From positions 129,159 to 193,158 of the forward strand of contig JAHBXZ010000005.1 of assembly GCA_019636215.1 (NCBI GenBank): 64,000 nt of DNA, in the 5' to 3' direction. Source of the DNA: Planctomycetota bacterium. GTDB lineage: Bacteria > Planctomycetota > UBA8742 > UBA2392. Shown here one piece after another: positions 1 through 64,000 of this stretch; the stretch's first letter is position 1, and every line of letters starts with the position of its first letter. The position numbers and the translations under genes are program-made. The notes under the pieces are model-generated. The model saw only the letters and a list, made by a program, of their open reading frames with translations, ran no database searches and was not told the origin of the DNA.

Positions 1-234
1 GCCCCCAAGCCCGTGGAAGTGCGCGAGATCAACGAAGGCTACCCGGAGGCCCTGATCTGGTCCGAAATCGCCACCGGCATGGACCTGGAGGACTTTCACC
101 AGGAGGACGGGGCCAGTGTGCGCTACGGCGTAATCAACCTGGCCGCCGAGTCAGAAGCCGCCCTGCTGGCCCGTTGCGAGGAGATCGTGACCCGGCTGGG
201 TTACGAGTTCACGCCCCTGGAGCCCGGAGCGTAA
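1..234 (+). CDS. C-terminal fragment of a hypothetical protein whose gene begins upstream of the window
   Basis: Frame 1 is open from base 1 to TAA at 232-234. I recognise no family. Confidence 0.35.
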   Translation, partial: APKPVEVREINEGYPEALIWSEIATGMDLEDFHQEDGASVRYGVINLAAESEAALLARCEEIVTRLGYEFTPLEPGA

Positions 235-265
235 GCGACGGGGCACTGCGCGGGCATCCCAGCGC

Positions 266-1264
266 CTATGCTTGGGGGCCCGGGTTCCGCTTCCTGCAGT
301 ACCCCTGTTCGGCAAACCACTCGGCCTGCCGTTTCAGGGCTTCCTTCACGGGCTTGAATTCCATGCCCAGGTGCTCGCGCGAACGGGTGGTGTCGTAGTT
401 GAACGTGTGCAGCGGATAGCGCGCCACGGCCGCCAGCCGGTTGAGAAACTGCGGCAGCAGGTAGGTGCCATAGATCGCCAGCTTCAGCGTAAAGGCCGGG
501 AACGTGGGCCGCCAGGGCGCGCCTGCGACCTCACTCAGCAGCCGCCGCACGTCGCTCAGCTTGAGTGTTTCGCCGATGCTCAGGTACCGCTCGCCGGGCC
601 GGCCTTTCTCCATCGCCAGCCGGTGGTGCCTTCCGCAGTCGTCTACATCCACAAAGGCCACTGGCACGGGCACCAGCGCCGGGTACCGGCCGCGCAGCAT
701 GTCCAGCACCATGCCGCCCGTTGGCGTGGGGCGCACATCGCCGGGGCCCACCGGCGCGCCGGGGTTGACAATCACGACCGGCAGGCCGCGCGCGCCAAAT
801 CGCAGGGCCTCATGTTCGGCGATGAACTTGCTGGTGATGTAGGGGTTGTTCAGCGGCCCGAAGTTCCAGACGTGGTCTTCGTTGATCGGCCCCTCGCCTT
901 TGCCCGCGCCCACGGCGGCGTTGGTGCTGGTGTAAACCACGCGGTCGATCTTCGCGCGCAGGCAGGCCGCCAGCATGTTGCGGGTGCCAACGACATTGGA
1001 TTGCAGGTACTTCTCGTAACCGCCGCTCAGGGCATACAGCGCCGCGCAGTGATACACGCGATCCACGCCCACCAGCGCCGCATCCAGGCTCGCGGGCTGG
1101 GTCAGGTCTCCCTGCACCTGCTCGACATCCAGGCCTTGCAGGTTGGTCTGGGGCGAACTGGCCCGGCGCAGCACGCGCACCCGCTCGCCGGCACGCAGCA
1201 GTTCGCGCACAATGGCCGACCCGACAAAACCTGTCCCGCCCGTCACCAGTGCCAGCTTGCCCAT
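266..1264 (-). CDS. NAD-dependent epimerase/dehydratase family protein (extended SDR, HpnA / dihydroflavonol-reductase-like)
   Basis: N-terminal Rossmann motif MGKLALVTGGTGFVGSAIV. The longest ORF runs to 1339, but a start at 1262-1264 fits the family length of about 330 aa. Confidence 0.7.
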   Translation of the reverse strand: MGKLALVTGGTGFVGSAIVRELLRAGERVRVLRRASSPQTNLQGLDVEQVQGDLTQPASLDAALVGVDRVYHCAALYALSGGYEKYLQSNVVGTRNMLAACLRAKIDRVVYTSTNAAVGAGKGEGPINEDHVWNFGPLNNPYITSKFIAEHEALRFGARGLPVVIVNPGAPVGPGDVRPTPTGGMVLDMLRGRYPALVPVPVAFVDVDDCGRHHRLAMEKGRPGERYLSIGETLKLSDVRRLLSEVAGAPWRPTFPAFTLKLAIYGTYLLPQFLNRLAAVARYPLHTFNYDTTRSREHLGMEFKPVKEALKRQAEWFAEQGYCRKRNPGPQA

Positions 1265-1340
1265 GCCACTCTTGTAGCCTGCCGCAAATGTTGAGGGGAG
1301 GCCTCGCGGCCTCCCCTTTATTCCCGGTTGCGTTATCAAG

Positions 1341-4300
1341 CTATCGGGCGCGACGCACCCTCATGACCACGGCCAGTGCTGCCATCAGGGCCAGCAGCGC
1401 CAGCCAGTGTGTGGTGCCGGACTCCGCCGCGCAGCCACCACCGCCGCCGCCACCGCCACCGCCGCCGCCGGACGACGGGGCGTTGATCACGATGGAAACA
1501 ACCGTGTCTTCAAACACCGGGTTGGCCGACGAATCCGTGACACGAACCGTGAAGCTGAACGGGCCGTCCACGGTAGGAGTACCGCTGACTGTGCCGATCG
1601 GGCTCAACGTCATGCCCAGTGGAGTCGCCCCGCCCACAACCGCAAAGGTATAGGGCCCGACACCGCCGCTGACGTTCAGGTTGACTGCCGTGTACGCAAA
1701 CCCGCGCAGTCCCGGCGGCAGTGTCGCGTTGGTAATGACCGGCAGGCCCGCAGCCGGGGCGGACACAATGATCGAGAACAACTGGCTCGAGCTTGCGTTC
1801 AGCGAATCCGTGCCGGTAACCGTAAAGTTGAACGTGCCCGGCGCCGCCGCAACCACGCCGCTTACCACGCCGGCCGTGCTCATGGTCAGGCCGTTGGGCA
1901 AGGTGCCCGAGGTAACCGCCAGGGTCACCGCGCCGGTGCCGCCCGCGGTGACAATCGTGGCGCCGGGGTAGGTAGTGTTCTGGGTGGCACCGGTGAGTGT
2001 GCTGCCGGTGGTGAAGGACACGGCCGGGGCAACTGCGATGGAAATGCGGATGTCCACGTCATTGGTGCCATCGGTGATCGTGACTTCCCAGACCTGAGTG
2101 CCGGCGTCGGCGGCTACAAGGGTTCCGTTGGGGAACACCTCCAGCATCGCACCCGCAACCACGGCGAAGCTGAAGCCGACGCCGGTGGAAGGCCCGCTGA
2201 TCAGGGTCGGGCTGCCGGTCAGGGCCACGGTCTGGCTGGTGTTCGGGTCACTGACTGCCGCAATGTCGCGGCTGATGGACATGCCCAGGCCGACGGTGTA
2301 GGCCGTGAGGTACGGGGTGGCCACAGAGCCGTCGCCGCTGATACCGGTGGCCGGCGCGTGAACCGGCGGGACATCGCCGATCACAATGATCACATCCACC
2401 GTGATCGGGTTGCCGGTGCCGGAATCTTCAAAGGTCACCTGCCAGATGTAGCTGCCGACAGGGTTGGTTGCATCGGCCACGCCGGTCCAGCTGAGTGTCA
2501 GCGGCTGGCCCGGTGTCGGGATCGTCGGCGCGGTGATGCCCGTGGGGACAACCGCCGGCGGGACTATCGCCGTTACCGTGATGGTGTCGCCTTCGGGGTC
2601 TGTCAGGTCAATGTCCGCGTTGGCCAGTGTGGCGCCCGGAACAACCGACTGCGTGAACGGCCCGTTCACGCCGCCGGTGAACGACGACCCGGTTGGCGCC
2701 GTGGCCTCGGCCTCGCCGTTGGGCACGTAACCTGTGCCCGAGGCAAAGAAGGTGTAGGTGCCCTCGTTGAAGTCATTGTTGAGGATAGTGATGGTGAAGG
2801 TGAATCCGCCGAGCTGTGGCGCGACATTGACCGTGAAGGTCGTGCTGTTGCCCTGCGTAACGGTGTTGCCGGGCTGGGCAGTGACATTCACCGTGGGTGC
2901 ACCCGAACCAGGCGTGACGGAAATCGGCGTGGTGATGGTCAGGTCGCCGGGGCCGGTGTTGAGAATTGTCCAGGTGAAGTTCATGCCCGTGGTGGGCACG
3001 TTGCCAAGCGCATCGGTGGTGCCGACGGCGATGCTGACGCCGGTGGTGCGTTCGACGTCGATCTCAGGCTGGGGCACGGCCGCGCGCTCATCGGCACCGG
3101 AATCGCGCTCGGCGCCGATCGGGCGGGTCTGGCCGTCAATGTCAATGTTGACGGTCGAGCCAACCGCCAGGTCAATCGCAGGCGAAATGCCCTGCAGGTG
3201 CAGGTCTTCACTGCCGCTTGTGGTGCTGACCAACAACGGGTCGGTGTTCAGGCCGTTGACGTCACGGCCCGATGCCTGCCACTCGGTCCAGGTATCAAAG
3301 TTTGTGTTGTTGCACATGACGGCAGCGCCCGCCAGGTACACGACGTTGCGGTCGACCGTCGTGGGCAGCGCCGTGCCGGTGGCGCTTTCCAGGCGATAGA
3401 AGGGTATTGCGCTGGAACTGGCGAGGTACACGACATTGAACGAGATGTTGGATATGGGGTTTGTATCGCCGTTAGTGTTGAACACGGCCCCGGTGGCCTG
3501 CCCGTTGGTGTGCACGATGCTGTTATGCTGGATCACAACGTTGCTGCCCGGCCGGCGCACGGCGATGACTCCTTTGATGCCACCAAAGAAGACTGTGGCG
3601 CCGCCGTCGCCGCCGCAGTTCCAAATCATGTTGTTGCGGATGGCCAGATTGTTCGGCCCGTTGCCGCTGCTCAATCCGTACGTCGCAATGGCCGCACCCA
3701 GGGCGATGTCATAAATCTTGCAGCCCTGGATCGTGACGTTCGAGGTGGCCACATTGTTGTAGAAGGCGATTCCGAAGTGCTGCCCGCCCGTAATAGTGAG
3801 ACCTGAAATGGTGACGTTACCCATGTGCGAGAAGCTCAAGGTGCCGGTTCCGGCGTTAGTGTAACCCTCGCCAGCGCCTGAACCGTTGATGACCGGGATC
3901 TCGCCCGATGCGGCCCGAATCGTGATCGTGTTGACTGCGCTGACACCGGGCACGTCGTCAACGACGGTCCCGTCTCCGCCAAGCTGATAGGAGGCCGTCG
4001 AGGTGAACGGGCCGCCGTCGTCGTACAGCTCAATGATCACCGGGCCGGTGACGCCCACGGTCTCCAGGGCGTCAAACACCGCGCCAAGGTCACCGAAGTC
4101 AAATGCGCCACCCGGGTTGCCGTTGGCCACTGTGTAGGTGCCGTTGAAGGGCGGCTCGGCGATGTTGAAGGTCACCGTAAAGTTGCCCGGCGTGTTGACG
4201 CCATCCGACACAACCACCGTGTAGCTGAAGCTGCCCGAAGACGTCGGTGTGCCGGTCCAGGTCAGGTTGTGCGGAACCGCCACGCCGCTCTGTGTGGCCG

Positions 4301-7300
4301 GGGCAGTCACACCCGGCACCGGCGAAACCGGCGTTACGGTGATGTCCACCGTGCCACCCGAAGCGTCATTGGCAACCAGCACCGCGTTGGCCAATGCTGT
4401 GCCGCGCAGGCCCGAGTAAACCCGCGACGCATTGAAGCCCGAACCCGTGCCCGGAACCAGCGTAGGCGCCGGGTTGGTTGCCGTGATGGTGACTGTGAAG
4501 TTGGCAGTGTTGGTGCCGTCAAACAACGAAACCGTGTAGGTGAAACTGCCAGAGGCACTGGGCGTGCCTGTCCAGGACAGGTTGGCCGGAACAGCAACAC
4601 CAGTCTGGCTGGAAGGCGCCGTCACACCGGGGGCCGGATTAGTCGGGGTGATGGTGATGTTGATGGTCGAGTCGTTGATGTCATTGGCCACCAGTACCGC
4701 GTTGGAAAGGGCAACGCCCTCAACGGCGGTGTACACGCGGCTGGCGTTGAAGCCCGAGCCCGTGGCCGGAACCAGCGTCGGCGCGGGGTTGGAGATATTG
4801 AAGGTCACTATGAAGCTGGGGCTGCTCACGCCGTCGCTGACCACCACCGTATAGGTGAAGCTGCCCACCGCGGACGGCGTACCCGTCCAGGTCAGGTTGT
4901 GCGGCACGGCGATACTGCCCTGGCTGGACGGTGCCGTAACGCCGGGCACCGGGTTGGTCGGGGTAACGGTGATGCTGACGTTCGGGTCGTTCACGTCATT
5001 GGCCGTCAGCAACGCGTTGGCCAAGGCCACACCCATCATGCCGGTGTAGACGCGCGAGGCGTTGAACGCCGAGCCTGTGCCCGGCACCAGCGTGGGCGCA
5101 GGGTTGGTCACGTTGATCGTGACGGCGAAGTTCGGGCTGTTGATGCCGTCACTCAAGGTGACGTCGTAAGTGAATGTGCCAACCGACGTCGGCGTACCTG
5201 TCCAGGCCAGGTTGGCCGGTACCGCCGCCGAACCCTGACTTGCCGGTGCCGTGACACCTGGGGCGGGGCTGATCGGCACCACGGTGATGGAGATGTTGGG
5301 GTTGTTCGAATCCCCGGCAACCAATGTGGCCGTCGTAATGGCTACGTTCAACGGCAGGGAAATCACGCGGCTGGCGTTGAAACCCGATCCCGTGGCCGGC
5401 ACCAGCGTAGGCGCCGGGTTCAGCAGGCTGATGGCAACGCCATTGACCGGGAACGTACCCTCAATCGGGCCGGGGTTGGCCGTTACATCGCCAGAGGCCG
5501 CCACCTGGAAGCGAACCGTGCCCAGCGACGCGCTGGCCGCGATCTGCGCTGTCAGGAAGAACCGCGCACCCTGGTTCTGCGCGGTGAACTGCCCCAGCGG
5601 AGCGCCACTGAAGGTAACCGTACCGCCGGAAAGCGCGCCCACGGTGCTGCCAAGCTGGGTGTCGGCGCCGTCGAACTGGCCGTTGCCGTTGCTGTCCAGC
5701 CACAGTTTCAGGTTGCCGTACGACGAGTTGCCCGTGGTGCCGATGTGCGTGAGCGTCACGCTGTTGACGGCCTGGATGGACTGCACCGACATCGCGTCAA
5801 AGGTGCTGACCCACTGGTCGGTGCTCAGGGCGCTGGTCACGTTGGCCGGGCCGGCGCTGCTGGCCGCCAGGTATAGACCTACGCTCCAGTTGGCCTCGTG
5901 CGCACCGATGTCCACCGACGAGCCCTGGGGACGGGTGGTGCCGAAGAAGTCAATCGTGGCCGAAGATGTCTGCACCGCCGGGTCGATGCATGGCGAAGAC
6001 GGGGCCAGACGCAGGTCAAACGGCGCCGCGGTGCTCAGCAGCTGCGGGTTGGCGTTGCTGCCGTTGACGTCCAGGCCCAGGCCCTGCCATGTAGAGAACG
6101 GGGTGCGGGTGGCCTGGTTGCAGTGCGTGGCCGCAAACCAATAGTTGAAGTTGGCCGTCGTCGGCGTGGAAACCGTAGAGTTCAGGAAGATAGCCGGGAT
6201 TGCGGCGCTGGTGCAGACCACAATGTTGTTGCTGACGTCATGCAGCGCATAGGTTGTGCTGCTGGAGTACGCATAGATGCCGCCGGTGCCGGTCAGTGTG
6301 CTGGTGTGTACCACGGTGTTGTGCCGCACCACGCTGCTGCCCTGCGCGGCGTTGCGAATCGTGATCGCGCCGTTGGTCAGCGTCTGAAGCTGTGGCGAGG
6401 TCGCGATGCCCGCCGTCAGGCAGTTGTAGACAAAGTTGTGCTCGACCAGGAAGTTCGTGGCGTAGCCGCTGTTCAGGCCCATGTGGGCAATGCCGGGGCC
6501 GTTGGGAATGTCGTACACCTTGCAGCGACGGATGGTGATGTTGGTGGTGTTCAGCAGGATCGGCGAAATGTTGTTGCCCTGGGCCATGATGCCGAAGTGC
6601 GGGCCGCCGTACACTTCCAGCCCTTCGACGGTCACATAGGACTGATTGATGACCAGGCCGCCACGGCCGGTCTGGGCCGTCGTGGTGGCAGAAGGTGCCA
6701 GGATGGCGCCGTTGGCGTTGCCCTGGATCTTGGGGTTCTGGCCGGTGGCCGCGCGCAGGGTGATCGTGTTGGTGGCGGAAGCGCCGGCCACGGGGGTGAT
6801 GGCCGGAATCGGCACGGCACTGGAAATGCCCAGGCTGTACGACGGGTCGGAAACGTAGGTCGCGCTGTCCGTGATCTCCAGGACAACCGGGCCGGCCACG
6901 CCGGCTGTTTCCAGAGCGTCAAAGGCCGCGCCGATCGACGCAAAGTCGCCCGACGTCTGGTTGATGGTATAGGTGCCGGACATGGCGCGTGCGCCGGTGA
7001 TCGTCACCAGGTACGGGTTCTCGTTGCCGGTCGTGTCGCTGTTGGCAATGGCCACCGTCACACTGAATGGCCCGGTGCCGGGGATCGTGATATCGACCGT
7101 GAACGTCGCGTTCGAAAGCGGCGCCACCGGCGAAGCCGGGGTCAAAGATCCATAAGAAACGCTGCAGTTCGTCGGAGTTCCCTGGGTGGAAATGCCCGTT
7201 ACGTCCAGCGCATTGGCGTTCCCGAGGTTCTGAACTTCCAGTGTAACCTGAGTGGTTGCGCTGACCTGCCCCACCGAAGTGGTGCTGCCTGACATCACGG

Positions 7301-7988
7301 TAACACCGGCGCGGCGAACGTTGATTTCAGGCCCCGGAATCGGCCCTTCCAGCAGAATGTTGTCAACATACCAGTTATCTATCCCTGCCGTGCTTGCATC
7401 CGACTGAACGACAAACGCAATCTGGCAATTGGGGCTGCCCAGCATCGACGCAAGGGCGGTGCTGATGTCTATGACCGGTGACGAGAACGCAAGTGCCGCC
7501 CCGTTGTCACCTTCCTGGAAAGCCCTGGTCCATGACGTTCCGCCGTTTGAAGTCAGCCAGACTTCAAACCAGTGGTCGCCGACCACGTTGAAACCGTCAT
7601 TGCCAAGGTCAAACTTCAGCGTAGTGCCGGTCGATGCGCCCGTCATGTCGATCACAGGGCTGACCAGTGCGATGGAATAGTTTGTAACCGAAGGCGTCCA
7701 GTTGAACCGGGCAGCCCGTGTCTGCCATGTGGATGGCGAACCTGTAGGCACGGCTTCAATCGTCCAGGTCTTTGTGGCTACCGTTACGGCGCCAACCCGA
7801 GCCGGAGTGAACTGCGGGTTCCAGGTCCACGTTCCGCTGCTGAGTCCCGTTGCCGACTGCCAATTCTGAGGAATGGTCGAGACACCCTCGAAACTCTCAG
7901 ACAGGTACTGCGCCACAAGTCCTTGCGAAAACATGGCGGCAATGGTCAACAGCAACGAGGACAGGCCGATCTTCATTTTCTTCTCCAT
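1341..7988 (-). CDS. Giant secreted cell-surface protein of about 2,215 aa: signal peptide, right-handed beta-helix regions, five tandem ~100-aa Ig-like repeats, He_PIG-like putative Ig domains, and a poly-Gly-Cys-TM-Arg C-terminal sorting tail
   Basis: Signal peptide MKIGLSSLLLTIAAMFSQGLVAQ. The NPAPTLVPxTGSxFNASRV repeat occurs five times. Beta-helix-like NN/asparagine ladders are present. The C-terminus is GGGGGGGGGGGGCAAESGTTHWLALLALMAALAVVMRVRRAR. The start was chosen at MEKKMKIGL with GGAG upstream; the longest ORF runs to 8051. Confidence 0.7.
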   Translation of the reverse strand: MEKKMKIGLSSLLLTIAAMFSQGLVAQYLSESFEGVSTIPQNWQSATGLSSGTWTWNPQFTPARVGAVTVATKTWTIEAVPTGSPSTWQTRAARFNWTPSVTNYSIALVSPVIDMTGASTGTTLKFDLGNDGFNVVGDHWFEVWLTSNGGTSWTRAFQEGDNGAALAFSSPVIDISTALASMLGSPNCQIAFVVQSDASTAGIDNWYVDNILLEGPIPGPEINVRRAGVTVMSGSTTSVGQVSATTQVTLEVQNLGNANALDVTGISTQGTPTNCSVSYGSLTPASPVAPLSNATFTVDITIPGTGPFSVTVAIANSDTTGNENPYLVTITGARAMSGTYTINQTSGDFASIGAAFDALETAGVAGPVVLEITDSATYVSDPSYSLGISSAVPIPAITPVAGASATNTITLRAATGQNPKIQGNANGAILAPSATTTAQTGRGGLVINQSYVTVEGLEVYGGPHFGIMAQGNNISPILLNTTNITIRRCKVYDIPNGPGIAHMGLNSGYATNFLVEHNFVYNCLTAGIATSPQLQTLTNGAITIRNAAQGSSVVRHNTVVHTSTLTGTGGIYAYSSSTTYALHDVSNNIVVCTSAAIPAIFLNSTVSTPTTANFNYWFAATHCNQATRTPFSTWQGLGLDVNGSNANPQLLSTAAPFDLRLAPSSPCIDPAVQTSSATIDFFGTTRPQGSSVDIGAHEANWSVGLYLAASSAGPANVTSALSTDQWVSTFDAMSVQSIQAVNSVTLTHIGTTGNSSYGNLKLWLDSNGNGQFDGADTQLGSTVGALSGGTVTFSGAPLGQFTAQNQGARFFLTAQIAASASLGTVRFQVAASGDVTANPGPIEGTFPVNGVAISLLNPAPTLVPATGSGFNASRVISLPLNVAITTATLVAGDSNNPNISITVVPISPAPGVTAPASQGSAAVPANLAWTGTPTSVGTFTYDVTLSDGINSPNFAVTINVTNPAPTLVPGTGSAFNASRVYTGMMGVALANALLTANDVNDPNVSITVTPTNPVPGVTAPSSQGSIAVPHNLTWTGTPSAVGSFTYTVVVSDGVSSPSFIVTFNISNPAPTLVPATGSGFNASRVYTAVEGVALSNAVLVANDINDSTINITITPTNPAPGVTAPSSQTGVAVPANLSWTGTPSASGSFTYTVSLFDGTNTANFTVTITATNPAPTLVPGTGSGFNASRVYSGLRGTALANAVLVANDASGGTVDITVTPVSPVPGVTAPATQSGVAVPHNLTWTGTPTSSGSFSYTVVVSDGVNTPGNFTVTFNIAEPPFNGTYTVANGNPGGAFDFGDLGAVFDALETVGVTGPVIIELYDDGGPFTSTASYQLGGDGTVVDDVPGVSAVNTITIRAASGEIPVINGSGAGEGYTNAGTGTLSFSHMGNVTISGLTITGGQHFGIAFYNNVATSNVTIQGCKIYDIALGAAIATYGLSSGNGPNNLAIRNNMIWNCGGDGGATVFFGGIKGVIAVRRPGSNVVIQHNSIVHTNGQATGAVFNTNGDTNPISNISFNVVYLASSSAIPFYRLESATGTALPTTVDRNVVYLAGAAVMCNNTNFDTWTEWQASGRDVNGLNTDPLLVSTTSGSEDLHLQGISPAIDLAVGSTVNIDIDGQTRPIGAERDSGADERAAVPQPEIDVERTTGVSIAVGTTDALGNVPTTGMNFTWTILNTGPGDLTITTPISVTPGSGAPTVNVTAQPGNTVTQGNSTTFTVNVAPQLGGFTFTITILNNDFNEGTYTFFASGTGYVPNGEAEATAPTGSSFTGGVNGPFTQSVVPGATLANADIDLTDPEGDTITVTAIVPPAVVPTGITAPTIPTPGQPLTLSWTGVADATNPVGSYIWQVTFEDSGTGNPITVDVIIVIGDVPPVHAPATGISGDGSVATPYLTAYTVGLGMSISRDIAAVSDPNTSQTVALTGSPTLISGPSTGVGFSFAVVAGAMLEVFPNGTLVAADAGTQVWEVTITDGTNDVDIRISIAVAPAVSFTTGSTLTGATQNTTYPGATIVTAGGTGAVTLAVTSGTLPNGLTMSTAGVVSGVVAAAPGTFNFTVTGTDSLNASSSQLFSIIVSAPAAGLPVITNATLPPGLRGFAYTAVNLNVSGGVGPYTFAVVGGATPLGMTLSPIGTVSGTPTVDGPFSFTVRVTDSSANPVFEDTVVSIVINAPSSGGGGGGGGGGGGCAAESGTTHWLALLALMAALAVVMRVRRAR
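1435..1470. repeat. (GGY)n / (CCR)n triplet repeat encoding the poly-Gly run of the giant protein
   Basis: ccaccaccgccgccgccaccgccaccgccgccgccg. Similar runs occur at 41388-41410 and 42652-42686. Confidence 0.8.
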
Positions 7989-8275
7989 AGTTCCCAGCGC
8001 GAGTCGATTCGCCAAGCTTGTCACACTCCAACAGCTGACATGTGCACGCACTCACCGAACGATTGGTGACCCATTGCGCATCCCGTGCCAGAACCGAAAA
8101 TCGCACACGACTGCTGCATGCCACGCAACACGCTTTGGCAAGCGGGTTTGCGGGAACACCGGTTTGTGCGATTGCACAGTAGTTACGAAACGCCACGCGG
8201 GCTGATCGATCTTGATTGATGTTGATGCGTTGCCACTTCCGTGACGGCATCGAATGCACAAGCTAAGCTGTCGCC

Positions 8276-9475
8276 ATGCCCGACCCCAACGAGCCCGAGT
8301 TCAAATCTGTCGAAGAAAAAACGCTGCTCGAGATCGGGTCAGACAGCCAGGCCCAGCACCTCAAGCCCGGGCCCACCATCCCGCCCGGAGCCAAGCGCCT
8401 TGGGCAGGTGGCATTGCTGGCAGAACTTGGCACCGGCGGCATGGGCAAGGTCTTCAAGGGCCATCACCTGGGGCTCGACAAACCTGTGGCCGTGAAAGTC
8501 ATGGGGCACCAACTGGCCGGCGATTCCATGGCCAAGGCGCGATTTCTGCGCGAGGCCCGCACCGCCGCCAAGCTGGATCACAGCGGCATCGTGCGCGTCC
8601 TGGACGTGAACGAAGAAGGCGGCGTTCCCTACATCGTAATGGAGTACATTGAAGGAACCGACTTGGCGGCGTTGTTGAAACAGCACGGAGCGCTGGATGG
8701 CATGGCAACCCTGCGTGCCGTTGCGCAGGTGGCAGACGGCCTTGCCAACGCCCACGCCGAAGGGATCGTCCACCGCGACATCAAGCCGCACAACATTTTT
8801 GCCGCGAAGGACGGCCGCGTGAAACTGGGCGATTTCGGGCTGGCCCGCGCGGTCGAGCAAGTCACCGAACTGACCATGCCTGGCGCGGCCATCGGCACGG
8901 CCTACTACATGAGCCCGGAACAGGCGCAGGGCAAAGACGTTGACCAGCGTTCGGACATCTACAGCCTGGGCGTCACGGCCTGGCACCTGTTGACTGGCCA
9001 GACGCCATACACCGGCACCACTCCCGTCAGCATCGCCGTGCAGCACGTGAACAACGACATCCCCTACGAGCGCGAAAGGTTCGGGCACCTGCCCGACCCT
9101 GTGGTCTACCTGCTGATCAGCATGACTGCCCGCGACCCGGCGCGCCGGCCCACGGCCCAGGCCGTGCACGACCAGCTGGTGCAGATTCTGGCCCAGGCCA
9201 CCGGCAACGGCAGCCCGCGCCTGAACTCGCTGGACGACCTGCTTCAGCACGGCAAGGCCAGCCAGTTTGTGCAAAGGCCCCAGACCCTGACCATGCCTCT
9301 TGCGCCGCCGCCGCACATGGGTACGCCCGCGCCGCAGGCGTTGCCGCCGGTGTTCCCGCACAACTTCGCGCCGCCGCAGAAATCCGGCAACAACCTGCTG
9401 TGGATCGCGATTGCGCTGCTGGTGTTCTTTGTGCTGCTGTTTGCCGGCTGCATGGCCGTTGTGCTTGGCGGCTGA
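8276..9475 (+). CDS. Serine/threonine protein kinase with a C-terminal transmembrane anchor
   Basis: Motifs GTGGMGKVFKG...VAVK, HRDIKPHNIF, DFGLAR and SPEQ. C-terminal hydrophobic helix LLWIAIALLVFFVLLFAGCMAVVLGG. Confidence 0.85.
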   Translation: MPDPNEPEFKSVEEKTLLEIGSDSQAQHLKPGPTIPPGAKRLGQVALLAELGTGGMGKVFKGHHLGLDKPVAVKVMGHQLAGDSMAKARFLREARTAAKLDHSGIVRVLDVNEEGGVPYIVMEYIEGTDLAALLKQHGALDGMATLRAVAQVADGLANAHAEGIVHRDIKPHNIFAAKDGRVKLGDFGLARAVEQVTELTMPGAAIGTAYYMSPEQAQGKDVDQRSDIYSLGVTAWHLLTGQTPYTGTTPVSIAVQHVNNDIPYERERFGHLPDPVVYLLISMTARDPARRPTAQAVHDQLVQILAQATGNGSPRLNSLDDLLQHGKASQFVQRPQTLTMPLAPPPHMGTPAPQALPPVFPHNFAPPQKSGNNLLWIAIALLVFFVLLFAGCMAVVLGG

Positions 9476-9518
9476 TTGCAAGGTTGTGCCGGGCTGATGC
9501 CACCGCTAGATTGCCGCC

Positions 9519-10793
9519 ATGGCCGCCAATCCACTGAAAGTCGTGATCCTGGCCGCGGGCAAAAGCACCCGGATGAAATCGGCCACGCCCAAGGTACTGC
9601 ACAAAGTCGCGGGCCTGCCCATGCTGCGCTGGGTCCTGGACCAGGCGCTGTCCATGAACCCCCAGCAGGTTGTGGTTGTCGTCGGGCATGAATCCGTGCG
9701 CGTACGCAAGGCCTTTGACGGCATGCCACAGGTCGTGTTTGTGACGCAGGAACCCCAGCAGGGCACCGGCCACGCCGTCATGCAGGCCCGCCAGCACCTT
9801 TCCGGTTTTGACGGCGACGTTGCCGTTCTGTGCGGCGACGTGCCACTGACTCGCCACGAAACCCTGGCTGCGCTGCTGGCGGCCCATGCCGGCCACAGTG
9901 CCACGGTTCTGACCACGCGGCTTGAGAAACCGGGAAGCTACGGGCGGATTGTGCGCGACAGCGCCGGGCGTGTGGGCGCGATTGTCGAGGCCAAAGACCT
10001 GAAGCCCGGCCAGGCCGAGATCCGCGAGATCAACTCGGGCACATACATTTTTCACGCGCCGTCACTGCTGGCCTGTCTCGACCTGCTGACAACCAACAAC
10101 GCCCAGGGCGAATACTACCTGACCGACGTCATTCACCACCTGGCCGCGCAAGGCAAGCCTGTCGCCGCTCACCTGTGCCCGGACAGCCGTGAGGTTCTGG
10201 GCATCAACACACGGGTTGACCTCGCCCAGTGCGACGTGGTTGCGCGCGCCAGGGTAACGGAAGACCTGATGCTGGATGGCGTGACGATTCTTGACCCGGC
10301 CAACACGTACATTGAAGCCGGCGTAACCATCGGCCGCGACACCACGGTGTACCCGTTCTCGGCGATTCACGCGGGCGTAGAGATCGGCCAACACTGCGAG
10401 ATCGGGCCGTTTGCCCACCTTCGCGCGGGCACGAAACTGGGCCATCACTGCAAGGTCGGCGCGTTTGTCGAGACCAAGAACGCGGTGTATGGCGACGGCA
10501 GCAAATCCGGCCACCTGGCTTACCTGGGCGACGTGACGCTGGGCAAAGACGTGAACATCGGCGCCGGCAGCATCGTGGCCAACTACGACGGCAAACAGAA
10601 GCACCAGACTCAGATCGACGACAACGCGTTCATCGGCTGCGGCACAGTGCTGGTCGCGCCGGTGAAGGTGGGCAAGAACGCGCAGACCGGCGCCAACACC
10701 GTGGTGCCCAAGGGCAAAGACGTGGCCCCCGACACCGTCGTGGCCGGGATTCCTGCCCGTGTCTTGAAGACCCGACAACCCAAGGCAACGTAG
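9519..10793 (+). CDS. glmU: Bifunctional UDP-N-acetylglucosamine pyrophosphorylase / glucosamine-1-phosphate N-acetyltransferase
   Basis: N-terminal LKVVILAAGKSTRMKS nucleotidyltransferase motif. C-terminal left-handed beta-helix hexapeptide repeats. 424 aa. Confidence 0.9.
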   Translation: MAANPLKVVILAAGKSTRMKSATPKVLHKVAGLPMLRWVLDQALSMNPQQVVVVVGHESVRVRKAFDGMPQVVFVTQEPQQGTGHAVMQARQHLSGFDGDVAVLCGDVPLTRHETLAALLAAHAGHSATVLTTRLEKPGSYGRIVRDSAGRVGAIVEAKDLKPGQAEIREINSGTYIFHAPSLLACLDLLTTNNAQGEYYLTDVIHHLAAQGKPVAAHLCPDSREVLGINTRVDLAQCDVVARARVTEDLMLDGVTILDPANTYIEAGVTIGRDTTVYPFSAIHAGVEIGQHCEIGPFAHLRAGTKLGHHCKVGAFVETKNAVYGDGSKSGHLAYLGDVTLGKDVNIGAGSIVANYDGKQKHQTQIDDNAFIGCGTVLVAPVKVGKNAQTGANTVVPKGKDVAPDTVVAGIPARVLKTRQPKAT

Positions 10794-10831
10794 CCAGCCA
10801 AGGTCAGGCCAGAGGAACCGGGGAACCCAAC

Positions 10832-11788
10832 ATGGCACGCAGCAAAGGCATCAAGGTATTTGCCGGCAACTCGAACATGGCCCTTGCGAAGTCCATCTGC
10901 AAGGTACTCGAAATCCCGCTTGGCCAGGCGCGCATTGAAAAGTTCCCCGACGGCGAAATCGACGTCAAGATTGAAGAAGACATCCGCGGCGTCGACTGCT
11001 TTTTCATCCAGAGCACCTGCCCGCCGGTCAACGACAACATCATGGAAATGCTGCTGTTCGGCGACGCCGCACACCGCGCCAGCGCCGAACGCATCACCGC
11101 CGTCGTGCCCTATTACGGCTACGCGCGCAAAGACCGCAAAGACGAAGGCCGAGTGCCCATCAGCGCCAAGATGGTCGCCAACTGCATGGTGCAGGCAGGC
11201 TATGACCGCGTGCTGACCATGGACCTGCATGCCGCGCAGATCCAGGGTTTCTTTGACATCCCCGTGGACCACCTGTACGCGGTGCGCGAAATCTACGGCT
11301 ACTTCAGCGATATCCGCCAGAAGTCCGGCGACAAAAACATCACGATTGTCGCGCCTGACGTCGGCCGCAGCAAAGTGGCCCGAGGCTACTCCAAGCGCCT
11401 GCATGCAGGCCTTGCGATTGTTGACAAACGCCGTGTCAGCGGCGAAGAAACCGAGGTCATGGACATGATCGGCAAGGTCGACGGCCAGACCTGCGTGATC
11501 ATCGACGACATGATTGCAACCGGCGGCAGCATCGTGGATGCCGCCAAAGCCTGCAAAAAATTCGGCGCCAACGAAATCTATGTGGCCTGCACGCACCCCG
11601 TGTTCTGCGGCCCCGCCGTGGATCGCATCAAGAACGCGCCGATCAAGGAATGCGTCGTTACCGATACCATTCCCATGGACGGCAAGGAGTTCCCGACGCT
11701 TCGGGTGATCAGCGTGGCCAACACCCTGGCGCAGGCGATCCGCAGCATCCACTTCAGCGAAAGCGTCAGCCTGCTGTTCAAGGGCTGA
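10832..11788 (+). CDS. prs: Ribose-phosphate pyrophosphokinase
   Basis: Typical PRPP synthetase sequence and length (318 aa), including the PRPP-binding loop VIIDDMIATGGS. Confidence 0.9.
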   Translation: MARSKGIKVFAGNSNMALAKSICKVLEIPLGQARIEKFPDGEIDVKIEEDIRGVDCFFIQSTCPPVNDNIMEMLLFGDAAHRASAERITAVVPYYGYARKDRKDEGRVPISAKMVANCMVQAGYDRVLTMDLHAAQIQGFFDIPVDHLYAVREIYGYFSDIRQKSGDKNITIVAPDVGRSKVARGYSKRLHAGLAIVDKRRVSGEETEVMDMIGKVDGQTCVIIDDMIATGGSIVDAAKACKKFGANEIYVACTHPVFCGPAVDRIKNAPIKECVVTDTIPMDGKEFPTLRVISVANTLAQAIRSIHFSESVSLLFKG

Positions 11789-11887
11789 CCGGAAACATCT
11801 CCGGCCCCGCCCGGAATTGCCGTACAAGTGTGGGCCATTGCCTCAATTGCCGACTATGATGCTGCACCGCAGCACCGGAGGCTGACC

Positions 11888-13672
11888 ATGACCCGACTGT
11901 TGTCCCTGATTGCCGTTGCGTTTCTTCTCGGCGCGCTGCCCGTTGATGTTGCATCCCAGGAAGAATCCAAGCCTAAGCCGCCCGATTACCTGATCATCTG
12001 CGCCGACAGCCTGCACGATGCGGCATGGGAATGGGCCATGTGGCGCACCAACCACGGCCGCGCGGTGGTCGTGCGCAAACTGTCTGACATCAGCGCAGAC
12101 AAGCCCCCCACACTGGAAGCAATCCGCGAGGTCGTCCGCAAGGATGCCGGCGGCGCCACCATCACCGAAGGCTTTCAACTGCTGCTGATCGGCGACTGCC
12201 CCGTGGAAGGCCGCGAGAGTTACGACCCGAAGATTGAGATTCCCTGGTTCATGACGCCCCAGCTGGACAGCAACCCCGACCCGGCCTCGCGGGTGCGCGT
12301 ACCGACGGACAACTTCCTGGCCGACCTGGTAGATGACCCTGACCGCAAGCCCGACATCGCCGTGGGCCGCATTCCTGCACGCACGCTGGAGCAAGCCCGG
12401 GCCGCGCTGGCCAAGGTGAAGGCCTATGAAGCCGCGCCCGCCGGCGAGTGGATGCGCAACCTGACTTTCTTTGCCGGCGAAGGCCGCTTTGGTGCCAGCA
12501 TTGACAGCATGCTCGAGCGCCTGTTCACGCAGTTTGCCGAGCGCACCATCAGCCAGGATTACAACGTGCGCATGACCTACGCGAACATCAAGAGCAGCTA
12601 CGCGTACGCCCCGTCGCGCTTCAGCCGCAAGGTGCTGGACGAAGCCAATGCCGGCTCACTGATGCTGGTTTACATGGGCCACGGCCAGCGCGACCGGCTG
12701 GACAACATGTACGTGCAGGTGGAGGGCCAGAAGCTGAAGTACCCCATCCTCACCAGTGAAGACGTGAACGACTTCAACATCACTGACGGCCGCCTGCCCG
12801 TCATGTTGATCGTGGCCTGCGAAACCGGCCACATGGACTATGACGGCGAATGCCTTGCCGAGAAAATCGTGTTTCACCCCAAGGCGCCGATTGCCGTGCT
12901 GGCGTCTTCGCGTGACAGCCACCCCTACGCCAATACGCTTCTGCAGAAGGCCTTCATCAGTGAGATCACCGAAAACAAGGTGGCCACCTTGGGCGAGGCC
13001 ATGATGAAGGCCAAGCGCGAGCTGGTCGAGGCCAAGGACCCTGACCGCAAGCAGCTGGAAAACATGGCCATGTTCATCATTCCCAAAAAGGGCGAACGCG
13101 ACGAACTGAACCGCAGCCATATCTCGATGTACAACCTTTGCGGTGATCCAGGCCTTCGCCTGCGCCACCCAAGCCTGCGCTTGAAGCCGGCATTGGTGGA
13201 GTCGGCCGACCGCGCTGCAGTGCCGGGCGGCACCATTGCCATCAAGGTGAACGTGCCGTCATCGGCTGTGCTGGATGGCGAAGACGGCAAGCCCCCAACG
13301 ACCAAGTGGAAAGTGCAGCTTGAGCTTCAGTGCCGCAGAACCACCATCATGGGTGATCTGAAGACCGTGCCGGAAAAGGACCTTGCCAGCCCCGACGCCG
13401 ACAAACGCAAAGCCGCCGAGGACGTGCTTGCGGCCAACCATGCCACGTCCAACAACAAGCGTGTGGGCAGCTTCAGCCCGGCTTTTCAAGGCATCACCAT
13501 GCGCATGGGTAAGGAAGAGCTGTTCACCGACCTGCAATTCACGGCCAAACTGGACAATTCCCTTGCACCTGGTGATTACATTCTCAAAGTGTTCGCCCTC
13601 GATGAGAAAGGGGAAGCCTGCGGCTTCCAATCTCTGGAGTTGACTGTAAAGGAAGCACCCGAAAAGAAGTAA
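11888..13672 (+). CDS. Secreted clan-CD cysteine peptidase-like protein (C25 gingipain / C11-like), putative
   Basis: Signal peptide MTRLLSLIAVAFLLGALPVDVASQ. His-Gly (VYMGHGQRD) and Cys (IVACETGH) motifs in the order seen in caspase-like peptidases. The family assignment is tentative. Confidence 0.4.
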   Translation: MTRLLSLIAVAFLLGALPVDVASQEESKPKPPDYLIICADSLHDAAWEWAMWRTNHGRAVVVRKLSDISADKPPTLEAIREVVRKDAGGATITEGFQLLLIGDCPVEGRESYDPKIEIPWFMTPQLDSNPDPASRVRVPTDNFLADLVDDPDRKPDIAVGRIPARTLEQARAALAKVKAYEAAPAGEWMRNLTFFAGEGRFGASIDSMLERLFTQFAERTISQDYNVRMTYANIKSSYAYAPSRFSRKVLDEANAGSLMLVYMGHGQRDRLDNMYVQVEGQKLKYPILTSEDVNDFNITDGRLPVMLIVACETGHMDYDGECLAEKIVFHPKAPIAVLASSRDSHPYANTLLQKAFISEITENKVATLGEAMMKAKRELVEAKDPDRKQLENMAMFIIPKKGERDELNRSHISMYNLCGDPGLRLRHPSLRLKPALVESADRAAVPGGTIAIKVNVPSSAVLDGEDGKPPTTKWKVQLELQCRRTTIMGDLKTVPEKDLASPDADKRKAAEDVLAANHATSNNKRVGSFSPAFQGITMRMGKEELFTDLQFTAKLDNSLAPGDYILKVFALDEKGEACGFQSLELTVKEAPEKK

Positions 13673-13781
13673 ACGTCGGCAACGACGACAACTTAGGGCA
13701 GTAGCCCGGAAACGAAGGCGGGGCAGGCCACACCGGTGAGTAGCCGGTACGCAGGCACCGCAGTCCATTACCGAGGGAAAC

Positions 13782-14492
13782 ATGCAGATCCCGGCAATCA
13801 AGGCCGAGAAGCGTACCGCTTCCGGCACCAAGGCCATGCGCAAGCTTCGCGCTGGCGGAATCACGCCCGGCGTACTGTACGGCAAGGGCAAGGAAAGCCT
13901 CAACGTTCAGCTGGCGTACAAGGACCTGGCAGTCCTCACCGAGGGCAACAGCCACGTTGTGCAGCTGGATTTCGGCAATGAGAAGGCCTATGCGCTGATC
14001 CGCGGCATGGATCAGGACCACCTGGCCGACATTGTAAACCATGTGGACTTTCAGCGCGTCGACCTGACTGACAAGGTTCGTGCCCGGGTGCCGGTTACCT
14101 TCATCGGTACAGCCAAGGGCGCGGCCCAGGGCGGCGTGATGGAAGTGCTGCGCGGCGACATTGAACTGATGAGCCCAGCCGATCGCATCCCCGCACACGT
14201 GGAGATCGAGGTCGGCGGGCTTGAGATCGGCCAGTCGGTCCGTTACCGCGACCTGAACCTGCCCGAGGGCATCACTGTCTTTGGCAACCCCAGTACGATC
14301 GTCGTTCACTGCACCCACCCGCGCAAAATCGAAGAAGCTGTGGTCGCGCCCGGTGCAGAGGCTGCTGCCGGTGCACCTGCGGCCGGTGCGGCACCTGCGG
14401 CCGGCGCGCCGGCTGCTGCAGCGGCCCCTGCTGCCGGTGGCAAGGCCCCGGCTGCGGCAGCACCTGCGGCCAAGGCCCCGGCAAAGAAGTAG
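13782..14492 (+). CDS. rplY: 50S ribosomal protein L25 / general stress protein Ctc, with an Ala/Pro-rich low-complexity C-terminal tail
   Basis: MQIPAIKAEKRTASGTKAMRKLRAGGITPGVLYGKG is the L25 N-terminal domain. The tail is AAPAAGAPAAAAAPAAGGKAPAAAAPAAKAPAKK. Confidence 0.85.
   Translation: MQIPAIKAEKRTASGTKAMRKLRAGGITPGVLYGKGKESLNVQLAYKDLAVLTEGNSHVVQLDFGNEKAYALIRGMDQDHLADIVNHVDFQRVDLTDKVRARVPVTFIGTAKGAAQGGVMEVLRGDIELMSPADRIPAHVEIEVGGLEIGQSVRYRDLNLPEGITVFGNPSTIVVHCTHPRKIEEAVVAPGAEAAAGAPAAGAAPAAGAPAAAAAPAAGGKAPAAAAPAAKAPAKK
14346..14489 (+). repeat. Imperfect tandem GCN/CCN codon repeat encoding the Ala/Pro tail of L25
   Basis: Repeated gcacctgcggccggtgcg-like units. Confidence 0.6.
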
Positions 14493-14582
14493 AGACCATG
14501 AATTCGTCCCTCCCGGCGCGCGTACTCCGGGTGCGCCGGGCACAAGACCAGGGGGACAACCCAACCGGAGAGAGGACAAGTC

Positions 14583-14996
14583 ATGTCGGAAGATGGAAAG
14601 AGGCTTTACGAGGGCCTGTTCCTTGTCGATTCCGCGTTTGCCAACAAGGAACCGGAAGCGGCCGTGGAACTCTGCAAGGGTGTGCTGGAAAAGCACGGCG
14701 CCACCGTTATCCGCAGCGAGCTGTGGGGCGAGTCGCGCCTGGCCTATGAAGTGCGCAAGAACAAGCGGGGCGCCTACATCCTGACGGCATTTCGCGCCGA
14801 CACCATGAAGATGGGTGAGATCGAGCTCGAGTGCCGCCTTACCGAACGCATCCTGCGCTATCTGTTCCAGAACCGTGAAGGCATCCCGATGGAGAAGTGG
14901 TTCCGTCGTTACGAGCCTGCACAGCGCCCGCCGCGCCGCGACGACGGAGTCGAGGTCGGCGAAGTCGTCGAGACCGAGGAAGCCGCCGCCACCTGA
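14583..14996 (+). CDS. rpsF: 30S ribosomal protein S6
   Basis: LYEGLFLVDSAF...RLAYEV...GAYILTAF is the S6 family signature, in the conserved rpsF-ssb-rpsR-rplI context. Confidence 0.9.
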   Translation: MSEDGKRLYEGLFLVDSAFANKEPEAAVELCKGVLEKHGATVIRSELWGESRLAYEVRKNKRGAYILTAFRADTMKMGEIELECRLTERILRYLFQNREGIPMEKWFRRYEPAQRPPRRDDGVEVGEVVETEEAAAT

Positions 14997-15029
14997 AGCA
15001 GGTTGCGGTGTGCATGACACGAGAGACTG

Positions 15030-15515
15030 ATGATCACGTTGAACAAGGTGTTCCTTGTCGGAAACCTGGCCCGCGACCCGGACCTGCGGCACACGCCGTC
15101 GGGCACACCGGTTACGGAGTTCCGGCTTGCCGTCAGCGACAGCTACACGACCAGCAGCGGCGAGAAGCATGATCGCACCTGCTTCATCGATGTGGTCAGC
15201 TGGCGCAAACTGGCCGAAAGCTGCGCCGAGTACCTGAAAAAGGGCTCGCCTGTTTTCGTCGAGGGCCGGCTGGAACAGGACACCTGGACCACCAACGATG
15301 GCCAGAAGCGCTCCCGCATCCGCGTGGTGGCATACTCCGTGCAGTTCATCCGCCGCGAGGTCGAACGTTCGGCCTCGGGCAGGCACCTGCGCGTGGTGGA
15401 AACCAGCGGCGACACAGTGCGTGACAGTGACTACGACGGCGACCTGGCCTCACCCCCCGAAAGCGCGGGCAAGGAACAGGTAGAAGACGTGGGCGACGAC
15501 GTCACGTTGGGCTGA
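15030..15515 (+). CDS. ssb: Single-stranded DNA-binding protein
   Basis: OB fold MITLNKVFLVGNLARDPDLRHTPSGTPVTEFRLAV...RTCFIDVVSWRKLAE. The C-terminal tail is DVGDDVTLG, not the canonical DDDIPF. Confidence 0.85.
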   Translation: MITLNKVFLVGNLARDPDLRHTPSGTPVTEFRLAVSDSYTTSSGEKHDRTCFIDVVSWRKLAESCAEYLKKGSPVFVEGRLEQDTWTTNDGQKRSRIRVVAYSVQFIRREVERSASGRHLRVVETSGDTVRDSDYDGDLASPPESAGKEQVEDVGDDVTLG

Positions 15516-15539
15516 ACATAAAAACGAAAAGGCGGGCAA

Positions 15540-15842
15540 GTGCCCGGAACAAACATGAGAAGACCCGAACCAGCAAACGCAGCGGCCCGCACCAAGGCGA
15601 GCAAGCTCAAGAAGAAAAAGAAGAAGATCCGCACGCCGGTGCCGACGCAAAGCAAGTTGACCAAGGAACAGAAACTGTTTCTTGACTACAAGGACGTGGA
15701 CACGTTGTCCAAGTTCATCAGCGGCGTGGGCAAGATCCTGCCCCGCAAGCGCACCGGTGCAACGCATCGTGAACAGCAGTTGATCCGCGATGCGGTCAAG
15801 ATGGCCCGGTTCATGGCGCTGTTGCCGTACGTTTCCAAGTAA
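15540..15842 (+). CDS. rpsR: 30S ribosomal protein S18 with a Lys-rich N-terminal extension
   Basis: LFLDYKDVDTLSKFISGVGKILPRKRTGATHREQQLIRDAVKMARFMALLPY. The start could be the downstream Met at 15555. Confidence 0.9.
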   Translation: MPGTNMRRPEPANAAARTKASKLKKKKKKIRTPVPTQSKLTKEQKLFLDYKDVDTLSKFISGVGKILPRKRTGATHREQQLIRDAVKMARFMALLPYVSK

Positions 15843-15874
15843 GCAGACGGGGCAAACAAGCCCGGAGGACAAAC

Positions 15875-16327
15875 ATGAAGCTTCTTTTGCGTGAATCCAT
15901 CCGCGGGGTCGGCAAGCGCGGCGATGTTGTTGACGTTTCAGACGGGTACGCCCGCAACTACCTGCTTCCCAAGGGCCTGGCCCTCACGGCCAGCGACGAA
16001 AACGTGCGGCGCCTGGAAGGCGAAAAGCGTTCCTATGAAGCCCGCGTGGTCAAGGAACGTGAACAGGCCCAGGAAATCGCCGCCGCCATCGGCAAGGTCC
16101 AGTTGACCCTGCCCGTGCGCGCCAGCGCCGAGGGCCACCTGTTCGGCAGCGTGACGCCCAAGATCATCTGCGACGCCTTCAAGACCGAGGGCATCACACT
16201 CAAGGCCGCACAGGTGGAGCTTGAGGGCGACCACATCCGTGAACTGGGCACATACAACTTCACGATTCGTCTTCACGACGACATTGAGGTCCAGAGCCGC
16301 GTGTGGGTAGTCGCCGCCAAGGAGTAA
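15875..16327 (+). CDS. rplI: 50S ribosomal protein L9
   Basis: MKLLLRESIRGVGKRGDVVDVSDGYARNYLLPKGLAL. Confidence 0.9.
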   Translation: MKLLLRESIRGVGKRGDVVDVSDGYARNYLLPKGLALTASDENVRRLEGEKRSYEARVVKEREQAQEIAAAIGKVQLTLPVRASAEGHLFGSVTPKIICDAFKTEGITLKAAQVELEGDHIRELGTYNFTIRLHDDIEVQSRVWVVAAKE

Positions 16328-16341
16328 CACAAGACACAGGC

Positions 16342-16378
16342 AGCCGGGCGCCTTCGGGCGCCCGGCTGTGTTTTTTCA
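16342..16378 (+). terminator. Rho-independent terminator after rplI. A second hairpin lies at about 16392-16420.
   Basis: cagccgggcgcc-ttcg-ggcgcccggctg followed by tgtttttt. The second hairpin is ggccttcccgt-tggcgg-acgggaaggcc. Confidence 0.8.
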
Positions 16379-16608
16379 ACCGGTGGAAAGAAAGCGGCCT
16401 TCCCGTTGGCGGACGGGAAGGCCCAGTGTGAGTGTGCACCAGAATGTTATGTGGTTCGGTTGGTTAGTTTTCCTGGCCAGGCGGCGGGCAGGCGCGCCAG
16501 GCCCCTTTACTGCACTTCACTGCCACTTCACTGCCTTGCTGCAACAACTGCTGCTTCATGACAACTGCTGCTTGCTGCGCGCAGCCACTGGCTGCGGGTG
16601 AAGCGTAA

Positions 16609-16683
16609 CTACTTCTTCTTTGCCTTCTTGGTGGACTTCTTGGCAGCCTTCTTTGCGGGCTTCTTCTTCGCGGTACCAGCCAT
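16609..16683 (-). CDS. Putative 24-aa lysine-rich micro-protein MAGTAKKKPAKKAAKKSTKKAKKK, absent from the ORF track because it is shorter than 60 aa
   Basis: ATG at 16681-16683 (reverse strand) with GGAG 5 nt upstream (revcomp ccaaaaggagctaacATG). TAG stop at 16609-16611. It is convergent with rplI and shares its hairpins. Confidence 0.35.
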   Translation of the reverse strand: MAGTAKKKPAKKAAKKSTKKAKKK

Positions 16684-16770
16684 GTTAGCTCCTTTTGGTT
16701 TCTGAAGTTCACACACTCACTGCGTCAAAAGTATCCTGCGCACGCGGCATCGTCAAAAGGAATTCACCGG

Positions 16771-17430
16771 ATGAAGGCGATCCTTGACACGTCAATAGCA
16801 CGGGCGCGCACGAAACTTCTGCGCTTTTTTTTCTGCCTGTTGCCCGCAGCGGGGCTCTGCTCCTGCGCTGTCGGGCCACAGCCTGTGCTGACCACGCCGC
16901 AGGAATCCGTCGGCGCAATGCGTGAAGCTTTTTTTCGCGACGACGCTTCGCTGTTCATCCATTGCCTCGGTCAACCCGTGCTGTCCGAGTACAGCGCGCA
17001 CACACTGCGTGTCGGCTGGTCCGAAATCCGCCCGCGCGTCGGAGCATTTGTGGAAAAGGCGCGCGTTGTGTCCGTCGATCCGTACACCCCGCCCGTGCTC
17101 GAACCACTTCCGCCGGCCGGCTACGTCAGGCCTAGCGCCGGCGCGCAGGCCCGTGTCGTGGTCCTTGAACTCGACGGCGGGCGCGAGCGTTTTCTGTTCC
17201 AGCGTGAAGTTGACCCGCCGCTGGAAACCGCGCGGCAATCCAAAGGGTTCTGGATCGGTGATCGTTACTACGTGCGCTCAGAGCATCCTTCGGCCGACAC
17301 TTACCTGGTGGAAGACTCGCCCGAAAAGGATCGCACCCACTGGCGCCTGGTGTTTCCCTACGAGCCCTTCCAGCGCAACGGCGAACTGACCCGCCTGCTT
17401 CAGGAAACCCTGGCCAGCGAAAAGAAGTGA
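16771..17430 (+). CDS. Hypothetical lipoprotein
   Basis: Lipobox-like LLPAAGLCSCA after a basic N-terminus. No recognised domain. Confidence 0.5.
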   Translation: MKAILDTSIARARTKLLRFFFCLLPAAGLCSCAVGPQPVLTTPQESVGAMREAFFRDDASLFIHCLGQPVLSEYSAHTLRVGWSEIRPRVGAFVEKARVVSVDPYTPPVLEPLPPAGYVRPSAGAQARVVVLELDGGRERFLFQREVDPPLETARQSKGFWIGDRYYVRSEHPSADTYLVEDSPEKDRTHWRLVFPYEPFQRNGELTRLLQETLASEKK

Positions 17431-17533
17431 ACTCCGGCACCCGGGGGCGGTGTTTCTTGTACGGGCGCACCATCCTGCTATAAGGAAGCCGGGCGGGGGC
17501 GCTTTGAGTGCCCCCGATTTGTTTGGAGCAAAC

Positions 17534-17953
17534 GTGAACGCCAAGATCCTGATTGTCGCACTGCTGTTCACGGCCGCCGTGGCCGGTGCGGTCACGCTTG
17601 CGCTGCTGGAAGGCGGTATTGAATACCGTACAGTGCCGCAGCTGTTGTCGGAGTCCTACGGCGGCGAACGCGTCAAGTTGAAGGGGCAGGTTGTGGAGAT
17701 TCAGAAGGAGTTCAAGCCCGCCCAGTTCACGGTAGTCGATATCCCGGAGGGCAGCGCGCAGCCGGGCCTCTCGTGCCTGGTGATCTACGAAGGCGATGAC
17801 GTGCCCCAGGGCCTCAAGAAGGCCGCGCACGTGACGCTGGAGGGCCGCTTTGACCGCAAGCGCGGCGCTTTTGTGGCGACCATGGTCCAGACCCAGTGCC
17901 CCAGCCGTTACGAAGGGCAGCAGTTGCCGGCAATAGAGCCGGCGTCACCGTAG
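17534..17953 (+). CDS. ccmE: Cytochrome c-type biogenesis heme chaperone CcmE, CXXXY variant
   Basis: N-terminal TM, an OB-fold region and the C-terminal motif QTQCPSRYEG (Cys where His occurs in the canonical HxxxY). GTG start at 17534 with GGAG 5 nt upstream. Immediately precedes ccmF. Confidence 0.7.
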   Translation: MNAKILIVALLFTAAVAGAVTLALLEGGIEYRTVPQLLSESYGGERVKLKGQVVEIQKEFKPAQFTVVDIPEGSAQPGLSCLVIYEGDDVPQGLKKAAHVTLEGRFDRKRGAFVATMVQTQCPSRYEGQQLPAIEPASP

Positions 17954-17959
17954 TCCAAC

Positions 17960-21210
<3,251 letters not shown>

Positions 21211-21214
<4 letters not shown>

Positions 21215-21696
21215 ACACAGCACAGTGGCTGTTCGCGCTGGTCTGTCTGATGCCCGCAACCCTGGCCGCCGGGGGCGGCGCGCGCACGCCCGAGGCCGCG
21301 GACCGCATTTATCACGAAGTCGGCGACCAGTTGTTCTGCATCTGCGGCTGCCGCGAGAAGCTGCTGACATGCAGCCACAACGTCTGCGCCCAGAAGACAG
21401 CCCAGCGCCAGTATCTGCGCGAGTTGTCGCAGAACGACGTCTACGACGCATCGGCCATGAAGCAGGAGATGGTCAAGCGCTTCGGCCCCAAGGTGTTGCA
21501 GGTGCCGGAGGACAGCAACATTTACGCAGTGCTGGCAATCGGGCTGGGGGCTCTGGCCACCGCCTTTGGCGGCATGTTCTGGTACATTGTGGGTCGCAAC
21601 CGGGCACAGGCCGAGGCCGCCACGGCCGCGCCTGCCGCCGCTGTTCCCGACGAACTGGAACAGCGCATTGAACGCGACATGCAGGAGCTTGAATGA
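21211..21696 (+). CDS. ccmH: Cytochrome c-type biogenesis protein CcmH/CycL-like
   Basis: Signal peptide. Paired-Cys motif LFCICGCREKLLTCS, compared with LRCxxC in CcmH. A C-terminal TM. ATGA overlap with ccmF. Confidence 0.6.
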
Positions 21697-22088
21697 ACCG
21701 GGTCGGTTTACTGCGCGTGGTGCTTGCCAGCGGCTTTGGTGCCGCGGCGGCCTCGCTGTTTGAACCGTGGCTGGCGCCGGTTGCGGCCTTGCTGCTGTTG
21801 CTGACGCTTTCACCTTTTGCCCGGCGCAGGCGCATCTGGTTTGTGGGCGAGGTTGAGTCCGAGTACGCCATTGTTTCGCGCCGGCGCGAGGAATCCCTGC
21901 GCGCCATGAAAGACCTGGAAGAAGACCGCCTGGCCGGCAAGGTAAGCGCCCGCGAGTTTGAGCTTCAGCGGCCGCAGCTGCTGCAGGCCGCCAAAGAGGC
22001 CACCGCGGCGCTGGATATCATCACGGCGCGGCGCCAGGAGGCCCGCCGCAAGATAGAGGCCTCGCTGGAGAAACCGGGCGAAGCATGA
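21693..22088 (+). CDS. Small membrane protein with a CcmI N-terminal-type cytoplasmic motif
   Basis: Two TM helices, then SLRAMKDLEEDRLAGKVSAREFELQRPQLLQ, which resembles the CcmI/CycH cytoplasmic leucine-zipper-like loop. ATGA overlap with ccmH. Confidence 0.4.
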   Translation: MNRVGLLRVVLASGFGAAAASLFEPWLAPVAALLLLLTLSPFARRRRIWFVGEVESEYAIVSRRREESLRAMKDLEEDRLAGKVSAREFELQRPQLLQAAKEATAALDIITARRQEARRKIEASLEKPGEA

Positions 22089-23656
22089 GACTGTGGCTTC
22101 TGCTGGCGTTGCTGTTTCCCGTCGCCGTGCTGGCCCAGGGCACGGTCACCGGGCGCGCCGTCAACCTTGCCAACCCGGAAGCCCTGCTGCCGGATTCAGC
22201 GCCGGTATGCGCCATCTTTCTGCCGCAGAGTGCACACCCTTTCTGCGAGATCACATCCGCGACCTGGCAGCAGGCATTCACGGACGTTTCCAAGGGCCGC
22301 GAAGTCAGCACCCCGCTTGGCAAGCTGGTTGGGGGCATAGGGCCCGTCGGGCATGCCGCAACGGTGGCTGACGGCACCGGTTCATTCCGCCTGGACAGCT
22401 TGCCGCTGGAAACACGCATCGGCCTGGCAGTCCTGGTGGACGGCCTGTGGTGGCCCAGCCGTGAAGAGCTGTGGCTTACCGCTTCAGCACCCGAACTGTC
22501 CGTGCAATTGGGCTACTGCCGGCTGGGTGCCGAATCGCCGGTCCTGGAGCGCCACCGGCTGGAGGCGGCGCCGCTGATCAACCCCGACCTGAAGTATGCA
22601 GGCATCACCATTCTGGAGACGCTGCGTTTCACCAACAATGACCCGCAGCTTGGGGCGCTTGTGGAAGTCGTGCTGGATGTTGCGATGGTGCCCGGCATAG
22701 TCTCCATGCACCTGCCAACCCTGTATGGCAGCCACCTGCTTTACATGCAGGGCTGGAACATGGGCGATCCCGTAACTCTGCCCGCTCAGGATGCGCCGCC
22801 GATGGTCTGGACGCTTGGCGGACGCACCATGCACGGGTCAGCCCCGACCTACGGCAAGGCCGCGCAGGCCTCCGCCGACAACTGGCACCCGTTGCAGGGC
22901 AGCGCGCCGATGGCCCTTGCCGGGGCGGGCGATACCCTGTACCGCGAGAACCCGTCTGCCGATGGCCGCAGTGCTTCGCTGGTGTTCCGGCGTGTGGTCC
23001 CGCCGGCCCGGCAGGGTACGCCCGGCGTGCTGGAGATTCGCCTGCGGCACCAGGCCGGCGCGCGAACAGCCGACCCCGGCCAGCGCACCCGCCTGCTGCG
23101 CTCGTTTCCGCTGGAACTGCAGAACGCCGAAGCCCGTGTTTCCGACGGTGTCACGTTGCAGGTTCTGGTGACACAGTCCCACCGCAAGCTGTTTGCCGAC
23201 CCCGTGAAGGAGGGTCGCGTGCAGGTTTTGTCCGGCGCAAAGTCACCTGCCCTGGCAGCCGGCGAAGTCTCCGAGTGGATTGTCGGTTTCTCGACCGAGT
23301 TGCAGCAGGAGCTGTCCAAACTGGAAGCCCTTGCTACCGGCCGCGCGGCCGATTCCGGGAACCCGGACACCAAGGCGGAAGAGCCGGTCTCGATCAACCA
23401 GCGTGCGGTGTTCCTGGCACTTGCTGCGGCCTTCGGCCTGGCGTTTCTGGTGGCGCTGGTGGCCAGCGTGCGCAAGGGCCGCGACCAGCAACTGGAACGA
23501 CTCAACCGTCTGCCCGGCAACCGCGACGAGCTTCTGGCGGCCCTGCGCGAGCTTGAAGCTGAGTACAAGACCGGGCACATTCCCCCCACCGCGTTTCTGG
23601 AACAGAAACAGCGGCTGTTGAACCGCCTGATTGAACACGACGCGGGGAAGGCATGA
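22085..23656 (+). CDS. Hypothetical exported protein: signal peptide, a large periplasmic domain, one C-terminal TM, then a cytoplasmic tail carrying a second CcmI-type motif
   Basis: Signal peptide MRLWLLLALLFPVAVLAQG. C-terminal TM AVFLALAAAFGLAFLVALVASV, then LLAALRELEAEYKTGHIPPTAFLEQKQRLLNRL. GTGA/ATGA overlaps with both neighbours. Confidence 0.5.
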   Translation: MRLWLLLALLFPVAVLAQGTVTGRAVNLANPEALLPDSAPVCAIFLPQSAHPFCEITSATWQQAFTDVSKGREVSTPLGKLVGGIGPVGHAATVADGTGSFRLDSLPLETRIGLAVLVDGLWWPSREELWLTASAPELSVQLGYCRLGAESPVLERHRLEAAPLINPDLKYAGITILETLRFTNNDPQLGALVEVVLDVAMVPGIVSMHLPTLYGSHLLYMQGWNMGDPVTLPAQDAPPMVWTLGGRTMHGSAPTYGKAAQASADNWHPLQGSAPMALAGAGDTLYRENPSADGRSASLVFRRVVPPARQGTPGVLEIRLRHQAGARTADPGQRTRLLRSFPLELQNAEARVSDGVTLQVLVTQSHRKLFADPVKEGRVQVLSGAKSPALAAGEVSEWIVGFSTELQQELSKLEALATGRAADSGNPDTKAEEPVSINQRAVFLALAAAFGLAFLVALVASVRKGRDQQLERLNRLPGNRDELLAALRELEAEYKTGHIPPTAFLEQKQRLLNRLIEHDAGKA

Positions 23657-24282
23657 CCGTTCTGCGCTGCTCCGGCCTGACCAAGAGTTTCGGGGCCACC
23701 GCGGTGCTGCGCGGTGTGAACCTGGAACTGGCGGCCGGCACGGTGTCGGCACTGACCGGCGACAACGGCTCGGGCAAGTCCACGCTGCTGCGGGTGCTGG
23801 GCACGGCAATGCGCCCCGATGCCGGCGAACTTCATGTGGCCGGGGTTGACGCCCGTCGCCTTGCCATGCAGGCGCGAGCCAAACTGGGTTACGTCGGGCA
23901 CGACAGCATGCTCGATGGCGTTCTGACCATGCGGGAAAACCTGCGCTTCTTTGCCGGGCTGTATGGTGTGAAAGATGCCGACGCCGCCGTCAGCGCCATG
24001 ATTGACCGCCTGCAGTCCAATGCGTTTGCCGACGCGCCGCTGTCGGAACTTTCGCGAGGCCAGGAACAAGCCGCCGCAATCGGGCGGGCGTTGATCCACC
24101 GGCCTGCCCTGCTGCTGCTTGACGAGCCAAGCACAGGCCTGGATGCGGACTCGCAGGCCAGGCTTGCGCAGTTGATGCAGGACGAAGCGCGCCAGGGCAC
24201 TTGTGTGCTGTTCAGCACACACGATAACGCGCTGTTGCCAGTGGCGCAGAAGACCTATCGGCTTAGTGGCGGGCGACTATAG
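23653..24282 (+). CDS. ccmA: ABC transporter ATP-binding protein, CcmA-like (heme exporter ATPase)
   Basis: 209 aa. Walker A GDNGSGKST, signature LSRGQEQ, Walker B LLLLDEP. Its size and ccm context fit CcmA. No permease partner ccmB or ccmC follows. Confidence 0.55.
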   Translation: MTVLRCSGLTKSFGATAVLRGVNLELAAGTVSALTGDNGSGKSTLLRVLGTAMRPDAGELHVAGVDARRLAMQARAKLGYVGHDSMLDGVLTMRENLRFFAGLYGVKDADAAVSAMIDRLQSNAFADAPLSELSRGQEQAAAIGRALIHRPALLLLDEPSTGLDADSQARLAQLMQDEARQGTCVLFSTHDNALLPVAQKTYRLSGGRL

Positions 24283-24326
24283 AAGTAGAGATTGGTTACC
24301 CTTGGCAGACAGTGCCGATACCGAAC

Positions 24327-24354
24327 TTGCATCGGCGGGCGCGAGCGCTAGCAT
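24327..24354 (+). promoter_or_regulatory. Candidate sigma70-type promoter for the pseudopilin operon
   Basis: TTGCAT, a 16-nt spacer, then TAGCAT, about 130 nt upstream of the first pseudopilin start. Confidence 0.25.
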
Positions 24355-24486
24355 GATGCTTTCCGGCAATTGTGAGCGAACCCTTTGCAGCCAAGGCAGT
24401 TACGCCAATGGGCACACACCCGCCGGAGGGCGTGGGCAATTTTGGCGTAGCCTTTGCGGGTGTGTTTGACCCGATCTGGAGGCCCA

Positions 24487-25023
24487 ATGACACGTCGTTC
24501 TAGGTCAGGCTTTACCCTGATCGAACTCATTATCGTCGTGGGCATCATCAGCGTCCTTGCTGTGGTGCTGATTGCGGTGCTGTTGAATGCGCAATCCAGC
24601 GGCGAGGTGGCCAAGGCCCGCAACTTCGTGAACACCATTCTGCCGGCAGCGATTGCCAAGTGGCAGGAAGACACGGGCAAAGGCAGCAACACTTACCCGC
24701 GCAGCGGCGCGAACAAGCCCGGCGCTTACTACGACGGCAACAAGCTGCTGTACGAGGAACTGGTAACGCTGCCCGGCAACTCCGGCAAGGGCGCGTACAT
24801 CGGCGTGGATCAGTACGTGAAGGGCGAGCTTGAGGGCAAGCCGGTGTTTCTGGACCCCTGGAACAACCCTTACATTTACCGCAATCACTCCGCCAAGAAG
24901 GCCAAGAATGCCAACGAGGTCGAGTACCGCGGAAAGAAGTACAACGACAACTTCGACATGATCTCAGCCGGCCCGGATGGAAAGCCTGACACCGAAGATG
25001 ACGTCTACAACGGGTCGAACTAG
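24487..25023 (+). CDS. Type II secretion / type IV pilus-like major pseudopilin, GspG-like
   Basis: Prepilin N-terminus RSRSGFTLIELIIVVGIISVLAVVL. GspG-like C-terminal region DPWNNPYIYRNHS...FDMISAGPDGKPDTEDDVYN. GGAGG RBS. Confidence 0.75.
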   Translation: MTRRSRSGFTLIELIIVVGIISVLAVVLIAVLLNAQSSGEVAKARNFVNTILPAAIAKWQEDTGKGSNTYPRSGANKPGAYYDGNKLLYEELVTLPGNSGKGAYIGVDQYVKGELEGKPVFLDPWNNPYIYRNHSAKKAKNANEVEYRGKKYNDNFDMISAGPDGKPDTEDDVYNGSN

Positions 25024-25033
25024 GAGAGCCGCC

Positions 25034-25615
25034 GTGAACACCACAAGAAACAGCCGCCGCGGCTTCACACTGATCGAGTTGATGATCGTAATCGGCATCA
25101 TCGCCGTGCTGGTGGCGGTGCTTGCCATGGCTGTGCTGCCGTGGCTTTCCAAATCTTCCGAAAACTCGACCAAGGCACTGCTCAGCAGCGTGGGCGGCCT
25201 GGTAACAGCCGAACGCAACCCGTTCACCCTGGAACGCTTCCGCAAGGATGTCGGGCCCAGCCTGTCCAGCCAGGTCGACAGTGACCCCAAAAAAGCGTCG
25301 GCACAGATGCTGATTTTCTATTACGCGCCCAGCCAGGACACCTGGAAGAAGTCCGTCTACTTCAAGGGCCAGAACTACGACCCGAAGGTGCAGCCCAAGG
25401 ATTGGGTTGAAAGCACCAAGGTCGGCGGCAACGCCCCTGACCTGCCGTACCTGACGGACTTCTGGAACAACGAGCTGTACTACTACTACGACAAGGCCGC
25501 CAAGATTGTGGTGATCCGGTCCTGGGGCCCCGATGGCCAGCCCGACACCGATGACGACCTGGCATTCGATGGCGGCAGTAACCGTGTGGTGTACTGGAAC
25601 GAACTGAAGAAGTAA
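25034..25615 (+). CDS. Second GspG-like pseudopilin
   Basis: RRGFTLIELMIVIGIIAVLVAV. C-terminal SWGPDGQPDTDDDLAFDGG. GTG start at 25034 after an AGGAGAG RBS. Confidence 0.7.
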   Translation: MNTTRNSRRGFTLIELMIVIGIIAVLVAVLAMAVLPWLSKSSENSTKALLSSVGGLVTAERNPFTLERFRKDVGPSLSSQVDSDPKKASAQMLIFYYAPSQDTWKKSVYFKGQNYDPKVQPKDWVESTKVGGNAPDLPYLTDFWNNELYYYYDKAAKIVVIRSWGPDGQPDTDDDLAFDGGSNRVVYWNELKK

Positions 25616-25626
25616 CCGGAGGCAGC

Positions 25627-26292
25627 ATGCGCCCCGCCAAACGCAAGGGCTTTACGCTGGTAGAACTGCTGGTCGTGATCGCGCTGATCGCGCTGCTGAT
25701 GACCGTCATGGTGCCGGTGATCCTGAAGTTCATGTCCGGCCGGGGCCTTTCGATGGCCGGCAACAACATTGCCGGGTTCATTGCCTACGCTCGCACCGAG
25801 GCCATGAACACGCGCCAGACGCACGTGATCGTGATGTTCCAGAAAGAAGAAGACCGTACCCCGCCGGGTTCAACTATTTCGCGCATTGTGGGGCCGGGCA
25901 TGGTGCTGTTCCGCATCAACCCTAACCCGGGGCAGGACGAACAAGTCGTCAACTTCGTCAAGGAACTGAACTTCAAGGCCCAGGTCGGCGGCGATGTGCG
26001 CTTTGCGGATTCCTGGGAACGCAAGTGCCCCAAGGGCCCGCTGCTGGAGCTGCCGCAATCCGTCAACGAAAGCTTCGACGGCAAGTACAAGCTGGTGCTG
26101 CGCCCCGACGGCCGCGTCGTGGTGCCTGAAGACAAGCCCGGCTATGTGCTGGACGTGAAGGAAAACCGCAACCTGGACACCGACATCATCCTGACCGACG
26201 ACCGGCGCTATGTGTTCATTGACGTAAACCCGGCCACGGGCAACACCCGGCGTTCTTCACCACTGGACAAGGACGAAGTCGGCGATCGCTAG
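25627..26292 (+). CDS. Minor pseudopilin, GspH/FimT-like
   Basis: KRKGFTLVELLVVIALIALLMTV prepilin motif. GGAGG RBS. Confidence 0.6.
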   Translation: MRPAKRKGFTLVELLVVIALIALLMTVMVPVILKFMSGRGLSMAGNNIAGFIAYARTEAMNTRQTHVIVMFQKEEDRTPPGSTISRIVGPGMVLFRINPNPGQDEQVVNFVKELNFKAQVGGDVRFADSWERKCPKGPLLELPQSVNESFDGKYKLVLRPDGRVVVPEDKPGYVLDVKENRNLDTDIILTDDRRYVFIDVNPATGNTRRSSPLDKDEVGDR

Positions 26293-26313
26293 TCGATCCA
26301 AGGAACCAAGGCC

Positions 26314-27093
26314 ATGAAACACATGCCCAAGCAACGGCGGCGCGGCTTCACCCTGACGGAAATCCTGGTCGCGATGGCGATTTTCGCGCTGGGTGGTTCC
26401 GCCATTGTGGCGCTGTTTATCACCAACGCGCGGCTTTCGCGCCAGGCCATGGACTACACCCGGGCCTCGGAAATCAGCCGCAACATCCGTTCACTGATGA
26501 CGCAGTCGCTGTCACGGCCGATCGTGACCAACAACGAGCCTGTCTACAAGTTTGACTACCCCGGCAGCTCGCTTACGTTCCGGCCCAGCCAGTACATCAA
26601 GGACCGCGAGCAGTCCAAGTATCGCGGCGAAGACACAGTCATCGGCGGCACACCCGTTGAGAACACGGTGTTCTTCAAGCTGCCCAAACAGCAGTTTGAC
26701 GTGCGCGTAAAAGGCGAGGAATCTCAGCGCCAGATGATCACGTCGCTTCCGAACGATGCCACGGATTCAGGCGGGTTTGTCCGCAGCTTCCCCAATGGCA
26801 GGCCCGAGGCCTTCCGCCTTCTGCCCGACCGCCTGCGCCAGAGCGGCGCGCTGGACGGGCTGGACCCGGACGACCGCATGTTTTACGCGTTTGATATCTC
26901 GATCCGCCGCAGCGTCGCCCGCAGCGAGGTCGATGACCCCGCCCGCCCGGGCGCCAAGGCACCCCTGGAAGACCTGTTTGTGGTGCATGTGAAGGTCTAC
27001 AAGGGCTTTGACTTCAAGGAAGACAACCAGGGCACAGAAGTGGTGAATGACCCCCTCTATGAGTGGGACTTCTACATCACGGCTGCGCGCTAG
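26314..27093 (+). CDS. Minor pseudopilin, GspI-like, unusually long (259 aa)
   Basis: RRRGFTLTEILVAMAIFALGGSAIVALF. Confidence 0.55.
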   Translation: MKHMPKQRRRGFTLTEILVAMAIFALGGSAIVALFITNARLSRQAMDYTRASEISRNIRSLMTQSLSRPIVTNNEPVYKFDYPGSSLTFRPSQYIKDREQSKYRGEDTVIGGTPVENTVFFKLPKQQFDVRVKGEESQRQMITSLPNDATDSGGFVRSFPNGRPEAFRLLPDRLRQSGALDGLDPDDRMFYAFDISIRRSVARSEVDDPARPGAKAPLEDLFVVHVKVYKGFDFKEDNQGTEVVNDPLYEWDFYITAAR

Positions 27094-27102
27094 GAGACCA
27101 AC

Positions 27103-28170
27103 ATGCGTACACGCATTCGCCTTGGCAGCCGCGGTTTCACGCTGCTGGAACTGATGATCGCGATCGCGCTGATGCTGATCGTGATGCTGATGCTGCGCAC
27201 CATGTTCGTGACCGCACAGGACATGTACGTTCGCGCGTCACGCCGTGTGGAGGTCTACCAGCAGGCCCGCGCCGCGCTTGACCTGATTGAACAGGACTTC
27301 ATGCGCATCCGCGACAGTGGCTCGGACGACACGGACGTGCTGGGGTTGCGCAGCCTGAAGCCCGAAGACTACGCCAACCCCGACGCGGCCCGCAAGGCGC
27401 GCATGTACAGCGAAATGGGCGACTGGAACACACCGTCGGCCAACGAATCCGTCAAAATCCGTGAACTGGTTTCATTCACCGGCACGGCCACCTGGTATGA
27501 CCAGGAACAGAAGAAGTACACCACCGGCGACGCGATTGTGCTGTATTACCTGCGCAAGCGCATCCCCATCGACGGCCAGAAGGTAGAAGGCGCATACCTG
27601 GTGCGCCGCGTACTGCCCGTGCGAAGCCTGGCCGAACTGGCCCGCATCGGCCGAGGCATGGCACCTTTGCATGACATCAAGCCGCACGAAGAAGAGATCG
27701 CAAACTTCGTCTATTCGGCCCGCGTCTATTGTGACGACCAGGCGGCGTTCCAGCTGGGCGTACGCAACGGCAACTTCAACTACGACACCATGCCCGAGTG
27801 CAGCACCGACGTGAAGAACCGCGACTGGCTATGGGTGAAGACAGCATTGGCCGGCCCCGGTGGCTCGCAGCCGCTGCCGCAGGGCCAGGGCCCCACGCTG
27901 ATCCTGCCCACCCCGCCCAAGGAGGACCGCGTCGAGTTCGGCGGCGTGTGGCGCACCCACACCGCGCCCGACCGCGAGTTTGTCTCGGCCCGCTGGAATA
28001 TGCCCAGCGTGGTTGTGATTGACCTCATGATGATTGACCGCAGCTTTGAGCGCTTTGGTGCAAGTGACGGTTCAGGTACCTATCGATCCTTCAGCCGGGC
28101 CATCCAGTTGCCGGCTTCCGGCCCGATGTACCGCCTGGATTCCCGCGACATCCAGCTGCTGACACGATAG
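27103..28170 (+). CDS. Minor pseudopilin, GspJ-like (355 aa)
   Basis: SRGFTLLELMIAIALMLIVMLML. AGGAGA RBS. Confidence 0.55.
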   Translation: MRTRIRLGSRGFTLLELMIAIALMLIVMLMLRTMFVTAQDMYVRASRRVEVYQQARAALDLIEQDFMRIRDSGSDDTDVLGLRSLKPEDYANPDAARKARMYSEMGDWNTPSANESVKIRELVSFTGTATWYDQEQKKYTTGDAIVLYYLRKRIPIDGQKVEGAYLVRRVLPVRSLAELARIGRGMAPLHDIKPHEEEIANFVYSARVYCDDQAAFQLGVRNGNFNYDTMPECSTDVKNRDWLWVKTALAGPGGSQPLPQGQGPTLILPTPPKEDRVEFGGVWRTHTAPDREFVSARWNMPSVVVIDLMMIDRSFERFGASDGSGTYRSFSRAIQLPASGPMYRLDSRDIQLLTR

Positions 28171-28186
28171 TTCACCGCATGTTCAA

Positions 28187-28221
28187 CGGCCGGGGCATTG
28201 TCCCCGGCCGCGCTGTTTTTT
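28187..28221 (+). terminator. Rho-independent terminator closing the pseudopilin operon
   Basis: cggccgggg-cattgt-ccccggccg followed by cgctgtttttt. Confidence 0.8.
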
Positions 28222-28340
28222 CGGGGGTGAGTGCGCCCTTGCCACGGAACGCAAAATCCCGGAAGATGCTGCCGTTATCCCCCGCATGTTGAGATCGTAG
28301 ATCCGGCCGGTGTTGCCACGGCCCAGAACAAGGCTGTGCA

Positions 28341-29105
28341 GTGAAGCTCGCACTGGTCTCGGACATCCACTCCAATCTGGAAGCCATGGAGGCTGTCCTT
28401 GCGGACATTGAGTCCATGGGCTGCGAGCGCATTTATTGCCTTGGTGACATGGTTGATTACGGCCCCAACCCCTGCGAGATCCTGGATCTCGCCATGGAAC
28501 ACTTTGACCTGACCATCCTTGGCAACCACGAAGAAGCGGTCATGCTGGTTGCCGAAGACTTCAACGAGCGCGCGATGCGCAGCGTGGAATGGACGCGCGA
28601 GCAACTGAACAGCCCCGACCTGCCCAAGGAAAAGCGCCACAAGTACTGGAACTTCCTGGATTCATTGACCAAGGTCCGCAGCCACAAGCAGGGCGACCTG
28701 CTGTTCGTTCACGGCAGCCCGCGCAAGCCCACCCACGAGTACGTGTTTCCCAAGGACAGCGTGGACGAGGCCAAGATCCGCAGCATGTTTGCCAAGTTCG
28801 ACCGCTTCTGCTTCTGCGGCCACAGCCACATCCCCGGCATCTACAGCGAGACGGGCAAGTACGGCCACCCCAAGAACCTGAACAACGGCGAACTTGACCT
28901 GCGGCGCTTCCGCAAGCTGCTGGTCAACATCGGCAGCGTGGGCCAGCCCCGCGACCACGACACCCGCGCCTGTTACGTGGTGATCGACGGCAGCAAGCTG
29001 ATGTTCCGCCGCGTGGAATACGACGTGCAGAAAACCGTCGACAAGATGCGCGCCATCCCGCGCCTGCCCAGCATGCTGGCGGACCGGTTACTGCTGGGTA
29101 AGTAG
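28341..29105 (+). CDS. Metallophosphoesterase (calcineurin-like phosphoesterase family)
   Basis: LVSDIHSNLEA, GDMVDYGP and GNHE motifs. GTG start. Confidence 0.8.
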   Translation: MKLALVSDIHSNLEAMEAVLADIESMGCERIYCLGDMVDYGPNPCEILDLAMEHFDLTILGNHEEAVMLVAEDFNERAMRSVEWTREQLNSPDLPKEKRHKYWNFLDSLTKVRSHKQGDLLFVHGSPRKPTHEYVFPKDSVDEAKIRSMFAKFDRFCFCGHSHIPGIYSETGKYGHPKNLNNGELDLRRFRKLLVNIGSVGQPRDHDTRACYVVIDGSKLMFRRVEYDVQKTVDKMRAIPRLPSMLADRLLLGK

Positions 29106-29119
29106 TCCGTCGAGTGCTC

Positions 29120-30766
29120 TCAGGCCGAGCGGCGTCGCACTGCCACCAGCAGGCCGCACAGCAGCACAACCAGGCCCGCCCACCCGAAGCTGTCCGTTGT
29201 GGAACAACCGCCTTCGCCCGGTGCCTCCAGCGGCGATTGCGTGCTGCCCGGGTCGTTGCCGCCGGTGTCGTTTACCGTCACCTGCACGACCGCGCTGTCG
29301 AAGTTACCGTTGCCGTCATCCACGATCAGCTCAAACGTGAAGTTCTGGTTGAAGGGTACCTGCGGCGCGGTGAACGTGGCGCTGGCCGACGTGGCGTTGT
29401 TGATCGTCACGATGGTGCTGCCCCCCACCTGCCGCCAGGTGAAACGCAGCACGTCCGTAGCGTTGGGGTCAAAGCTGCCGGTTCCGTTCAGGGTTACTGT
29501 CGCGCCCTCATTGACTGTCTGGGCAATGCCCGCATTGGCCGTGGGCGGGGCACCAGTGCCACCGGTGAAACGCAGCCGGTACAGCACGGTTTCGGTCAGG
29601 ATATACATGTGGCCGTCCGGCCCGAACTTCACGTCGCGCACAGCGGCGGAAAGATCCGTCACCATCGGCCACATGGCCACGGCCTGGCGCTCGTTGCCGC
29701 CGCTCAGCATCACGCGTACCACCATCGCGCCCGGCTTGGGCCCGATCACAGGGAAGGTCACCGTGCCGCTGGCGCTTTCGCGCCCCACGTACACACAGGC
29801 TGTGCGGTGCCCGATGGCAGGAAACGCCGTGGCTGTCTGGGGGTAGAACGCGACACTGCCCGGTTCAAAGTTGGCGGGCATCACCCACGCCGGGTTGGTG
29901 TAGTTCACATTGCCCTGGTTGCCGCTGTTGCCGGCGGTGTCCCAGCCATAGTTCAGGCCGGGTCGGACCACATTCAGTTCGTCCACGCCAGACGTGGCGG
30001 GGTTGCCGGTGTCGGCCACAAAGAGGTCCCCGGTGGCAGGGTTGAAGGCCATGCCGCGCGGGTTGCGAAAGCCGCGCGCGAACATGGGGTTGTTGATGAT
30101 CGGGTTGCTCAACGGCGGCTGGCCGTTGTTGCGCTGGACGCGCAGTACCTTGCCGCGCCGGTCGTTCACGTCCTGGGCTTGCGCGCCGCCCAGCGCCACA
30201 GACGTGCTGGCGTCACCCACGCTGACGCACAGGTTGCCATCGGCGCCGATCTCCAGGCTGCCGCCGAAATTCGCGCCGTTAGCGCCCATGGCAATGCCGG
30301 TAACCACCGTGAACTCGCTGGCGGCAAGGGCAGTGCCAAGGCTGGCTACGTCCTCTGTGTAACGCACCACCGTCAGCGCGCCCGAGGGATTGCCCGAGTA
30401 GCAAACATACACGTAGCGATTGGTCGCATCACCCGGCGCCAGCGGAAACAACGGGTCCAGCACAATGCCGTGCATGCCGTTGTCATCGGCCGCCGGGGGA
30501 AAGTAGTTGGCCACAGTCACAAACGTGGTCAGCACCGGCGGGCCCACGGTGGTGTCCAGGCAGTACACCCGCCCGTTTGCCCCGTCATTGCCGGTGAAGA
30601 AGATCCGGCCGTCGGGGCCGATGGCCATGGCGCGGCCATTGGTCACGGGGTTCTGGACAGTATCCAGCGTGAAACCCCCGGCTGGGCTTGGCTGACAGTA
30701 CAGCAGCGGCGCAAGGCAGACCGCCGCAAGCAACATCAGAATCCGCATCCGTTGATCCCGGGGCAT
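29120..30766 (-). CDS. Exported beta-propeller sugar dehydrogenase-like protein (SGL/PQQ-dependent type) with a C-terminal PKD domain and a Gly-Cys-TM-Arg sorting tail
   Basis: Signal peptide MRILMLLAAVCLAPLLYCQ. PKD-like TVNEGATVTLNGTGSFDPNATD...VDDGNGNFDSAVVQVTV. The tail is GEGGCSTTDSFGWAGLVVLLCGLLVAVRRRSA. Confidence 0.55.
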   Translation of the reverse strand: MPRDQRMRILMLLAAVCLAPLLYCQPSPAGGFTLDTVQNPVTNGRAMAIGPDGRIFFTGNDGANGRVYCLDTTVGPPVLTTFVTVANYFPPAADDNGMHGIVLDPLFPLAPGDATNRYVYVCYSGNPSGALTVVRYTEDVASLGTALAASEFTVVTGIAMGANGANFGGSLEIGADGNLCVSVGDASTSVALGGAQAQDVNDRRGKVLRVQRNNGQPPLSNPIINNPMFARGFRNPRGMAFNPATGDLFVADTGNPATSGVDELNVVRPGLNYGWDTAGNSGNQGNVNYTNPAWVMPANFEPGSVAFYPQTATAFPAIGHRTACVYVGRESASGTVTFPVIGPKPGAMVVRVMLSGGNERQAVAMWPMVTDLSAAVRDVKFGPDGHMYILTETVLYRLRFTGGTGAPPTANAGIAQTVNEGATVTLNGTGSFDPNATDVLRFTWRQVGGSTIVTINNATSASATFTAPQVPFNQNFTFELIVDDGNGNFDSAVVQVTVNDTGGNDPGSTQSPLEAPGEGGCSTTDSFGWAGLVVLLCGLLVAVRRRSA

Positions 30767-30823
30767 GAAACGGGGTGAGAAGCCAGTTTCCTACAATCCG
30801 ACAAGCCGCGCAAGCACGGGCCT

Positions 30824-32872
30824 TCAATTGATCAGCTTGACGCCGCGGGGTGAAAGAAACACGGCAAAGGGCCGCCCGACAAACAGCCGGCGCTCCACAT
30901 AGGGCACCAGTTGCACCTGAATGGTCTCGATCTCGGAAAGGGCCAGCCGGGCCTGGCCGCCGCCTTCGGTATAGAAGCTGACGGCGCCGCGCCCTTCCTG
31001 CCTGGCATGGCTGCGCAACTGCGCCATGGCTTGCGCCACCAGCTCGCCGTCCGTGGCGGGGTCGGCGCGCTCAAACGGTTTCAGCAGGGCAACCCGCTGG
31101 AACTTCTGCAGGGCCGACAGGCCTTCGCCGCGGCCCGCACCGGCCAGCAATTGCGCAAGATCCTGCCCGGCGTCGTCCAGGCCGCCAATCACCTGGGTTC
31201 CGTCTTTCATGCGGATGATGGCGCGAATCCAGGCCCGGGCATCCTTGCTGCCCGGCGAGTTGTCGCCCAGCACGAAGTAGTGGTCGCCCTCCAGCTTCAC
31301 GCCAAAGGGCAGCTCCCGCGCGGCACCGGCCTCAGGCAGCACGCGCCCGACATAGTACACGTCGCGCTCAATACCCTTTACCACCACCGTGCCGCCGCCC
31401 GCGGCCCCGCCGCGAATCTCAAACCTGGCCTGTCGGCCCTCGGCAGGTTCTGCGGTTGCCAGCTTGACGGCGTCGTCACCGGAAAGCTCCAGGCGCTTCT
31501 GCTTGTCGCGGCTGCGCAGCGCCGACAGCAACGGTGACCCGACATTCTCGTAGAACTCGCTGCCGTGCAGGACGATCGAAAGCACGCCGTCTGCCAGCCC
31601 GAACTGCACATCCACGTTGCTGCCCGTCGGAAGCTCCAGCCCCGCCAAAGCGCCCACCAGCAGCCGGTGCTGGGCATTGGCACTGGATTCATGCACAAGG
31701 CTGCATCCGCCGGCACCGGCTTTCAGGGTAAGGCGATAGCGGTCACCGTCACGAACGATGGTCAGGCCAAGTTCTGATTCCGCGTCCAGGCGCACGCGCA
31801 GCCGGGCACGGAAGTCGCCGCACACGTTTCGCCCGAAGTTCTCTCGCGGCGTCTCCGTGCCGCCGAAACTGGCGTCGTGGTCTGTCACGTTGCCCGGTGT
31901 GGTGCCCGAACCTTTGGGGAACACGGCCGCGCCGCCCTTGCCCACTAGGATCGCGCCATCCTTGAAATCCACTTCGCCGTCGCGCTGGAAGCTGCTGACC
32001 CAGTCCTTGGTGCCGGCCAGTTCGCGCAGCAGCGGCAGCCACAGCACGTCGCGCGCGGGCTGCGGCTTGGTCAGCAGTTCAATCGGCGAACCCTCGTTGC
32101 GGCGGATGTAGATGTCGCCCTGCGCAATCAGCAGGTCTTCGCCGGGCAGGCCGATCAACCGCTTCACGTAAGGGTCGCTGCGCCGCAACGGGTACCGGAA
32201 CACCACTGGTTCCCAGCGCTGCGGGTCGCGGAATTCGTAGGCCATTTTGTCTACAAACACACGGTCGCCCCACACCGGGTCGCCACTGAGCGTCGGCGCC
32301 ATGCTGCCTGACGGGATGCGAAAAGCCTCCAGCGCGAAGTGCCAGACCAGCAGCACAACCACAAGTGCCGACGCCAGGCTTTCCACCTGGTCAAACAGAG
32401 CACTGACAGGCTTGCGGGCCGTTGTCCGCAGGTCACGCCCCTTGATCTGCGCGCGCGCCACGCTGCCTCGCAGCGCCGCAGCCGAAAGCAACCCCAGCAA
32501 CCCGGCCACGCCGGCCCATCCGCTGGCGTTCTGCATCGCGGCTGCCACCAATGACGTCCCGGCCAGTGCAACCAGAAGGCCGCCGCGCACCACAGGCGAT
32601 GTGGTAAGTGCGCGACGCCGGAACACGTACCAGGCAGCGCCGTTTGCCGCCAGCAGCGAACAAATGGCGGGCAGTCTCAGCCACACACCCTCCAGGCGGG
32701 GCGTATCGAACAGGGCGACTATGCCGGCCACTGTTGCGGCTGCGGCGCTCAAATTGGCAACCACGCCGCGAACCTGCGGGCTTAGGCGATAGTAACCCTT
32801 GCGGGAAACAGGTGCGGTGACAGTGTCGTCCGGCATATGGCGAAAGCTATAGTTCGCGGCCCCCGGCCACAA
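30824..32872 (-). CDS. Type I signal peptidase (LepB family), atypically large: an N-terminal polytopic membrane region, a roughly 300-aa insertion between boxes D and E, and a C-terminal extension
   Basis: Box B SGSMAPTL, box C GDRVFVDK, box D YVKRLIGLPGEDL, box E FVLGDNSPGSKDARAW. The start could be the downstream Met at 32836. Confidence 0.6.
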   Translation of the reverse strand: MWPGAANYSFRHMPDDTVTAPVSRKGYYRLSPQVRGVVANLSAAAATVAGIVALFDTPRLEGVWLRLPAICSLLAANGAAWYVFRRRALTTSPVVRGGLLVALAGTSLVAAAMQNASGWAGVAGLLGLLSAAALRGSVARAQIKGRDLRTTARKPVSALFDQVESLASALVVVLLVWHFALEAFRIPSGSMAPTLSGDPVWGDRVFVDKMAYEFRDPQRWEPVVFRYPLRRSDPYVKRLIGLPGEDLLIAQGDIYIRRNEGSPIELLTKPQPARDVLWLPLLRELAGTKDWVSSFQRDGEVDFKDGAILVGKGGAAVFPKGSGTTPGNVTDHDASFGGTETPRENFGRNVCGDFRARLRVRLDAESELGLTIVRDGDRYRLTLKAGAGGCSLVHESSANAQHRLLVGALAGLELPTGSNVDVQFGLADGVLSIVLHGSEFYENVGSPLLSALRSRDKQKRLELSGDDAVKLATAEPAEGRQARFEIRGGAAGGGTVVVKGIERDVYYVGRVLPEAGAARELPFGVKLEGDHYFVLGDNSPGSKDARAWIRAIIRMKDGTQVIGGLDDAGQDLAQLLAGAGRGEGLSALQKFQRVALLKPFERADPATDGELVAQAMAQLRSHARQEGRGAVSFYTEGGGQARLALSEIETIQVQLVPYVERRLFVGRPFAVFLSPRGVKLIN

Positions 32873-32892
32873 GTCGTTGACACGGAGAACTC

Positions 32893-33360
32893 ATGCTCAA
32901 GGACGGAGACAAAGCCCCGGTTTTCAACCTGCAGGACCAGGACGGCAAGCCCGTTTCCCTGGCCGACTACAAGGGCAACTGGGTTGTGCTGTTTGCCTAT
33001 CCACGGGCAAACACGCCCGGCTGTACCCGCGAGGCCATTGCCTTCAGCGGTCTGGCAAAGAAGTTCGAGAAAGAAGGCGCCACGGTGCTGGGCATCAGCC
33101 CGGACAGTTGCGCCGCGCAGAAGAAGTTCGAACAGTACCACAAGCTGAAGGTGCCCCTGCTGGCCGACGTGGACAAGGCAATCACCAGCAAGTACGGGGC
33201 ATTCGGCGAAAAAGTGATGTACGGAAAGAAGGTGAAGGGCATCATCCGCAGCACATTCCTGATTGACCCGGAAGGCAAAGTCGCCAAGGCCTGGACCAAG
33301 GTCAAGGTGGACGGCCACGCCGAGAAAGTGCTGGAAGCCCTGAAGGAGCTCAAGGGCTGA
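32893..33360 (+). CDS. bcp: Thiol peroxidase Bcp (peroxiredoxin Q/BCP family)
   Basis: KAPVFNLQDQDGKPVSLADYKGNWVVLFAYPRANTPGCTREA. Confidence 0.85.
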   Translation: MLKDGDKAPVFNLQDQDGKPVSLADYKGNWVVLFAYPRANTPGCTREAIAFSGLAKKFEKEGATVLGISPDSCAAQKKFEQYHKLKVPLLADVDKAITSKYGAFGEKVMYGKKVKGIIRSTFLIDPEGKVAKAWTKVKVDGHAEKVLEALKELKG

Positions 33361-33366
33361 ATGAAG

Positions 33367-33394
33367 CGGGCCCCCGCAAAGTGCGGGGGCCCGG
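33367..33394. terminator. GC-rich hairpin between convergent bcp and 33409..34377(-); possibly a bidirectional terminator
   Basis: gggcccccgc-aaagt-gcgggggccc. No clear T-run. Confidence 0.4.
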
Positions 33395-33408
33395 TCATGC
33401 AGGCAGCA

Positions 33409-34377
33409 TTACTTCCAGCGGCTGTAGTCGTAGTTGTCCACCCAGCCTTCAAACGTGTTGGCGGCGCCCTTGTGGAACTGGGCAGTGTTGTTGAACGAAA
33501 TCCGCGCGGTCGTGCTCTTCTTCTTGGTATCCCAGTCTGTTTCGTTCCAGAAGCTCAGCACGATAAAGGTGTCTCCCTTTTCGCTGTTGAACCAGAATGC
33601 CACTTCGCTGCTGTAACGGTGCAGCAGCAGTGTCGGCTTTCCTTCGCCGTTGGTAATGATCTGCTTCAGGCGCGCGGCCAGGAGGTCGTAGGGGTCCGCG
33701 CCCTCCTTCACGCCGGCAAGCAGCTCGAGGCCCTGGGTTTCCCAGGGATCCAGGAACTCCTTGAGCTTGGAAACCTCGCCCTTGTTGATCACGTCGATGA
33801 TCTGCTTGACCTGCGGCGAATTGTAGTTCGTCTCATAGTCATTGGCCTGATAGCTGGTCAGGTACCAGTTTTCCGGGCCCTTCTTGGGTTCTTCGCCTTC
33901 TTTGGCCTCGCCTTCCTGGGCTTCGCGGATGGCCCGCACCATATGGGTGCCCAGCGGGCTGCTGCACATTACGACGGCGTAGTTGCCCACCGTGTTCTGC
34001 TTCAGCAGGCTCTGGCCCTCGTCGCTGTAAGTCGCCAGCGTCTTGGCCAACTCCTGAAGATGGGTTGAGCCATCGCTGCTGCTCCAGCTCTTCTCATCTG
34101 CGTTGCGGCGCGCATCGCCGGAAAGGCAGGCCTTCAGATCGCCGAGCTTCTTGTCCTTGGCAGCTTTGATGGCCTTGGCGACCACCTGCTGTGCCGATTT
34201 GTGCCCCTCGTCGGTGCCGTCATTGGTCTTCAGTGCGGCTGCCTTGGGCAGTTTGCCGTCCTGTGCCTTCAGTGTTTCGCTGGCCTTGCCGGCCAGGTCA
34301 TCTGCCTGCACCGTCCCGATTGCGGCATACCCGAACGTCAGTGCCGCGGCGCACGCCAGAAACGCGAGCTTACGCAT
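33409..34377 (-). CDS. Hypothetical secreted protein, Lys/Ala/Glu-rich
   Basis: Signal peptide MRKLAFLACAAALTFGYAAIGTVQA. No recognised domain. Confidence 0.5.
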   Translation of the reverse strand: MRKLAFLACAAALTFGYAAIGTVQADDLAGKASETLKAQDGKLPKAAALKTNDGTDEGHKSAQQVVAKAIKAAKDKKLGDLKACLSGDARRNADEKSWSSSDGSTHLQELAKTLATYSDEGQSLLKQNTVGNYAVVMCSSPLGTHMVRAIREAQEGEAKEGEEPKKGPENWYLTSYQANDYETNYNSPQVKQIIDVINKGEVSKLKEFLDPWETQGLELLAGVKEGADPYDLLAARLKQIITNGEGKPTLLLHRYSSEVAFWFNSEKGDTFIVLSFWNETDWDTKKKSTTARISFNNTAQFHKGAANTFEGWVDNYDYSRWK

Positions 34378-34571
34378 TCGAATCCCCTTGTCCTGTGAGT
34401 AGTGGCCCTGTGCCCGTCATAAGCGGCCTTCAAGGATAGGAACCCACGGGCAAACGTCAATTTGCGCCTGGCCCAAAGGCCTGCGGCTGTGCGCAAGCCA
34501 GTGCCGGCGGGCGGGTTGCATCAACCCGCCATGCCGGTAACGTGCAGCCAACTTCACCCGCCGGAGCCGCC

Positions 34572-35729
34572 ATGGACTTTGCCCTTAATGAAGAACAGCA
34601 GTTGCTGCAGCAGGCCGCTGCCGAGTTCTGCCGCAACGAAGTCGAGCCCGTGGCGATCAAGCTGGAAAGCAGCCACGAGTTCCCGATGGAACTCACCAAA
34701 CGCATGGCCGAACTGGGCTTCATGGGGCTGGTGATTCCTGAACAATACGGCGGAGTGGGGGCCGATTATCTGGCTTATCTGCTGGTCGAGGGCGAGATCG
34801 CAAAATCCAGCATCAGCCTCAGCATGACCCTGGGCGCGCAGAACAGTCTGGTCGCCCTGCCGATCATGAACTTCGCCACCGAGGAGCAAAAGCAGCAGTG
34901 GCTGCCGGTGCTGGCCACGGGCGAGAAGCTGGGCTCGTTTGCCCTGACCGAACCTGGCGCGGGCAGCGACCCCGCGGGCATGCGCACAACGGCCGTGAAG
35001 AAGGGCGACAAGTGGGTGCTGAACGGGACCAAGCTGTACATCACCAACGGCGCGGTGGCCGAAATTTTGATTGTCTGGGCCAAGACCGGCCAGAAGCCCG
35101 ACGGCAAGCCACTGCTCAGCGCGTTTCTGGTGGACAAGGCAGTAAGCCCGTTCAAGGTCGGCACCGTGGAACACAAGATGGGTGTGCACGCCAGCCCGAC
35201 TACCGAGCTGATCTTCGACGAGTGCGAAGTGCCCGCCGAAAATCTGCTGGGCAAAGAGGGCGACGGCTTCAAGGTCGCCCTGATCACTCTGAACACCGGC
35301 CGCTGCAGCGTGGCGACCCAGTGCCTTGGCCTTGCCGAGGCCGCGTACCTGCGGGCGAAGCGATTCGCCGGCGAACGCGAACAGTTCGGCCAGAAGATCG
35401 CCGAGTTCCAGGGCATCAGCTTCAAGCTGGCCGACATGATCACGGAACTCAACGCCGCCAAGGGCCTGGTGTGGCATGCGGTGTGGCTGAAGGAACAGTT
35501 CGGGTTGAGTGACCCAAGGTTCATCAGCATGGCCGCACAGGCCAAGCTGTATGCCAGCGAAATGGCCGAGCGCGTGACAAGCCACGCCATCCAGATTCAC
35601 GGCGGCTACGGCTACATGCGCGAGTACCGGGTGGAGGAATTCTTCCGCGCGGCAAGACTGATGACGATTGTGGAAGGCACCAGCGAAATCCAGCGCCTGA
35701 CCATCAGCCGCTGGGAGATGAGGGCTTAA
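34572..35729 (+). CDS. Acyl-CoA dehydrogenase
   Basis: MDFALNEEQQLLQ start. ACAD middle and C-terminal domains, including the GGYGYMREYRVEEFFRAARL-type C-terminal helix. Confidence 0.85.
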   Translation: MDFALNEEQQLLQQAAAEFCRNEVEPVAIKLESSHEFPMELTKRMAELGFMGLVIPEQYGGVGADYLAYLLVEGEIAKSSISLSMTLGAQNSLVALPIMNFATEEQKQQWLPVLATGEKLGSFALTEPGAGSDPAGMRTTAVKKGDKWVLNGTKLYITNGAVAEILIVWAKTGQKPDGKPLLSAFLVDKAVSPFKVGTVEHKMGVHASPTTELIFDECEVPAENLLGKEGDGFKVALITLNTGRCSVATQCLGLAEAAYLRAKRFAGEREQFGQKIAEFQGISFKLADMITELNAAKGLVWHAVWLKEQFGLSDPRFISMAAQAKLYASEMAERVTSHAIQIHGGYGYMREYRVEEFFRAARLMTIVEGTSEIQRLTISRWEMRA

Positions 35730-35882
35730 CTTGCCTTTGCACTCGATTCGGCCCGTGGCATCGCCGTCTCGGCGATGCGTACCGGGCGCGTCCCGCGCCT
35801 GGACATGGCCGGGACGGCCATGGAAACGCATCGGCGGGACGCCGATGCCACGCGCCAACCCGCTGAGTTCGATTCCCAGCTA

Positions 35883-36686
35883 CTAGAGCGCAACCACCGT
35901 ACCCTCAATCACGAACTCGGCCGGCACTTCGTCGAACAGGATTGAGACCTGGAACTCCTCGCCCATACCTGCGGGCTGGGTGTTGAAGTCGACAATCGTC
36001 GCTTCGGCAGTTTCGCCCGTGGGGCTTTGCAGCCTGGCCTTTCGGCCGATCCAGGCCTTGGTGCCGGCCGTGCCGCACAGGGCGCAGGCGGGGCTGCTGC
36101 CGGTCATGGCCACGCCGCGTGCCAGCCGGTGCACGGTGCGCGCGATCAGCAGCACCTGGCCCTGCGGCGGTTTGGGCCGCACCCACACAATCAGTTCGCC
36201 CAGCCTTGGGTGGTGCTCGACCTCGTGGCGCGCAAAGCCCAGCCGTTGCAGCATGTGCTGGCTGATCGCGTTGCCGGCCTGCGCGCGGGCATACACGGCC
36301 GCGACTTGTGACTGCGCGAAGCACCAGTGGCACAGCGCCTCCACGGCCTCGCTGGCGTAACCCTTGCGGCGAAAGTTCTCGACGATTTCGTAGCCAATCT
36401 CTACGCGGCCGCGGGCATCCGGCGAGCCCTTCAGGTTGATGCCGCCGATCAGAGTGCGCGGCTGACGCAGCAGGATCAGGCGGCCCAGCCAGGGCAGCTC
36501 GCCGGGGGCGCGGTTCAGGCGGGCGATCTGTTCTTTCAACTGCCACTCGCGCACGCCGTGGCTGGGCCAGCCCGGTGCGATCGCTGCATCCAGCAGCGCG
36601 CCAACTCGCGCCACGTCGCCGACCTGTGTGGCCTCCAGCACCGGCAGGGCGAAAGGCACCAGCAGCAATCGCGGACTCTCGATGTC
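35883..36686 (-). CDS. GNAT family N-acetyltransferase (RimJ/RimL-like) fused to an uncharacterised C-terminal domain of about 90 aa
   Basis: GNAT core ...FRRKGYASEAVEALCHWCF... The C-terminal extension contains CALCGTAGTKAWIGRKARL... Confidence 0.6.
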   Translation of the reverse strand, partial: DIESPRLLLVPFALPVLEATQVGDVARVGALLDAAIAPGWPSHGVREWQLKEQIARLNRAPGELPWLGRLILLRQPRTLIGGINLKGSPDARGRVEIGYEIVENFRRKGYASEAVEALCHWCFAQSQVAAVYARAQAGNAISQHMLQRLGFARHEVEHHPRLGELIVWVRPKPPQGQVLLIARTVHRLARGVAMTGSSPACALCGTAGTKAWIGRKARLQSPTGETAEATIVDFNTQPAGMGEEFQVSILFDEVPAEFVIEGTVVAL

Positions 36687-36841
36687 CATAGCTGCATTGT
36701 TGCTTGGCTGAACGGCTTTCACCACAGTGGCGCTGCGAGCCGATGCTGTTCTCTGTGCCCCTATGGTAAACCCGATGATTCCCGGAATCGGCTTGGCCGT
36801 GCGACTGTTTCCTTGCTTGAATCCCGACACAAGGAGAACCC

Positions 36842-37672
36842 ATGAACCGCACACTGATCGTTGCCACATTGGCCGTACTGGCTGCCACCGCCGCCCTGGT
36901 TGCCCCCACTCTGGCCCAGAAGTCCGGCCCCGGCGAACCCGACCGCAGCGGTGTTACCACCCGCAGCGTGGACTACAAAATCGGCGAGGCCGAGTTTCAG
37001 GGCTTCATGGCCACGCCAGGCGCGGCCATGGAACGCAAGACGCCCGCCGTGGTGATCGTGCATGACTGGATGGGCCAGCGCGACTTCGACAGCACCAAGG
37101 CCACGGAACTGGCCAAACTTGGATACGTCGCGTTCGCCTGCGACATGTACGGCAAGGGCGTGCGGCCCAAGGACGCAGGCGAAGCCCGCGCCGAGACTAC
37201 AAAACTCTACACCGCGCCCGACACCCTGCGCGAACGCATCAACGCCGCGATCAAACTGCTGAAAGACGAGAAAGCCGTGGATCCGGCCAAGGTCTGCGTG
37301 ATGGGCTTCTGCTTTGGCGGCGCGGTATCCCTCGAAGCCGCGCGCAGCGGCACCGACATCGCAGGCGTGATCAGCTTCCACGGCGGCCTTGCCACACAAA
37401 AGCCCGCCACGGCCGACACGCTCAAGGCCAAGGTGCTGGTGCTTCACGGCGCCGACGACCCCTACGTGCCGCAGAAGGACATTGACGCCCTGTACAAGGA
37501 AATGCGCGACGCCAAGGCCGACTGGCAGTTTGTTGCATTTGGCAACAGCGTGCACAGCTTCACCAACCCCGCCGCGGGAAACGACAACAGCAAAGGCGCG
37601 GCGTACAACGCCAAGGCCGACGCACGCAGCTGGGAAATGATGAAGGACTTCCTGGCCGAAGTGACCAAGTAG
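36842..37672 (+). CDS. Dienelactone hydrolase family protein (secreted)
   Basis: Signal peptide, VIVHDWMGQRDF and GFCFGG nucleophile elbow. Confidence 0.8.
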   Translation: MNRTLIVATLAVLAATAALVAPTLAQKSGPGEPDRSGVTTRSVDYKIGEAEFQGFMATPGAAMERKTPAVVIVHDWMGQRDFDSTKATELAKLGYVAFACDMYGKGVRPKDAGEARAETTKLYTAPDTLRERINAAIKLLKDEKAVDPAKVCVMGFCFGGAVSLEAARSGTDIAGVISFHGGLATQKPATADTLKAKVLVLHGADDPYVPQKDIDALYKEMRDAKADWQFVAFGNSVHSFTNPAAGNDNSKGAAYNAKADARSWEMMKDFLAEVTK

Positions 37673-37759
37673 GCGGCAATCTGAACGCGAAGCGTAAGCG
37701 AGCGCCATGAACCGGGCGGCGGTGCCCTGCGCACGCCGCCCGGTGCGTTCCCGGCGGCA

Positions 37760-38827
37760 ATGCCTATGCTGCGGCCGATGACAGAGAACCAGCCCAACAA
37801 GCGGCACCGGCGCAAACGCTATGCGGGCACGCACCCGCGCAGGTTTCACGAGCGCTACAAGGAACTCGACGCCGCGAAGTATCCCGACCAAGTCAAGAAA
37901 ATCCGCGCCCAGGGACGCACGCCTGCCGGTGCCCATGTTCCGATTATGCTTGCCGAAGTCATGGCCGCGTTGGCCCCTGCCCCCGGCGAAACCGTCCTGG
38001 ATTGCACACTGGGCCATGGCGGCCATGCCGAAGCACTGGCCCGCGCCATCGGGCCGCAAGGTCGCGCCATCGGCATTGACCTCGATGCCCAAGAGCAGGC
38101 GCGAACGGTCGCCCGGCTGGCCGGGCTGGGCCTGACGCTTCATGCACACCACACGAACTTCGCGGGCATCGGCAACGTGCTTCGCGCAGAGGGCCTGGCT
38201 GGCGTTGACTGCCTTCTGGCCGACCTTGGCGTTTCCAGCATGCAACTGGACAGGCCCGAACGCGGCTTTGGCTACAAGATGGACGGCCCGCTGGACATGC
38301 GCATGGACCAATCGCGCGGCAAGCCGGCCAGTGAGCTGATTGCCAGCACAGACGCCGAAACGCTGGCCGGCTGGCTGCGCGACTACGGCGACGAACCCCA
38401 CGCCGAGCGGATTGCCGAAGCCATGGCCAAACAGAAGCCCGTGCGCACGCGCGAGCTTGCCAACCTGGTGCTGCTGGCCAACCACATGGATCCGCGCCGT
38501 TTCCGGCAATCCAGCGCGCGCGACAAACACCCTGCCGCGCGCGTTTTCCAGGCGCTGCGCATGGTCGTCAACCGCGAGGCCGAGAACCTGGACGCGCTGC
38601 TGCGGGCTCTGCCCTATGCGCTCAACCCGGGTGGTCGCGCGGCGATCCTGACCTTTCACAGCGGCGAAGAACAACGCGTCAGGGCTGCCCTTGAAGCAGC
38701 CGCCACGGCAGGCCAGCTGGTGGCTGAAGACCTTGTAGGCGCAAAGCCGTCACGCGAGGAAGTCTACGGCAACCCCCGGTCGAGATCGGCAAGGCTGTTC
38801 ACGGCTAAGCGGCCGGCGGCAGAGTAA
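37760..38827 (+). CDS. rsmH: 16S rRNA (cytosine1402-N4)-methyltransferase RsmH (MraW)
   Basis: VLDCTLGHGGH, DLGVSSMQLD and GPLDMRMD motifs. Confidence 0.85.
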   Translation: MPMLRPMTENQPNKRHRRKRYAGTHPRRFHERYKELDAAKYPDQVKKIRAQGRTPAGAHVPIMLAEVMAALAPAPGETVLDCTLGHGGHAEALARAIGPQGRAIGIDLDAQEQARTVARLAGLGLTLHAHHTNFAGIGNVLRAEGLAGVDCLLADLGVSSMQLDRPERGFGYKMDGPLDMRMDQSRGKPASELIASTDAETLAGWLRDYGDEPHAERIAEAMAKQKPVRTRELANLVLLANHMDPRRFRQSSARDKHPAARVFQALRMVVNREAENLDALLRALPYALNPGGRAAILTFHSGEEQRVRAALEAAATAGQLVAEDLVGAKPSREEVYGNPRSRSARLFTAKRPAAE

Positions 38828-39401
38828 CGACGACCGCAGAGCAATCGCGCACCCCCAACCTGCGATATCCGTGGGGCACACTGCTGTCAAAGTAGACGGC
38901 GTCGCCGGCTTCCAGCTGGTGCTTCTCTCCGTGCCAGGTCAGCTCGAGCTTGCCCGACACCAAGTAGAAGAACTCGGCGCCCGGGTGGTGGTGCAACTGC
39001 AGCTTGCTCTCGTCAACGTCGCGAAAGTGGGCCAGAAAGGCCTTCAACCGCGGCTCTAACGCCATGTAGTCGAGGCTTTCGAACATATAGGCGGCCTGGG
39101 CGTCATTCATGCCGGCCGGGAAGCGCTTGCGGTCGCCTTTGCGCGTGATGGCAAAGGTGCGGCGCTTGCGCTGGTCGGCAAAGAAGTAATCCAGCCCGAC
39201 ACTGAACACCAGCGCGATGCGCGTCAGCGTGGGCAGCGTGGGCACCAGCTTGCCGCGCTCGATCTTGGAGAGCATCGCCGCCGAAAGCCCGGTATGCGCG
39301 CCCAGTTCGGCCAGCTTCAGGCCGCGCTGTGTGCGCAGGTCGTGAACCTTGGGCCCAATGTTGTAGCCCGCAAGCTCGTTGGCGAGAGTTTCGGTAAGCA
39401 T
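38805..39401 (-). CDS. XRE-family transcriptional regulator with a C-terminal cupin domain
   Basis: HTH DLRTQRGLKLAELGAHTGLSAAMLSKIERGK. Cupin HHHPGAEFFYLVSGKLEL. The start at MLTETL has an AAGGAGA RBS. Confidence 0.75.
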   Translation of the reverse strand: MLTETLANELAGYNIGPKVHDLRTQRGLKLAELGAHTGLSAAMLSKIERGKLVPTLPTLTRIALVFSVGLDYFFADQRKRRTFAITRKGDRKRFPAGMNDAQAAYMFESLDYMALEPRLKAFLAHFRDVDESKLQLHHHPGAEFFYLVSGKLELTWHGEKHQLEAGDAVYFDSSVPHGYRRLGVRDCSAVVVTLPPAA

Positions 39402-39630
39402 GGGTTCTCCTTGCCCTGAAGCATTCTTGCTGAGAATACATGTTTTCACAATAGGCAACACCCGAAGTACGTGGCGAGGCACGGAACTGGGCGTTGCTTG
39501 CGCATCATGAACGCAAAGGAGCATTCTGTTGCACCAGGTTCAACGCCAGATGATTCTTACCAGTAAACTGTATTTTCTTAGCATGCACCATCGTTTCATT
39601 TGCGCAGGCAACTGAAACCAAGGAGAAGAA

Positions 39631-40542
39631 ATGACCCGCGCAATGATGACAACCCTGACTTTCTCACTGGCACTTTCCGCCGTGAGCTTCAACGGAATGG
39701 CCGACGCCCAGGCCAAGCCCGAAAGCAAAGACATCGTCGACACCGCCGCCGCCAACCCGTCCTTCAAGACGCTGGTCGCGGCCGTCAAGGCTGCTGGCCT
39801 GGTGGACACACTCAAGGGCAAAGGCCCATTCACGGTGTTCGCCCCCACCGACGACGCGTTTGCCAAGCTGCCCGCAGGCACGGTGGACGCGCTGCTGAAG
39901 CCCGAGAACAAGCACAAGCTGACTGCGATCCTCACCCATCACGTGGTCAGCGGCAGCGTGCTGGCCGCCGACGTCACCAAGCTGAAGGAAGCCACCACCG
40001 TGTTCGGCCAGAAGGTCACGATTGACACGGCAAAGGGCGTCAAGGTCGGTACCGCCACCGTGACGGCCACCGACATTGCCTGCACCAATGGCGTGATCCA
40101 CGTGATTGACACTGTTCTGATCCCGCAGGACATCGTCGAGGTCGCCGCTGGCGACAGCCGCTTCAAGACTCTCGTGGCCGCGCTCAAGGCCGGCGAACTG
40201 GTCGACGCGCTGAAGGGCACCGGGCCGCTGACGGTGTTCGCCCCCACGGACGAGGCCTTTGCCAAGCTGCCCAAGGACACGCTGGAAATGCTGCTGAAGC
40301 CCGAGAACAAGGAAAAGCTGCAATCCATCCTCAAGTTCCACGTAGTCGGGGCGAACGTCAAAGCCGCCGACGCCGTCAAGCTGGCCGAAGCAAGCACGCT
40401 GAATGGCCAGAAGGCGGGCATCGAGGTCAAGGATGGCGCCGTCTACATCGCCGGGGCCAAGGTGATCATCACCGACATCCCCGCGCTCAACGGCGTCATC
40501 CATGTGGTGGACACCGTCATGCTTCCGAAAGAAACCAAGTAG
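39631..40542 (+). CDS. Secreted tandem fasciclin (FAS1) domain protein
   Basis: Two FAS1 repeats: ...[22 protein letters not shown]... and ...[22 protein letters not shown]... Confidence 0.85.
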
Positions 40543-40569
40543 CCCCAATCGCCCCCGGGGCTGCTTGAA

Positions 40570-40601
40570 GAGGCGCGGCGTGTGCCGCGCCTCTTTCTAT
40601 T
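40570..40601 (+). terminator. Rho-independent terminator after the fasciclin gene
   Basis: gaggcgcggc-gtgt-gccgcgcctc followed by tttctatt. Confidence 0.75.
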
Positions 40602-40743
40602 GGGTCGTGCATAAACGCATCAAACGCATTGCGTCAGGGCATGATTGTCACTAGAGTGTCATCCCTTCCTCAATATGGACTTCGCGATGGGTTGCGCGTG
40701 CGGACGCCAGCCCGTTGCGCACATCAGAGATACAGGAGATTGT

Positions 40744-41610
40744 ATGGTGCATCATAGATTGTTTGCAGGACTGGCGGCCATTGTGCTTGCTGCCTGCGCG
40801 GGCTCCAGCCTTAAGGCGGCGCCGCTTGACCCGACGGCCTTCACGTCACTTGGCACTTTGACGATGCCGGCGGGCACATACACCATCGATACTACGGCCA
40901 TGACCATGACCGGTGGATCGATCAATTTCACGGGTGTGGCATCTGGCAACATCTGCGTGTTCACCTTTGCGTCGATCAATATCCAGGCTGGGGCCGTCAT
41001 CACCTGTCTGGGCACACGCACATTGGCGTTGCTTTCCCAAAGCACCTGCACCATCGCCGGTACCATTAACGCCAACGGTGAAAGCACGCAGGCAGGCTTC
41101 ATCGGCTACAACGCGCGCGGCGGCCCAGGTGGCGGTGCTGGTGGTCTGTCGGGCGACCTGACGGGTTACCTGGGTGGGCCCACGTTCAACCCACAGAACG
41201 GCAGTGGCCCTGGCGGCGGCCTTTGCGCTGACCAAAGCGGCGGCGCAGGCGGCGGCGGCTTCGGCACGGGTGGAGCCCGCGGCGGCGATGCCAACGGATA
41301 TCAGGGGCAGGCGGGCGGGGCTGCCTATGGCGACCTTGCCAACCTGCTGGAAGGCGGCAGCGGAGGCGGTGGCGCGGACCTTGCCAGCGGCGGCGGCGGC
41401 GGCGGCGGCGTTGAAGTCGGCGCAACCGGAGACATCTCCATACCCACCGGCGGCTCGGTTACGGCCAAAGGCGGCGACGGCGAAACCGGCAACTACGGTG
41501 CCAGCGGCGGCGGCAGTGGAGGCGGCATTTATGTACACACACCTGCCCTGCTTACGCTTGGTGGAACACTTGACGTGAGAGGTGGTGGAGGCGGCACGGG
41601 TGGATGCTGA
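40744..41610 (+). CDS. Gly-rich secreted protein, N-terminal part. It carries the signal peptide and ends at an in-frame TGA.
   Basis: Signal peptide MVHHRLFAGLAAIVLAACAGSSLKA, then GGxGG-rich sequence. Same reading frame as 41641..42765. Confidence 0.5.
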   Translation: MVHHRLFAGLAAIVLAACAGSSLKAAPLDPTAFTSLGTLTMPAGTYTIDTTAMTMTGGSINFTGVASGNICVFTFASINIQAGAVITCLGTRTLALLSQSTCTIAGTINANGESTQAGFIGYNARGGPGGGAGGLSGDLTGYLGGPTFNPQNGSGPGGGLCADQSGGAGGGGFGTGGARGGDANGYQGQAGGAAYGDLANLLEGGSGGGGADLASGGGGGGGVEVGATGDISIPTGGSVTAKGGDGETGNYGASGGGSGGGIYVHTPALLTLGGTLDVRGGGGGTGGC

Positions 41611-42765
41611 GGGTCCGCGGGCGGAGGCGCCGGCGGCCGTGTGCTGCTTACCTACGGAAGTTTCTCTAACCCCGGTTCTGGCCAGGTTCTTGCGACCGGT
41701 GGTGCCAGTGCGTCTGTCAGTGCCTGGGGCTTCGGCCCCGGCGGTACTACCGGTATGCCCGCCTCTGGCGGCCCGGCCGCAACGGAGCCTGCACCCAAGC
41801 TCGCTTTGGCTGCAACGACCGGCTTCACCGGCCCCTCCGGTGTGGAATTCACCTTCAATGCCGGAGTCGGCGTGGCATTGTCAGCGGCAAACCTGATCCT
41901 GGATCACCAGAATACCTCTGCCACGATCTCGGTCACCGCGGTCAACCCGGCCATGACGCAGAACGGCATCACGGCCCCGACTATCACCGGGTCTCAGGCA
42001 GTCGGCACTGCCTACTCATTCTCGGGGACCCCGGCATCGCTGGGCACAACCAGCTTTGATGTGACCCTGAGCGACGGCCTGCTCAGCAAGACCTGGCGCG
42101 CGACCTTCAATGTGACCAACTCGGTCGCGCCGCTGATCACAAGCACCGCCGTCACTACGGCGCAGGTCGGCGTGGTGTACACGTACAACATTGTTGCAAC
42201 CGGTGCGCCGTCGCCATCGCTCAGTGTGGCGGGCAATCCGGGGTGGCTGACCCTGACAGGCAATGTCCTGTCGGGTACGCCCCCGGCCGTTGGTACGGCG
42301 GGCCCGATCACCATCACGGCCTTCAACGGCATCTCGCCGGACGCCACACAGATTTTCTCCATCACCATTGATCCGGCACCGACGGCACCGCTGATCACCA
42401 GCAGCGCTGTGACCAGCGCGGTTGTCGGTGGCATCTACACCTACAACATCACCGCAACCGGCAACCCCAGCCCGACCATCATGGTCACTGGTCTGCCGCT
42501 GTGGCTGTCGCAAGTAGGCAATGCAATCACTGGCACTCCCGCTGCGGGCGACATTGGGACCACAGCCCTGATCACGGTCACCGCCACAAACGGCGTCAGC
42601 CCTGATGCTGTCCAGACATTCACCATAACCGTCTCCACTCCGACCACTATCGGCGGTGGCGGCGGCGGTGGCGGCGGCGGTGGTTGCGCCGCTGGAGCGC
42701 CTGCTGCAATTCTGCCGTTGTTTGCCCTGCTGGCTGCGGTGGTTCGTCGCCGCCGTCGTTCCTAG
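41611..42765 (+). CDS. Gly-rich / Ig-like repeat surface protein, C-terminal part. It has no signal peptide of its own and carries the poly-Gly-Cys-TM-Arg sorting tail.
   Basis: Continues in frame straight after the TGA (GSAGGGAGGRVLLTYG...). Repeats ...APLITSTAVTTAQVGVVYTYNIVATG.... C-terminus IGGGGGGGGGGGCAAGAPAAILPLFALLAAVVRRRRRS. Confidence 0.5.
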   Translation, partial: GSAGGGAGGRVLLTYGSFSNPGSGQVLATGGASASVSAWGFGPGGTTGMPASGGPAATEPAPKLALAATTGFTGPSGVEFTFNAGVGVALSAANLILDHQNTSATISVTAVNPAMTQNGITAPTITGSQAVGTAYSFSGTPASLGTTSFDVTLSDGLLSKTWRATFNVTNSVAPLITSTAVTTAQVGVVYTYNIVATGAPSPSLSVAGNPGWLTLTGNVLSGTPPAVGTAGPITITAFNGISPDATQIFSITIDPAPTAPLITSSAVTSAVVGGIYTYNITATGNPSPTIMVTGLPLWLSQVGNAITGTPAAGDIGTTALITVTATNGVSPDAVQTFTITVSTPTTIGGGGGGGGGGGCAAGAPAAILPLFALLAAVVRRRRRS

Positions 42766-42856
42766 GGCAATGACTCAGGCTGGATCAACCGGGCGACGGC
42801 TTGCCGTCGCCCGGTTTCATTTCTGTGGCCCCATATGCATGCGATACACTGCGACA

Positions 42857-43708
42857 ATGTTCGAATGGCTGAAACCCAAACCCGGGAAGCACACCTTGTC
42901 GTCTGCGCAGTTTGCCGCCATCAAGCGATTGCCCTGGTTTGCCATGTTGCCAACTCCGATTCGAGAGGGCTGGATCGGGCGCGTGGCCGAGTTTCTGGCC
43001 TCACGCAACATTGAGGGTTGCAACGGCCTTGTCGTCACGCCGGAAATGCGCGTTGCGGTGGCCGCGCAGGCCTGCCTTTTGGTGGCGGCGCGAAGCAGTC
43101 CGATGTACCCGCGCATGAGTTCGGTGCTGTTGTACCCGCACGCCTATGTAACCAGACACATGTCGGTCAACGAGATCGGCATTGAGGCGCAAGTCCAGGA
43201 CGTAAACCTGGGTGAAAGCTGGGATCGCGGCAACGTGGTGCTGTCGTGGGAGGATGTCGAGCTTGATGCACTCAACCCCGACGACGGCTTCAACGTCACC
43301 ATCCACGAATTCGCCCACCAGTTGGACAGCGAAAACGGCGCAATGGACGGCGCGCCTGAACTCCCCAAGGCTATGCGCGCGCGCTGGGCGGAAGTGATGA
43401 ACACCGAATACGAGGCACTGTGCAAGTTTGCCGACAGCCTGCCCGAAGAACCTGAAGATTCCCAAGCCGAACCCGACCCGGCCTTTGACGAGCGTCGTGA
43501 ACGGCACGAAGGAGACTGGGTGCTTGACCCCTATGGCGCCCAAGACCCCGCCGAGTTCTTCGCCGTTGCCACTGAGGCCTTTTTCGAAGACGCCCGCCGG
43601 TTGCGCGGCGCACACCCGCGGGTGTACGAGCTTCTTGCTGGCTTCTATGGCCAGCACCCGGCCGATTGGCCGGGCTGGAACAACCTGCTGAACCAAAAAG
43701 CCGTCTAG
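42857..43708 (+). CDS. MtfA-like zinc metallopeptidase (M90 family)
   Basis: MFEWLK N-terminus, HEFAHQLD zinc motif, and overall collinearity with MtfA. The longest ORF, from 42656, overlaps the upstream gene. Confidence 0.75.
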   Translation: MFEWLKPKPGKHTLSSAQFAAIKRLPWFAMLPTPIREGWIGRVAEFLASRNIEGCNGLVVTPEMRVAVAAQACLLVAARSSPMYPRMSSVLLYPHAYVTRHMSVNEIGIEAQVQDVNLGESWDRGNVVLSWEDVELDALNPDDGFNVTIHEFAHQLDSENGAMDGAPELPKAMRARWAEVMNTEYEALCKFADSLPEEPEDSQAEPDPAFDERRERHEGDWVLDPYGAQDPAEFFAVATEAFFEDARRLRGAHPRVYELLAGFYGQHPADWPGWNNLLNQKAV

Positions 43709-45639
43709 GCGGCGCCTTCCACGCGCTTGCGGATGTCGGCGACATCCGGGTCAGGGATGGCCTCCATCAGCTTCTTGGTGTAGCTGTGCTGCGGGTTGGC
43801 GTAGATCTGGTCGCTGCTGGCGTACTCCACGATATGCCCGCCGCGCTCGAAGTCTTCCTCGCGCACACCGTCGCGCTTGCCGTCGTTCCACAGTTCCTTC
43901 AGCGTTTTGCCGGGGCACATCACGGCAATCTCGTCACTGATGAACTTCACCACGCTCAGGTCGTGCGAAATGAAGACATAGGTCAGGCCAAACTCGTCCT
44001 GCAGATCGAGCAGCAGGTTCAACACGCCGGCCTGGATGCTTACGTCCAGCGCGCTGACGCTTTCGTCGCACACAATGAACTCGGGCTCTACGGCCAGTGT
44101 GCGGGCAATGCCCACGCGCTGGCGCTGGCCGCCGCTGAACTCGTGCGGGTAGCGCTTGAGAAAGTTCGGGTCCAGTCCCACGCGCTCGAGCAGGTACAGC
44201 GCGCGTTCTTCACGTCCGCGCGCATTGCCATGCAGGCCGTGCACTTTCATCGGCTCCATGATCGCGGCACCGATGGTCATGCGCGGGTTCAGGCTGGAAA
44301 ACGGGTCCTGGAAAATGATCTGCATCTTGCGCCGCATCTCGCGCAGGTCGGCCGCGGGCATGCCGGTGATTTCTTTGTCGCCGTAAAACACCCGGCCGGC
44401 GGTGGGCTCAATCAGGCGCAGCACCGTGCGGCCCAGTGTCGTCTTGCCGCAGCCGGATTCACCCACCAGGCCGATGGTGCGGCCCTTGCGAACCGTAAGC
44501 GTCACGTCGTCGACCGCTTTGACAAAGCCGACGGTGCGCCGCATCACGCCCTTCTTGATGGGAAAGTACGACTTCAGGCCCTCAATGCGCAGCAGCGGCT
44601 GGTCGAAATCCGGGGCGTCTTCGCGGCGCCTGGAGGGCTTGGGGCGGTTGGGAATCTCCAGGTTCGGGTCGGTGGCATCCAGCTTGAGGCCTTTTTTCTC
44701 GGCGTCCAGGAAGTCTTCCACGGTAGGCAGGCGCTCGGCCTTGGTGGTCAGCTTCGGCTTGCAGGCCAGCAGGCCCTTGGTGTACGGGTGCTGCGGGTTG
44801 GCAAAGATGTCAAGCACGCGCCCGTACTCGACAATCTTGCCGCGGAACATCACGGCCACTTTGTCTGTCACTTCGGCCACGACACCCAGGTCGTGGGTGA
44901 TGAACAGAACCGCCATGCGCCGCTTGTTCTGGAGTTCCTTGATCAGTTGCAGGATCTGCTTCTGGATGGTGACGTCCAGCGCCGTGGTAGGCTCGTCGCA
45001 GATCAGCAGGCGCGGGTTGCAGGCCAGCGCCATGGCGATCATCACGCGCTGCTTCATACCGCCCGAAAGTTCAAACGGGTACTGCTTGACGCGCACTTCG
45101 GGGTTTGGAATGCCGACTTCGTCAAACAGCTCGACGGTGCGCTTCCAGGCCTCGTCTTTGGTCATGCCAAGGTGCAGCGTCAGCGCCTCCACGACCTGGG
45201 AACCGCAGGTAAACACCGGGTTCAGGCTGGTCATGGGCTCTTGAAAGATCATGGCAACCTGGCCGCCGCGGATCTTGCGCAGCTCGGCCTCGCTCATCTG
45301 GGCCAGGTCAACGTCGGCGCCGCCTTCGTTGCGCCACTTGATCTGCCCGCCCTCAATGCGGCCGGCCTGGCTGGGCAGCAGCTTCAGCATGCTGTAGGCG
45401 GTCATGGACTTGCCGCTGCCGGATTCGCCCACAACGCCAAGCGTTTCGCCCTCGCCGACTTTCAGGCTGATGCCGTCAATGGCCTTGACCACGCCGTTGT
45501 CGGTGTGGAAGTAGGTGCGCAGGTCGGTGATTTCAAGCAGCGGGTGGGCGACGATTTCGTTCTTGACCGAGTCATGGATAAACCCGGGGCTGGCCCGTAG
45601 ATCGCCGGTGTTGTTTGCGTTGTCCTGGGCCAATGGCAT
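43705..45639 (-). CDS. ABC transporter ATP-binding protein with two fused ATPase domains (YejF/GsiA-like peptide-type importer ATPase)
   Basis: Two Walker A sites, GESGSGKS and GESGCGKTT, and two LSGGQ-like signatures. 644 aa. Confidence 0.85.
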
Positions 45640-45840
45640 CTCCGCGCGTTGGGTTGAACCAGCGATTCTACGAATGACTCGAAGTTAGGGGTGGCACAAA
45701 CGGGAGTCAAGGAACAGGTTCAGGGTTAGGGCGATGCATGCACCCGTGCCATGGACCTGACCTGCTGCCTCACCTTGCTGTAACTCCTTTGCCATGCTCC
45801 TTGACCTGACGTCCGCACCTGCCATTGAAACCCCGCCCCG

Positions 45841-45868
45841 TTGACACTGCGGGGCTTGGTGTTACGTT
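45841..45868 (+). promoter_or_regulatory. Candidate sigma70 promoter for tRNA-Leu
   Basis: TTGACA at 45841-45846, a 16-nt spacer, then TACGTT at 45863-45868, about 12 nt before the tRNA 5' end. Confidence 0.45.
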
Positions 45869-45880
45869 TCGCGGCCCACT

Positions 45881-45967
45881 GCGCGGGTGGCGGAATTGGC
45901 AGACGCGCTAGCTTGAGGTGCTAGAGCCTTCACCGGCGTGCGGGTTCAAGTCCCGCCCCGCGCACCA
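45881..45967 (+). tRNA. tRNA-Leu (anticodon GAG), class II with a long variable arm
   Basis: Acceptor stem gcgcggg/cccgcgc, U8. Anticodon stem ctagc/gctag with loop ttGAGgt. T-arm gcggg-ttcaagt-cccgc. Discriminator A, then an encoded CCA. Confidence 0.9.
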
Positions 45968-46006
45968 GTCAACTCGCTTCGCTCGCTCATGGCGAGCCAG
46001 AGTGTT

Positions 46007-46041
46007 GGAACGCCCCTGTTTTCGGGGGCGTTCTTGCGTTT
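46007..46041 (+). terminator. Rho-independent terminator after tRNA-Leu
   Basis: ggaacgcccc-tgttttc-ggggcgttc followed by ttgcgttt. Confidence 0.7.
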
Positions 46042-46182
46042 GACGAAATGCGGCTTTGGGTTTCTGGAAACTGCCGCCGCGCCCTGTCGTGGTCGTTCCC
46101 CAAAACCCGTAACCCAAAACCCGCAACCGCTGTTGCTCTGCATTCGCAATTTTTTTGCGCGCGCAGTAATCGCGCCTTGCCG

Positions 46183-46317
46183 CCGCAAATGCCGTTTTCA
46201 TTTGCGGTTGGAACTGTCAGCAAATGTGGATATCGCCCTCAAACCAGCCTGCCAAGCGGATTGCCGCTTGATTTGCACCTGCCGCGCATGTATCTGGAAG
46301 TCCCCGTAACGGGGACG
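46183..46317 (+). promoter_or_regulatory. glnA 5' leader carrying three separate perfect palindromes; candidate regulator-binding sites or structured leader
   Basis: CCGCAAATG-n7-CATTTGCGG at 46183-46207, CAAGCGG-attg-CCGCTTG at about 46253-46270, and GTCCCCG-taa-CGGGGAC at about 46301-46317. Confidence 0.4.
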
Positions 46318-46413
46318 CACGAACCACCCGATACAACAACTTTCTCAACGACCCGCCCCGGCGGGCCGCTGTGCTTTTGCGTTTTCGGCGACACTTCCGC
46401 CACGGAGACAACA

Positions 46414-47859
46414 ATGAGCGAGCTCAAGCTTCACCCGGACAAGTACGGCATCGACGACGTGATCGCCTTTGCCAAAGATCGCGGCTGCACCATGCTCGAC
46501 ATCCGCTTTATGGACCTGCCGGGCCTCTGGCAGCACTACACCTTCCCGATTCGCCGCCTGACCAAGGATTGCTTCGAGGAAGGCTTTGCCTTTGACGGCA
46601 GCAGCCTGCGGGGCTGGAAAACCATCAACGAATCCGACATGACGGCCATGCCCGACCCCACCACGGCCTTCATTGACCCGTTCATGAAGGAGCCCACGCT
46701 GGTGCTGATTGCCAACATCGTGGACCCGATTGAGCGCACACCCTACCCGCGCGACCCGCGCAACATCGCCAAGCGCGTGGAAAGCTACCTGAAGTCCACT
46801 GGCATCGGCGACACCATCTACTTCGGCCCCGAGGCCGAGTTCTTTATTTTTGACAACGTGCGGTTCAGCACCGGCATCAACCACGGCTTCTATCACCTGG
46901 ACAGCCAGGAAGGCGCCTGGAACACCGGCCGCGAGGAAGAGGGCGGCAACCTGGCCTACAAGCCGCGCGTCAAGGGCGGCTATTTCCCGGTGCCGCCGAT
47001 GGACAGCCTGCACGACATCCGCACCGAGATGCTGCTGACACTCGGCCGGCTGGGTATGACGCCTGAGTTGCATCACCACGAAGTTGCCACCGGCGGCCAG
47101 TGCGAGCTCAGCATCAAGTACGACACGCTGGTGCGCGCGGCCGACAACCTGATGATCTACAAGTACGTGGTCAAAAACATCGCGCGCAAGCACGGCAAGA
47201 CGGCCACGTTCATGCCCAAGCCCCTGTTTGGCGACAACGGCAGCGGCATGCACGTGCACAGCAGCATCTGGAAAGGCGGCAAGAACCAGTACGCCGGCGA
47301 TGGCTACGCGGGCTTGAGCCAGACTGCAGTCTTTGCAATAGGCGGCATCTTGAAACATGCCCACGCCCTGTGCGCGATCACCAATCCCACCACCAACAGC
47401 TATCACCGCCTGGTGCCGGGCTACGAGGCCCCGGTCAACCTCGCCTACAGTTCGCGCAACCGCAGCGCCTGCGTGCGTATTCCGCTTTCGGGCGACAGCC
47501 CCGCCGCCAAGCGCTTTGAGTACCGCATTCCGGACCCCAGCAGCAACCCCTACCTGGCCTTTGCGGCTGTGGCGATGGCGGCGCTGGACGGCATCCAAAG
47601 CAAGATCGACCCGGGCAAGCCGATGGACAAGGACCTCTATGATCTGGAACCCGAGGAATTGAAGGACATCCCGCAGGCACCGGGCAGCCTCGAACAATCA
47701 CTGAAGTCGCTGGAAAAGGACAACGCCTTCTTGCTCAAGGGCGACGTGTTCAGCGCCGACGTGGTCGGCGAGTGGATCAACTACAAGATGAAGAACGAGG
47801 TCGACGCCATGCGTTTCCGGCCTCACCCGCACGAGTTTGAGCTGTATTTTGATATCTAG
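46414..47859 (+). CDS. glnA: Glutamine synthetase type I
   Basis: [19 protein letters not shown] start. Diagnostic GS-I regions, including ...GSGMHVHSS.... 481 aa. The longest ORF runs to 46048. Confidence 0.9.
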
Positions 47860-47869
47860 TTGGAACAGC

Positions 47870-47939
47870 GTGTCTGGTGTCTGGTGTCTGGTGTCGCGTG
47901 TCTGGTGTAGCCAGACACAAGCCACTGGACACCAGACAC
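47870..47939. repeat. Five tandem GTGTCTG heptamers followed by their inverted complements; a compound hairpin, likely a bidirectional terminator, between convergent glnA and the methyltransferase gene
   Basis: gtgtctg gtgtctg gtgtctg gtgtcgc gtgtctg gtgtag CCAGACAC aagccactg GACACCAGACAC. Confidence 0.7.
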
Positions 47940-47943
47940 TGTT

Positions 47944-49005
47944 CTAACCCGCGAACATCGCTGCTTGCTTGGGCCGGGCATCTGGCGCGAAGTCGAACTC
48001 CTGGGGCGTGACCACGTACAGGAACTCTTTGTTGTGCAGGTGGCTGACCTTGCCCACCTTTTCACCCTGAGGGTTGTAGATGCCGATCTGCGCGCCCACG
48101 TAACGCTTGAAGTCGTGCGTCAACGTAACCACCTTGCCCCGCGCGCCCAGCACGGCTTCGGCGTCGGCCTGGCTCAGAAAGCCCTCATTGTTGAAGCTGA
48201 CGATCAGGTACTTGGCCTTGACGGCGGCGATCATGGCCTTGAACGCGGCCAGAAACTTCGGGCGCGAGTTGAACTGGCTCTTGCGCTGCCGCACATCCAC
48301 GCGCTTGCAGGCCGTGCCGTACACTTCGGGCTTGTCCCAGCGCACCAGCGATTCCCAGATGTGGTAGTTGGCCAGGTACGAATGCTGGTTGTAGGGCGGG
48401 TCAATGTAGGCCACGTCCACGGGCGTTTGCGCAGCTTCGAGAGCGTCGAGACAAGTGGCGTTACCTTTGCCATGGCGGGCGCGGGGCAGCACGTTGGGCA
48501 TACGCAGCTCGATGTCATTATAGGCCCGTGGTGCCCATCCCTTTAGATAGGCCATTTGCAGGCCGGTGGTGCTGTCCACGCGGTCGGCGGCTTCCATCAG
48601 GCTGACCAGCAGCACGGCCTTGAGTTCCGGCGGCAGTAACTTGGCTTCGATGGCATCGCGGATGGCATCAACCCGGGCGCCGTTCTTGGGCTGAAAGAAG
48701 CGCGAGTCTTCGCAGAAGGTCTTAGTGAAGTAGCCGGGCTTGCCCGGCATGGCGTTGAACTCTGCAATCAGTTTCTCGGCATCGGGGCGCACGTCTTCAA
48801 GATCGGCCTGAACATAACAGGTCGCCAAAGTGTGGGCATAGGCGTTGTGATCGTTGGCAGCCACGCGATAGCCGGCAGCCTTCAGCGCATGGCCCACACG
48901 GGACGTGCCCGAGAACAGGTCAAGCACAGACGTCGCGGGCAGTGATGCCACCACGTCAACGATGGCGCCAAGCAGCGTGCGTTTCGACCCGATGTACTTG
49001 ATCAC
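47944..49005 (-). CDS. N6-adenine-specific DNA methyltransferase, D12/Dam-like class; an orphan with no adjacent restriction gene
   Basis: N-terminal YIGSKRTLL, motif I DLFSGTSRVG, and the catalytic DPPY at ...VAYIDPPYNQHSY. Confidence 0.75.
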   Translation of the reverse strand: MIKYIGSKRTLLGAIVDVVASLPATSVLDLFSGTSRVGHALKAAGYRVAANDHNAYAHTLATCYVQADLEDVRPDAEKLIAEFNAMPGKPGYFTKTFCEDSRFFQPKNGARVDAIRDAIEAKLLPPELKAVLLVSLMEAADRVDSTTGLQMAYLKGWAPRAYNDIELRMPNVLPRARHGKGNATCLDALEAAQTPVDVAYIDPPYNQHSYLANYHIWESLVRWDKPEVYGTACKRVDVRQRKSQFNSRPKFLAAFKAMIAAVKAKYLIVSFNNEGFLSQADAEAVLGARGKVVTLTHDFKRYVGAQIGIYNPQGEKVGKVSHLHNKEFLYVVTPQEFDFAPDARPKQAAMFAG

Positions 49006-49031
49006 GGGGATAGTCTAGCGGCGAGGACGAT

Positions 49032-49113
49032 AGTCGGGAGTCTGAAGTCGGCAGTCGGCAGCAACGGCACAAGCGCGGTTTCTGCTGACTGCTGACTCCC
49101 GACTGCCGACTCG
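49032..49113. promoter_or_regulatory. Dense direct and inverted GTCGG(G/C)AGTC-type repeats in the divergent intergenic region between the methyltransferase and the amidoligase operon
   Basis: AGTCGGGAGTC at 49032-49042 and GTCGGCAGTCGGCAG at 49047-49061 on one side. GACTCCCGACT at 49094-49104 and CCGACTGCCGAC at 49099-49110 on the other. The second arm is flanked by ctgctgactgctgact. Confidence 0.45.
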
Positions 49114-49130
49114 AAAACTATCATCCCCCC

Positions 49131-49853
49131 ATGCCCGTTCTTGACCTGCATATCCAGGCCCAGCCCGATGACCGGTCCTGCGGCGTCACCTGCCTGAATG
49201 CGTTGTATGGCTACTACGGCAAGGATGTGCCGCTGCCGCAACTGGCGCTTGAAGTCGAACACCTGGAATCCGGCGGCACCCTGGCCGTGATGCTGGGCTG
49301 CGACGCGCTGCGCCGGGGCTTCAAGGCCAAGATCTACACGTACAACCTGCAACTGTTCGACCCGACCTGGTTTCAGGACGCCAAGATCAACATCGCCCAC
49401 AAGCTCCTGCGCCAGGAGAACTTCAAAGACGACCCACGCCTGAAAGTGGCCACACGCCGCTACGTGGAGTTTCTTGACCTGGGCGGCCGGGTGCGCTTTG
49501 AAGAAATGAACGCCAAGCTGATCCGCAAGTACCTCAAGCGCGGCAAGCCGATCCTGGTCGGCCTGAGCTCCACGTACCTGTACCAGACGGCACGCGAGTA
49601 CGGCCCCTTTGACGACTACGACGACGTGCGCGGCGAGCCCCAGGGCCACTTTGTTGTGCTGTGCGGCTATGACCGCGACGCCAAGACCGTGCGCGTGGCC
49701 GACCCGCTGCTGCAAAACCCCATGACCGGCGGCAGCCAGTACTACGATGTCTCCATGGACCGCTTGATTGCAGCGATTCTGCTGGGCATTGTCACCTATG
49801 ACGCGAACCTGCTGCTGATCGAACCAAGAACCCCGGACCAACCGGCTGCATGA
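49131..49853 (+). CDS. Papain-fold cysteine peptidase/acyltransferase-like protein (C39-like / BtrH-N-like)
   Basis: Gln and Cys in QAQPDDRSCGVTCLNALYGYYG, then His in GHFVVLCGYD, in the order seen in C39-type peptidases. First gene of the ATGA-coupled operon. Confidence 0.55.
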   Translation: MPVLDLHIQAQPDDRSCGVTCLNALYGYYGKDVPLPQLALEVEHLESGGTLAVMLGCDALRRGFKAKIYTYNLQLFDPTWFQDAKINIAHKLLRQENFKDDPRLKVATRRYVEFLDLGGRVRFEEMNAKLIRKYLKRGKPILVGLSSTYLYQTAREYGPFDDYDDVRGEPQGHFVVLCGYDRDAKTVRVADPLLQNPMTGGSQYYDVSMDRLIAAILLGIVTYDANLLLIEPRTPDQPAA

Positions 49854-51319
49854 CAACCCTGATCGTCGTCAACAATCCTTCCCGCTGGCCACTGGAGATC
49901 CCCGACGTCCAGGTGGTATCGGCCAAGGCTTACCTGACGGACCCCGAGTACAGCAAACTGCAGGGCATCAAGGTCTTCAACCTGTGCCGGTACTACAGCT
50001 ACCAGAGCCTGGGCTATTACGTCAGCCTGCTTGCCGAGGCGCGCGGGCACCGGCCCCTGCCGGACATCGCCACAACGATGAACCTGCGCACGCTTTCCAT
50101 GCCGCGGCCCATGGCCAACGAGCTCGATGAAGAAATGCAGAAGGCCCTGGCGCCGCTGAAGTCGCCCGAGTTTGACCTGAGCATCTACTTCGGCCGCAAC
50201 ATGGCCAACCGCTACGAGAAGCTGGCCCTGCAGATTTTCAATCAGTTCCCCTCCCCGTTCCTGCGCGCACACTTCAAACGCGGCGAAGAAGGCTGGGAGA
50301 TGGCCAGCGTCACGACGATCAGCCTGAACGATGTGCCCGAGAGCCACCGGCCCTTCATCGTCGAAAGCGCGATCCAGTACCTTGCCCGCAAGCGCCACTC
50401 GCGCCCGCGCCGCTCGCGTGGCCGCTTTGACGTGGCAATCCTTTTCGACCGCGAAGAGAAACACTCGCCCAGTGACCCGCGCGCGATCAAGCGTTTCTGT
50501 GATGCGGCCTACGACCTTGGCATCAACACCGAAATCATCGACAAGAACGATTACGGCCGCATTGCCGAGTTTGACGGCCTGTGGATCCGCGAGACCACCA
50601 GCGTCAACCATCACACCTATCGCTTTGCCCGGCGCGCCCAGAACCTGGGCCTGTGCGTGATTGACGACCCGCGCAGCATCCTGCGCTGCACCAACAAGGT
50701 GTACCTGGCCGAACTTCTGAACCGCCACAACCTGAAGGGCCCGCGCACGTTGATTGTGCATGAGGACAACATTGACGAAGTGGGCCGCACTCTAGGCCTG
50801 CCTTGTGTCTTGAAACGGCCCGACGGCGCGTTCAGCCAGGGCGTGATGAAGGCCGCCGATGAGGGCGAATTGCGCCGCACAATCGAACTGATGCTGCAGG
50901 ACTCCGACCTGCTGATCGCCCAGGAGTTCGTGCCCACCGAGTACGACTGGCGCGTGGGTGTGCTGGACCGCCGGCCGCTGTTTGTCTGCCGCTATCACAT
51001 GGCGCGCCAGCACTGGCAGATCGCCAAGCACGGCGAAGGCGCAACCCAGTTCGGCGAAGTAGACAGCATCCCCGTCGAAGAAGCCCCTCCCGAAGTCGTC
51101 AAGGCGGCCGTGAAGGCCGCCAACCTGATCGGCGACGGCCTGTACGGCGTTGACCTGAAGCTGATCGGCGACGAACCCTACATCATTGAAGTCAACGACA
51201 ACCCCAACCTTGAGGCCGGCACAGAAGACGCCGTGCTCAAGGAAGAACTCTGGCGCAGGCTGGCGGGCGTGTTCCTTCGCCGCATTGAGGCCGGGCCGCA
51301 CGGCGCGGGGTCGGCATGA
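49850..51319 (+). CDS. RimK-type ATP-grasp amidoligase with an N-terminal RLAN (RimK-like ATP-grasp N-terminal) domain
   Basis: C-terminal ATP-grasp ...LPCVLKRPDGAFSQGV...LIAQEFVPTEYDWRVGVLD...YGVDLKLIGDEPYIIEVNDNPNLE. An N-terminal domain of about 250 aa. ATGA overlaps on both sides. Confidence 0.8.
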   Translation: MTTLIVVNNPSRWPLEIPDVQVVSAKAYLTDPEYSKLQGIKVFNLCRYYSYQSLGYYVSLLAEARGHRPLPDIATTMNLRTLSMPRPMANELDEEMQKALAPLKSPEFDLSIYFGRNMANRYEKLALQIFNQFPSPFLRAHFKRGEEGWEMASVTTISLNDVPESHRPFIVESAIQYLARKRHSRPRRSRGRFDVAILFDREEKHSPSDPRAIKRFCDAAYDLGINTEIIDKNDYGRIAEFDGLWIRETTSVNHHTYRFARRAQNLGLCVIDDPRSILRCTNKVYLAELLNRHNLKGPRTLIVHEDNIDEVGRTLGLPCVLKRPDGAFSQGVMKAADEGELRRTIELMLQDSDLLIAQEFVPTEYDWRVGVLDRRPLFVCRYHMARQHWQIAKHGEGATQFGEVDSIPVEEAPPEVVKAAVKAANLIGDGLYGVDLKLIGDEPYIIEVNDNPNLEAGTEDAVLKEELWRRLAGVFLRRIEAGPHGAGSA

Positions 51320-52536
51320 CCCTGCACTTGTTTGAGGGCTACGGGATTGAGCTGGAGTACATGATTGCCGACAAGGCCACGCTTGCGGCCCGGCCGATCA
51401 GCGACCTTCTGCTGCGCGAAGTGGCAGGCAACGATGAAGGCGACTTCGACAACGGGGACGCGGCCTGGTCGAACGAACTGGTGCTGCATGTCCTGGAGTT
51501 CAAGACCAACGGCCCCGCGGCGGATCTGACAAAGCTGCCGGCGTTGTTTGCGGCACAGGTAACGCAGGTCAACGGATTGCTGGCCAAGCACAATGCCATG
51601 CTGCTGCCCGGCGCGATGCACCCGTTCTTTGACCCGATGACCGAGACGAAGCTGTGGCCGCACAGCAACAACGTCGTCTATGAGACCTACAACCGCATCT
51701 TTGATTGCCGCGGCCATGGCTGGTCCAACCTGCAAAGCACGCACCTGAACCTGCCCTTTGCCGACGACGCCGAGTTCGCGCGCCTGCACGCGGCCATCCG
51801 CATGATTCTGCCGATTCTGCCCGCGCTTTCGGCGGGCTCGCCCGTGGCCGACGGCAGTCTGCAGCCGGCGCTGGACTACCGGCTGGTGAAGTATTCCACC
51901 AACTCGGCGCGCATTCCCAGCGCCACCGGCAAGGTCGTACCAGAGCCCGTGTACACCAAAGACGCCTACTACCGCGAGATTTTGCAACGCATCTGGAACG
52001 ACACGGCGCCCTTTGACCCCGACGGAAATCTCGAGGGCGAGTACGCCAACGCGCGCGGGGCGATTGCCCGCTTTGACCGCATGGCAATCGAGATTCGCGT
52101 GCTGGACATCCAGGAGTGCCCCAGCGCCGACATCGCAATCTGCGCCCTGATTGCCGAAACGCTCAAGGCACTGATCGACGGCCTTGCAAGGCCGATTGAC
52201 GACCTGAAACCCTGGGCCGTGGATCCGCTGGCGGCCCTGTTTCGCGAGTGCATGGTCAGCGCCGAGGGCACGGTAATCCGTGACGCCGACTACCTGCGCG
52301 CGTTGGGCTTAACCGGCGCAAGCGCCACAGCGGGCGAAATCTGGCGCAGCCTTCGCGAGCGCGTGATGCCCAAGGGTTCACCTTTTGCGCCAGCGCTGGA
52401 CGTGATTCTGGATCACGGCACACTGGCCTCGCGGCTGAAACGCGCGCTGGGGCCCGACCCGGGACACGACAAGATCGCCGCGACGTGGCGAGAACTCGCG
52501 GCCTGCCTGGCAGCCAACCGGCAGTTCACGCCATGA
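51316..52536 (+). CDS. GCS2-family carboxylate-amine ligase (YbdK-like gamma-glutamyl ligase fold)
   Basis: N-terminal LHLFEGYGIELEYMIAD, the E-x-E motif of glutamate-cysteine ligase family 2. 406 aa. Confidence 0.8.
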   Translation: MTLHLFEGYGIELEYMIADKATLAARPISDLLLREVAGNDEGDFDNGDAAWSNELVLHVLEFKTNGPAADLTKLPALFAAQVTQVNGLLAKHNAMLLPGAMHPFFDPMTETKLWPHSNNVVYETYNRIFDCRGHGWSNLQSTHLNLPFADDAEFARLHAAIRMILPILPALSAGSPVADGSLQPALDYRLVKYSTNSARIPSATGKVVPEPVYTKDAYYREILQRIWNDTAPFDPDGNLEGEYANARGAIARFDRMAIEIRVLDIQECPSADIAICALIAETLKALIDGLARPIDDLKPWAVDPLAALFRECMVSAEGTVIRDADYLRALGLTGASATAGEIWRSLRERVMPKGSPFAPALDVILDHGTLASRLKRALGPDPGHDKIAATWRELAACLAANRQFTP

Positions 52537-53240
52537 CCTTTGACGCCTTCCTCATCACCTGTGAACACGCCAGCAACGCTGTGCCCGTGCGCTGGCGCGA
52601 GCCTTTTGCCGACACGACGCAGGTGCTGGAGTCCCACCGCGCCTGGGACCCCGGCGCGCTTGTACTGGCTGGCGAGTTCGCACGCCTGCTCGATGCCCCC
52701 CTGTTCAAGGGCCAGGTCACGCGACTGCTGGTCGATCTCAACCGGCGCGAAACCGGCAAGGGCGTGCTGAGTGATTACTCGCGTCAGTTCGACCTTGAAA
52801 AGCGCGTGGCATTGCTGAACCTTTACCACCGGCCCTATCGCGTTGCCGTACTCGATGCTGTCACGGACCGTATCCGCGCCGGGCGCAAACTGCTGCACCT
52901 TTCGTGCCACAGTTTCACGCCGGTGCTGGACGGCCAGACGCGCACGGCCGAGATCGGCCTGCTGTTCGACCCGCGACGCAAGCCTGAAAACGCGCTGTGC
53001 AAGGCCTGGCGCAAGGCCATGGCTGCGGCCCTGCCGAAGCACCGCATCAAGCTGAACTACCCGTACAAGGGCACAAGCGACGGCATGACTACCTGGTTGC
53101 GCGAGCAGTTCCCGGCCACACGCTACGCGGGCATTGAGATCGAGCTCAACCAGAGCTTCGCCATGCAGCCGGCGGCCCGTTGGGCCGACGTGCGACAGGC
53201 CTTGAAGTCAACCCTGCGCGCCTGCCTGCGTTCCGGGTGA
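52533..53240 (+). CDS. N-formylglutamate amidohydrolase (FGase) family hydrolase
   Basis: MTFDAFLITCEHASNAVP, the FGase CEHA-type motif. ATGA overlap with the GCS2 gene. Confidence 0.8.
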   Translation: MTFDAFLITCEHASNAVPVRWREPFADTTQVLESHRAWDPGALVLAGEFARLLDAPLFKGQVTRLLVDLNRRETGKGVLSDYSRQFDLEKRVALLNLYHRPYRVAVLDAVTDRIRAGRKLLHLSCHSFTPVLDGQTRTAEIGLLFDPRRKPENALCKAWRKAMAAALPKHRIKLNYPYKGTSDGMTTWLREQFPATRYAGIEIELNQSFAMQPAARWADVRQALKSTLRACLRSG

Positions 53241-53327
53241 ACTTGGTGGGCAATGCAGTCACTGGCCCCGACGTTGTCGCACCGCCCGATATCCTGTAAC
53301 TTGGGCCCCTTGGCCCGCGGAGCATCC

Positions 53328-55037
53328 ATGCGACTCGTCATTGCCATCGCCCTGCTTGTTGCCGTTGCCGTTTCGACCATCGCGCAGGATGCGCCTCAAC
53401 CCACCGCGCGCGAGGCACTGCTCGCGCAAGTTGGCAAGACCTGGCTGAAAGACGTCAAACCGGAAGACCGCGCCGCGCGGATCGAGTTTCTGGAGATCCC
53501 GCAATCCATCCGCGAGCACATCGTCGCCAACGAGTGGGAGAAGGCCCAGCTGGAACGCTTCACCAAGGACCGCGCTTACGCCCTGGTCGCAGCGCCAGAC
53601 GGCGATTACGCGATTCACTTTCGCGGCCCACACCAGCGCAGCACCCGCAAGCTTGATGCCGCCCGCGCCCGCATTCTGCGACGGCTGTACAACGATGCCG
53701 CCTTTGCCGCGCCATGCGCGCCGGAACTGGAAGCGTGGCTCAAGGCTGAAGTCGACGTGCAGGCCGTGTTCTCGGACGCCGTCGCCCGGGCCTGCGACGA
53801 CGTGAAGTTTCGCCCCGATGGCGACACCCTGCGCCGCGCCCGAGTCAACTTGCTGGCGGAGGGCACCAGCCGTGAAGCCATCGCGCGCGCATTGGGTGCG
53901 CTGGCAAAGGTGGACCACGCGCCCGAGTGCTGCTGGGCCGCAATCTGGCTGATCTCGCGCATGGATTTGATGACCTTCCACCGCGAAAAGGGCGAAGGCT
54001 CAGTCAACGACCTCGTCGCCATGGACGCGCGCTGCTTCTTTGAGAACGTGTGGTACGCCGTAAAGGCCCGCCACGACTTTGCCTGGGGCTGCGAAGTGCC
54101 GGACAAGGACTTCCTCAACTATGTGCTGTCGCCGCGTGGCACCGGCGAACCGCTGCAGCGCTGGCGCAGGCACTTCTACGAGGCACTCGCGCCCGAGCTT
54201 GTCGGCAAGACCCGCGACGAGGCCATCAACCTTGCCACCACGGTGGTCTACGACTTCTACCAGTATGAAGGCGACACAACCTGGGAAGACTTCGGCATGC
54301 TGACTGCGCTGGCCGTCCACGAAGGCCGCTGCGAGGATTGCAGCAACGTCGAGTGCTGCATGCTGCGCGCGGTCTGCATCCCCGGCGCGCAGGCCTTTAC
54401 CCCCTGGTGGGGACATGGCGACGGCAACCACGCCTGGACCTGGATTCCAAGCTTCGGCAAAGGTTCCGGTGACGGCGCGGGCGCGGTGAAAGTGTACACC
54501 AAGACATGGGACGGCCTGGACGACGTGACCGACCAGAACACACCCGTTACGCGCTTTGAGTGCGATGCCCCGGCCGATGCAACCGAAAAGCTGCAACTGC
54601 TGGTCTGGAACCACGACGAGTGGCGGCTGGTGGCACGCGCCATGCCCGCCAACGGCAAGGCCGTGTTCGAGAAAGTGGGCAACCGCAAGCACTTCGCACT
54701 GCTGGTGCGCACACCCGGCGGCAAAGACCGCATGGTTGTGCTTGGCCCGAAGTCCGAGCCGCGCTGGCTGAACAATGCCGAGAAGGTCGAAGGCGGCGCG
54801 GACTTCACCTTCGAGAAGCAAAGCCCGCTGGGCGAGTTCCAGCCTGACAGGCAGTACCAGATGCAGGTGTGGACCACCGCCGGCTGGCAAGATCTGGCCA
54901 GCGAGCGAGTATCCACCGGCGCGCTGAAGTTCAAGGCCGCCCAGGACCGCCTGTATCGCCTCAAGGCCGAGGGCATCAACGGTCGGCCCTTCACGATCGA
55001 GGAAATCGACGGCGAGTTTGCCGCGCGCGTGCGGTAA
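53328..55037 (+). CDS. Secreted transglutaminase-like (papain-fold) domain protein
   Basis: Signal peptide MRLVIAIALLVAVAVSTIAQ. Transglutaminase core GRCEDCSNVECCMLRAVCIPGAQAFTPWWGHGDGNHAWTWIP, a Cys...His...Asp-type arrangement. Confidence 0.7.
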   Translation: MRLVIAIALLVAVAVSTIAQDAPQPTAREALLAQVGKTWLKDVKPEDRAARIEFLEIPQSIREHIVANEWEKAQLERFTKDRAYALVAAPDGDYAIHFRGPHQRSTRKLDAARARILRRLYNDAAFAAPCAPELEAWLKAEVDVQAVFSDAVARACDDVKFRPDGDTLRRARVNLLAEGTSREAIARALGALAKVDHAPECCWAAIWLISRMDLMTFHREKGEGSVNDLVAMDARCFFENVWYAVKARHDFAWGCEVPDKDFLNYVLSPRGTGEPLQRWRRHFYEALAPELVGKTRDEAINLATTVVYDFYQYEGDTTWEDFGMLTALAVHEGRCEDCSNVECCMLRAVCIPGAQAFTPWWGHGDGNHAWTWIPSFGKGSGDGAGAVKVYTKTWDGLDDVTDQNTPVTRFECDAPADATEKLQLLVWNHDEWRLVARAMPANGKAVFEKVGNRKHFALLVRTPGGKDRMVVLGPKSEPRWLNNAEKVEGGADFTFEKQSPLGEFQPDRQYQMQVWTTAGWQDLASERVSTGALKFKAAQDRLYRLKAEGINGRPFTIEEIDGEFAARVR

Positions 55038-55101
55038 ACCGGACCGCGGGCCTCTGGCCCGCCTTGCGATCGGGCCCGACGCCCGCGCACTGGAGTCTTC
55101 C

Positions 55102-55464
55102 ATGGCCTACGTTGACGGCTTTCTCGTTCCTGTGCCGACCAGGAAACTCAAGGCCTACCAGGCCATGTCGCGCAAGGTCGGCAAGATCTGGCGCGAATAC
55201 GGCGCGCTGGATTACCGCGAGTGCGTCGGCGACGACCTGGACATCAAGGGCGTGGCCAGCTTTCGCAAGGCCGCGGGGGCAAAGAAGGGCGAGTCGGTCG
55301 TGTTTGCCTACATTGTCTACAAGTCGCGCAAGCACCGCGACCAGGTGAATAAGAAAGTCATGTCCGACCCGCGCCTGGCCCACAAGCCCGGCGAGAAGCA
55401 CGAACACCCGTTCGACATCGCACGCATGTGCTTTGGTGGATTCAAGCTGTTCGTACAGGCCTGA
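55102..55464 (+). CDS. DUF1428 family protein (YbaA-like)
   Basis: MAYVDGFLVPVP...EYGALDYRECVGDD...VVFAYIVYKSRKHRDQVNKKVMSDPR...FGGF. Collinear with the DUF1428 family. Confidence 0.8.
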   Translation: MAYVDGFLVPVPTRKLKAYQAMSRKVGKIWREYGALDYRECVGDDLDIKGVASFRKAAGAKKGESVVFAYIVYKSRKHRDQVNKKVMSDPRLAHKPGEKHEHPFDIARMCFGGFKLFVQA

Positions 55465-55512
55465 CGCTTTTGCACAACCTTCATCCGGTGCTGAAGCGTC
55501 CCCCACACGGGG

Positions 55513-56616
55513 TTGCGATGCTGCCATGCCATGTCCATCAATGCGTGGCTGGCGCTGGGCTGCATCGCGTTTCTTCTGCTTTCGCCGTTGATTCTGCTGG
55601 CGTCCCCGCTGTGGGGTTACTGGCTGTGGCGACAGGCACGGGCCGGGCGCCTGGCGGGCATCGCCAACTGGGAAGAGAAGATAAGGCGTGCCGCAGAGGT
55701 CAGTTCGCGCCACGACGTGCGCATGCTTTCCGGCGTGCCTTCATGGATCTGCCTGTTCGCGCAGGAAGTGCTGTCACACACCGGCTGCGGCAGCCTGATG
55801 GAGGTGTGGCCGAACCTGAAACTGTTCGTGCATGGCGGAATGGCCTTCGCGCCTTACCGCAGGCACCTGCGCCAGCTTGTGGGCGGCGACATCCGCTGCA
55901 CGGACACTTACTCGGCCAGCGAAGGCGGCATGCTGGCCGTACAGGACCAGCGCGATGAGCCCGGCATGCTGCCGTTGTGCGACCTGGGGGTGTTCTTTGA
56001 GTTTGTGCCGGCGCGTGAACTTGACCGGGGCAATCCTGCCCGCTTGCGCCTGCATGAGGTGGAGACCGGCGTGGATTATGCCGTCGTCCTGAGTACGGAT
56101 TCCGGCATTTACGGCTACCTGGTTGGAGACCTCGTGCGTTTCGAAAGCACGCGCCCGCTGCGGCTGGTTTTCGCCGGGCGAGTCAAGCATACCTTGAACG
56201 CATTTGGCGAACACGTCAGTGGCGGAGAACTCGAACGCGCCATCGCGGCGGCCAGCGACGCCACGGGGGCAGAGGTCGGCGAGTACGCCGTGGCAACGGC
56301 CTTTCCCACCCCGGAGCGCCCCGTGGGCGGCCATGTGTGGTACGTGGAGTTCCGGGCCGCGCCGATCAGTGTGTCCGCGTTTGCCAGCACGCTGGACGAA
56401 ACCATCCGCGCCGGCAACGAGGATTACGCCTGCCACCGCCTGCGCGACTTCGGCATGGTCGCGCCACGCGTCCATGCAGTTCCGCCCGGCACCTTTTACG
56501 CCTGGATGCGCGCCCGAGGCCGCATCGGCGGCCAGAACAAGGTGCCCCGCGTACTGACCCCCGAGCTTGAGGCCGAACTGCGGCATGAGTTGCCGCAAAC
56601 TGCCGGCGCACGCTGA
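55513..56616 (+). CDS. GH3-family acyl-acid amido synthetase, C-terminal two-thirds only; N-terminally truncated and a possible pseudogene
   Basis: Contains motif II YSASEGG and motif III YLVGDLV but lacks the N-terminal SSGTS-type adenylation P-loop. Only 16 codons separate it from the upstream in-frame stop. Confidence 0.55.
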   Translation: MRCCHAMSINAWLALGCIAFLLLSPLILLASPLWGYWLWRQARAGRLAGIANWEEKIRRAAEVSSRHDVRMLSGVPSWICLFAQEVLSHTGCGSLMEVWPNLKLFVHGGMAFAPYRRHLRQLVGGDIRCTDTYSASEGGMLAVQDQRDEPGMLPLCDLGVFFEFVPARELDRGNPARLRLHEVETGVDYAVVLSTDSGIYGYLVGDLVRFESTRPLRLVFAGRVKHTLNAFGEHVSGGELERAIAAASDATGAEVGEYAVATAFPTPERPVGGHVWYVEFRAAPISVSAFASTLDETIRAGNEDYACHRLRDFGMVAPRVHAVPPGTFYAWMRARGRIGGQNKVPRVLTPELEAELRHELPQTAGAR

Positions 56617-56619
56617 AAC

Positions 56620-58281
56620 CTACCCGACCACGGGCAGTTCCAGTTTTGCCCTTGGGCCGTGGTGGTCGAAGTTGATGTCGGCTTCCTGGGCCACGGATTC
56701 ATCCCAAGCGTCGGCACCGCTGTGGGTGTTGCGTTCAAATCGCGGGGTGCTGCCGCCGGTGAGGATCAGCTTGAGCTTGTGTCCCTTCTGCCAGGTGTAG
56801 GCGTGGGGAGCAAATCGCAGTGTGAGTTCTACAGGGTCCCCGGCCTTGACCGGCTGCACAGCTTTGCCATCGCGCAGTTTGGCGCGGATGATCGTCTCGC
56901 CCACCAGGAAGCTTTCGCCCTTGTCGTTGGTGTCCACCAGACGGGCATGCACGTCGAAATCGGCCCGGTTGCTCCAGGCACGCACCTTCAGCACCACTTC
57001 GCCGCGCACAACCAGCGGGCTCTCCAGCGCGGCCGTGGCGTACACCACGACGTCCTGGCGTTTCTCGATCTCGGTGACGTTCTTGGGGCCATGGGTCAGG
57101 GGCGGCAGGTTCTGGCCGCCGATGCTGGGGCTGGCTTTACGCGGGTCGTACTTGAAGCTGCGGCTGGGGGCCGGGCCTTCGCGGGACATGACTGGTTCGG
57201 TTGTGCCGATGCGGCCCTCGCTGTCCAGCCAGCGGGCCTGGGGCTTGCCGGCCAGCTTGTCCCAGCTTTCGCCGCTGACCCATCCGGCGTGGCACTGAAA
57301 GGCGTGAACACGTGCAAGTTTGTCGTAGCCGTTGTCGGTCTTGCCACGCAGGAAGTAATCAAAGAACTGCATCGTGATCTTCGTGCTGTAGCCATCGGCG
57401 GCTTTGAACTCCAAGTCGCCCTGCCTGGCAACATCAATCTGAGTGTGCGACCAGGGGCCCATCACAAGGCGTGTGTGCTTGCGCGCGGCCTCGCCGCCCT
57501 TGCTGACCAGGTCGGCATATTGCTCCAGGATCTCGCGCGGGTAGTTGTCCCACCAGCCGCTGATCAACAGGCACGGCACTGTGATCTTTTCGGGCGCATA
57601 GCTCTGGTTGCGCACGATCTTCCAGATCGCCTTGTCAGGCGTTCGCGCAGCGGTGACGGTACCGCCCACACCGAAGCCAAGCTGATCCAGTGACTTCACA
57701 TGGTGTTCCAGCAGCACCCCGCCCTCATAGTAGGACTCATACCGGTTGCCCTGAAACGCGATCAGCGGCGCGGCACACACCAGGTGCGGGGGTTGTTCAG
57801 CCGCGGTGTCAAACTGCTGTTTGCCCAGGGCCGAGCCGCCCCAGGTGCCGACTTTGCCGTCACACCAAGGTTGCGCGGCGCACCATTCCACACAGTCATA
57901 GCCATCCAATCCGCGCTTGACGCGACTCACACCCTGTGTCGCCGCTCGGCTGCCATAGAATCCGCGCCAGTCCACAAACACGTAGGCGTAGTTCTCGCGG
58001 TCGAACATCGAAAACGCCTTCTCACTGCCGCGCCCGACTTCCGACGTGTTGTCGCCGTACTCGCGGCCCATGCGGTCTTTGTTGTAGGGCGTCTGCACCA
58101 GCACGCAGGGGTACTTCCCGCGCGCCTTGGGCAACAGCACGTTGGCGGCCAGCCACTTGCCGTCGCGCATCGGAATGCGCTGGTCCTTCATTTCAGGCAG
58201 CCACGGCGCATCGGGCTTTTCCTGCGCCACGATGGTCCAGGGCAGCGCAAAAAGCGCGGCAAGGAGAATGACGACTCGCAT
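56620..58281 (-). CDS. CocE/NonD family hydrolase (S15 X-Pro dipeptidyl-peptidase-like), secreted
   Basis: Signal peptide, then ...CVLVQTPYNKD...YAYVFVDWRGFYGS...GGSALG, a family-typical layout with the C-terminal beta-sandwich. Confidence 0.8.
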   Translation of the reverse strand: MRVVILLAALFALPWTIVAQEKPDAPWLPEMKDQRIPMRDGKWLAANVLLPKARGKYPCVLVQTPYNKDRMGREYGDNTSEVGRGSEKAFSMFDRENYAYVFVDWRGFYGSRAATQGVSRVKRGLDGYDCVEWCAAQPWCDGKVGTWGGSALGKQQFDTAAEQPPHLVCAAPLIAFQGNRYESYYEGGVLLEHHVKSLDQLGFGVGGTVTAARTPDKAIWKIVRNQSYAPEKITVPCLLISGWWDNYPREILEQYADLVSKGGEAARKHTRLVMGPWSHTQIDVARQGDLEFKAADGYSTKITMQFFDYFLRGKTDNGYDKLARVHAFQCHAGWVSGESWDKLAGKPQARWLDSEGRIGTTEPVMSREGPAPSRSFKYDPRKASPSIGGQNLPPLTHGPKNVTEIEKRQDVVVYATAALESPLVVRGEVVLKVRAWSNRADFDVHARLVDTNDKGESFLVGETIIRAKLRDGKAVQPVKAGDPVELTLRFAPHAYTWQKGHKLKLILTGGSTPRFERNTHSGADAWDESVAQEADINFDHHGPRAKLELPVVG

Positions 58282-58385
58282 AGTGGCCTCGCGTTTGATT
58301 GCGCGCCCAATTTAACTCCGCGCCCTGGCCATGGTGACGTGAATTGTCTCGGTACTTGCACCCACGCCGCGGTTGGTTGACGAGC

Positions 58386-59870
58386 CTACTTGTCTACCCA
58401 CCACGACAGACGATATGCGGCCGCCACCGGCCACGGGCTGGTACCGCCATCTTCGGTCTTGCGCGCGGCCAGAGTTGCATACGCCGATTTGGCTTCGGCC
58501 CGTTTGCCGGGTTCGGATTCAAGTTTCCAGGCCTGGCGCATTTGTTCCGCGCGTTCGCGCTCGCGGACAACGGGCGCGAAGTCGCCCTCCAGGCGGGCCA
58601 GCGAGTCCCGGAACTTGCGGTCTTTGAGCCAGGCCGCGCCCTCGTATGCCTCCGCGATGGCACGAATGCGGCTTACTTCATACGGGTTGGGGATGACTTC
58701 GTTCTTGATGCAATCCGCCAGGAGTTTCTCAATGCGGGCTGATTCTGACTTGGCAGCTTTCTCAATCTCGCGGTCAAAGTCCTTGATGGCTTTCTTGGCG
58801 TCGCGCGCGATGGCCTTATCTTTTTCAATCGCGTGGACCCGCGCAATCGCTTCCTTCCAGTGGTCATCCGCGCACAAGGCAGTTACTTCCTTTACGTATG
58901 CGTCTGTGCTTTCCGCAAACGGCAGCGCCGATGGCTTGGGGCCGGCCGCCTTTGCGCAGGGCTGCGCGCCGGGCCCGCCAAGCTGGTTGATGACATCGCG
59001 GGTGATCTGCAGGCAGCGGCCGTTGACCTGGTGCCCCATCTTTGGGATTTCGTGGTACTGCACACAGGCACCATAGCTGCGGTACACGTTGCAGAACTGG
59101 CGCACCGCAGCCACCACGTTGGCGCTGCCCATCACGGCCGTTTCGTCTTCGCCCACGGTGGCAATCACCGGTACCGGCGGCATGGTGTCACGCGTGCCAA
59201 GGTTCGAGCCCGAACTGTAAAGAAACAGTCCGCGATAGCGAAACCCCGCCGGGTTCTGCTGCCACTCGCGTGATACCAGCCCGCCGGCCCAGCTTGTTCC
59301 CCACGAGAAACCCGAAACAAACACGCGCTGCGGATCCACCGGATGTTCGGCAATGGCCTTGTCGACCAACCACCGAGCGCCTTCCAGAATCTTGTCGCCC
59401 TTGGCCAGCGTGGGCCCGTTGAACCAGCCCTGCCCGCCTTCCTTCAACTCCTGGTACTGAAGGCCGATGGTGATCACCGGGTCGCGCGCCGTGCTCACAC
59501 GCGACACATTGTTCACTCGGCCCTTGCCGGGGTCGCCGTTGCCATGAAACGTGAACATCAGGGCAACCTTGCGGTCCTTTTCCAGGCCCTGCGGCACACT
59601 TACATAGCCCGTGAGTTTCTCGCAGCCCTCTACATCTATCTTGCACTCCGTCAGCGTGTTCCTGGTTGAATCGACTTTGCCGTCGTCGTCGCCGCCCAGG
59701 CCAAGCTGGGGCTCAAACAGCAGGCGATCCTTGGCGAATCGCTCAAGCGTATCCTTGCCTTCTTCGCGCAGTTGTTCTGGTGTGCGTGGGGCGGGATTTG
59801 GTTCCTGCTGACTTTGCACAACACTGTGCAGGCAGGCCGCAACCAGCAGGGCTAATGCAAGAGCGCGCAT
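58386..59870 (-). CDS. Secreted alpha/beta hydrolase (esterase / PHB-depolymerase-like)
   Basis: Signal peptide. Nucleophile elbow VSGFSWGTS (GxSxG). Confidence 0.55.
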   Translation of the reverse strand: MRALALALLVAACLHSVVQSQQEPNPAPRTPEQLREEGKDTLERFAKDRLLFEPQLGLGGDDDGKVDSTRNTLTECKIDVEGCEKLTGYVSVPQGLEKDRKVALMFTFHGNGDPGKGRVNNVSRVSTARDPVITIGLQYQELKEGGQGWFNGPTLAKGDKILEGARWLVDKAIAEHPVDPQRVFVSGFSWGTSWAGGLVSREWQQNPAGFRYRGLFLYSSGSNLGTRDTMPPVPVIATVGEDETAVMGSANVVAAVRQFCNVYRSYGACVQYHEIPKMGHQVNGRCLQITRDVINQLGGPGAQPCAKAAGPKPSALPFAESTDAYVKEVTALCADDHWKEAIARVHAIEKDKAIARDAKKAIKDFDREIEKAAKSESARIEKLLADCIKNEVIPNPYEVSRIRAIAEAYEGAAWLKDRKFRDSLARLEGDFAPVVRERERAEQMRQAWKLESEPGKRAEAKSAYATLAARKTEDGGTSPWPVAAAYRLSWWVDK

Positions 59871-59948
59871 AGGGTCTCACTACCGTCGGTGGCAACACCA
59901 TGCCGCAGACGCCCAGCCACTGCAAGGAAACTGATGATTTCGACAAAT

Positions 59949-60875
59949 CTATGACTTGTCGGTGCGCTGGGCCTGAAGCGGCGGGCAGGGGTACTCCTGC
60001 AGCCATTCTTCGATCAGCGCGGCCTCGGGCTCGCGGTTGGTGCGCACAAGCTGCATCGCCGCAAGTATCAGTATGGGAGCCACCACAAAGCACCCGGCAA
60101 GAAACTGCGTGCGAAGGCCCTTCTGCCAGGCCTGGCGGTCGCCGGCAACGTCGGCCAGGTCGTAGCCCCAGCCGAGCCAGGCCGTCACGCCCAGTTGAAA
60201 CAGCAGAATCCCGGCCCAGAACAACGGCGCGAAAAGACCCTTGGCCGGCGCGTAACGCAACGTGACCTGCCTGCCGCGTGCAGCCTCGCGCGCGGCCAGC
60301 CAGCGATCCACATGCTGGTTGATCAGGATGGTCACCCACCCCACGACAAACCACCCGGCATAGTTCGCCAACGGCACGTCAAAGTGGTTGCCCGGCACGG
60401 GGTAGTAGTAGATATCACCCAGAAACCAGTGCTTCCCGTGGTGGGTTACCGGGTCGACAATCAGGTCAATCACGACCATCAGGCAGGCGCCCAGAAACAA
60501 CGCGGCCGCCGAGTTGCGAACCTTGCGGGGCGTCACGCGCTGGACATCCAGCCCGCGTACCCACAGCGGCGAAAGGAAGAACTGCGCAAACGAGAAGCTG
60601 ACGTAACTGAGAAACGCAAACGACAGGCTGTCAAAAAAAGGCACGCCCGCGATCACCAGGTCGTTGCTGAGCGCGTCATAGTTGTAAACGTAAAAGCCAA
60701 ACGGGATGCCGTGGTTGATGCTGGTCCACTCTGCGGCAAAGGCGACCATGTAGCCCGAAACCATCCAGATCAACGTGCGCAACCGCCCCTGTTCCATCCA
60801 GCTGAGCGCAAGAAACGCCAGCAGAAACAGGGTGACGTAAGGCCGATGGGTGAATGACCAGAACAACCCGGACAT
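59949..60875 (-). CDS. Polytopic membrane protein, possibly of the carotenoid-biosynthesis-associated (DUF422-like) family
   Basis: Six to eight hydrophobic helices, including GIPFGFYVYN and VDPVTHHGKHWFLGD. The family assignment is weak. Confidence 0.35.
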   Translation of the reverse strand: MSGLFWSFTHRPYVTLFLLAFLALSWMEQGRLRTLIWMVSGYMVAFAAEWTSINHGIPFGFYVYNYDALSNDLVIAGVPFFDSLSFAFLSYVSFSFAQFFLSPLWVRGLDVQRVTPRKVRNSAAALFLGACLMVVIDLIVDPVTHHGKHWFLGDIYYYPVPGNHFDVPLANYAGWFVVGWVTILINQHVDRWLAAREAARGRQVTLRYAPAKGLFAPLFWAGILLFQLGVTAWLGWGYDLADVAGDRQAWQKGLRTQFLAGCFVVAPILILAAMQLVRTNREPEAALIEEWLQEYPCPPLQAQRTDKS

Positions 60876-60929
60876 GGCCTGTGTTTATACATGCCCGATG
60901 CGCGGGCAGGAGAGACTTTGCGCCGGCAC

Positions 60930-62216
60930 TCAATCGGCAAAGATGGCCGGGGTGCGTTCTGTGACTCCCCCGTCGGCGTTGCTGTGGTGTTCCAGTTGCC
61001 GAACCTCGGGGTCAAAGCGCACGGTGGCGTCCTGTGGCTCAAGCTCGCGAACCAGACGCCTGGCCTCTTTCAGGTTGGAGGCCATCACCCAGTAGGTTCG
61101 CTGATAGGCGCGAGGCCGGCCGGGCTCTTCATCGGCAAAGCCCGCTTCGTGTGCCGGGGCGACCGAAACGGTCAGTTCCATCCGCCGCGCCTTGGCCAGC
61201 GCCCGAGAGTCGTGATAGCGCAGTTCGGCAATCGCCGCAGGGCAGGCATCGACCGATTGGCGCAGGTGCTTCAACAGCACGGCACGGGCCTGCTGGCCCC
61301 GCCCCAAGGCGCGCAGGGCCCCGGCCTCGTTGGCGGCCAGCAGGTCAGCAAAGTGCGGGGCGCGATCGGCATAAGGCGCGTTGCCCAGCAGGCTGCGGGT
61401 GTGCGCAACCGCAGCCAGGGCGGCATCGTAGGCGCCCATCTGCCGCAGACAGAACACCTGCTGGGTCAGCAACTCGAAACTGTGAGGGTGATGCTTCAGG
61501 CCGGACTTCACTTTGCGGATGGCATTGGCGTAATCGCCGCGCGCGGCAAGGTTGGCCGCCCAGTTGTACCAGGCGTCGTGAAACTCCGGGTCGTCGTGCA
61601 GTGCCATCTGGAACATCACAGTCGCTTCTTTGTCGCGCTGTTCCATGGCAAGGGCGTTGCCCATGGCAGTCATGTACTGGGGCGAGTCGTGCTCAATCTC
61701 AAGGGCCTCCTTGAACCACTTGCGCGCCCCGCGTGGCCGCTTGAGGTTCAGAAAACACAGGCCCGTCATGTAAGCCGCATCGCCATTGCGCGGGTCACGC
61801 CGGAACGATTCGCGAAACTTGCGCAGCGCCCGCAGGTTGTACCCGTTGCGCAGAAGCACCACGCCATAGTTGAACAGCACATGGGCAGCCAGCGCGCCGG
61901 GGGCCACAGCCAGGGCGCGCTTGTATTTTTCAATCGCGCCCCGCGCGTCACCAATGCCGGCCAGCACGTTGCCCCACGCATCCAGCGCCGGAAAGAACCG
62001 CGGGTCCTGCCGTACGCAAAGCTGAAAGCGGTGCGCGGCCTCCAGCGGGTCGCCGCGCCGCGCCAGCACCACGCCACACAGGTAGTTGGCCTCAAGCGCA
62101 AGCCGGGGCTCCAGCAGATCCGTGTCCAGGGCCTCCAGCAGCATCTGTGCCCGCCCGAGGTCACCCTCATGAAACAGGCGCACTGCCGACCGCAATTGTT
62201 CTTCAGGTCCGCTCAC
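60930..62216 (-). CDS. Tetratricopeptide repeat protein
   Basis: Multiple 34-residue TPR-like repeats (A/L/Y/G periodicity) throughout its 428 aa. Confidence 0.75.
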   Translation of the reverse strand: MSGPEEQLRSAVRLFHEGDLGRAQMLLEALDTDLLEPRLALEANYLCGVVLARRGDPLEAAHRFQLCVRQDPRFFPALDAWGNVLAGIGDARGAIEKYKRALAVAPGALAAHVLFNYGVVLLRNGYNLRALRKFRESFRRDPRNGDAAYMTGLCFLNLKRPRGARKWFKEALEIEHDSPQYMTAMGNALAMEQRDKEATVMFQMALHDDPEFHDAWYNWAANLAARGDYANAIRKVKSGLKHHPHSFELLTQQVFCLRQMGAYDAALAAVAHTRSLLGNAPYADRAPHFADLLAANEAGALRALGRGQQARAVLLKHLRQSVDACPAAIAELRYHDSRALAKARRMELTVSVAPAHEAGFADEEPGRPRAYQRTYWVMASNLKEARRLVRELEPQDATVRFDPEVRQLEHHSNADGGVTERTPAIFAD

Positions 62217-62228
62217 GCCGCCAGTCTA

Positions 62229-63950
62229 TCAGGGCGTCACGGTTGTCGAGGCCGAGCCGGCCGCGGTGCTGGCCACCCCGGTGGCGGAATCCCGCGCGCG
62301 TGCCGTGGCAGAAACACCCAGGCTGCCGGTGTGCCCGGCCGTGGTGCGGACAGTCAGGCGCAGCGTCGCCGCAGGCGCAACACTGTCAAGCACCAAAGGC
62401 AACGCGGCAGCGCCGGTAGCCGGCCGCACAAAGGCGGCGAACCCGAGTTCAGCGCCTCCCACTGTTGCAAAGAAGGAATCTCCCAGCCGCAGCACCGTGG
62501 TGGTGCCGTCGAAGGTGACTGTGATGTCCACCCAATCCACCACCAGGTCGCGAACCGGCGACCCGCCCAGCGACCCGCGCGTGAACGTGAAGTCAATGTC
62601 GATCTCGTCGCCCTCAACAGCCGTAACCGGGGCCGTCAGAACCAGCGTGGACAACTGCGCCGTCTGGTCAAGGATGACAGGCGCCACCGCAACCCCGCGC
62701 GTGAAGTCCGGCACGTCGTCTGTCGTCACCGTGGGTGTGCCCGGCCCCTGGCTCTGGCCCGTCAGCACCGGCCGGATTGTGACGGCCGCGCCGGGCACAA
62801 GATCCGCCGGCAAAGCCGTGTCCAGGAACGTGAACCGGAAGGCCAGCGTGGCCACTTCGCCGGGCGATAAGTCTTCAAAGGCCAGCGTGTCGGGCAGAAT
62901 CAGCGCGCGGCCCGGCAACGAGCCGCTGAATTGGTCCATCACCACCGCGTTGCCGATCTGTGTCAGCGTCGTGGCGACAAGGTCAAGGGTCGTGCCGTTA
63001 ATGTCGAACGTCGACGGGTTCACCACGCGCAGCCGCAGCTCATAAACCTGGTCTGTACCAACCACCAGCGCCGCCGGATCCTGCGAGGCCGGGTACACGT
63101 TGTTGGCGTTGGCAGCGGGAGTAAACACCGGCCCGGCGTCCACGCGCCCGACGGCCGCATGCACCAGCAGCGGCTCTGTGCGGTTGGTGGTGCGCGCGTT
63201 GTCGGTCAGTGTGTAAACGGTCTGGCGCGCGATCTGGGAGTGTTCCGGCCGGTTGACCAGTTCAAACCTGACACGCCGGTGAACGGCACCCGTCGCCACG
63301 CGCAGCCCGAAAGGCACAAAACGCGTCGTCACACCGAAGTCAGGAATGCGCATGCGCAGCTCGCCTGCGCTGTGGAACAGGAACTGCCCGTCCACACCTA
63401 CAGAGTTGCGATCCACCGTAAACAGCGCGCCGATGTCATCAAAGCCGCGAATGATGAAGACGTCCGTGCGCCGCAAGCCTGCGCCGCGGATCGTCAGCTC
63501 CACGTTGCCGCTGAACGGGTAGTTGGCCACATCAATGTGGTCAACCCGTGTCGGGCGTGTTGCGCCGGTGGCTGCGGCCTGCAGGGCCAGCATGACACTT
63601 GGGACGGGATTGAAGGATCCGTTTCGCAGCGCGCCCGCGTAGCCGGTTTCGGTGACGTCCAGCGGCACCGTGGCAACCCAGGCCAGCAGCCGCGAGGCCC
63701 CGCCGGCGTCAATGCCGACCACGGCCGGAACCTGGTTCAAGAAGGTCTCCGGCACCCCGAAGTAGCTGCCGTCTATCACGCCGTCTTCGGCATCACGGAA
63801 CAGCGCTTCATAGAAATCCAGGGCGTCATCGGCTCCGGCGCTGGCGGCCACAAAATCGTTGGCGGCCTTGGCCAGTTGCAACCCTACCCACGTGTACGAG
63901 GTCGCGCGGTCGTTGTCTTCCAGGTAGTATTCTTTCGCTGGCGCGAACAT
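62229..63950 (-). CDS. Hypothetical protein, Thr/Val/Ala-rich and probably beta-rich. The N-terminus may lie beyond the window edge.
   Basis: Long ORF with non-random composition. No signal peptide at the reported Met. 12 bp upstream of the TPR gene. Confidence 0.45.
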   Translation of the reverse strand: MFAPAKEYYLEDNDRATSYTWVGLQLAKAANDFVAASAGADDALDFYEALFRDAEDGVIDGSYFGVPETFLNQVPAVVGIDAGGASRLLAWVATVPLDVTETGYAGALRNGSFNPVPSVMLALQAAATGATRPTRVDHIDVANYPFSGNVELTIRGAGLRRTDVFIIRGFDDIGALFTVDRNSVGVDGQFLFHSAGELRMRIPDFGVTTRFVPFGLRVATGAVHRRVRFELVNRPEHSQIARQTVYTLTDNARTTNRTEPLLVHAAVGRVDAGPVFTPAANANNVYPASQDPAALVVGTDQVYELRLRVVNPSTFDINGTTLDLVATTLTQIGNAVVMDQFSGSLPGRALILPDTLAFEDLSPGEVATLAFRFTFLDTALPADLVPGAAVTIRPVLTGQSQGPGTPTVTTDDVPDFTRGVAVAPVILDQTAQLSTLVLTAPVTAVEGDEIDIDFTFTRGSLGGSPVRDLVVDWVDITVTFDGTTTVLRLGDSFFATVGGAELGFAAFVRPATGAAALPLVLDSVAPAATLRLTVRTTAGHTGSLGVSATARARDSATGVASTAAGSASTTVTP

Positions 63951-64000
63951 CGGCCCCGATGGCGGCGCCGGAAGTTCCTGTGCCAGGTCCGACCTCAGGC

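Follow-up and report, generated by a model that had tools for sequence, protein, structure and literature searches.

Three unrelated secreted proteins encoded within 64 kb of an uncultured Planctomycetota MAG (the window, by which we mean the whole stretch of DNA analysed) share a C-terminal tail made of glycine, an invariant cysteine, a hydrophobic helix and a cluster of arginines. We consider it probable, at roughly 75%, that these tails are a lineage-specific C-terminal sorting or anchoring domain of an uncultured Planctomycetota clade, belonging to the Cys-tripartite MYXO-CTERM class. Judged by its sequence, the tail is a previously undescribed planctomycete version of MYXO-CTERM, clearly related to it but distinct.

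The tails are found at the ends of a giant protein (tail 1), a sugar dehydrogenase (tail 2) and a third carrier (tail 3); their coordinates are given in Table 1. When the translations were re-read, the three C-terminal sequences given by a first-pass annotation of this DNA matched letter for letter. The layout of Cys, spacer, transmembrane helix and Arg that it described is found on all three tails, and the 11–12 GGY codons are present where it placed them. It also ascribed a glycine run to every tail; the giant protein and the third carrier have one, but the dehydrogenase has only GEGGC. All three carriers have signal-like N-termini, and their tails sit in long ORFs with coding-like GC3. The giant protein matches choice_anch_Q (NF041518) at 52.8 bits against a cutoff of 25, and He_PIG is matched too. 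The dehydrogenase is 100% identical to a protein of 542 amino acids in NCBI and ENA (P0001). When every stop-to-stop ORF of 60 amino acids or more in the window is filtered mechanically for Gly-Cys, a spacer, a hydrophobic helix and two or more basic residues, exactly these three ORFs remain, and the same filter returns one spurious small ORF from 1.05 Mb of non-planctomycete loci.

Table 1. Tail-bearing genes, parts of their tails and other features of the 64-kb window.
Feature	Position	Strand	Description and basis
Giant exported protein, 2212 aa	1341..7979	-	Signal peptide, 2 choice-of-anchor Q, He_PIG Ig-like, tail; translation
Giant protein, end of tail	1341..1430	-	Spacer AAESGTTH, helix WLALLALMAALAVVM, basic RVRRAR, stop; codon listing
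Giant protein, invariant Cys codon TGC	1431..1433	-	Codon listing; Cys 100% in 139 representative tails
Giant protein, poly-Gly linker before Cys	1434..1469	-	12 GGC/GGT codons; codon listing
C25 peptidase	11828-13672		N-terminal membrane anchor
Five prepilin-type (GFTLIEL) pseudopilin genes, T2SS-like cluster	24454..28170	+	N-termini; TIGR02532 above cutoff
PQQ-dependent sugar dehydrogenase (GSDH) + PKD + tail	29120..30748	-	Pfam GSDH, K319L-like PKD
Dehydrogenase, end of tail	29120..29203	-	Spacer STTDSFG, helix WAGLVVLLCGLLVAV, RRR, SA, stop; codon listing
Dehydrogenase, tail signature GEGGC	29204..29218	-	E, G, C invariant in 41 aligned orthologues
Signal peptidase I (S26), 682 aa	30824..32872	-	Upstream of dehydrogenase gene; PF10502; TIGR02227 78.7 vs 47
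Third carrier, one gene of 673 codons	40744..42765	+	Signal peptide, Gly-rich N-terminal half, Ig-like repeats, tail
In-frame TGA (GGC TGA GGG) interrupting third gene	41608..41610	+	ORF reading
Third carrier, tail	42652..42765	+	11 GGY codons (GGC/GGT), Cys 42685-42687, spacer AAGAPAA, helix ILPLFALLAAVV, RRRRRS, stop; codon listing
M90 peptidase	42800-43708		Directly after third carrier gene
C39-like peptidase	49131-49853		
S15 peptidase	56620-58281		

The third carrier was first described as a complete gene at 41611..42765. This ORF lacks a start codon and is the in-frame continuation of the ORF at 40645..41610, in which a signal peptide (MVHHRLFAGLAAIVLAAC...) begins at 40744. The signal peptide contains a lipobox-like LAAC, which is separate from the Cys of the C-terminal tail. 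The TGA that interrupts the gene probably arose by nonsense mutation or from an error of assembly. Selenocysteine at this codon was considered and is unsupported: there is no SECIS family match, the downstream fold has z = 0.35 against shuffles, no tRNA-Sec was found in the window, and the rejoined protein matches no selenoprotein family, including no OS_HP2 hit.

The tail is widespread in related planctomycetes. A 45-position profile of the tail finds 239 representative proteins at E<=1e-3 among 1.84 billion, and every match that bears a source name is from Planctomycetota. In sequences retrieved from the best 150 of these 239 matches, the tail lies at the extreme C-terminus in 137 of 143. 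Control DNA gives essentially no tail matches. A word-indexed search of 5.8 billion proteins with a 41-residue tail query was too insensitive, returning only three short fragments (E 0.6–5), two of them named Synerg-CTERM and MYXO-CTERM. At least five carriers occur in one MAG, GCA_016712285.1 (the dehydrogenase orthologue L014, P0126, P0290 and the two neighbours of P0290). The regions flanking 16 dehydrogenase loci, about 300 kb in all, yielded no further tail genes, and carriers are therefore not dense everywhere. The current NCBI names of carriers are 'hypothetical', 'putative Ig domain' and 'choice-of-anchor D'.

The consensus of 139 representative tails consists of a flexible linker rich in Gly, Asp and Ser, followed by G-G-C-[S/A/T/V]-[T/A/S], about eight residues that are small or polar, a Leu/Ala helix that begins with Trp and is about 15 residues long, and R-x-R-R. 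The G-G-C is conserved at 85%, 97% and 100%, and in alignment A4 the Cys is the sole invariant column. The median distance from the Cys to the end of the protein is 30 residues. Trp is found at the helix start in 101 of the 139 tails, the most common residues at +8 to +10 after the Cys are P (20%), W (39%) and L (27%), and the frequency of Arg at +24 to +27 is 60–68%.

The tail is associated with many domains found in surface proteins. The cargo domains of 64 carriers include choice-of-anchor D (30), HYDIN/VesB-like Ig (16), He_PIG (15), DUF1573 (15) and choice-of-anchor Q (9), together with some metalloproteases. In three sets of carriers, a hydrophobic segment resembling a signal is found at the N-terminus of 41 of 41, 17 of 21 and 57 of 72 proteins. 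By their domain content these carriers look like typical sorted surface proteins.

Conservation of the tail was examined in the families of tails 1 and 2. Orthologues of the dehydrogenase, which range from 41 to 100% identity, keep GE(G/E/N)GC, the helix and an Arg or basic cluster in 47 of 47 cases, and E512, G514 and C515 are invariant columns in an alignment of 41 of them. The linker ahead of this motif is hypervariable. The motif, kept in every orthologue despite such a linker, is under selection. Some 20 homologues of the giant protein from planctomycetes (P0124-P0141, P0143, P0144 and P0185), of 1.5–3.4 kaa and differing architectures, end in poly-Gly, GGGC, a helix and Arg. Where this He_PIG passenger occurs in proteobacteria, the homologues terminate in autotransporter barrels (PF03797), and in Bacteroidota they terminate in T9SS tails (PF18962); therefore the planctomycete tail fills the slot of a surface-anchoring module.

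These observations bear on whether the tail is a plain, unprocessed membrane anchor, with a glycine stalk and a Cys that makes a disulfide or metal contact. A helix followed by Arg is typical of any C-terminal anchor under the positive-inside rule, and CcmF, the sole other real gene of the window to end in a helix and RRRR, is similar but lacks the Cys; furthermore, searches of the window and of about 0.5 Mb of related loci turned up no enzyme that would process the tail. We nevertheless regard a plain anchor as unlikely. The strong conservation of GGC, and of GEGGC even among distant orthologues, beside a hypervariable linker points to a recognition site and not to a stalk. The choice-of-anchor and adhesin-like Ig cargo, with proteins of up to 3.4 kaa, must reach the surface, homologues in other phyla have outer-membrane or surface modules at this position, and the tails score to curated sorting-signal models.

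The HMM search that had been proposed for these tails was run on all NCBIfam sorting-signal models, and the MYXO-CTERM models come out at or near the top. Tail 3 lies above the TIGR03382 cutoff of 15.85 bits, with 18.1 bits for the full ORF, 23.9 for the tail alone and 17.1 for the rejoined protein. Tail 2 scores 17.8 bits against the TIGR03901 cutoff of 20. The best model for tail 1 is JDVT-CTERM (NF033191), at 19.7 bits against a cutoff of 27, and its MYXO-CTERM score is only 9.7. Two of the three window tails are thus under every curated cutoff. Among 40 lineage tails TIGR03901 matches 22 at E<=0.02 and 12 at E<=7e-4, with a best E of 8.5e-8; by our estimate the second threshold corresponds to the 20-bit cutoff, so that only about 30% of the lineage tails reach it. 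JDVT-CTERM is the second most frequent match (12 of 40). The scores over the window and the lineage tails bear out the statement of the first-pass annotation that the tails are closest to MYXO-CTERM. It had also allowed for the outcome that all tails score below threshold and nothing else carries them; instead one tail passes and there are many carriers.

The same scores can be set against the proposal that the tail is GlyGly-CTERM-like and cleaved by a rhombosortase, so that Gly-Gly would be the actual signature and the Cys a bystander. In 85–97% of tails GG stands just ahead of the Cys, the VesB-like Ig domain of 16 of the 64 carriers is known from a rhombosortase substrate, three carriers match a rhombosortase-dependent M36 model over the body of the protein, and GlyGly-CTERM proteins have been reported in the planctomycete Rhodopirellula baltica (PMC3237569). 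However, the GlyGly-CTERM model TIGR03501 matches only two of the 40 lineage tails at E<=0.02 and none at 7e-4, far behind MYXO-CTERM, the Cys is invariant in the tails and the window has no rhomboid gene. A GlyGly-type signal therefore seems quite improbable.

As the first-pass annotation stated, no sorting peptidase of these types is seen in the window: Pfam searches of 43 of its genes and motif scans found no CPBP protease, rhomboid or exosortase. When about 0.5 Mb of related planctomycete loci was scanned for CPBP motifs, nothing credible emerged, and these loci likewise yielded no rhomboid or exosortase gene. A further 7 kb past the right end of the window, reached through cluster members P0260 and P0254 and an ENA sister contig that is 97.5–99.4% identical, contains no protease of interest. 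The myxosortases MrtX, MrtC and MrtP are proteins of Myxococcota and Bradymonadales, with core model NF040914. In 14,000 proteomes matches to the myxosortase core model were confined to these two groups (bioRxiv 10.1101/2023.06.07.544157), and therefore the planctomycete protease may be divergent or may belong to another family. The tripartite sorting layout that was first called exosortase- or rhombosortase-type is upheld, but the enzyme type is not, since MYXO-CTERM is cleaved by the CPBP-type myxosortase (PMC11980579; bioRxiv 10.1101/2023.06.07.544157).

The S26 signal peptidase is not the only nearby protease, as had been thought; the window encodes four further peptidases (C25, M90, C39-like and S15). 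The S26 protein was rejected as a tail-processing enzyme. It is a signal peptidase I equivalog, and its adjacency to the dehydrogenase gene belongs to a synteny block of 20 kb. This adjacency is lost in four related loci (L008, L016, L017 and L019), all of which keep the tail. It is a housekeeping candidate for cleavage of the N-terminal signal and not for the tail. The pseudopilin cluster, which has a partial GspG-like match and is given here as context only, is syntenic with the dehydrogenase gene in 12 related loci.

A PEP-CTERM/exosortase signal, or the substrate of another sortase-like transpeptidase such as the C25/PorU-like peptidase, is very unlikely. Tail 3 reaches 15.6 bits against the PEP-CTERM (TIGR02595) cutoff of 16, in its helix and Arg part only. 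There is no P-E-P, PEP-CTERM is absent among the 16 families matched by the 40 lineage tails, and the window has no exosortase. The C25 peptidase is anchored at its N-terminus and has the catalytic region of the T9SS sortase PorU as its best NCBIfam match, but this match is far under the cutoff (99.9 bits against 420), and three housekeeping genes lie between it and the giant gene. That the tails resemble one another by chance or through low complexity in a GC-rich genome (63% GC, with GC-rich Gly, Ala and Arg codons, so that poly-GGC precedes an Ala/Leu/Arg-rich translation) is refuted by the conservation of the motif in orthologues and its positional bias to the extreme C-terminus, and is also opposed by the long ORFs with coding-like GC3 and the near-empty control DNA.

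For the sorting domain that we favour, a pathway can be proposed by analogy with the Myxococcus model. The cargo would be exported by Sec by means of its N-terminal signal peptide. The C-terminal helix would then lie in the cytoplasmic membrane, with Arg inside and GGC at the periplasmic face. The invariant Cys would be lipidated, with Lgt as a candidate enzyme, and an intramembrane protease, by analogy a CPBP/Rce1-like 'myxosortase', would cut off the helix. The lipid-anchored protein would finally pass to the cell surface, possibly via a T2SS-like system. In Myxococcus the T2SS takes MYXO-CTERM cargo to the surface.

Five related genomes (L087, L088, L089, L096 and L171/L172) link the tail with lgt. 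In these loci lgt lies on the same strand 72–109 bp downstream of arrays of one to three tail genes, the content of which varies. Four full-length Lgt proteins from these loci are 66–75% identical, and that of L087 scores 139.5 against the TIGR00544 cutoff of 118.9. A metagenome scan with an Lgt homologue mostly found unrelated, weakly similar Lgt, many from gut, and only L089 and L096 were informative. Lgt is the leading candidate for lipidating the MYXO-CTERM Cys (PMC11980579; bioRxiv 10.1101/2023.06.07.544157). It is possible, although we hold it only tentatively and think it somewhat doubtful, that Lgt, a housekeeping diacylglyceryl transferase, and not a dedicated enzyme lipidates the tail Cys in inverted topology, that the arrays are kept upstream of it for co-expression and that the helix is cut by a protease not recognisable as a myxosortase. 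The linkage is confined to one syntenic island of one lineage, and could come from frequent recombination next to a housekeeping gene. If Lgt does act on the tail, these loci would be the first comparative-genomic handle on which enzyme lipidates MYXO-CTERM-type signals, and the tail would count as the fifth Cys-sorting system specific to a lineage, here within the PVC superphylum.

Cys-type C-terminal signals are a recently recognised prokaryotic route for surface attachment. To our knowledge their documented range is limited to Myxococcota/Bradymonadales, some Proteobacteria, Synergistetes and Thermococcales. A related but distinct tail on at least 239 planctomycete protein clusters, which include adhesin-like giants, metalloproteases and a PQQ dehydrogenase, would extend the Cys-type system to the PVC group. 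The tails provide a seed alignment for a lineage-specific model and for better annotation of the carriers. The protease of this clade becomes a target, since the published core model stays within Myxococcota and Bradymonadales, and the repeated tail arrays directly upstream of lgt bear on which enzyme lipidates the Cys.

The tail has features in common with several known systems. As in the lipoprotein pathway (Lgt/LspA, lipobox [LVI][ASTVI][GAS]C), the Cys is preceded by Gly (97% at -1), is followed by Ser, Ala or Thr and is placed at the periplasmic face beside a membrane helix. In the planctomycete tails, however, the helix is C-terminal to the Cys, an inverted arrangement, and position -3 is Gly or Asp, with no Leu. 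The eukaryotic and archaeal CAAX system (prenylation, Rce1), in which a Cys is lipidated and an intramembrane glutamic protease then cuts off the downstream peptide, is a conceptual model (PMC11980579). CAAX proteins have three residues after the Cys, whereas the planctomycete tails have about 30, including a helix, and are periplasmic; no Rce1-like gene was seen.

PEP-CTERM proteins, sorted by exosortases, have Pro-Glu-Pro before the helix, a motif absent from the three window tails. GlyGly-CTERM proteins, the substrates of rhombosortase, share with the tails a Gly-Gly before the helix and Arg and VesB-like Ig cargo, and are T2SS-dependent surface proteins, as the planctomycete carriers may be. 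GlyGly-CTERM requires no Cys, whereas the planctomycete GG is followed by an invariant one. The Gly-Pro after the Cys of CGP-CTERM and the invariant Pro in the helix of Synerg-CTERM are both absent from the planctomycete tails. JDVT-CTERM has the same tripartite design and single invariant Cys, but it has a near-invariant Asp-Pro about nine residues after the Cys, where the planctomycete tails lack DP and most often have W (+9); two window tails score 19.7 and 16.8 bits against its cutoff. JDVT-CTERM is usually paired with MrtJ (PMC11980579), whereas the tails described here have no adjacent CPBP gene.

The closest likeness is to MYXO-CTERM. Both signals lie at the extreme C-terminus and consist of a Gly-preceded invariant Cys, a helix about 15 residues long and a cluster of Arg, are of similar length (about 34 amino acids), follow a disordered linker and occur on many unrelated secreted proteins of surface type. 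In Myxococcota the carriers are likewise unrelated proteins, of which there are 6–43 per genome. MYXO-CTERM ranges over Myxococcota and Bradymonadales, whereas these tails belong to Planctomycetota, and most of them are below the MYXO-CTERM curated cutoff. MYXO-CTERM often has GCGC, whereas the planctomycete tails have a single Cys, with a second within four residues in only three of 139. The planctomycete tails are further distinguished by their poly-Gly/Asp linker, by C-[S/A]-T and by the Trp that starts the helix.

The three C-terminal sequences quoted in the first-pass annotation are found unchanged in the window, and the runs of consecutive GGC/GGT codons described there were also borne out by a codon listing, with 12 in the giant protein and 11 in the third ORF (the window has a GC content of 63%). 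When all stop-to-stop ORFs of 60 or more amino acids in the window were scanned mechanically, exactly three real genes proved to end in Gly-Cys, a spacer, a hydrophobic helix and a basic cluster. CcmF, encoded in a cytochrome c maturation operon, mimics the tail with a helix and RRRR at its end, it lacks the Cys. The same filter returned a single spurious small ORF from 1.05 Mb of non-planctomycete DNA. The giant protein contains a choice-of-anchor Q domain (52.8 bits, NCBIfam cutoff 25). Several proteins of the window are 100% identical to NCBI entries between MBX3474272 and MBX3474295 (locus tags KF754_*), and ENA ERZ2606016 NODE_42 represents a sister strain (99.4% identity over 21 kb).

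Positions of features in the window, in loci of other genomes (L handles) and in 139 tails aligned on the Cys
Feature	Position	Strand	Content
Giant protein gene (tail 1)	1341-7979	-	
Peptidase C25 gene	11828-13672	+	membrane-anchored
Cytochrome c maturation operon	17450-22088	+	CcmE, 1084-aa CcmF, CcmH
CcmF gene	17960-21214		
Pseudopilin cluster	24454-28170		T2SS-like
PQQ sugar dehydrogenase gene (tail 2)	29120-30748	-	
Segment exchanged in sister strain	40597-42985		L169 8000-11324
Third carrier gene (tail 3)	40744-42765	+	673 codons, internal stop
Third carrier signal peptide	40744-40800		ends in lipobox-like L-A-A-C
In-frame TGA, third carrier	41608-41610	+	GGC TGA GGG, within Gly-rich stretch
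M90 (MtfA-like) metallopeptidase gene	42800-43708	+	
Four-protein cluster	49131-53240	+	
Tail genes before lgt	L087 7851-15682		three
Tail genes before lgt	L088 10001-17046		two
Tail genes before lgt	L089 3-2678 and L096 2-1297		two
Tail gene before lgt	L171 8001-11349 / L172 3330-6678		one
Large genes, then locus end	L170 8001-19357		three, two with confirmed tails
Tail, linker	14 residues before Cys		52% Gly; rest mostly Asp and Ser
Tail	-2		G 85%
Tail	-1		G 97%
Tail	0		C 100%
Tail	+1		S 64%, A 14%, T 10%, V 9%
Tail	+2		T 48%, A 27%
Tail	+5 to +13		Trp in 101/139
Tail	about +9 to +23		Leu/Ala helix
Tail	+24 to +27		R 60-68%
Tail, C-terminus	median 30 residues past Cys		

The tail of the dehydrogenase is conserved across its orthologues. 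All 47 full-architecture orthologues (GSDH and PKD domains, 41-100% identity) end in G-E-(G/E/N)-G-C followed by a short Ser/Thr/Gly spacer, a Trp-rich helix and a basic cluster, with a hypervariable linker directly before the motif. Among 41 aligned orthologues E512, G514 and C515 are invariant columns, the mean column identity being 58%. An invariant motif beside a hypervariable linker is the signature of a recognition site. A further 16 to 17 "Planctomycetota bacterium" MAGs contain orthologous loci, and most of them keep about 20 kb of synteny. The gene order (ccm genes, ABC ATPase, five pseudopilins, phosphoesterase, dehydrogenase, S26, peroxiredoxin, acyl-CoA dehydrogenase) is common to about 12 MAGs (window about 17900-38800, loci L004-L015), in which the dehydrogenases are 50-76% identical.

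The same tail is found on proteins with diverse domains. Planctomycete homologues of the giant protein (P0124-P0141, P0143, P0144 and P0185) end in (G/S/D)n-GGGC-[AVST]..-helix-Arg, these are proteins of 1.5-3.4 kaa with differing domain sets. Homologues of the He_PIG passenger end in autotransporter barrels (PF03797) in Proteobacteria and in T9SS tails (PF18962) in Bacteroidota, so the planctomycete tail occupies the place of a surface-anchoring module. A 45-position profile built from 40 lineage tails matched 239 of 1.84 billion representative proteins at E<=1e-3, and nearly all of the 150 best are matched at their extreme C-terminal end; tail carriers comprise at least 239 protein clusters. 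A regular expression located the C-terminal tail in 137 of 143 sequences retrieved, and a further Cys, no more than four residues away, occurs in just 3 of 139 tails. Ten profile matches were looked up, and all those with a source name come from Planctomycetota MAGs; the annotations are "hypothetical", "putative Ig domain" or "choice-of-anchor D". The domains found in 64 carriers include choice-of-anchor D (30), HYDIN/VesB-like Ig (16), He_PIG (15), DUF1573 (15) and choice-of-anchor Q (9), and several of the carriers are metalloproteases. The choice-of-anchor families are defined by standing before differing C-terminal anchors in differing lineages. N-terminal signal-like segments are present in 41/41, 17/21 and 57/72 carriers in three sets. 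The tail is a conserved, Cys-centred C-terminal tag on secreted surface-type proteins. The NCBIfam model for the OS_HP2 family (seleno)protein also matches nine of the 64 carriers (best E 7.3e-11).

The third carrier differs from its first-pass description. The protein proposed at 41611..42765 has no start of its own, it reads in frame from an ORF at 40645..41610 across a TGA. The upstream part starts at 40744 with a signal peptide, MVHHRLFAGLAAIVLAAC; this and the in-frame continuation indicate one gene with an internal stop. The signal peptide closes on a lipobox-like L-A-A-C, and the protein may therefore combine an N-terminal lipoprotein signal with a C-terminal Cys tail. Selenocysteine at the TGA is unsupported: there is no SECIS family match, the fold of the sequence downstream scores only z = 0.35, no tRNA-Sec occurs in the window and the rejoined protein matches no selenoprotein family. 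A nonsense mutation or an assembly error probably accounts for the TGA. In the sister strain the gene is swapped for a cassette encoding a 574-aa Ig-repeat protein with its own Cys tail (TGSC...RRRVRA; ...TGSCTAASESVTTWCLLALLAVLGLRRRVRA) and a 487-aa HTH protein. The cassette's flanks are 97.5% identical to the window, the neighbouring M90 peptidase only 86.5%. Tail carriers behave as exchangeable surface-protein cassettes, and a decaying pseudogene is consequently also a reasonable reading of the TGA. The M90 gene begins 35 bp past the stop codon of the third carrier; the sister strain lacks this pairing, and M90 adjoins the fasciclin gene there instead.

Sorting in Myxococcus offers a model for the tail (PMC11980579). 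By analogy, Sec would export the cargo, the C-terminal helix would hold it in the inner membrane, its Arg cluster on the cytoplasmic side, the Cys would be lipidated, a CPBP-type myxosortase would cut distal to the Cys and the T2SS would deliver the protein to the surface. Pfam scans of 43 submitted window genes and a motif scan agree with the earlier statement that the window encodes no CPBP, rhomboid or exosortase protein, and a CPBP motif scan of about 0.5 Mb of related planctomycete loci found no credible match. The S26 enzyme beside the dehydrogenase gene was rejected as the processing enzyme: it is an ordinary signal peptidase I and the adjacency is lost in four tail-keeping loci. The pseudopilin cluster and the dehydrogenase gene are about 1 kb apart, and this synteny is conserved. 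Pseudopilin genes are common in Planctomycetota, so the cluster is context only. The peptidase C25 gene is three genes from the giant protein gene; among NCBIfam models its product best matches the one for the catalytic region of PorU, the T9SS sortase, with a score of 99.9 bits that is far under the cutoff of 420. A further cluster encodes a C39-like peptidase, a RimK-like ATP-grasp protein with an RLAN domain, a GCS2 glutamate-cysteine-ligase-like protein and an N-formylglutamate amidohydrolase, and may be a peptide-modification or amide-bond module.

Tail genes are also linked to lgt. The neighbourhoods of four profile matches and an Lgt-seeded metagenome scan revealed a recurring island in related Planctomycetota MAGs, bordered on one side by a conserved fatty-acid-type gene block and on the other by a block of lgt, PDZ protein, methyltransferase and complex I genes. 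The island holds an array of tail genes, from one to three or more, which differ in number and kind by genome. A gap of 72-109 bp separates the end of the last tail gene from lgt, which follows downstream on the same strand. Pairwise identity among the four full-length Lgt proteins is 66-75%, and the L087 protein exceeds the lgt equivalog cutoff (139.5, cutoff 118.9). No tail genes occur close to two more distant Lgt loci (37-38% identity). Since the linkage is limited to one lineage and one island, it may be a mere insertion hot spot. Lgt has been called the "leading candidate" for lipidation of the MYXO-CTERM Cys (PMC11980579), and the linkage is a testable lead on the enzymes handling the planctomycete tail.

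The search with curated sorting-signal models suggested earlier places tail 3 above the cutoff of TIGR03382 (the GC_trans_RRR model, named "MYXO-CTERM sorting domain" by NCBI), with 18.1 bits in the ORF, 23.9 alone and 17.1 in the rejoined protein (NCBIfam cutoff 15.85). PEP-CTERM scores 15.6 bits on this tail (cutoff 16) through the helix and Arg part only. Tail 2 scores 17.8 bits with the MYXO-CTERM model TIGR03901 (cutoff 20), tail 1 is best matched by JDVT-CTERM (19.7 bits, cutoff 27), and the NCBIfam GlyGly-CTERM model matches none of the three. Among the 40 lineage tails TIGR03901 leads with 22 matches at E<=0.02 (best 8.5e-8), followed by JDVT-CTERM (12), GlyGly-CTERM (2) and PEP-CTERM (0). 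At E<=7e-4, our estimate of the 20-bit TIGR03901 cutoff, these three leading models match 12, 2 and 0. These counts uphold the view that the tail is closest to MYXO-CTERM and place it in the class of Cys-containing tripartite signals; NCBIfam release 20.0 has no dedicated model for it.

We therefore consider the tail to be, with a probability of about three in four, a variant, found in planctomycetes, of the C-terminal sorting signals that contain a Cys, the kind of system being already known. It extends this young field to a new phylum and gives a handle on its open mechanistic question. In the literature MYXO-CTERM and myxosortases are confined to Myxococcota and Bradymonadales, singleton matches elsewhere being regarded as false positives (bioRxiv 10.1101/2023.06.07.544157), and the sole paper found to mention MYXO-CTERM alongside planctomycetes assigns GlyGly-CTERM rather than MYXO-CTERM to Rhodopirellula (PMC3237569). 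The tail is filed as a variant outside MYXO-CTERM proper: it belongs to Planctomycetota, has a single Cys whereas GCGC is frequent in MYXO-CTERM, and is further distinguished by its poly-Gly/Asp linker and its Trp-started helix.

Follow-up and report, generated by a model that had tools for sequence, protein, structure and literature searches.

The four genes at positions 49,131 to 53,240 of the window, by which we mean the whole 64,000-nucleotide stretch of DNA analyzed, form one translationally coupled operon. The operon is real, and it encodes two ATP-dependent amide-bond ligases and two amide-cleaving enzymes. The four genes appear as same-strand ORFs in the ORF list of the window (Table 1), and, as the sequence-only reading had claimed, they are joined by ATGA start/stop overlaps, which can be read in the sequence at 49850-49853, 51316-51319 and 52533-52536. 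For the last ORF an alternative GTG lies upstream at 52485, and the ATG at 52533 was taken as the start since homologues begin at the equivalent position in the alignment. The profile searches that the same reading had proposed for each ORF place all four proteins above the curated Pfam cut-offs (whole-protein bits against cut-off throughout), as papain-fold Peptidase_C39_2, RLAN plus RimK-type ATP-grasp, GCS2 and FGase, and the predicted catalytic residues are invariant in the family alignments of all four. Given significant family matches for all four ORFs and recurrence across phyla, the block lies far beyond chance.

Table 1. Features of the operon and its upstream flank (window coordinates).
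Feature	Position	Strand	Remarks
glnA	46414-47859		TIGR00653, 662 bits
D12 adenine methyltransferase	47944-49005	-	profile match
Divergent intergenic region upstream of operon	49006-49130	.	125 nt; nearly all taken up, at 49032-49111, by (AGTCGGC)n heptamers that form an imperfect hairpin
Cytoplasmic C39-like (papain-fold) cysteine peptidase	49131-49853	+	240 aa; predicted catalytic Q11, C17, H173, D191
RLAN domain fused to RimK/LysX-clade ATP-grasp ligase	49850-51319	+	489 aa; RLAN ~25-172, ATP-grasp ~196-489
Divergent GCS2-family (glutamate-cysteine-ligase-like) carboxylate-amine ligase	51316-52536	+	406 aa; Pfam GCS2
FGase-family (N-formylglutamate-amidohydrolase-like) metallo-amidohydrolase	52533-53240	+	235 aa; frequent accessory gene of the block

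The four enzymes

No signal peptide was found in the four proteins, each of which appears to be cytoplasmic. None of them reaches the NCBIfam cut-offs for RimK, YbdK/GshA or HutG, so that they constitute four separate orthologous groups. The peptidase matches Peptidase_C39_2 (PF13529, 44.5 bits against 24) and Peptidase_C39 (PF03412, 33.4 against 22), and combines a papain-like fold with the Gln/Cys/His/Asp catalytic set. It had been described as C39/BtrH-N-like; the C39 half of this description holds by Pfam match and catalytic set, whereas the other half does not, as the protein neither matches the profile of the BtrH_N papain-like acyltransferases (PF14399) nor finds its closest structural similarity there. 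Its nearest structural relatives are leader-peptide proteases with ribosomal-peptide substrates. The classical C39 setting, with a fused or adjacent ABC exporter and a double-glycine-leader precursor, is absent: the peptidase stands alone, and neither partner is co-conserved in 80 loci.

In the second protein an RLAN domain (PF14401, 156 bits against 25, 6.9e-46, residues 25-172) lies N-terminal to a RimK-type ATP-grasp domain, which matches RimK (PF08443, 36.9 against 21, 3.8e-9, residues 282-456) and ATP-grasp_3 (38.4 against 23.2, 1.8e-9). The family profile aligns with RimK (7qyr/4iwx) and LysX across residues 239-456, and K322, E359, D435, E447 and N449 are invariant in the alignment. The top NCBIfam matches are rimK_fam, LysX and MptN, each under its cut-off, and place the ATP-grasp domain in the RimK clade, not the graspetide clade. 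The protein is nevertheless not RimK proper, scoring 28.6 bits against 331 for PRK10446 (S6--L-glutamate ligase) and 69.7 against 143.4 for TIGR00768. In a paralogous architecture a RimI-like GNAT domain is fused to the RLAN-ATP-grasp; had this paralogue been Ngg, from the NAGGN osmolyte pathway, it would have supplied a characterized relative, but the identification was rejected, as TIGR03103 gives 32.9 bits against a cut-off of 569, through the GNAT part only.

The third protein matches GCS2 (PF04107) over residues 10-285 (82.6 bits against 21, 4.2e-23) and falls below the cut-offs of both the YbdK subfamily (TIGR02050, 35.1 against 176.4) and cyanobacterial-type GshA (TIGR02048, 17.1 against 249). 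A comparison of its family profile with the PDB returned no YbdK structure and only marginal plant GCL matches. In 22 orthologues E12, E14, N53, E54, H58, E61, H134, R247, R252, R255, E259 and R261 are invariant, and the active site would be made up of E12, E14, E54, E61, H58, R247, R252, R255, E259 and R261. The last protein matches FGase (PF05013) with 89.2 bits against 28.9 (5.6e-25), and its family profile matches Atu2144 (2odf) at 1e-35. Its invariant residues in the alignment, H12, D39, R64, H126 and E204, contain the His/Asp/His/Glu set of the family. It lies far below the HutG deformylase equivalog (TIGR02017, 21.6 against 278.75), and no hut genes were found around the operon in the window or in related loci.

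Conservation of the block and its surroundings

The block is strongly co-conserved, as the gene-neighborhood analysis suggested by the sequence-only reading brought out. Among the 66 related loci long enough to test, which come from more than 12 phyla, the order peptidase, RLAN-ATP-grasp, GCS2 is kept in 59, and in 44 of the 66, all of them among those 59, the FGase gene follows directly 3' of GCS2. At least 586 loci were confirmed by scanning genomes, and a search with the ATP-grasp protein gave at least 8000 clusters at 90% identity. Carriers are spread over more than a dozen phyla at a cross-phylum identity of about 50%; a Planctomycetota MAG in GenBank (L001) has an orthologue that shares 93% identity with the one in the window. 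Among cultured carriers, Thiobacillus thioparus DSM 505 and Pontibacter ruber have all four genes and Blastopirellula marina has three. When the ORFs of 80 loci were clustered all against all, the further conserved neighbors were generic families only (kinases, ABC ATPases and RND pumps, in at most 10 loci each) and a GATase_4 gene, which lies near the block in 4 loci. No co-conserved transporter or regulator was found across related loci, nor, in loci with the block, any conserved precursor ORF of 18-110 aa within 1.2 kb on either side. The small-ORF clusters beside the block were rejected as precursors, since they shadow the N-terminal part of the peptidase in alternate frames or in antisense. 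Likewise, an apparent peptidase-GCS2 fusion cluster proved to be an artefact of alternate-frame ORFs strung into chains. In one locus (L057) the RLAN-ATP-grasp gene is preceded by a coupled ORF of 242 aa, which is not a divergent peptidase (hhalign probability 0.3%).

What immediately surrounds the block in the window is lineage-specific; this holds for glnA, the methyltransferase and the gene downstream as well as for the repeat hairpin. The operon does follow glnA, which had been put forward as a possible supplier of glutamate or glutamine, but glnA adjoins the block in only three related genomes, and for all three of these neighboring genes a functional tie to the operon was rejected, the linkage being absent beyond one or two close relatives. 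The divergent arrangement with the methyltransferase across a repeat-laden region is likewise as described earlier. The hairpin consists of inverted repeats (I4 and I8) in period-7 arrays, and its RNA fold has -60.8 kcal/mol (z -6.1). It is not conserved in L001, however, and the intergenic region is probably no conserved regulatory element, contrary to the control role it had been given. No sigma-70-like promoter was found between 49006 and 49130, and an Rfam search upstream of the operon returned no riboswitch or known RNA family there, its matches being limited to a tRNA at 45881-45964 and, on the hairpin, a miRNA-like one that is spurious. A defence system was also considered and rejected: PADLOC has no match for the four proteins, and the neighboring methyltransferase alone matches (MTase_II).

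A candidate pathway and its rivals

The view of these genes as a build-then-trim amidoligase operon is supported. As the leading candidate, if somewhat short of an even bet, we propose a cytoplasmic, glutathione-style two-step ligation whose product, oligoglutamate or a small peptide with Glu in it, would then be trimmed or recycled by the C39-like peptidase and the FGase. The analysis shows gene structure, family membership, intact catalytic residues, cytoplasmic location and tight co-conservation; the steps and substrates of this four-enzyme pathway we infer. Overall, assembly would be non-ribosomal and would follow the logic of glutathione synthesis, GshA and then GshB. First, the GCS2-type ligase would use ATP to activate a carboxylate, for which the gamma-carboxylate of Glu is the likeliest candidate, and would couple it to an amine to make a gamma-glutamyl-X primer. 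Secondly, the RLAN-RimK-clade ATP-grasp would add one or more L-Glu-type residues to the terminal carboxylate; we base this assignment on the activity common to RimK, MptN, CofF and LysX, which to our knowledge are all the characterized relatives and all add such residues there. This would result in a tripeptide or an oligopeptide, perhaps a chain of oligo-alpha-glutamate. Finally, the cysteine peptidase may cut or transfer the peptide internally and the FGase-type amidohydrolase may free a terminal Glu by breaking an acyl-Glu bond, the kind of bond that N-formyl-Glu has, so that both hydrolases together would process, size-limit or recycle the product.

This proposal should be interpreted with some caution. 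Since all four proteins stay below the NCBIfam cut-offs of the characterized enzymes, transfer of specificity from relatives is weak. Moreover, several observations count against a small-peptide product: the peptidase's closest structural relatives act on ribosomal peptides, RimK itself modifies a protein, adding poly-alpha-Glu to the C-terminus of S6, the GNAT domain fused to RLAN-ATP-grasp resembles another protein-modifying enzyme, RimI, and no transporter or regulator that would hint at a role is co-conserved. The main rival, a lesser but real possibility, is reversible glutamylation or tagging of a protein or peptide encoded elsewhere, with the logic of RimK/RimB or PafA/Dop. The RLAN-ATP-grasp would put Glu on the C-terminus of a conserved cellular protein, GCS2 would use a Glu carboxylate to form an isopeptide or amide, and the peptidase and FGase would remove the tail or tag and free terminal Glu. 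Against it stand the absence of a co-conserved tag, carrier or target gene in related loci, the low score for the S6-glutamate ligase equivalog (28.6 bits against 331), and the fact that small molecules are the substrates of those FGase, GATase_4 and GCS2 relatives whose function is known. By analogy with pupylation and tubulin polyglutamylation, the block could even represent a widespread bacterial system of reversible tagging or glutamylation, not recognized so far, in which RLAN-RimK-type and GCS2-type writers, with a C39-like isopeptidase and an FGase-type deglutamylase as erasers, would act on a conserved housekeeping protein encoded elsewhere; we consider this unlikely.

A catabolic or salvage route appears more improbable still. 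GCS2 might gamma-glutamylate an amine or amino acid, as the Puu pathway does putrescine, or the hydrolases might degrade imported or stored peptides while the ligases re-use Glu. It fits this idea that two of the four enzymes are hydrolases, that FGase relatives are catabolic (HutG is an enzyme of histidine degradation), that GS-fold ligases gamma-glutamylate amines in catabolism, and that the operon lies downstream of glnA in the lineage of the window. However, none of the oxidoreductase, aminotransferase, transporter and regulator expected of a catabolic operon is co-conserved, the glnA linkage is confined to three related genomes, and two ATP-consuming ligases are hard to square with pure degradation. 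Finally, a RiPP-type cassette, in which the ligases modify a ribosomal precursor with a double-glycine leader and the C39 protease releases it, is very improbable and was rejected: fold and catalytic residues of the peptidase are those of C39 and graspetides are matured by ATP-grasp ligases, but loci with the block have no conserved small ORF within 1.2 kb on either side, there is no fused or adjacent ABC transporter and no signal peptide, the ATP-grasp belongs to the RimK and not the graspetide clade, and about 50% cross-phylum identity is atypical of RiPP enzymes.

Related systems and significance

In neighborhoods of RLAN-containing RimK-like ATP-grasps, a protein with RLAN (PF14401) and a RimK-type ATP-grasp occurs together with a GCS2/COG2170-type ligase and with peptidase or amidohydrolase genes. 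The type reportedly goes back to Iyer, Abhiman, Burroughs and Aravind (Mol Biosyst 2009). The same combination is found here, with peptidase and GCS2 genes in 59 of 66 loci and FGase also in 44, and the GNAT-fused variant of the Pfam description was detected as well. We see no essential difference, and the operon in the window is one more orthologue. It is thus another case of a neighborhood type already predicted by comparative genomics, an orphan pathway that is worthwhile and not surprising. The earlier statement that such neighborhoods had been predicted only computationally, with no established product, agrees with our full-text literature search, which found no experimental paper on such a block.

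Among characterized systems, glutathione biosynthesis (GshA and GshB, with phytochelatin-synthase-like or EgtC-type trimming) differs in that the operon's ligases fall below the GshA, YbdK and GshB cut-offs and in having no counterpart to RLAN. In Pseudomonas rimABK the gene of a RimK-clade alpha-L-glutamate-type ATP-grasp also adjoins that of a protease, RimB, that could trim the additions; RimB, however, is retropepsin-like whereas the partner here is a C39-like cysteine peptidase, and the operon has the RLAN domain and the GCS2 ligase in addition. Gss, the glutathionylspermidine synthetase/amidase, holds an amide ligase and a CHAP amidase in one protein. It is similar in directing an ATP-dependent amide ligase and a papain-superfamily cysteine amidase at the same Glu-peptide amide, in a regulated build-and-cleave cycle, but its activities are fused and its amidase is of CHAP type, whereas the operon has separate genes and a C39-like peptidase. 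PafA/Dop pupylation likewise works through a Glu carboxylate and pairs a GS-fold carboxylate-amine ligase with an enzyme dedicated to amide cleavage; GCS2 belongs to another family than PafA/Dop, though, and no Pup-like tag or proteasome genes lie near the operon.

The block is among the more widespread enzyme operons without a known product. Discovery of that product would reveal either a new low-molecular-weight Glu-peptide in bacterial metabolism or a new reversible protein modification, and would give a function to RLAN, a Pfam domain, as well as to members of the C39, GCS2 and FGase families on divergent branches. The instance in the window contributes its membership and nothing further. 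The block is directly testable in cultured carriers, which include Blastopirellula marina DSM 3645, Thiobacillus thioparus DSM 505, Aromatoleum anaerobium, Pontibacter ruber and Novipirellula rosea.

Layout and co-inheritance of the block

The sequence-only reading had described four same-strand ORFs coupled through short overlaps, and both the raw sequence and an ORF scan bear this out. Since ATGA is present at 49850, 51316 and 52533, stop and start codons overlap at all three junctions, which is the classical layout for translational coupling. The FGase ORF also has an upstream GTG at 52485; in the alignment, orthologue starts match the position of the ATG.

Features in and around the operon (window coordinates)
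Feature	Position	Strand	Size	Remark
Tandem repeat	4416-5258		315-nt unit	2.7 copies, 71% match
tRNA gene	45881-45964	+		Rfam RF00005, 56 bits
Period-7 array, CCCAAAA-type	46099-46128			shorter array, upstream of glnA
glnA	46414-47859			TIGR00653, 662 bits
Period-7 array, (GTGTCTG)n	47870-47941			after glnA; heptamer hairpin
D12-class adenine methyltransferase	47944-49005	-		PADLOC Type II MTase model PDLC03298, 2e-151
(AGTCGGC)n hairpin	49010-49130			repeats at 49032-49111; -60.8 kcal/mol, z -6.1
Peptidase ORF (ORF 1)	49131-49853	+	240 aa	
RLAN-ATP-grasp ORF (ORF 2)	49850-51319	+	489 aa	
GCS2 ORF (ORF 3)	51316-52536	+	406 aa	
FGase ORF (ORF 4)	52533-53240	+	235 aa	counted from ATG 52533
Downstream gene	53253-55037		~570 aa	directly after FGase; probable start ATG 53328

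A scan of one genome per GTDB species, with the RLAN-ATP-grasp alignment as query, gave at least 586 confirmed loci. Because the best-scoring 80 of these were kept, the following fractions (tblastn with the window proteins, plus Pfam checks on divergent cases) describe the close orthologue group. The peptidase lies directly upstream of RLAN-ATP-grasp in 72 of 78 testable loci, GCS2 directly downstream in 66 of 73, and FGase directly after GCS2 in 44 of 66. The three-gene core is found in 59/66 testable loci and all four genes in 44/66, so the block clearly recurs in other genomes. HSP-to-HSP gaps in related loci are 20-39 nt, and median identities to the window proteins are 54% (peptidase), 53% (ATP-grasp), 48% (GCS2) and 43% (FGase). 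The nearest relative among the loci listed, L001 from a GenBank Planctomycetota MAG, is 93% identical. Carriers belong to the Planctomycetota, Gamma- and Betaproteobacteria, Myxococcota, Desulfobacterota, Acidobacteriota, Bacteroidota, Verrucomicrobiota, Nitrospirota, Nitrospinota, Spirochaetota, Fibrobacterota, Sumerlaeota and Omnitrophota. The operon encodes four enzymes whose genes are inherited as a unit.

RLAN is a Pfam family named after the RLAN-ATP-grasp fusion. A search with this region returned only 790 clusters at E <= 1e-3 from 1.84 billion representatives, and the family is therefore compact and highly conserved. The search also brought to light a second architecture, which places a RimI-like GNAT N-terminal to RLAN and a RimK-type ATP-grasp (proteins P0323, 646 aa; P0345, 663 aa; P0307; P0375); this paralogue was rejected as Ngg of the NAGGN osmolyte pathway, TIGR03103 scoring far below cut-off. 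In Nitrosomonas, Gallionella and one gammaproteobacterial MAG, RLAN-ATP-grasp stands alone or with other neighbours, and three loci (L057, a Gallionella MAG; L051, Nitrosomonas sp. Nm166; L066) carry it without peptidase and GCS2 neighbours. At L057 it overlaps the end of a 242-aa upstream ORF (locus positions 445-1173) that has no Pfam match and does not resemble the peptidase (hhalign probability 0.3%).

Family assignment and predicted active sites

All four ORFs score above the Pfam gathering scores: ORF 1 for Peptidase_C39_2 (44.5 bits vs 24) and Peptidase_C39 (33.4 vs 22), ORF 2 for RLAN (residues 25-172, 156 vs 25), RimK (36.9 vs 21) and ATP-grasp_3 (38.4 vs 23.2), ORF 3 for GCS2 (82.6 vs 21) and ORF 4 for FGase (89.2 vs 28.9). 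The folds proposed earlier were thereby recovered, whereas no operon protein attains the NCBIfam cut-off of any characterised enzyme (rimK_fam, 69.7 bits vs 143.4; S6--Glu ligase, 28.6 vs 331; LysX, 61.3 vs 275.6; YbdK subfamily, 35.1 vs 176.4; HutG, 21.6 vs 278.75). Judged by these profile scores, the proteins are true members of their four superfamilies and orthologous groups of their own, distinct from RimK, YbdK/GshA and HutG.

The peptidase is C39-like and not BtrH-N-like. The GCS2 protein is divergent: its family profile found no YbdK structure in the PDB, giving marginal matches to plant glutamate-cysteine ligase only. The FGase profile hits 2odf, the structure of uncharacterised Atu2144, at 1e-35, and the ATP-grasp domain aligns with RimK (7qyr, 4iwx) and LysX across residues 239-456. 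Invariant residues in ATP-grasp (K322, E359, D435, E447 and N449 in 23 sequences), GCS2 (an acidic/basic cluster of E12, E14, E54, E61, H58, R247, R252, R255, E259 and R261) and FGase (H12, D39, H126, E204) would, by analogy with their families, form the active sites; predicted catalytic residues are intact in all four enzymes.

Neither signal peptides nor membrane segments were found in the four enzymes. In the peptidase, a hydrophobic stretch (212-230) forms a core helix and strand in the confident structure model and is no membrane segment. The peptidase is a stand-alone protein; an apparent cluster link suggesting a peptidase-GCS2 fusion was an alternate-frame artefact.

Proposed function and rival readings

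To our knowledge, all characterised ATP-grasp relatives (RimK, MptN, CofF, LysX) attach an L-Glu-type amino acid, using a terminal carboxylate as the acceptor or as the point of linkage. In GCS2 relatives, the new bond links an amine with a carboxylate of Glu. Relatives of FGase free Glu by hydrolysing acyl-Glu amides, and those of GATase_4, EgtC among them, take off gamma-Glu. The simplest combination, which we infer from these relatives and hold tentatively, is a glutathione-style two-step ligation whose product would be a small peptide containing Glu or an oligo-glutamate built on a primer. Trimming, size limitation or recycling of this product would fall to the C39-like peptidase together with the hydrolase, FGase or GATase_4. 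Such a system would work similarly to GshA/GshB with phytochelatin-synthase-like or EgtC-type trimming, and its pairing of ligase and hydrolase resembles RimK/RimB, Gss synthetase/amidase and PafA/Dop, but the operon tests as a member of none of these.

In the main rival, which we consider somewhat less likely, the operon would reversibly glutamylate or tag a conserved protein whose gene lies elsewhere. Four observations speak for it: the C39 fold has peptide-protease character, protein C-termini are substrates of RimK and LysX, a paralogue with a RimI-like GNAT exists, and the enzymes are highly conserved across phyla. A catabolic role seems improbable. A RiPP cassette is most improbable, since no locus has a conserved small ORF within 1.2 kb of the block, the only small-ORF clusters recovered came from alternate reading frames over the conserved N-terminus of the peptidase, and ABC exporter association is absent. 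PADLOC gave no defence-system match for the four proteins.

Iyer et al. reportedly described the RLAN domain in 2009, together with its links to peptidases and COG2170/GCS2 ligases. Full-text literature searches turned up no experimental study of the operon. The window copy is a further instance of an already known, computationally predicted, functionally orphan operon type, and its presence will not surprise a specialist. Being widespread, with cultured carriers, the operon is a reasonable discovery target.

Neighbouring genes and intergenic repeats

The flanking glnA and opposite-strand methyltransferase are as first described. Among the best-scoring 80 of at least 586 loci, glnA adjoins the block in L001 and a second locus (L002) only, the methyltransferase in L001 only, and the downstream gene (594 aa as an ORF) in 0/80; none of the three is part of the system. 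No restriction endonuclease gene adjoins the methyltransferase, which lies between glnA and the operon. The downstream protein carries a signal peptide, MRLVIAIALLVAVAVSTIAQ, at its N-terminus, and its transglutaminase-core match stays just below threshold (22 bits vs 23).

When all ORFs in the 80 loci were clustered, no further family occurred close to the block in more than ~10 loci, and the recurrent neighbours were of generic kinds (kinases, ABC ATPases, RND pumps). Only GATase_4, a class-II-glutamine-amidotransferase-like amidohydrolase beside the block in four loci (L004, L009, L010, L033), is informative as an accessory gene. At L010 (locus positions 3757-4545) it holds the usual FGase position, and may represent functional displacement.

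The “repeat-laden control region” proposed earlier is indeed rich in repeats, the 125-nt spacer between methyltransferase and operon being almost filled by the (AGTCGGC)n heptamer hairpin. Heptamer hairpins are absent from the matching L001 spacers, and the operon's upstream region yielded no Rfam family and no sigma-70-type promoter. We regard this hairpin as a lineage-specific intergenic repeat rather than an element that controls the system. The (GTGTCTG)n and (AGTCGGC)n arrays form long imperfect hairpins, and repeat units differ among the three period-7 sites; the hairpins look like a lineage-specific family, possibly terminators or REP-like elements. A tRNA gene lies upstream of glnA, and the 315-nt tandem repeat is presumably a repeated domain within a large ORF.
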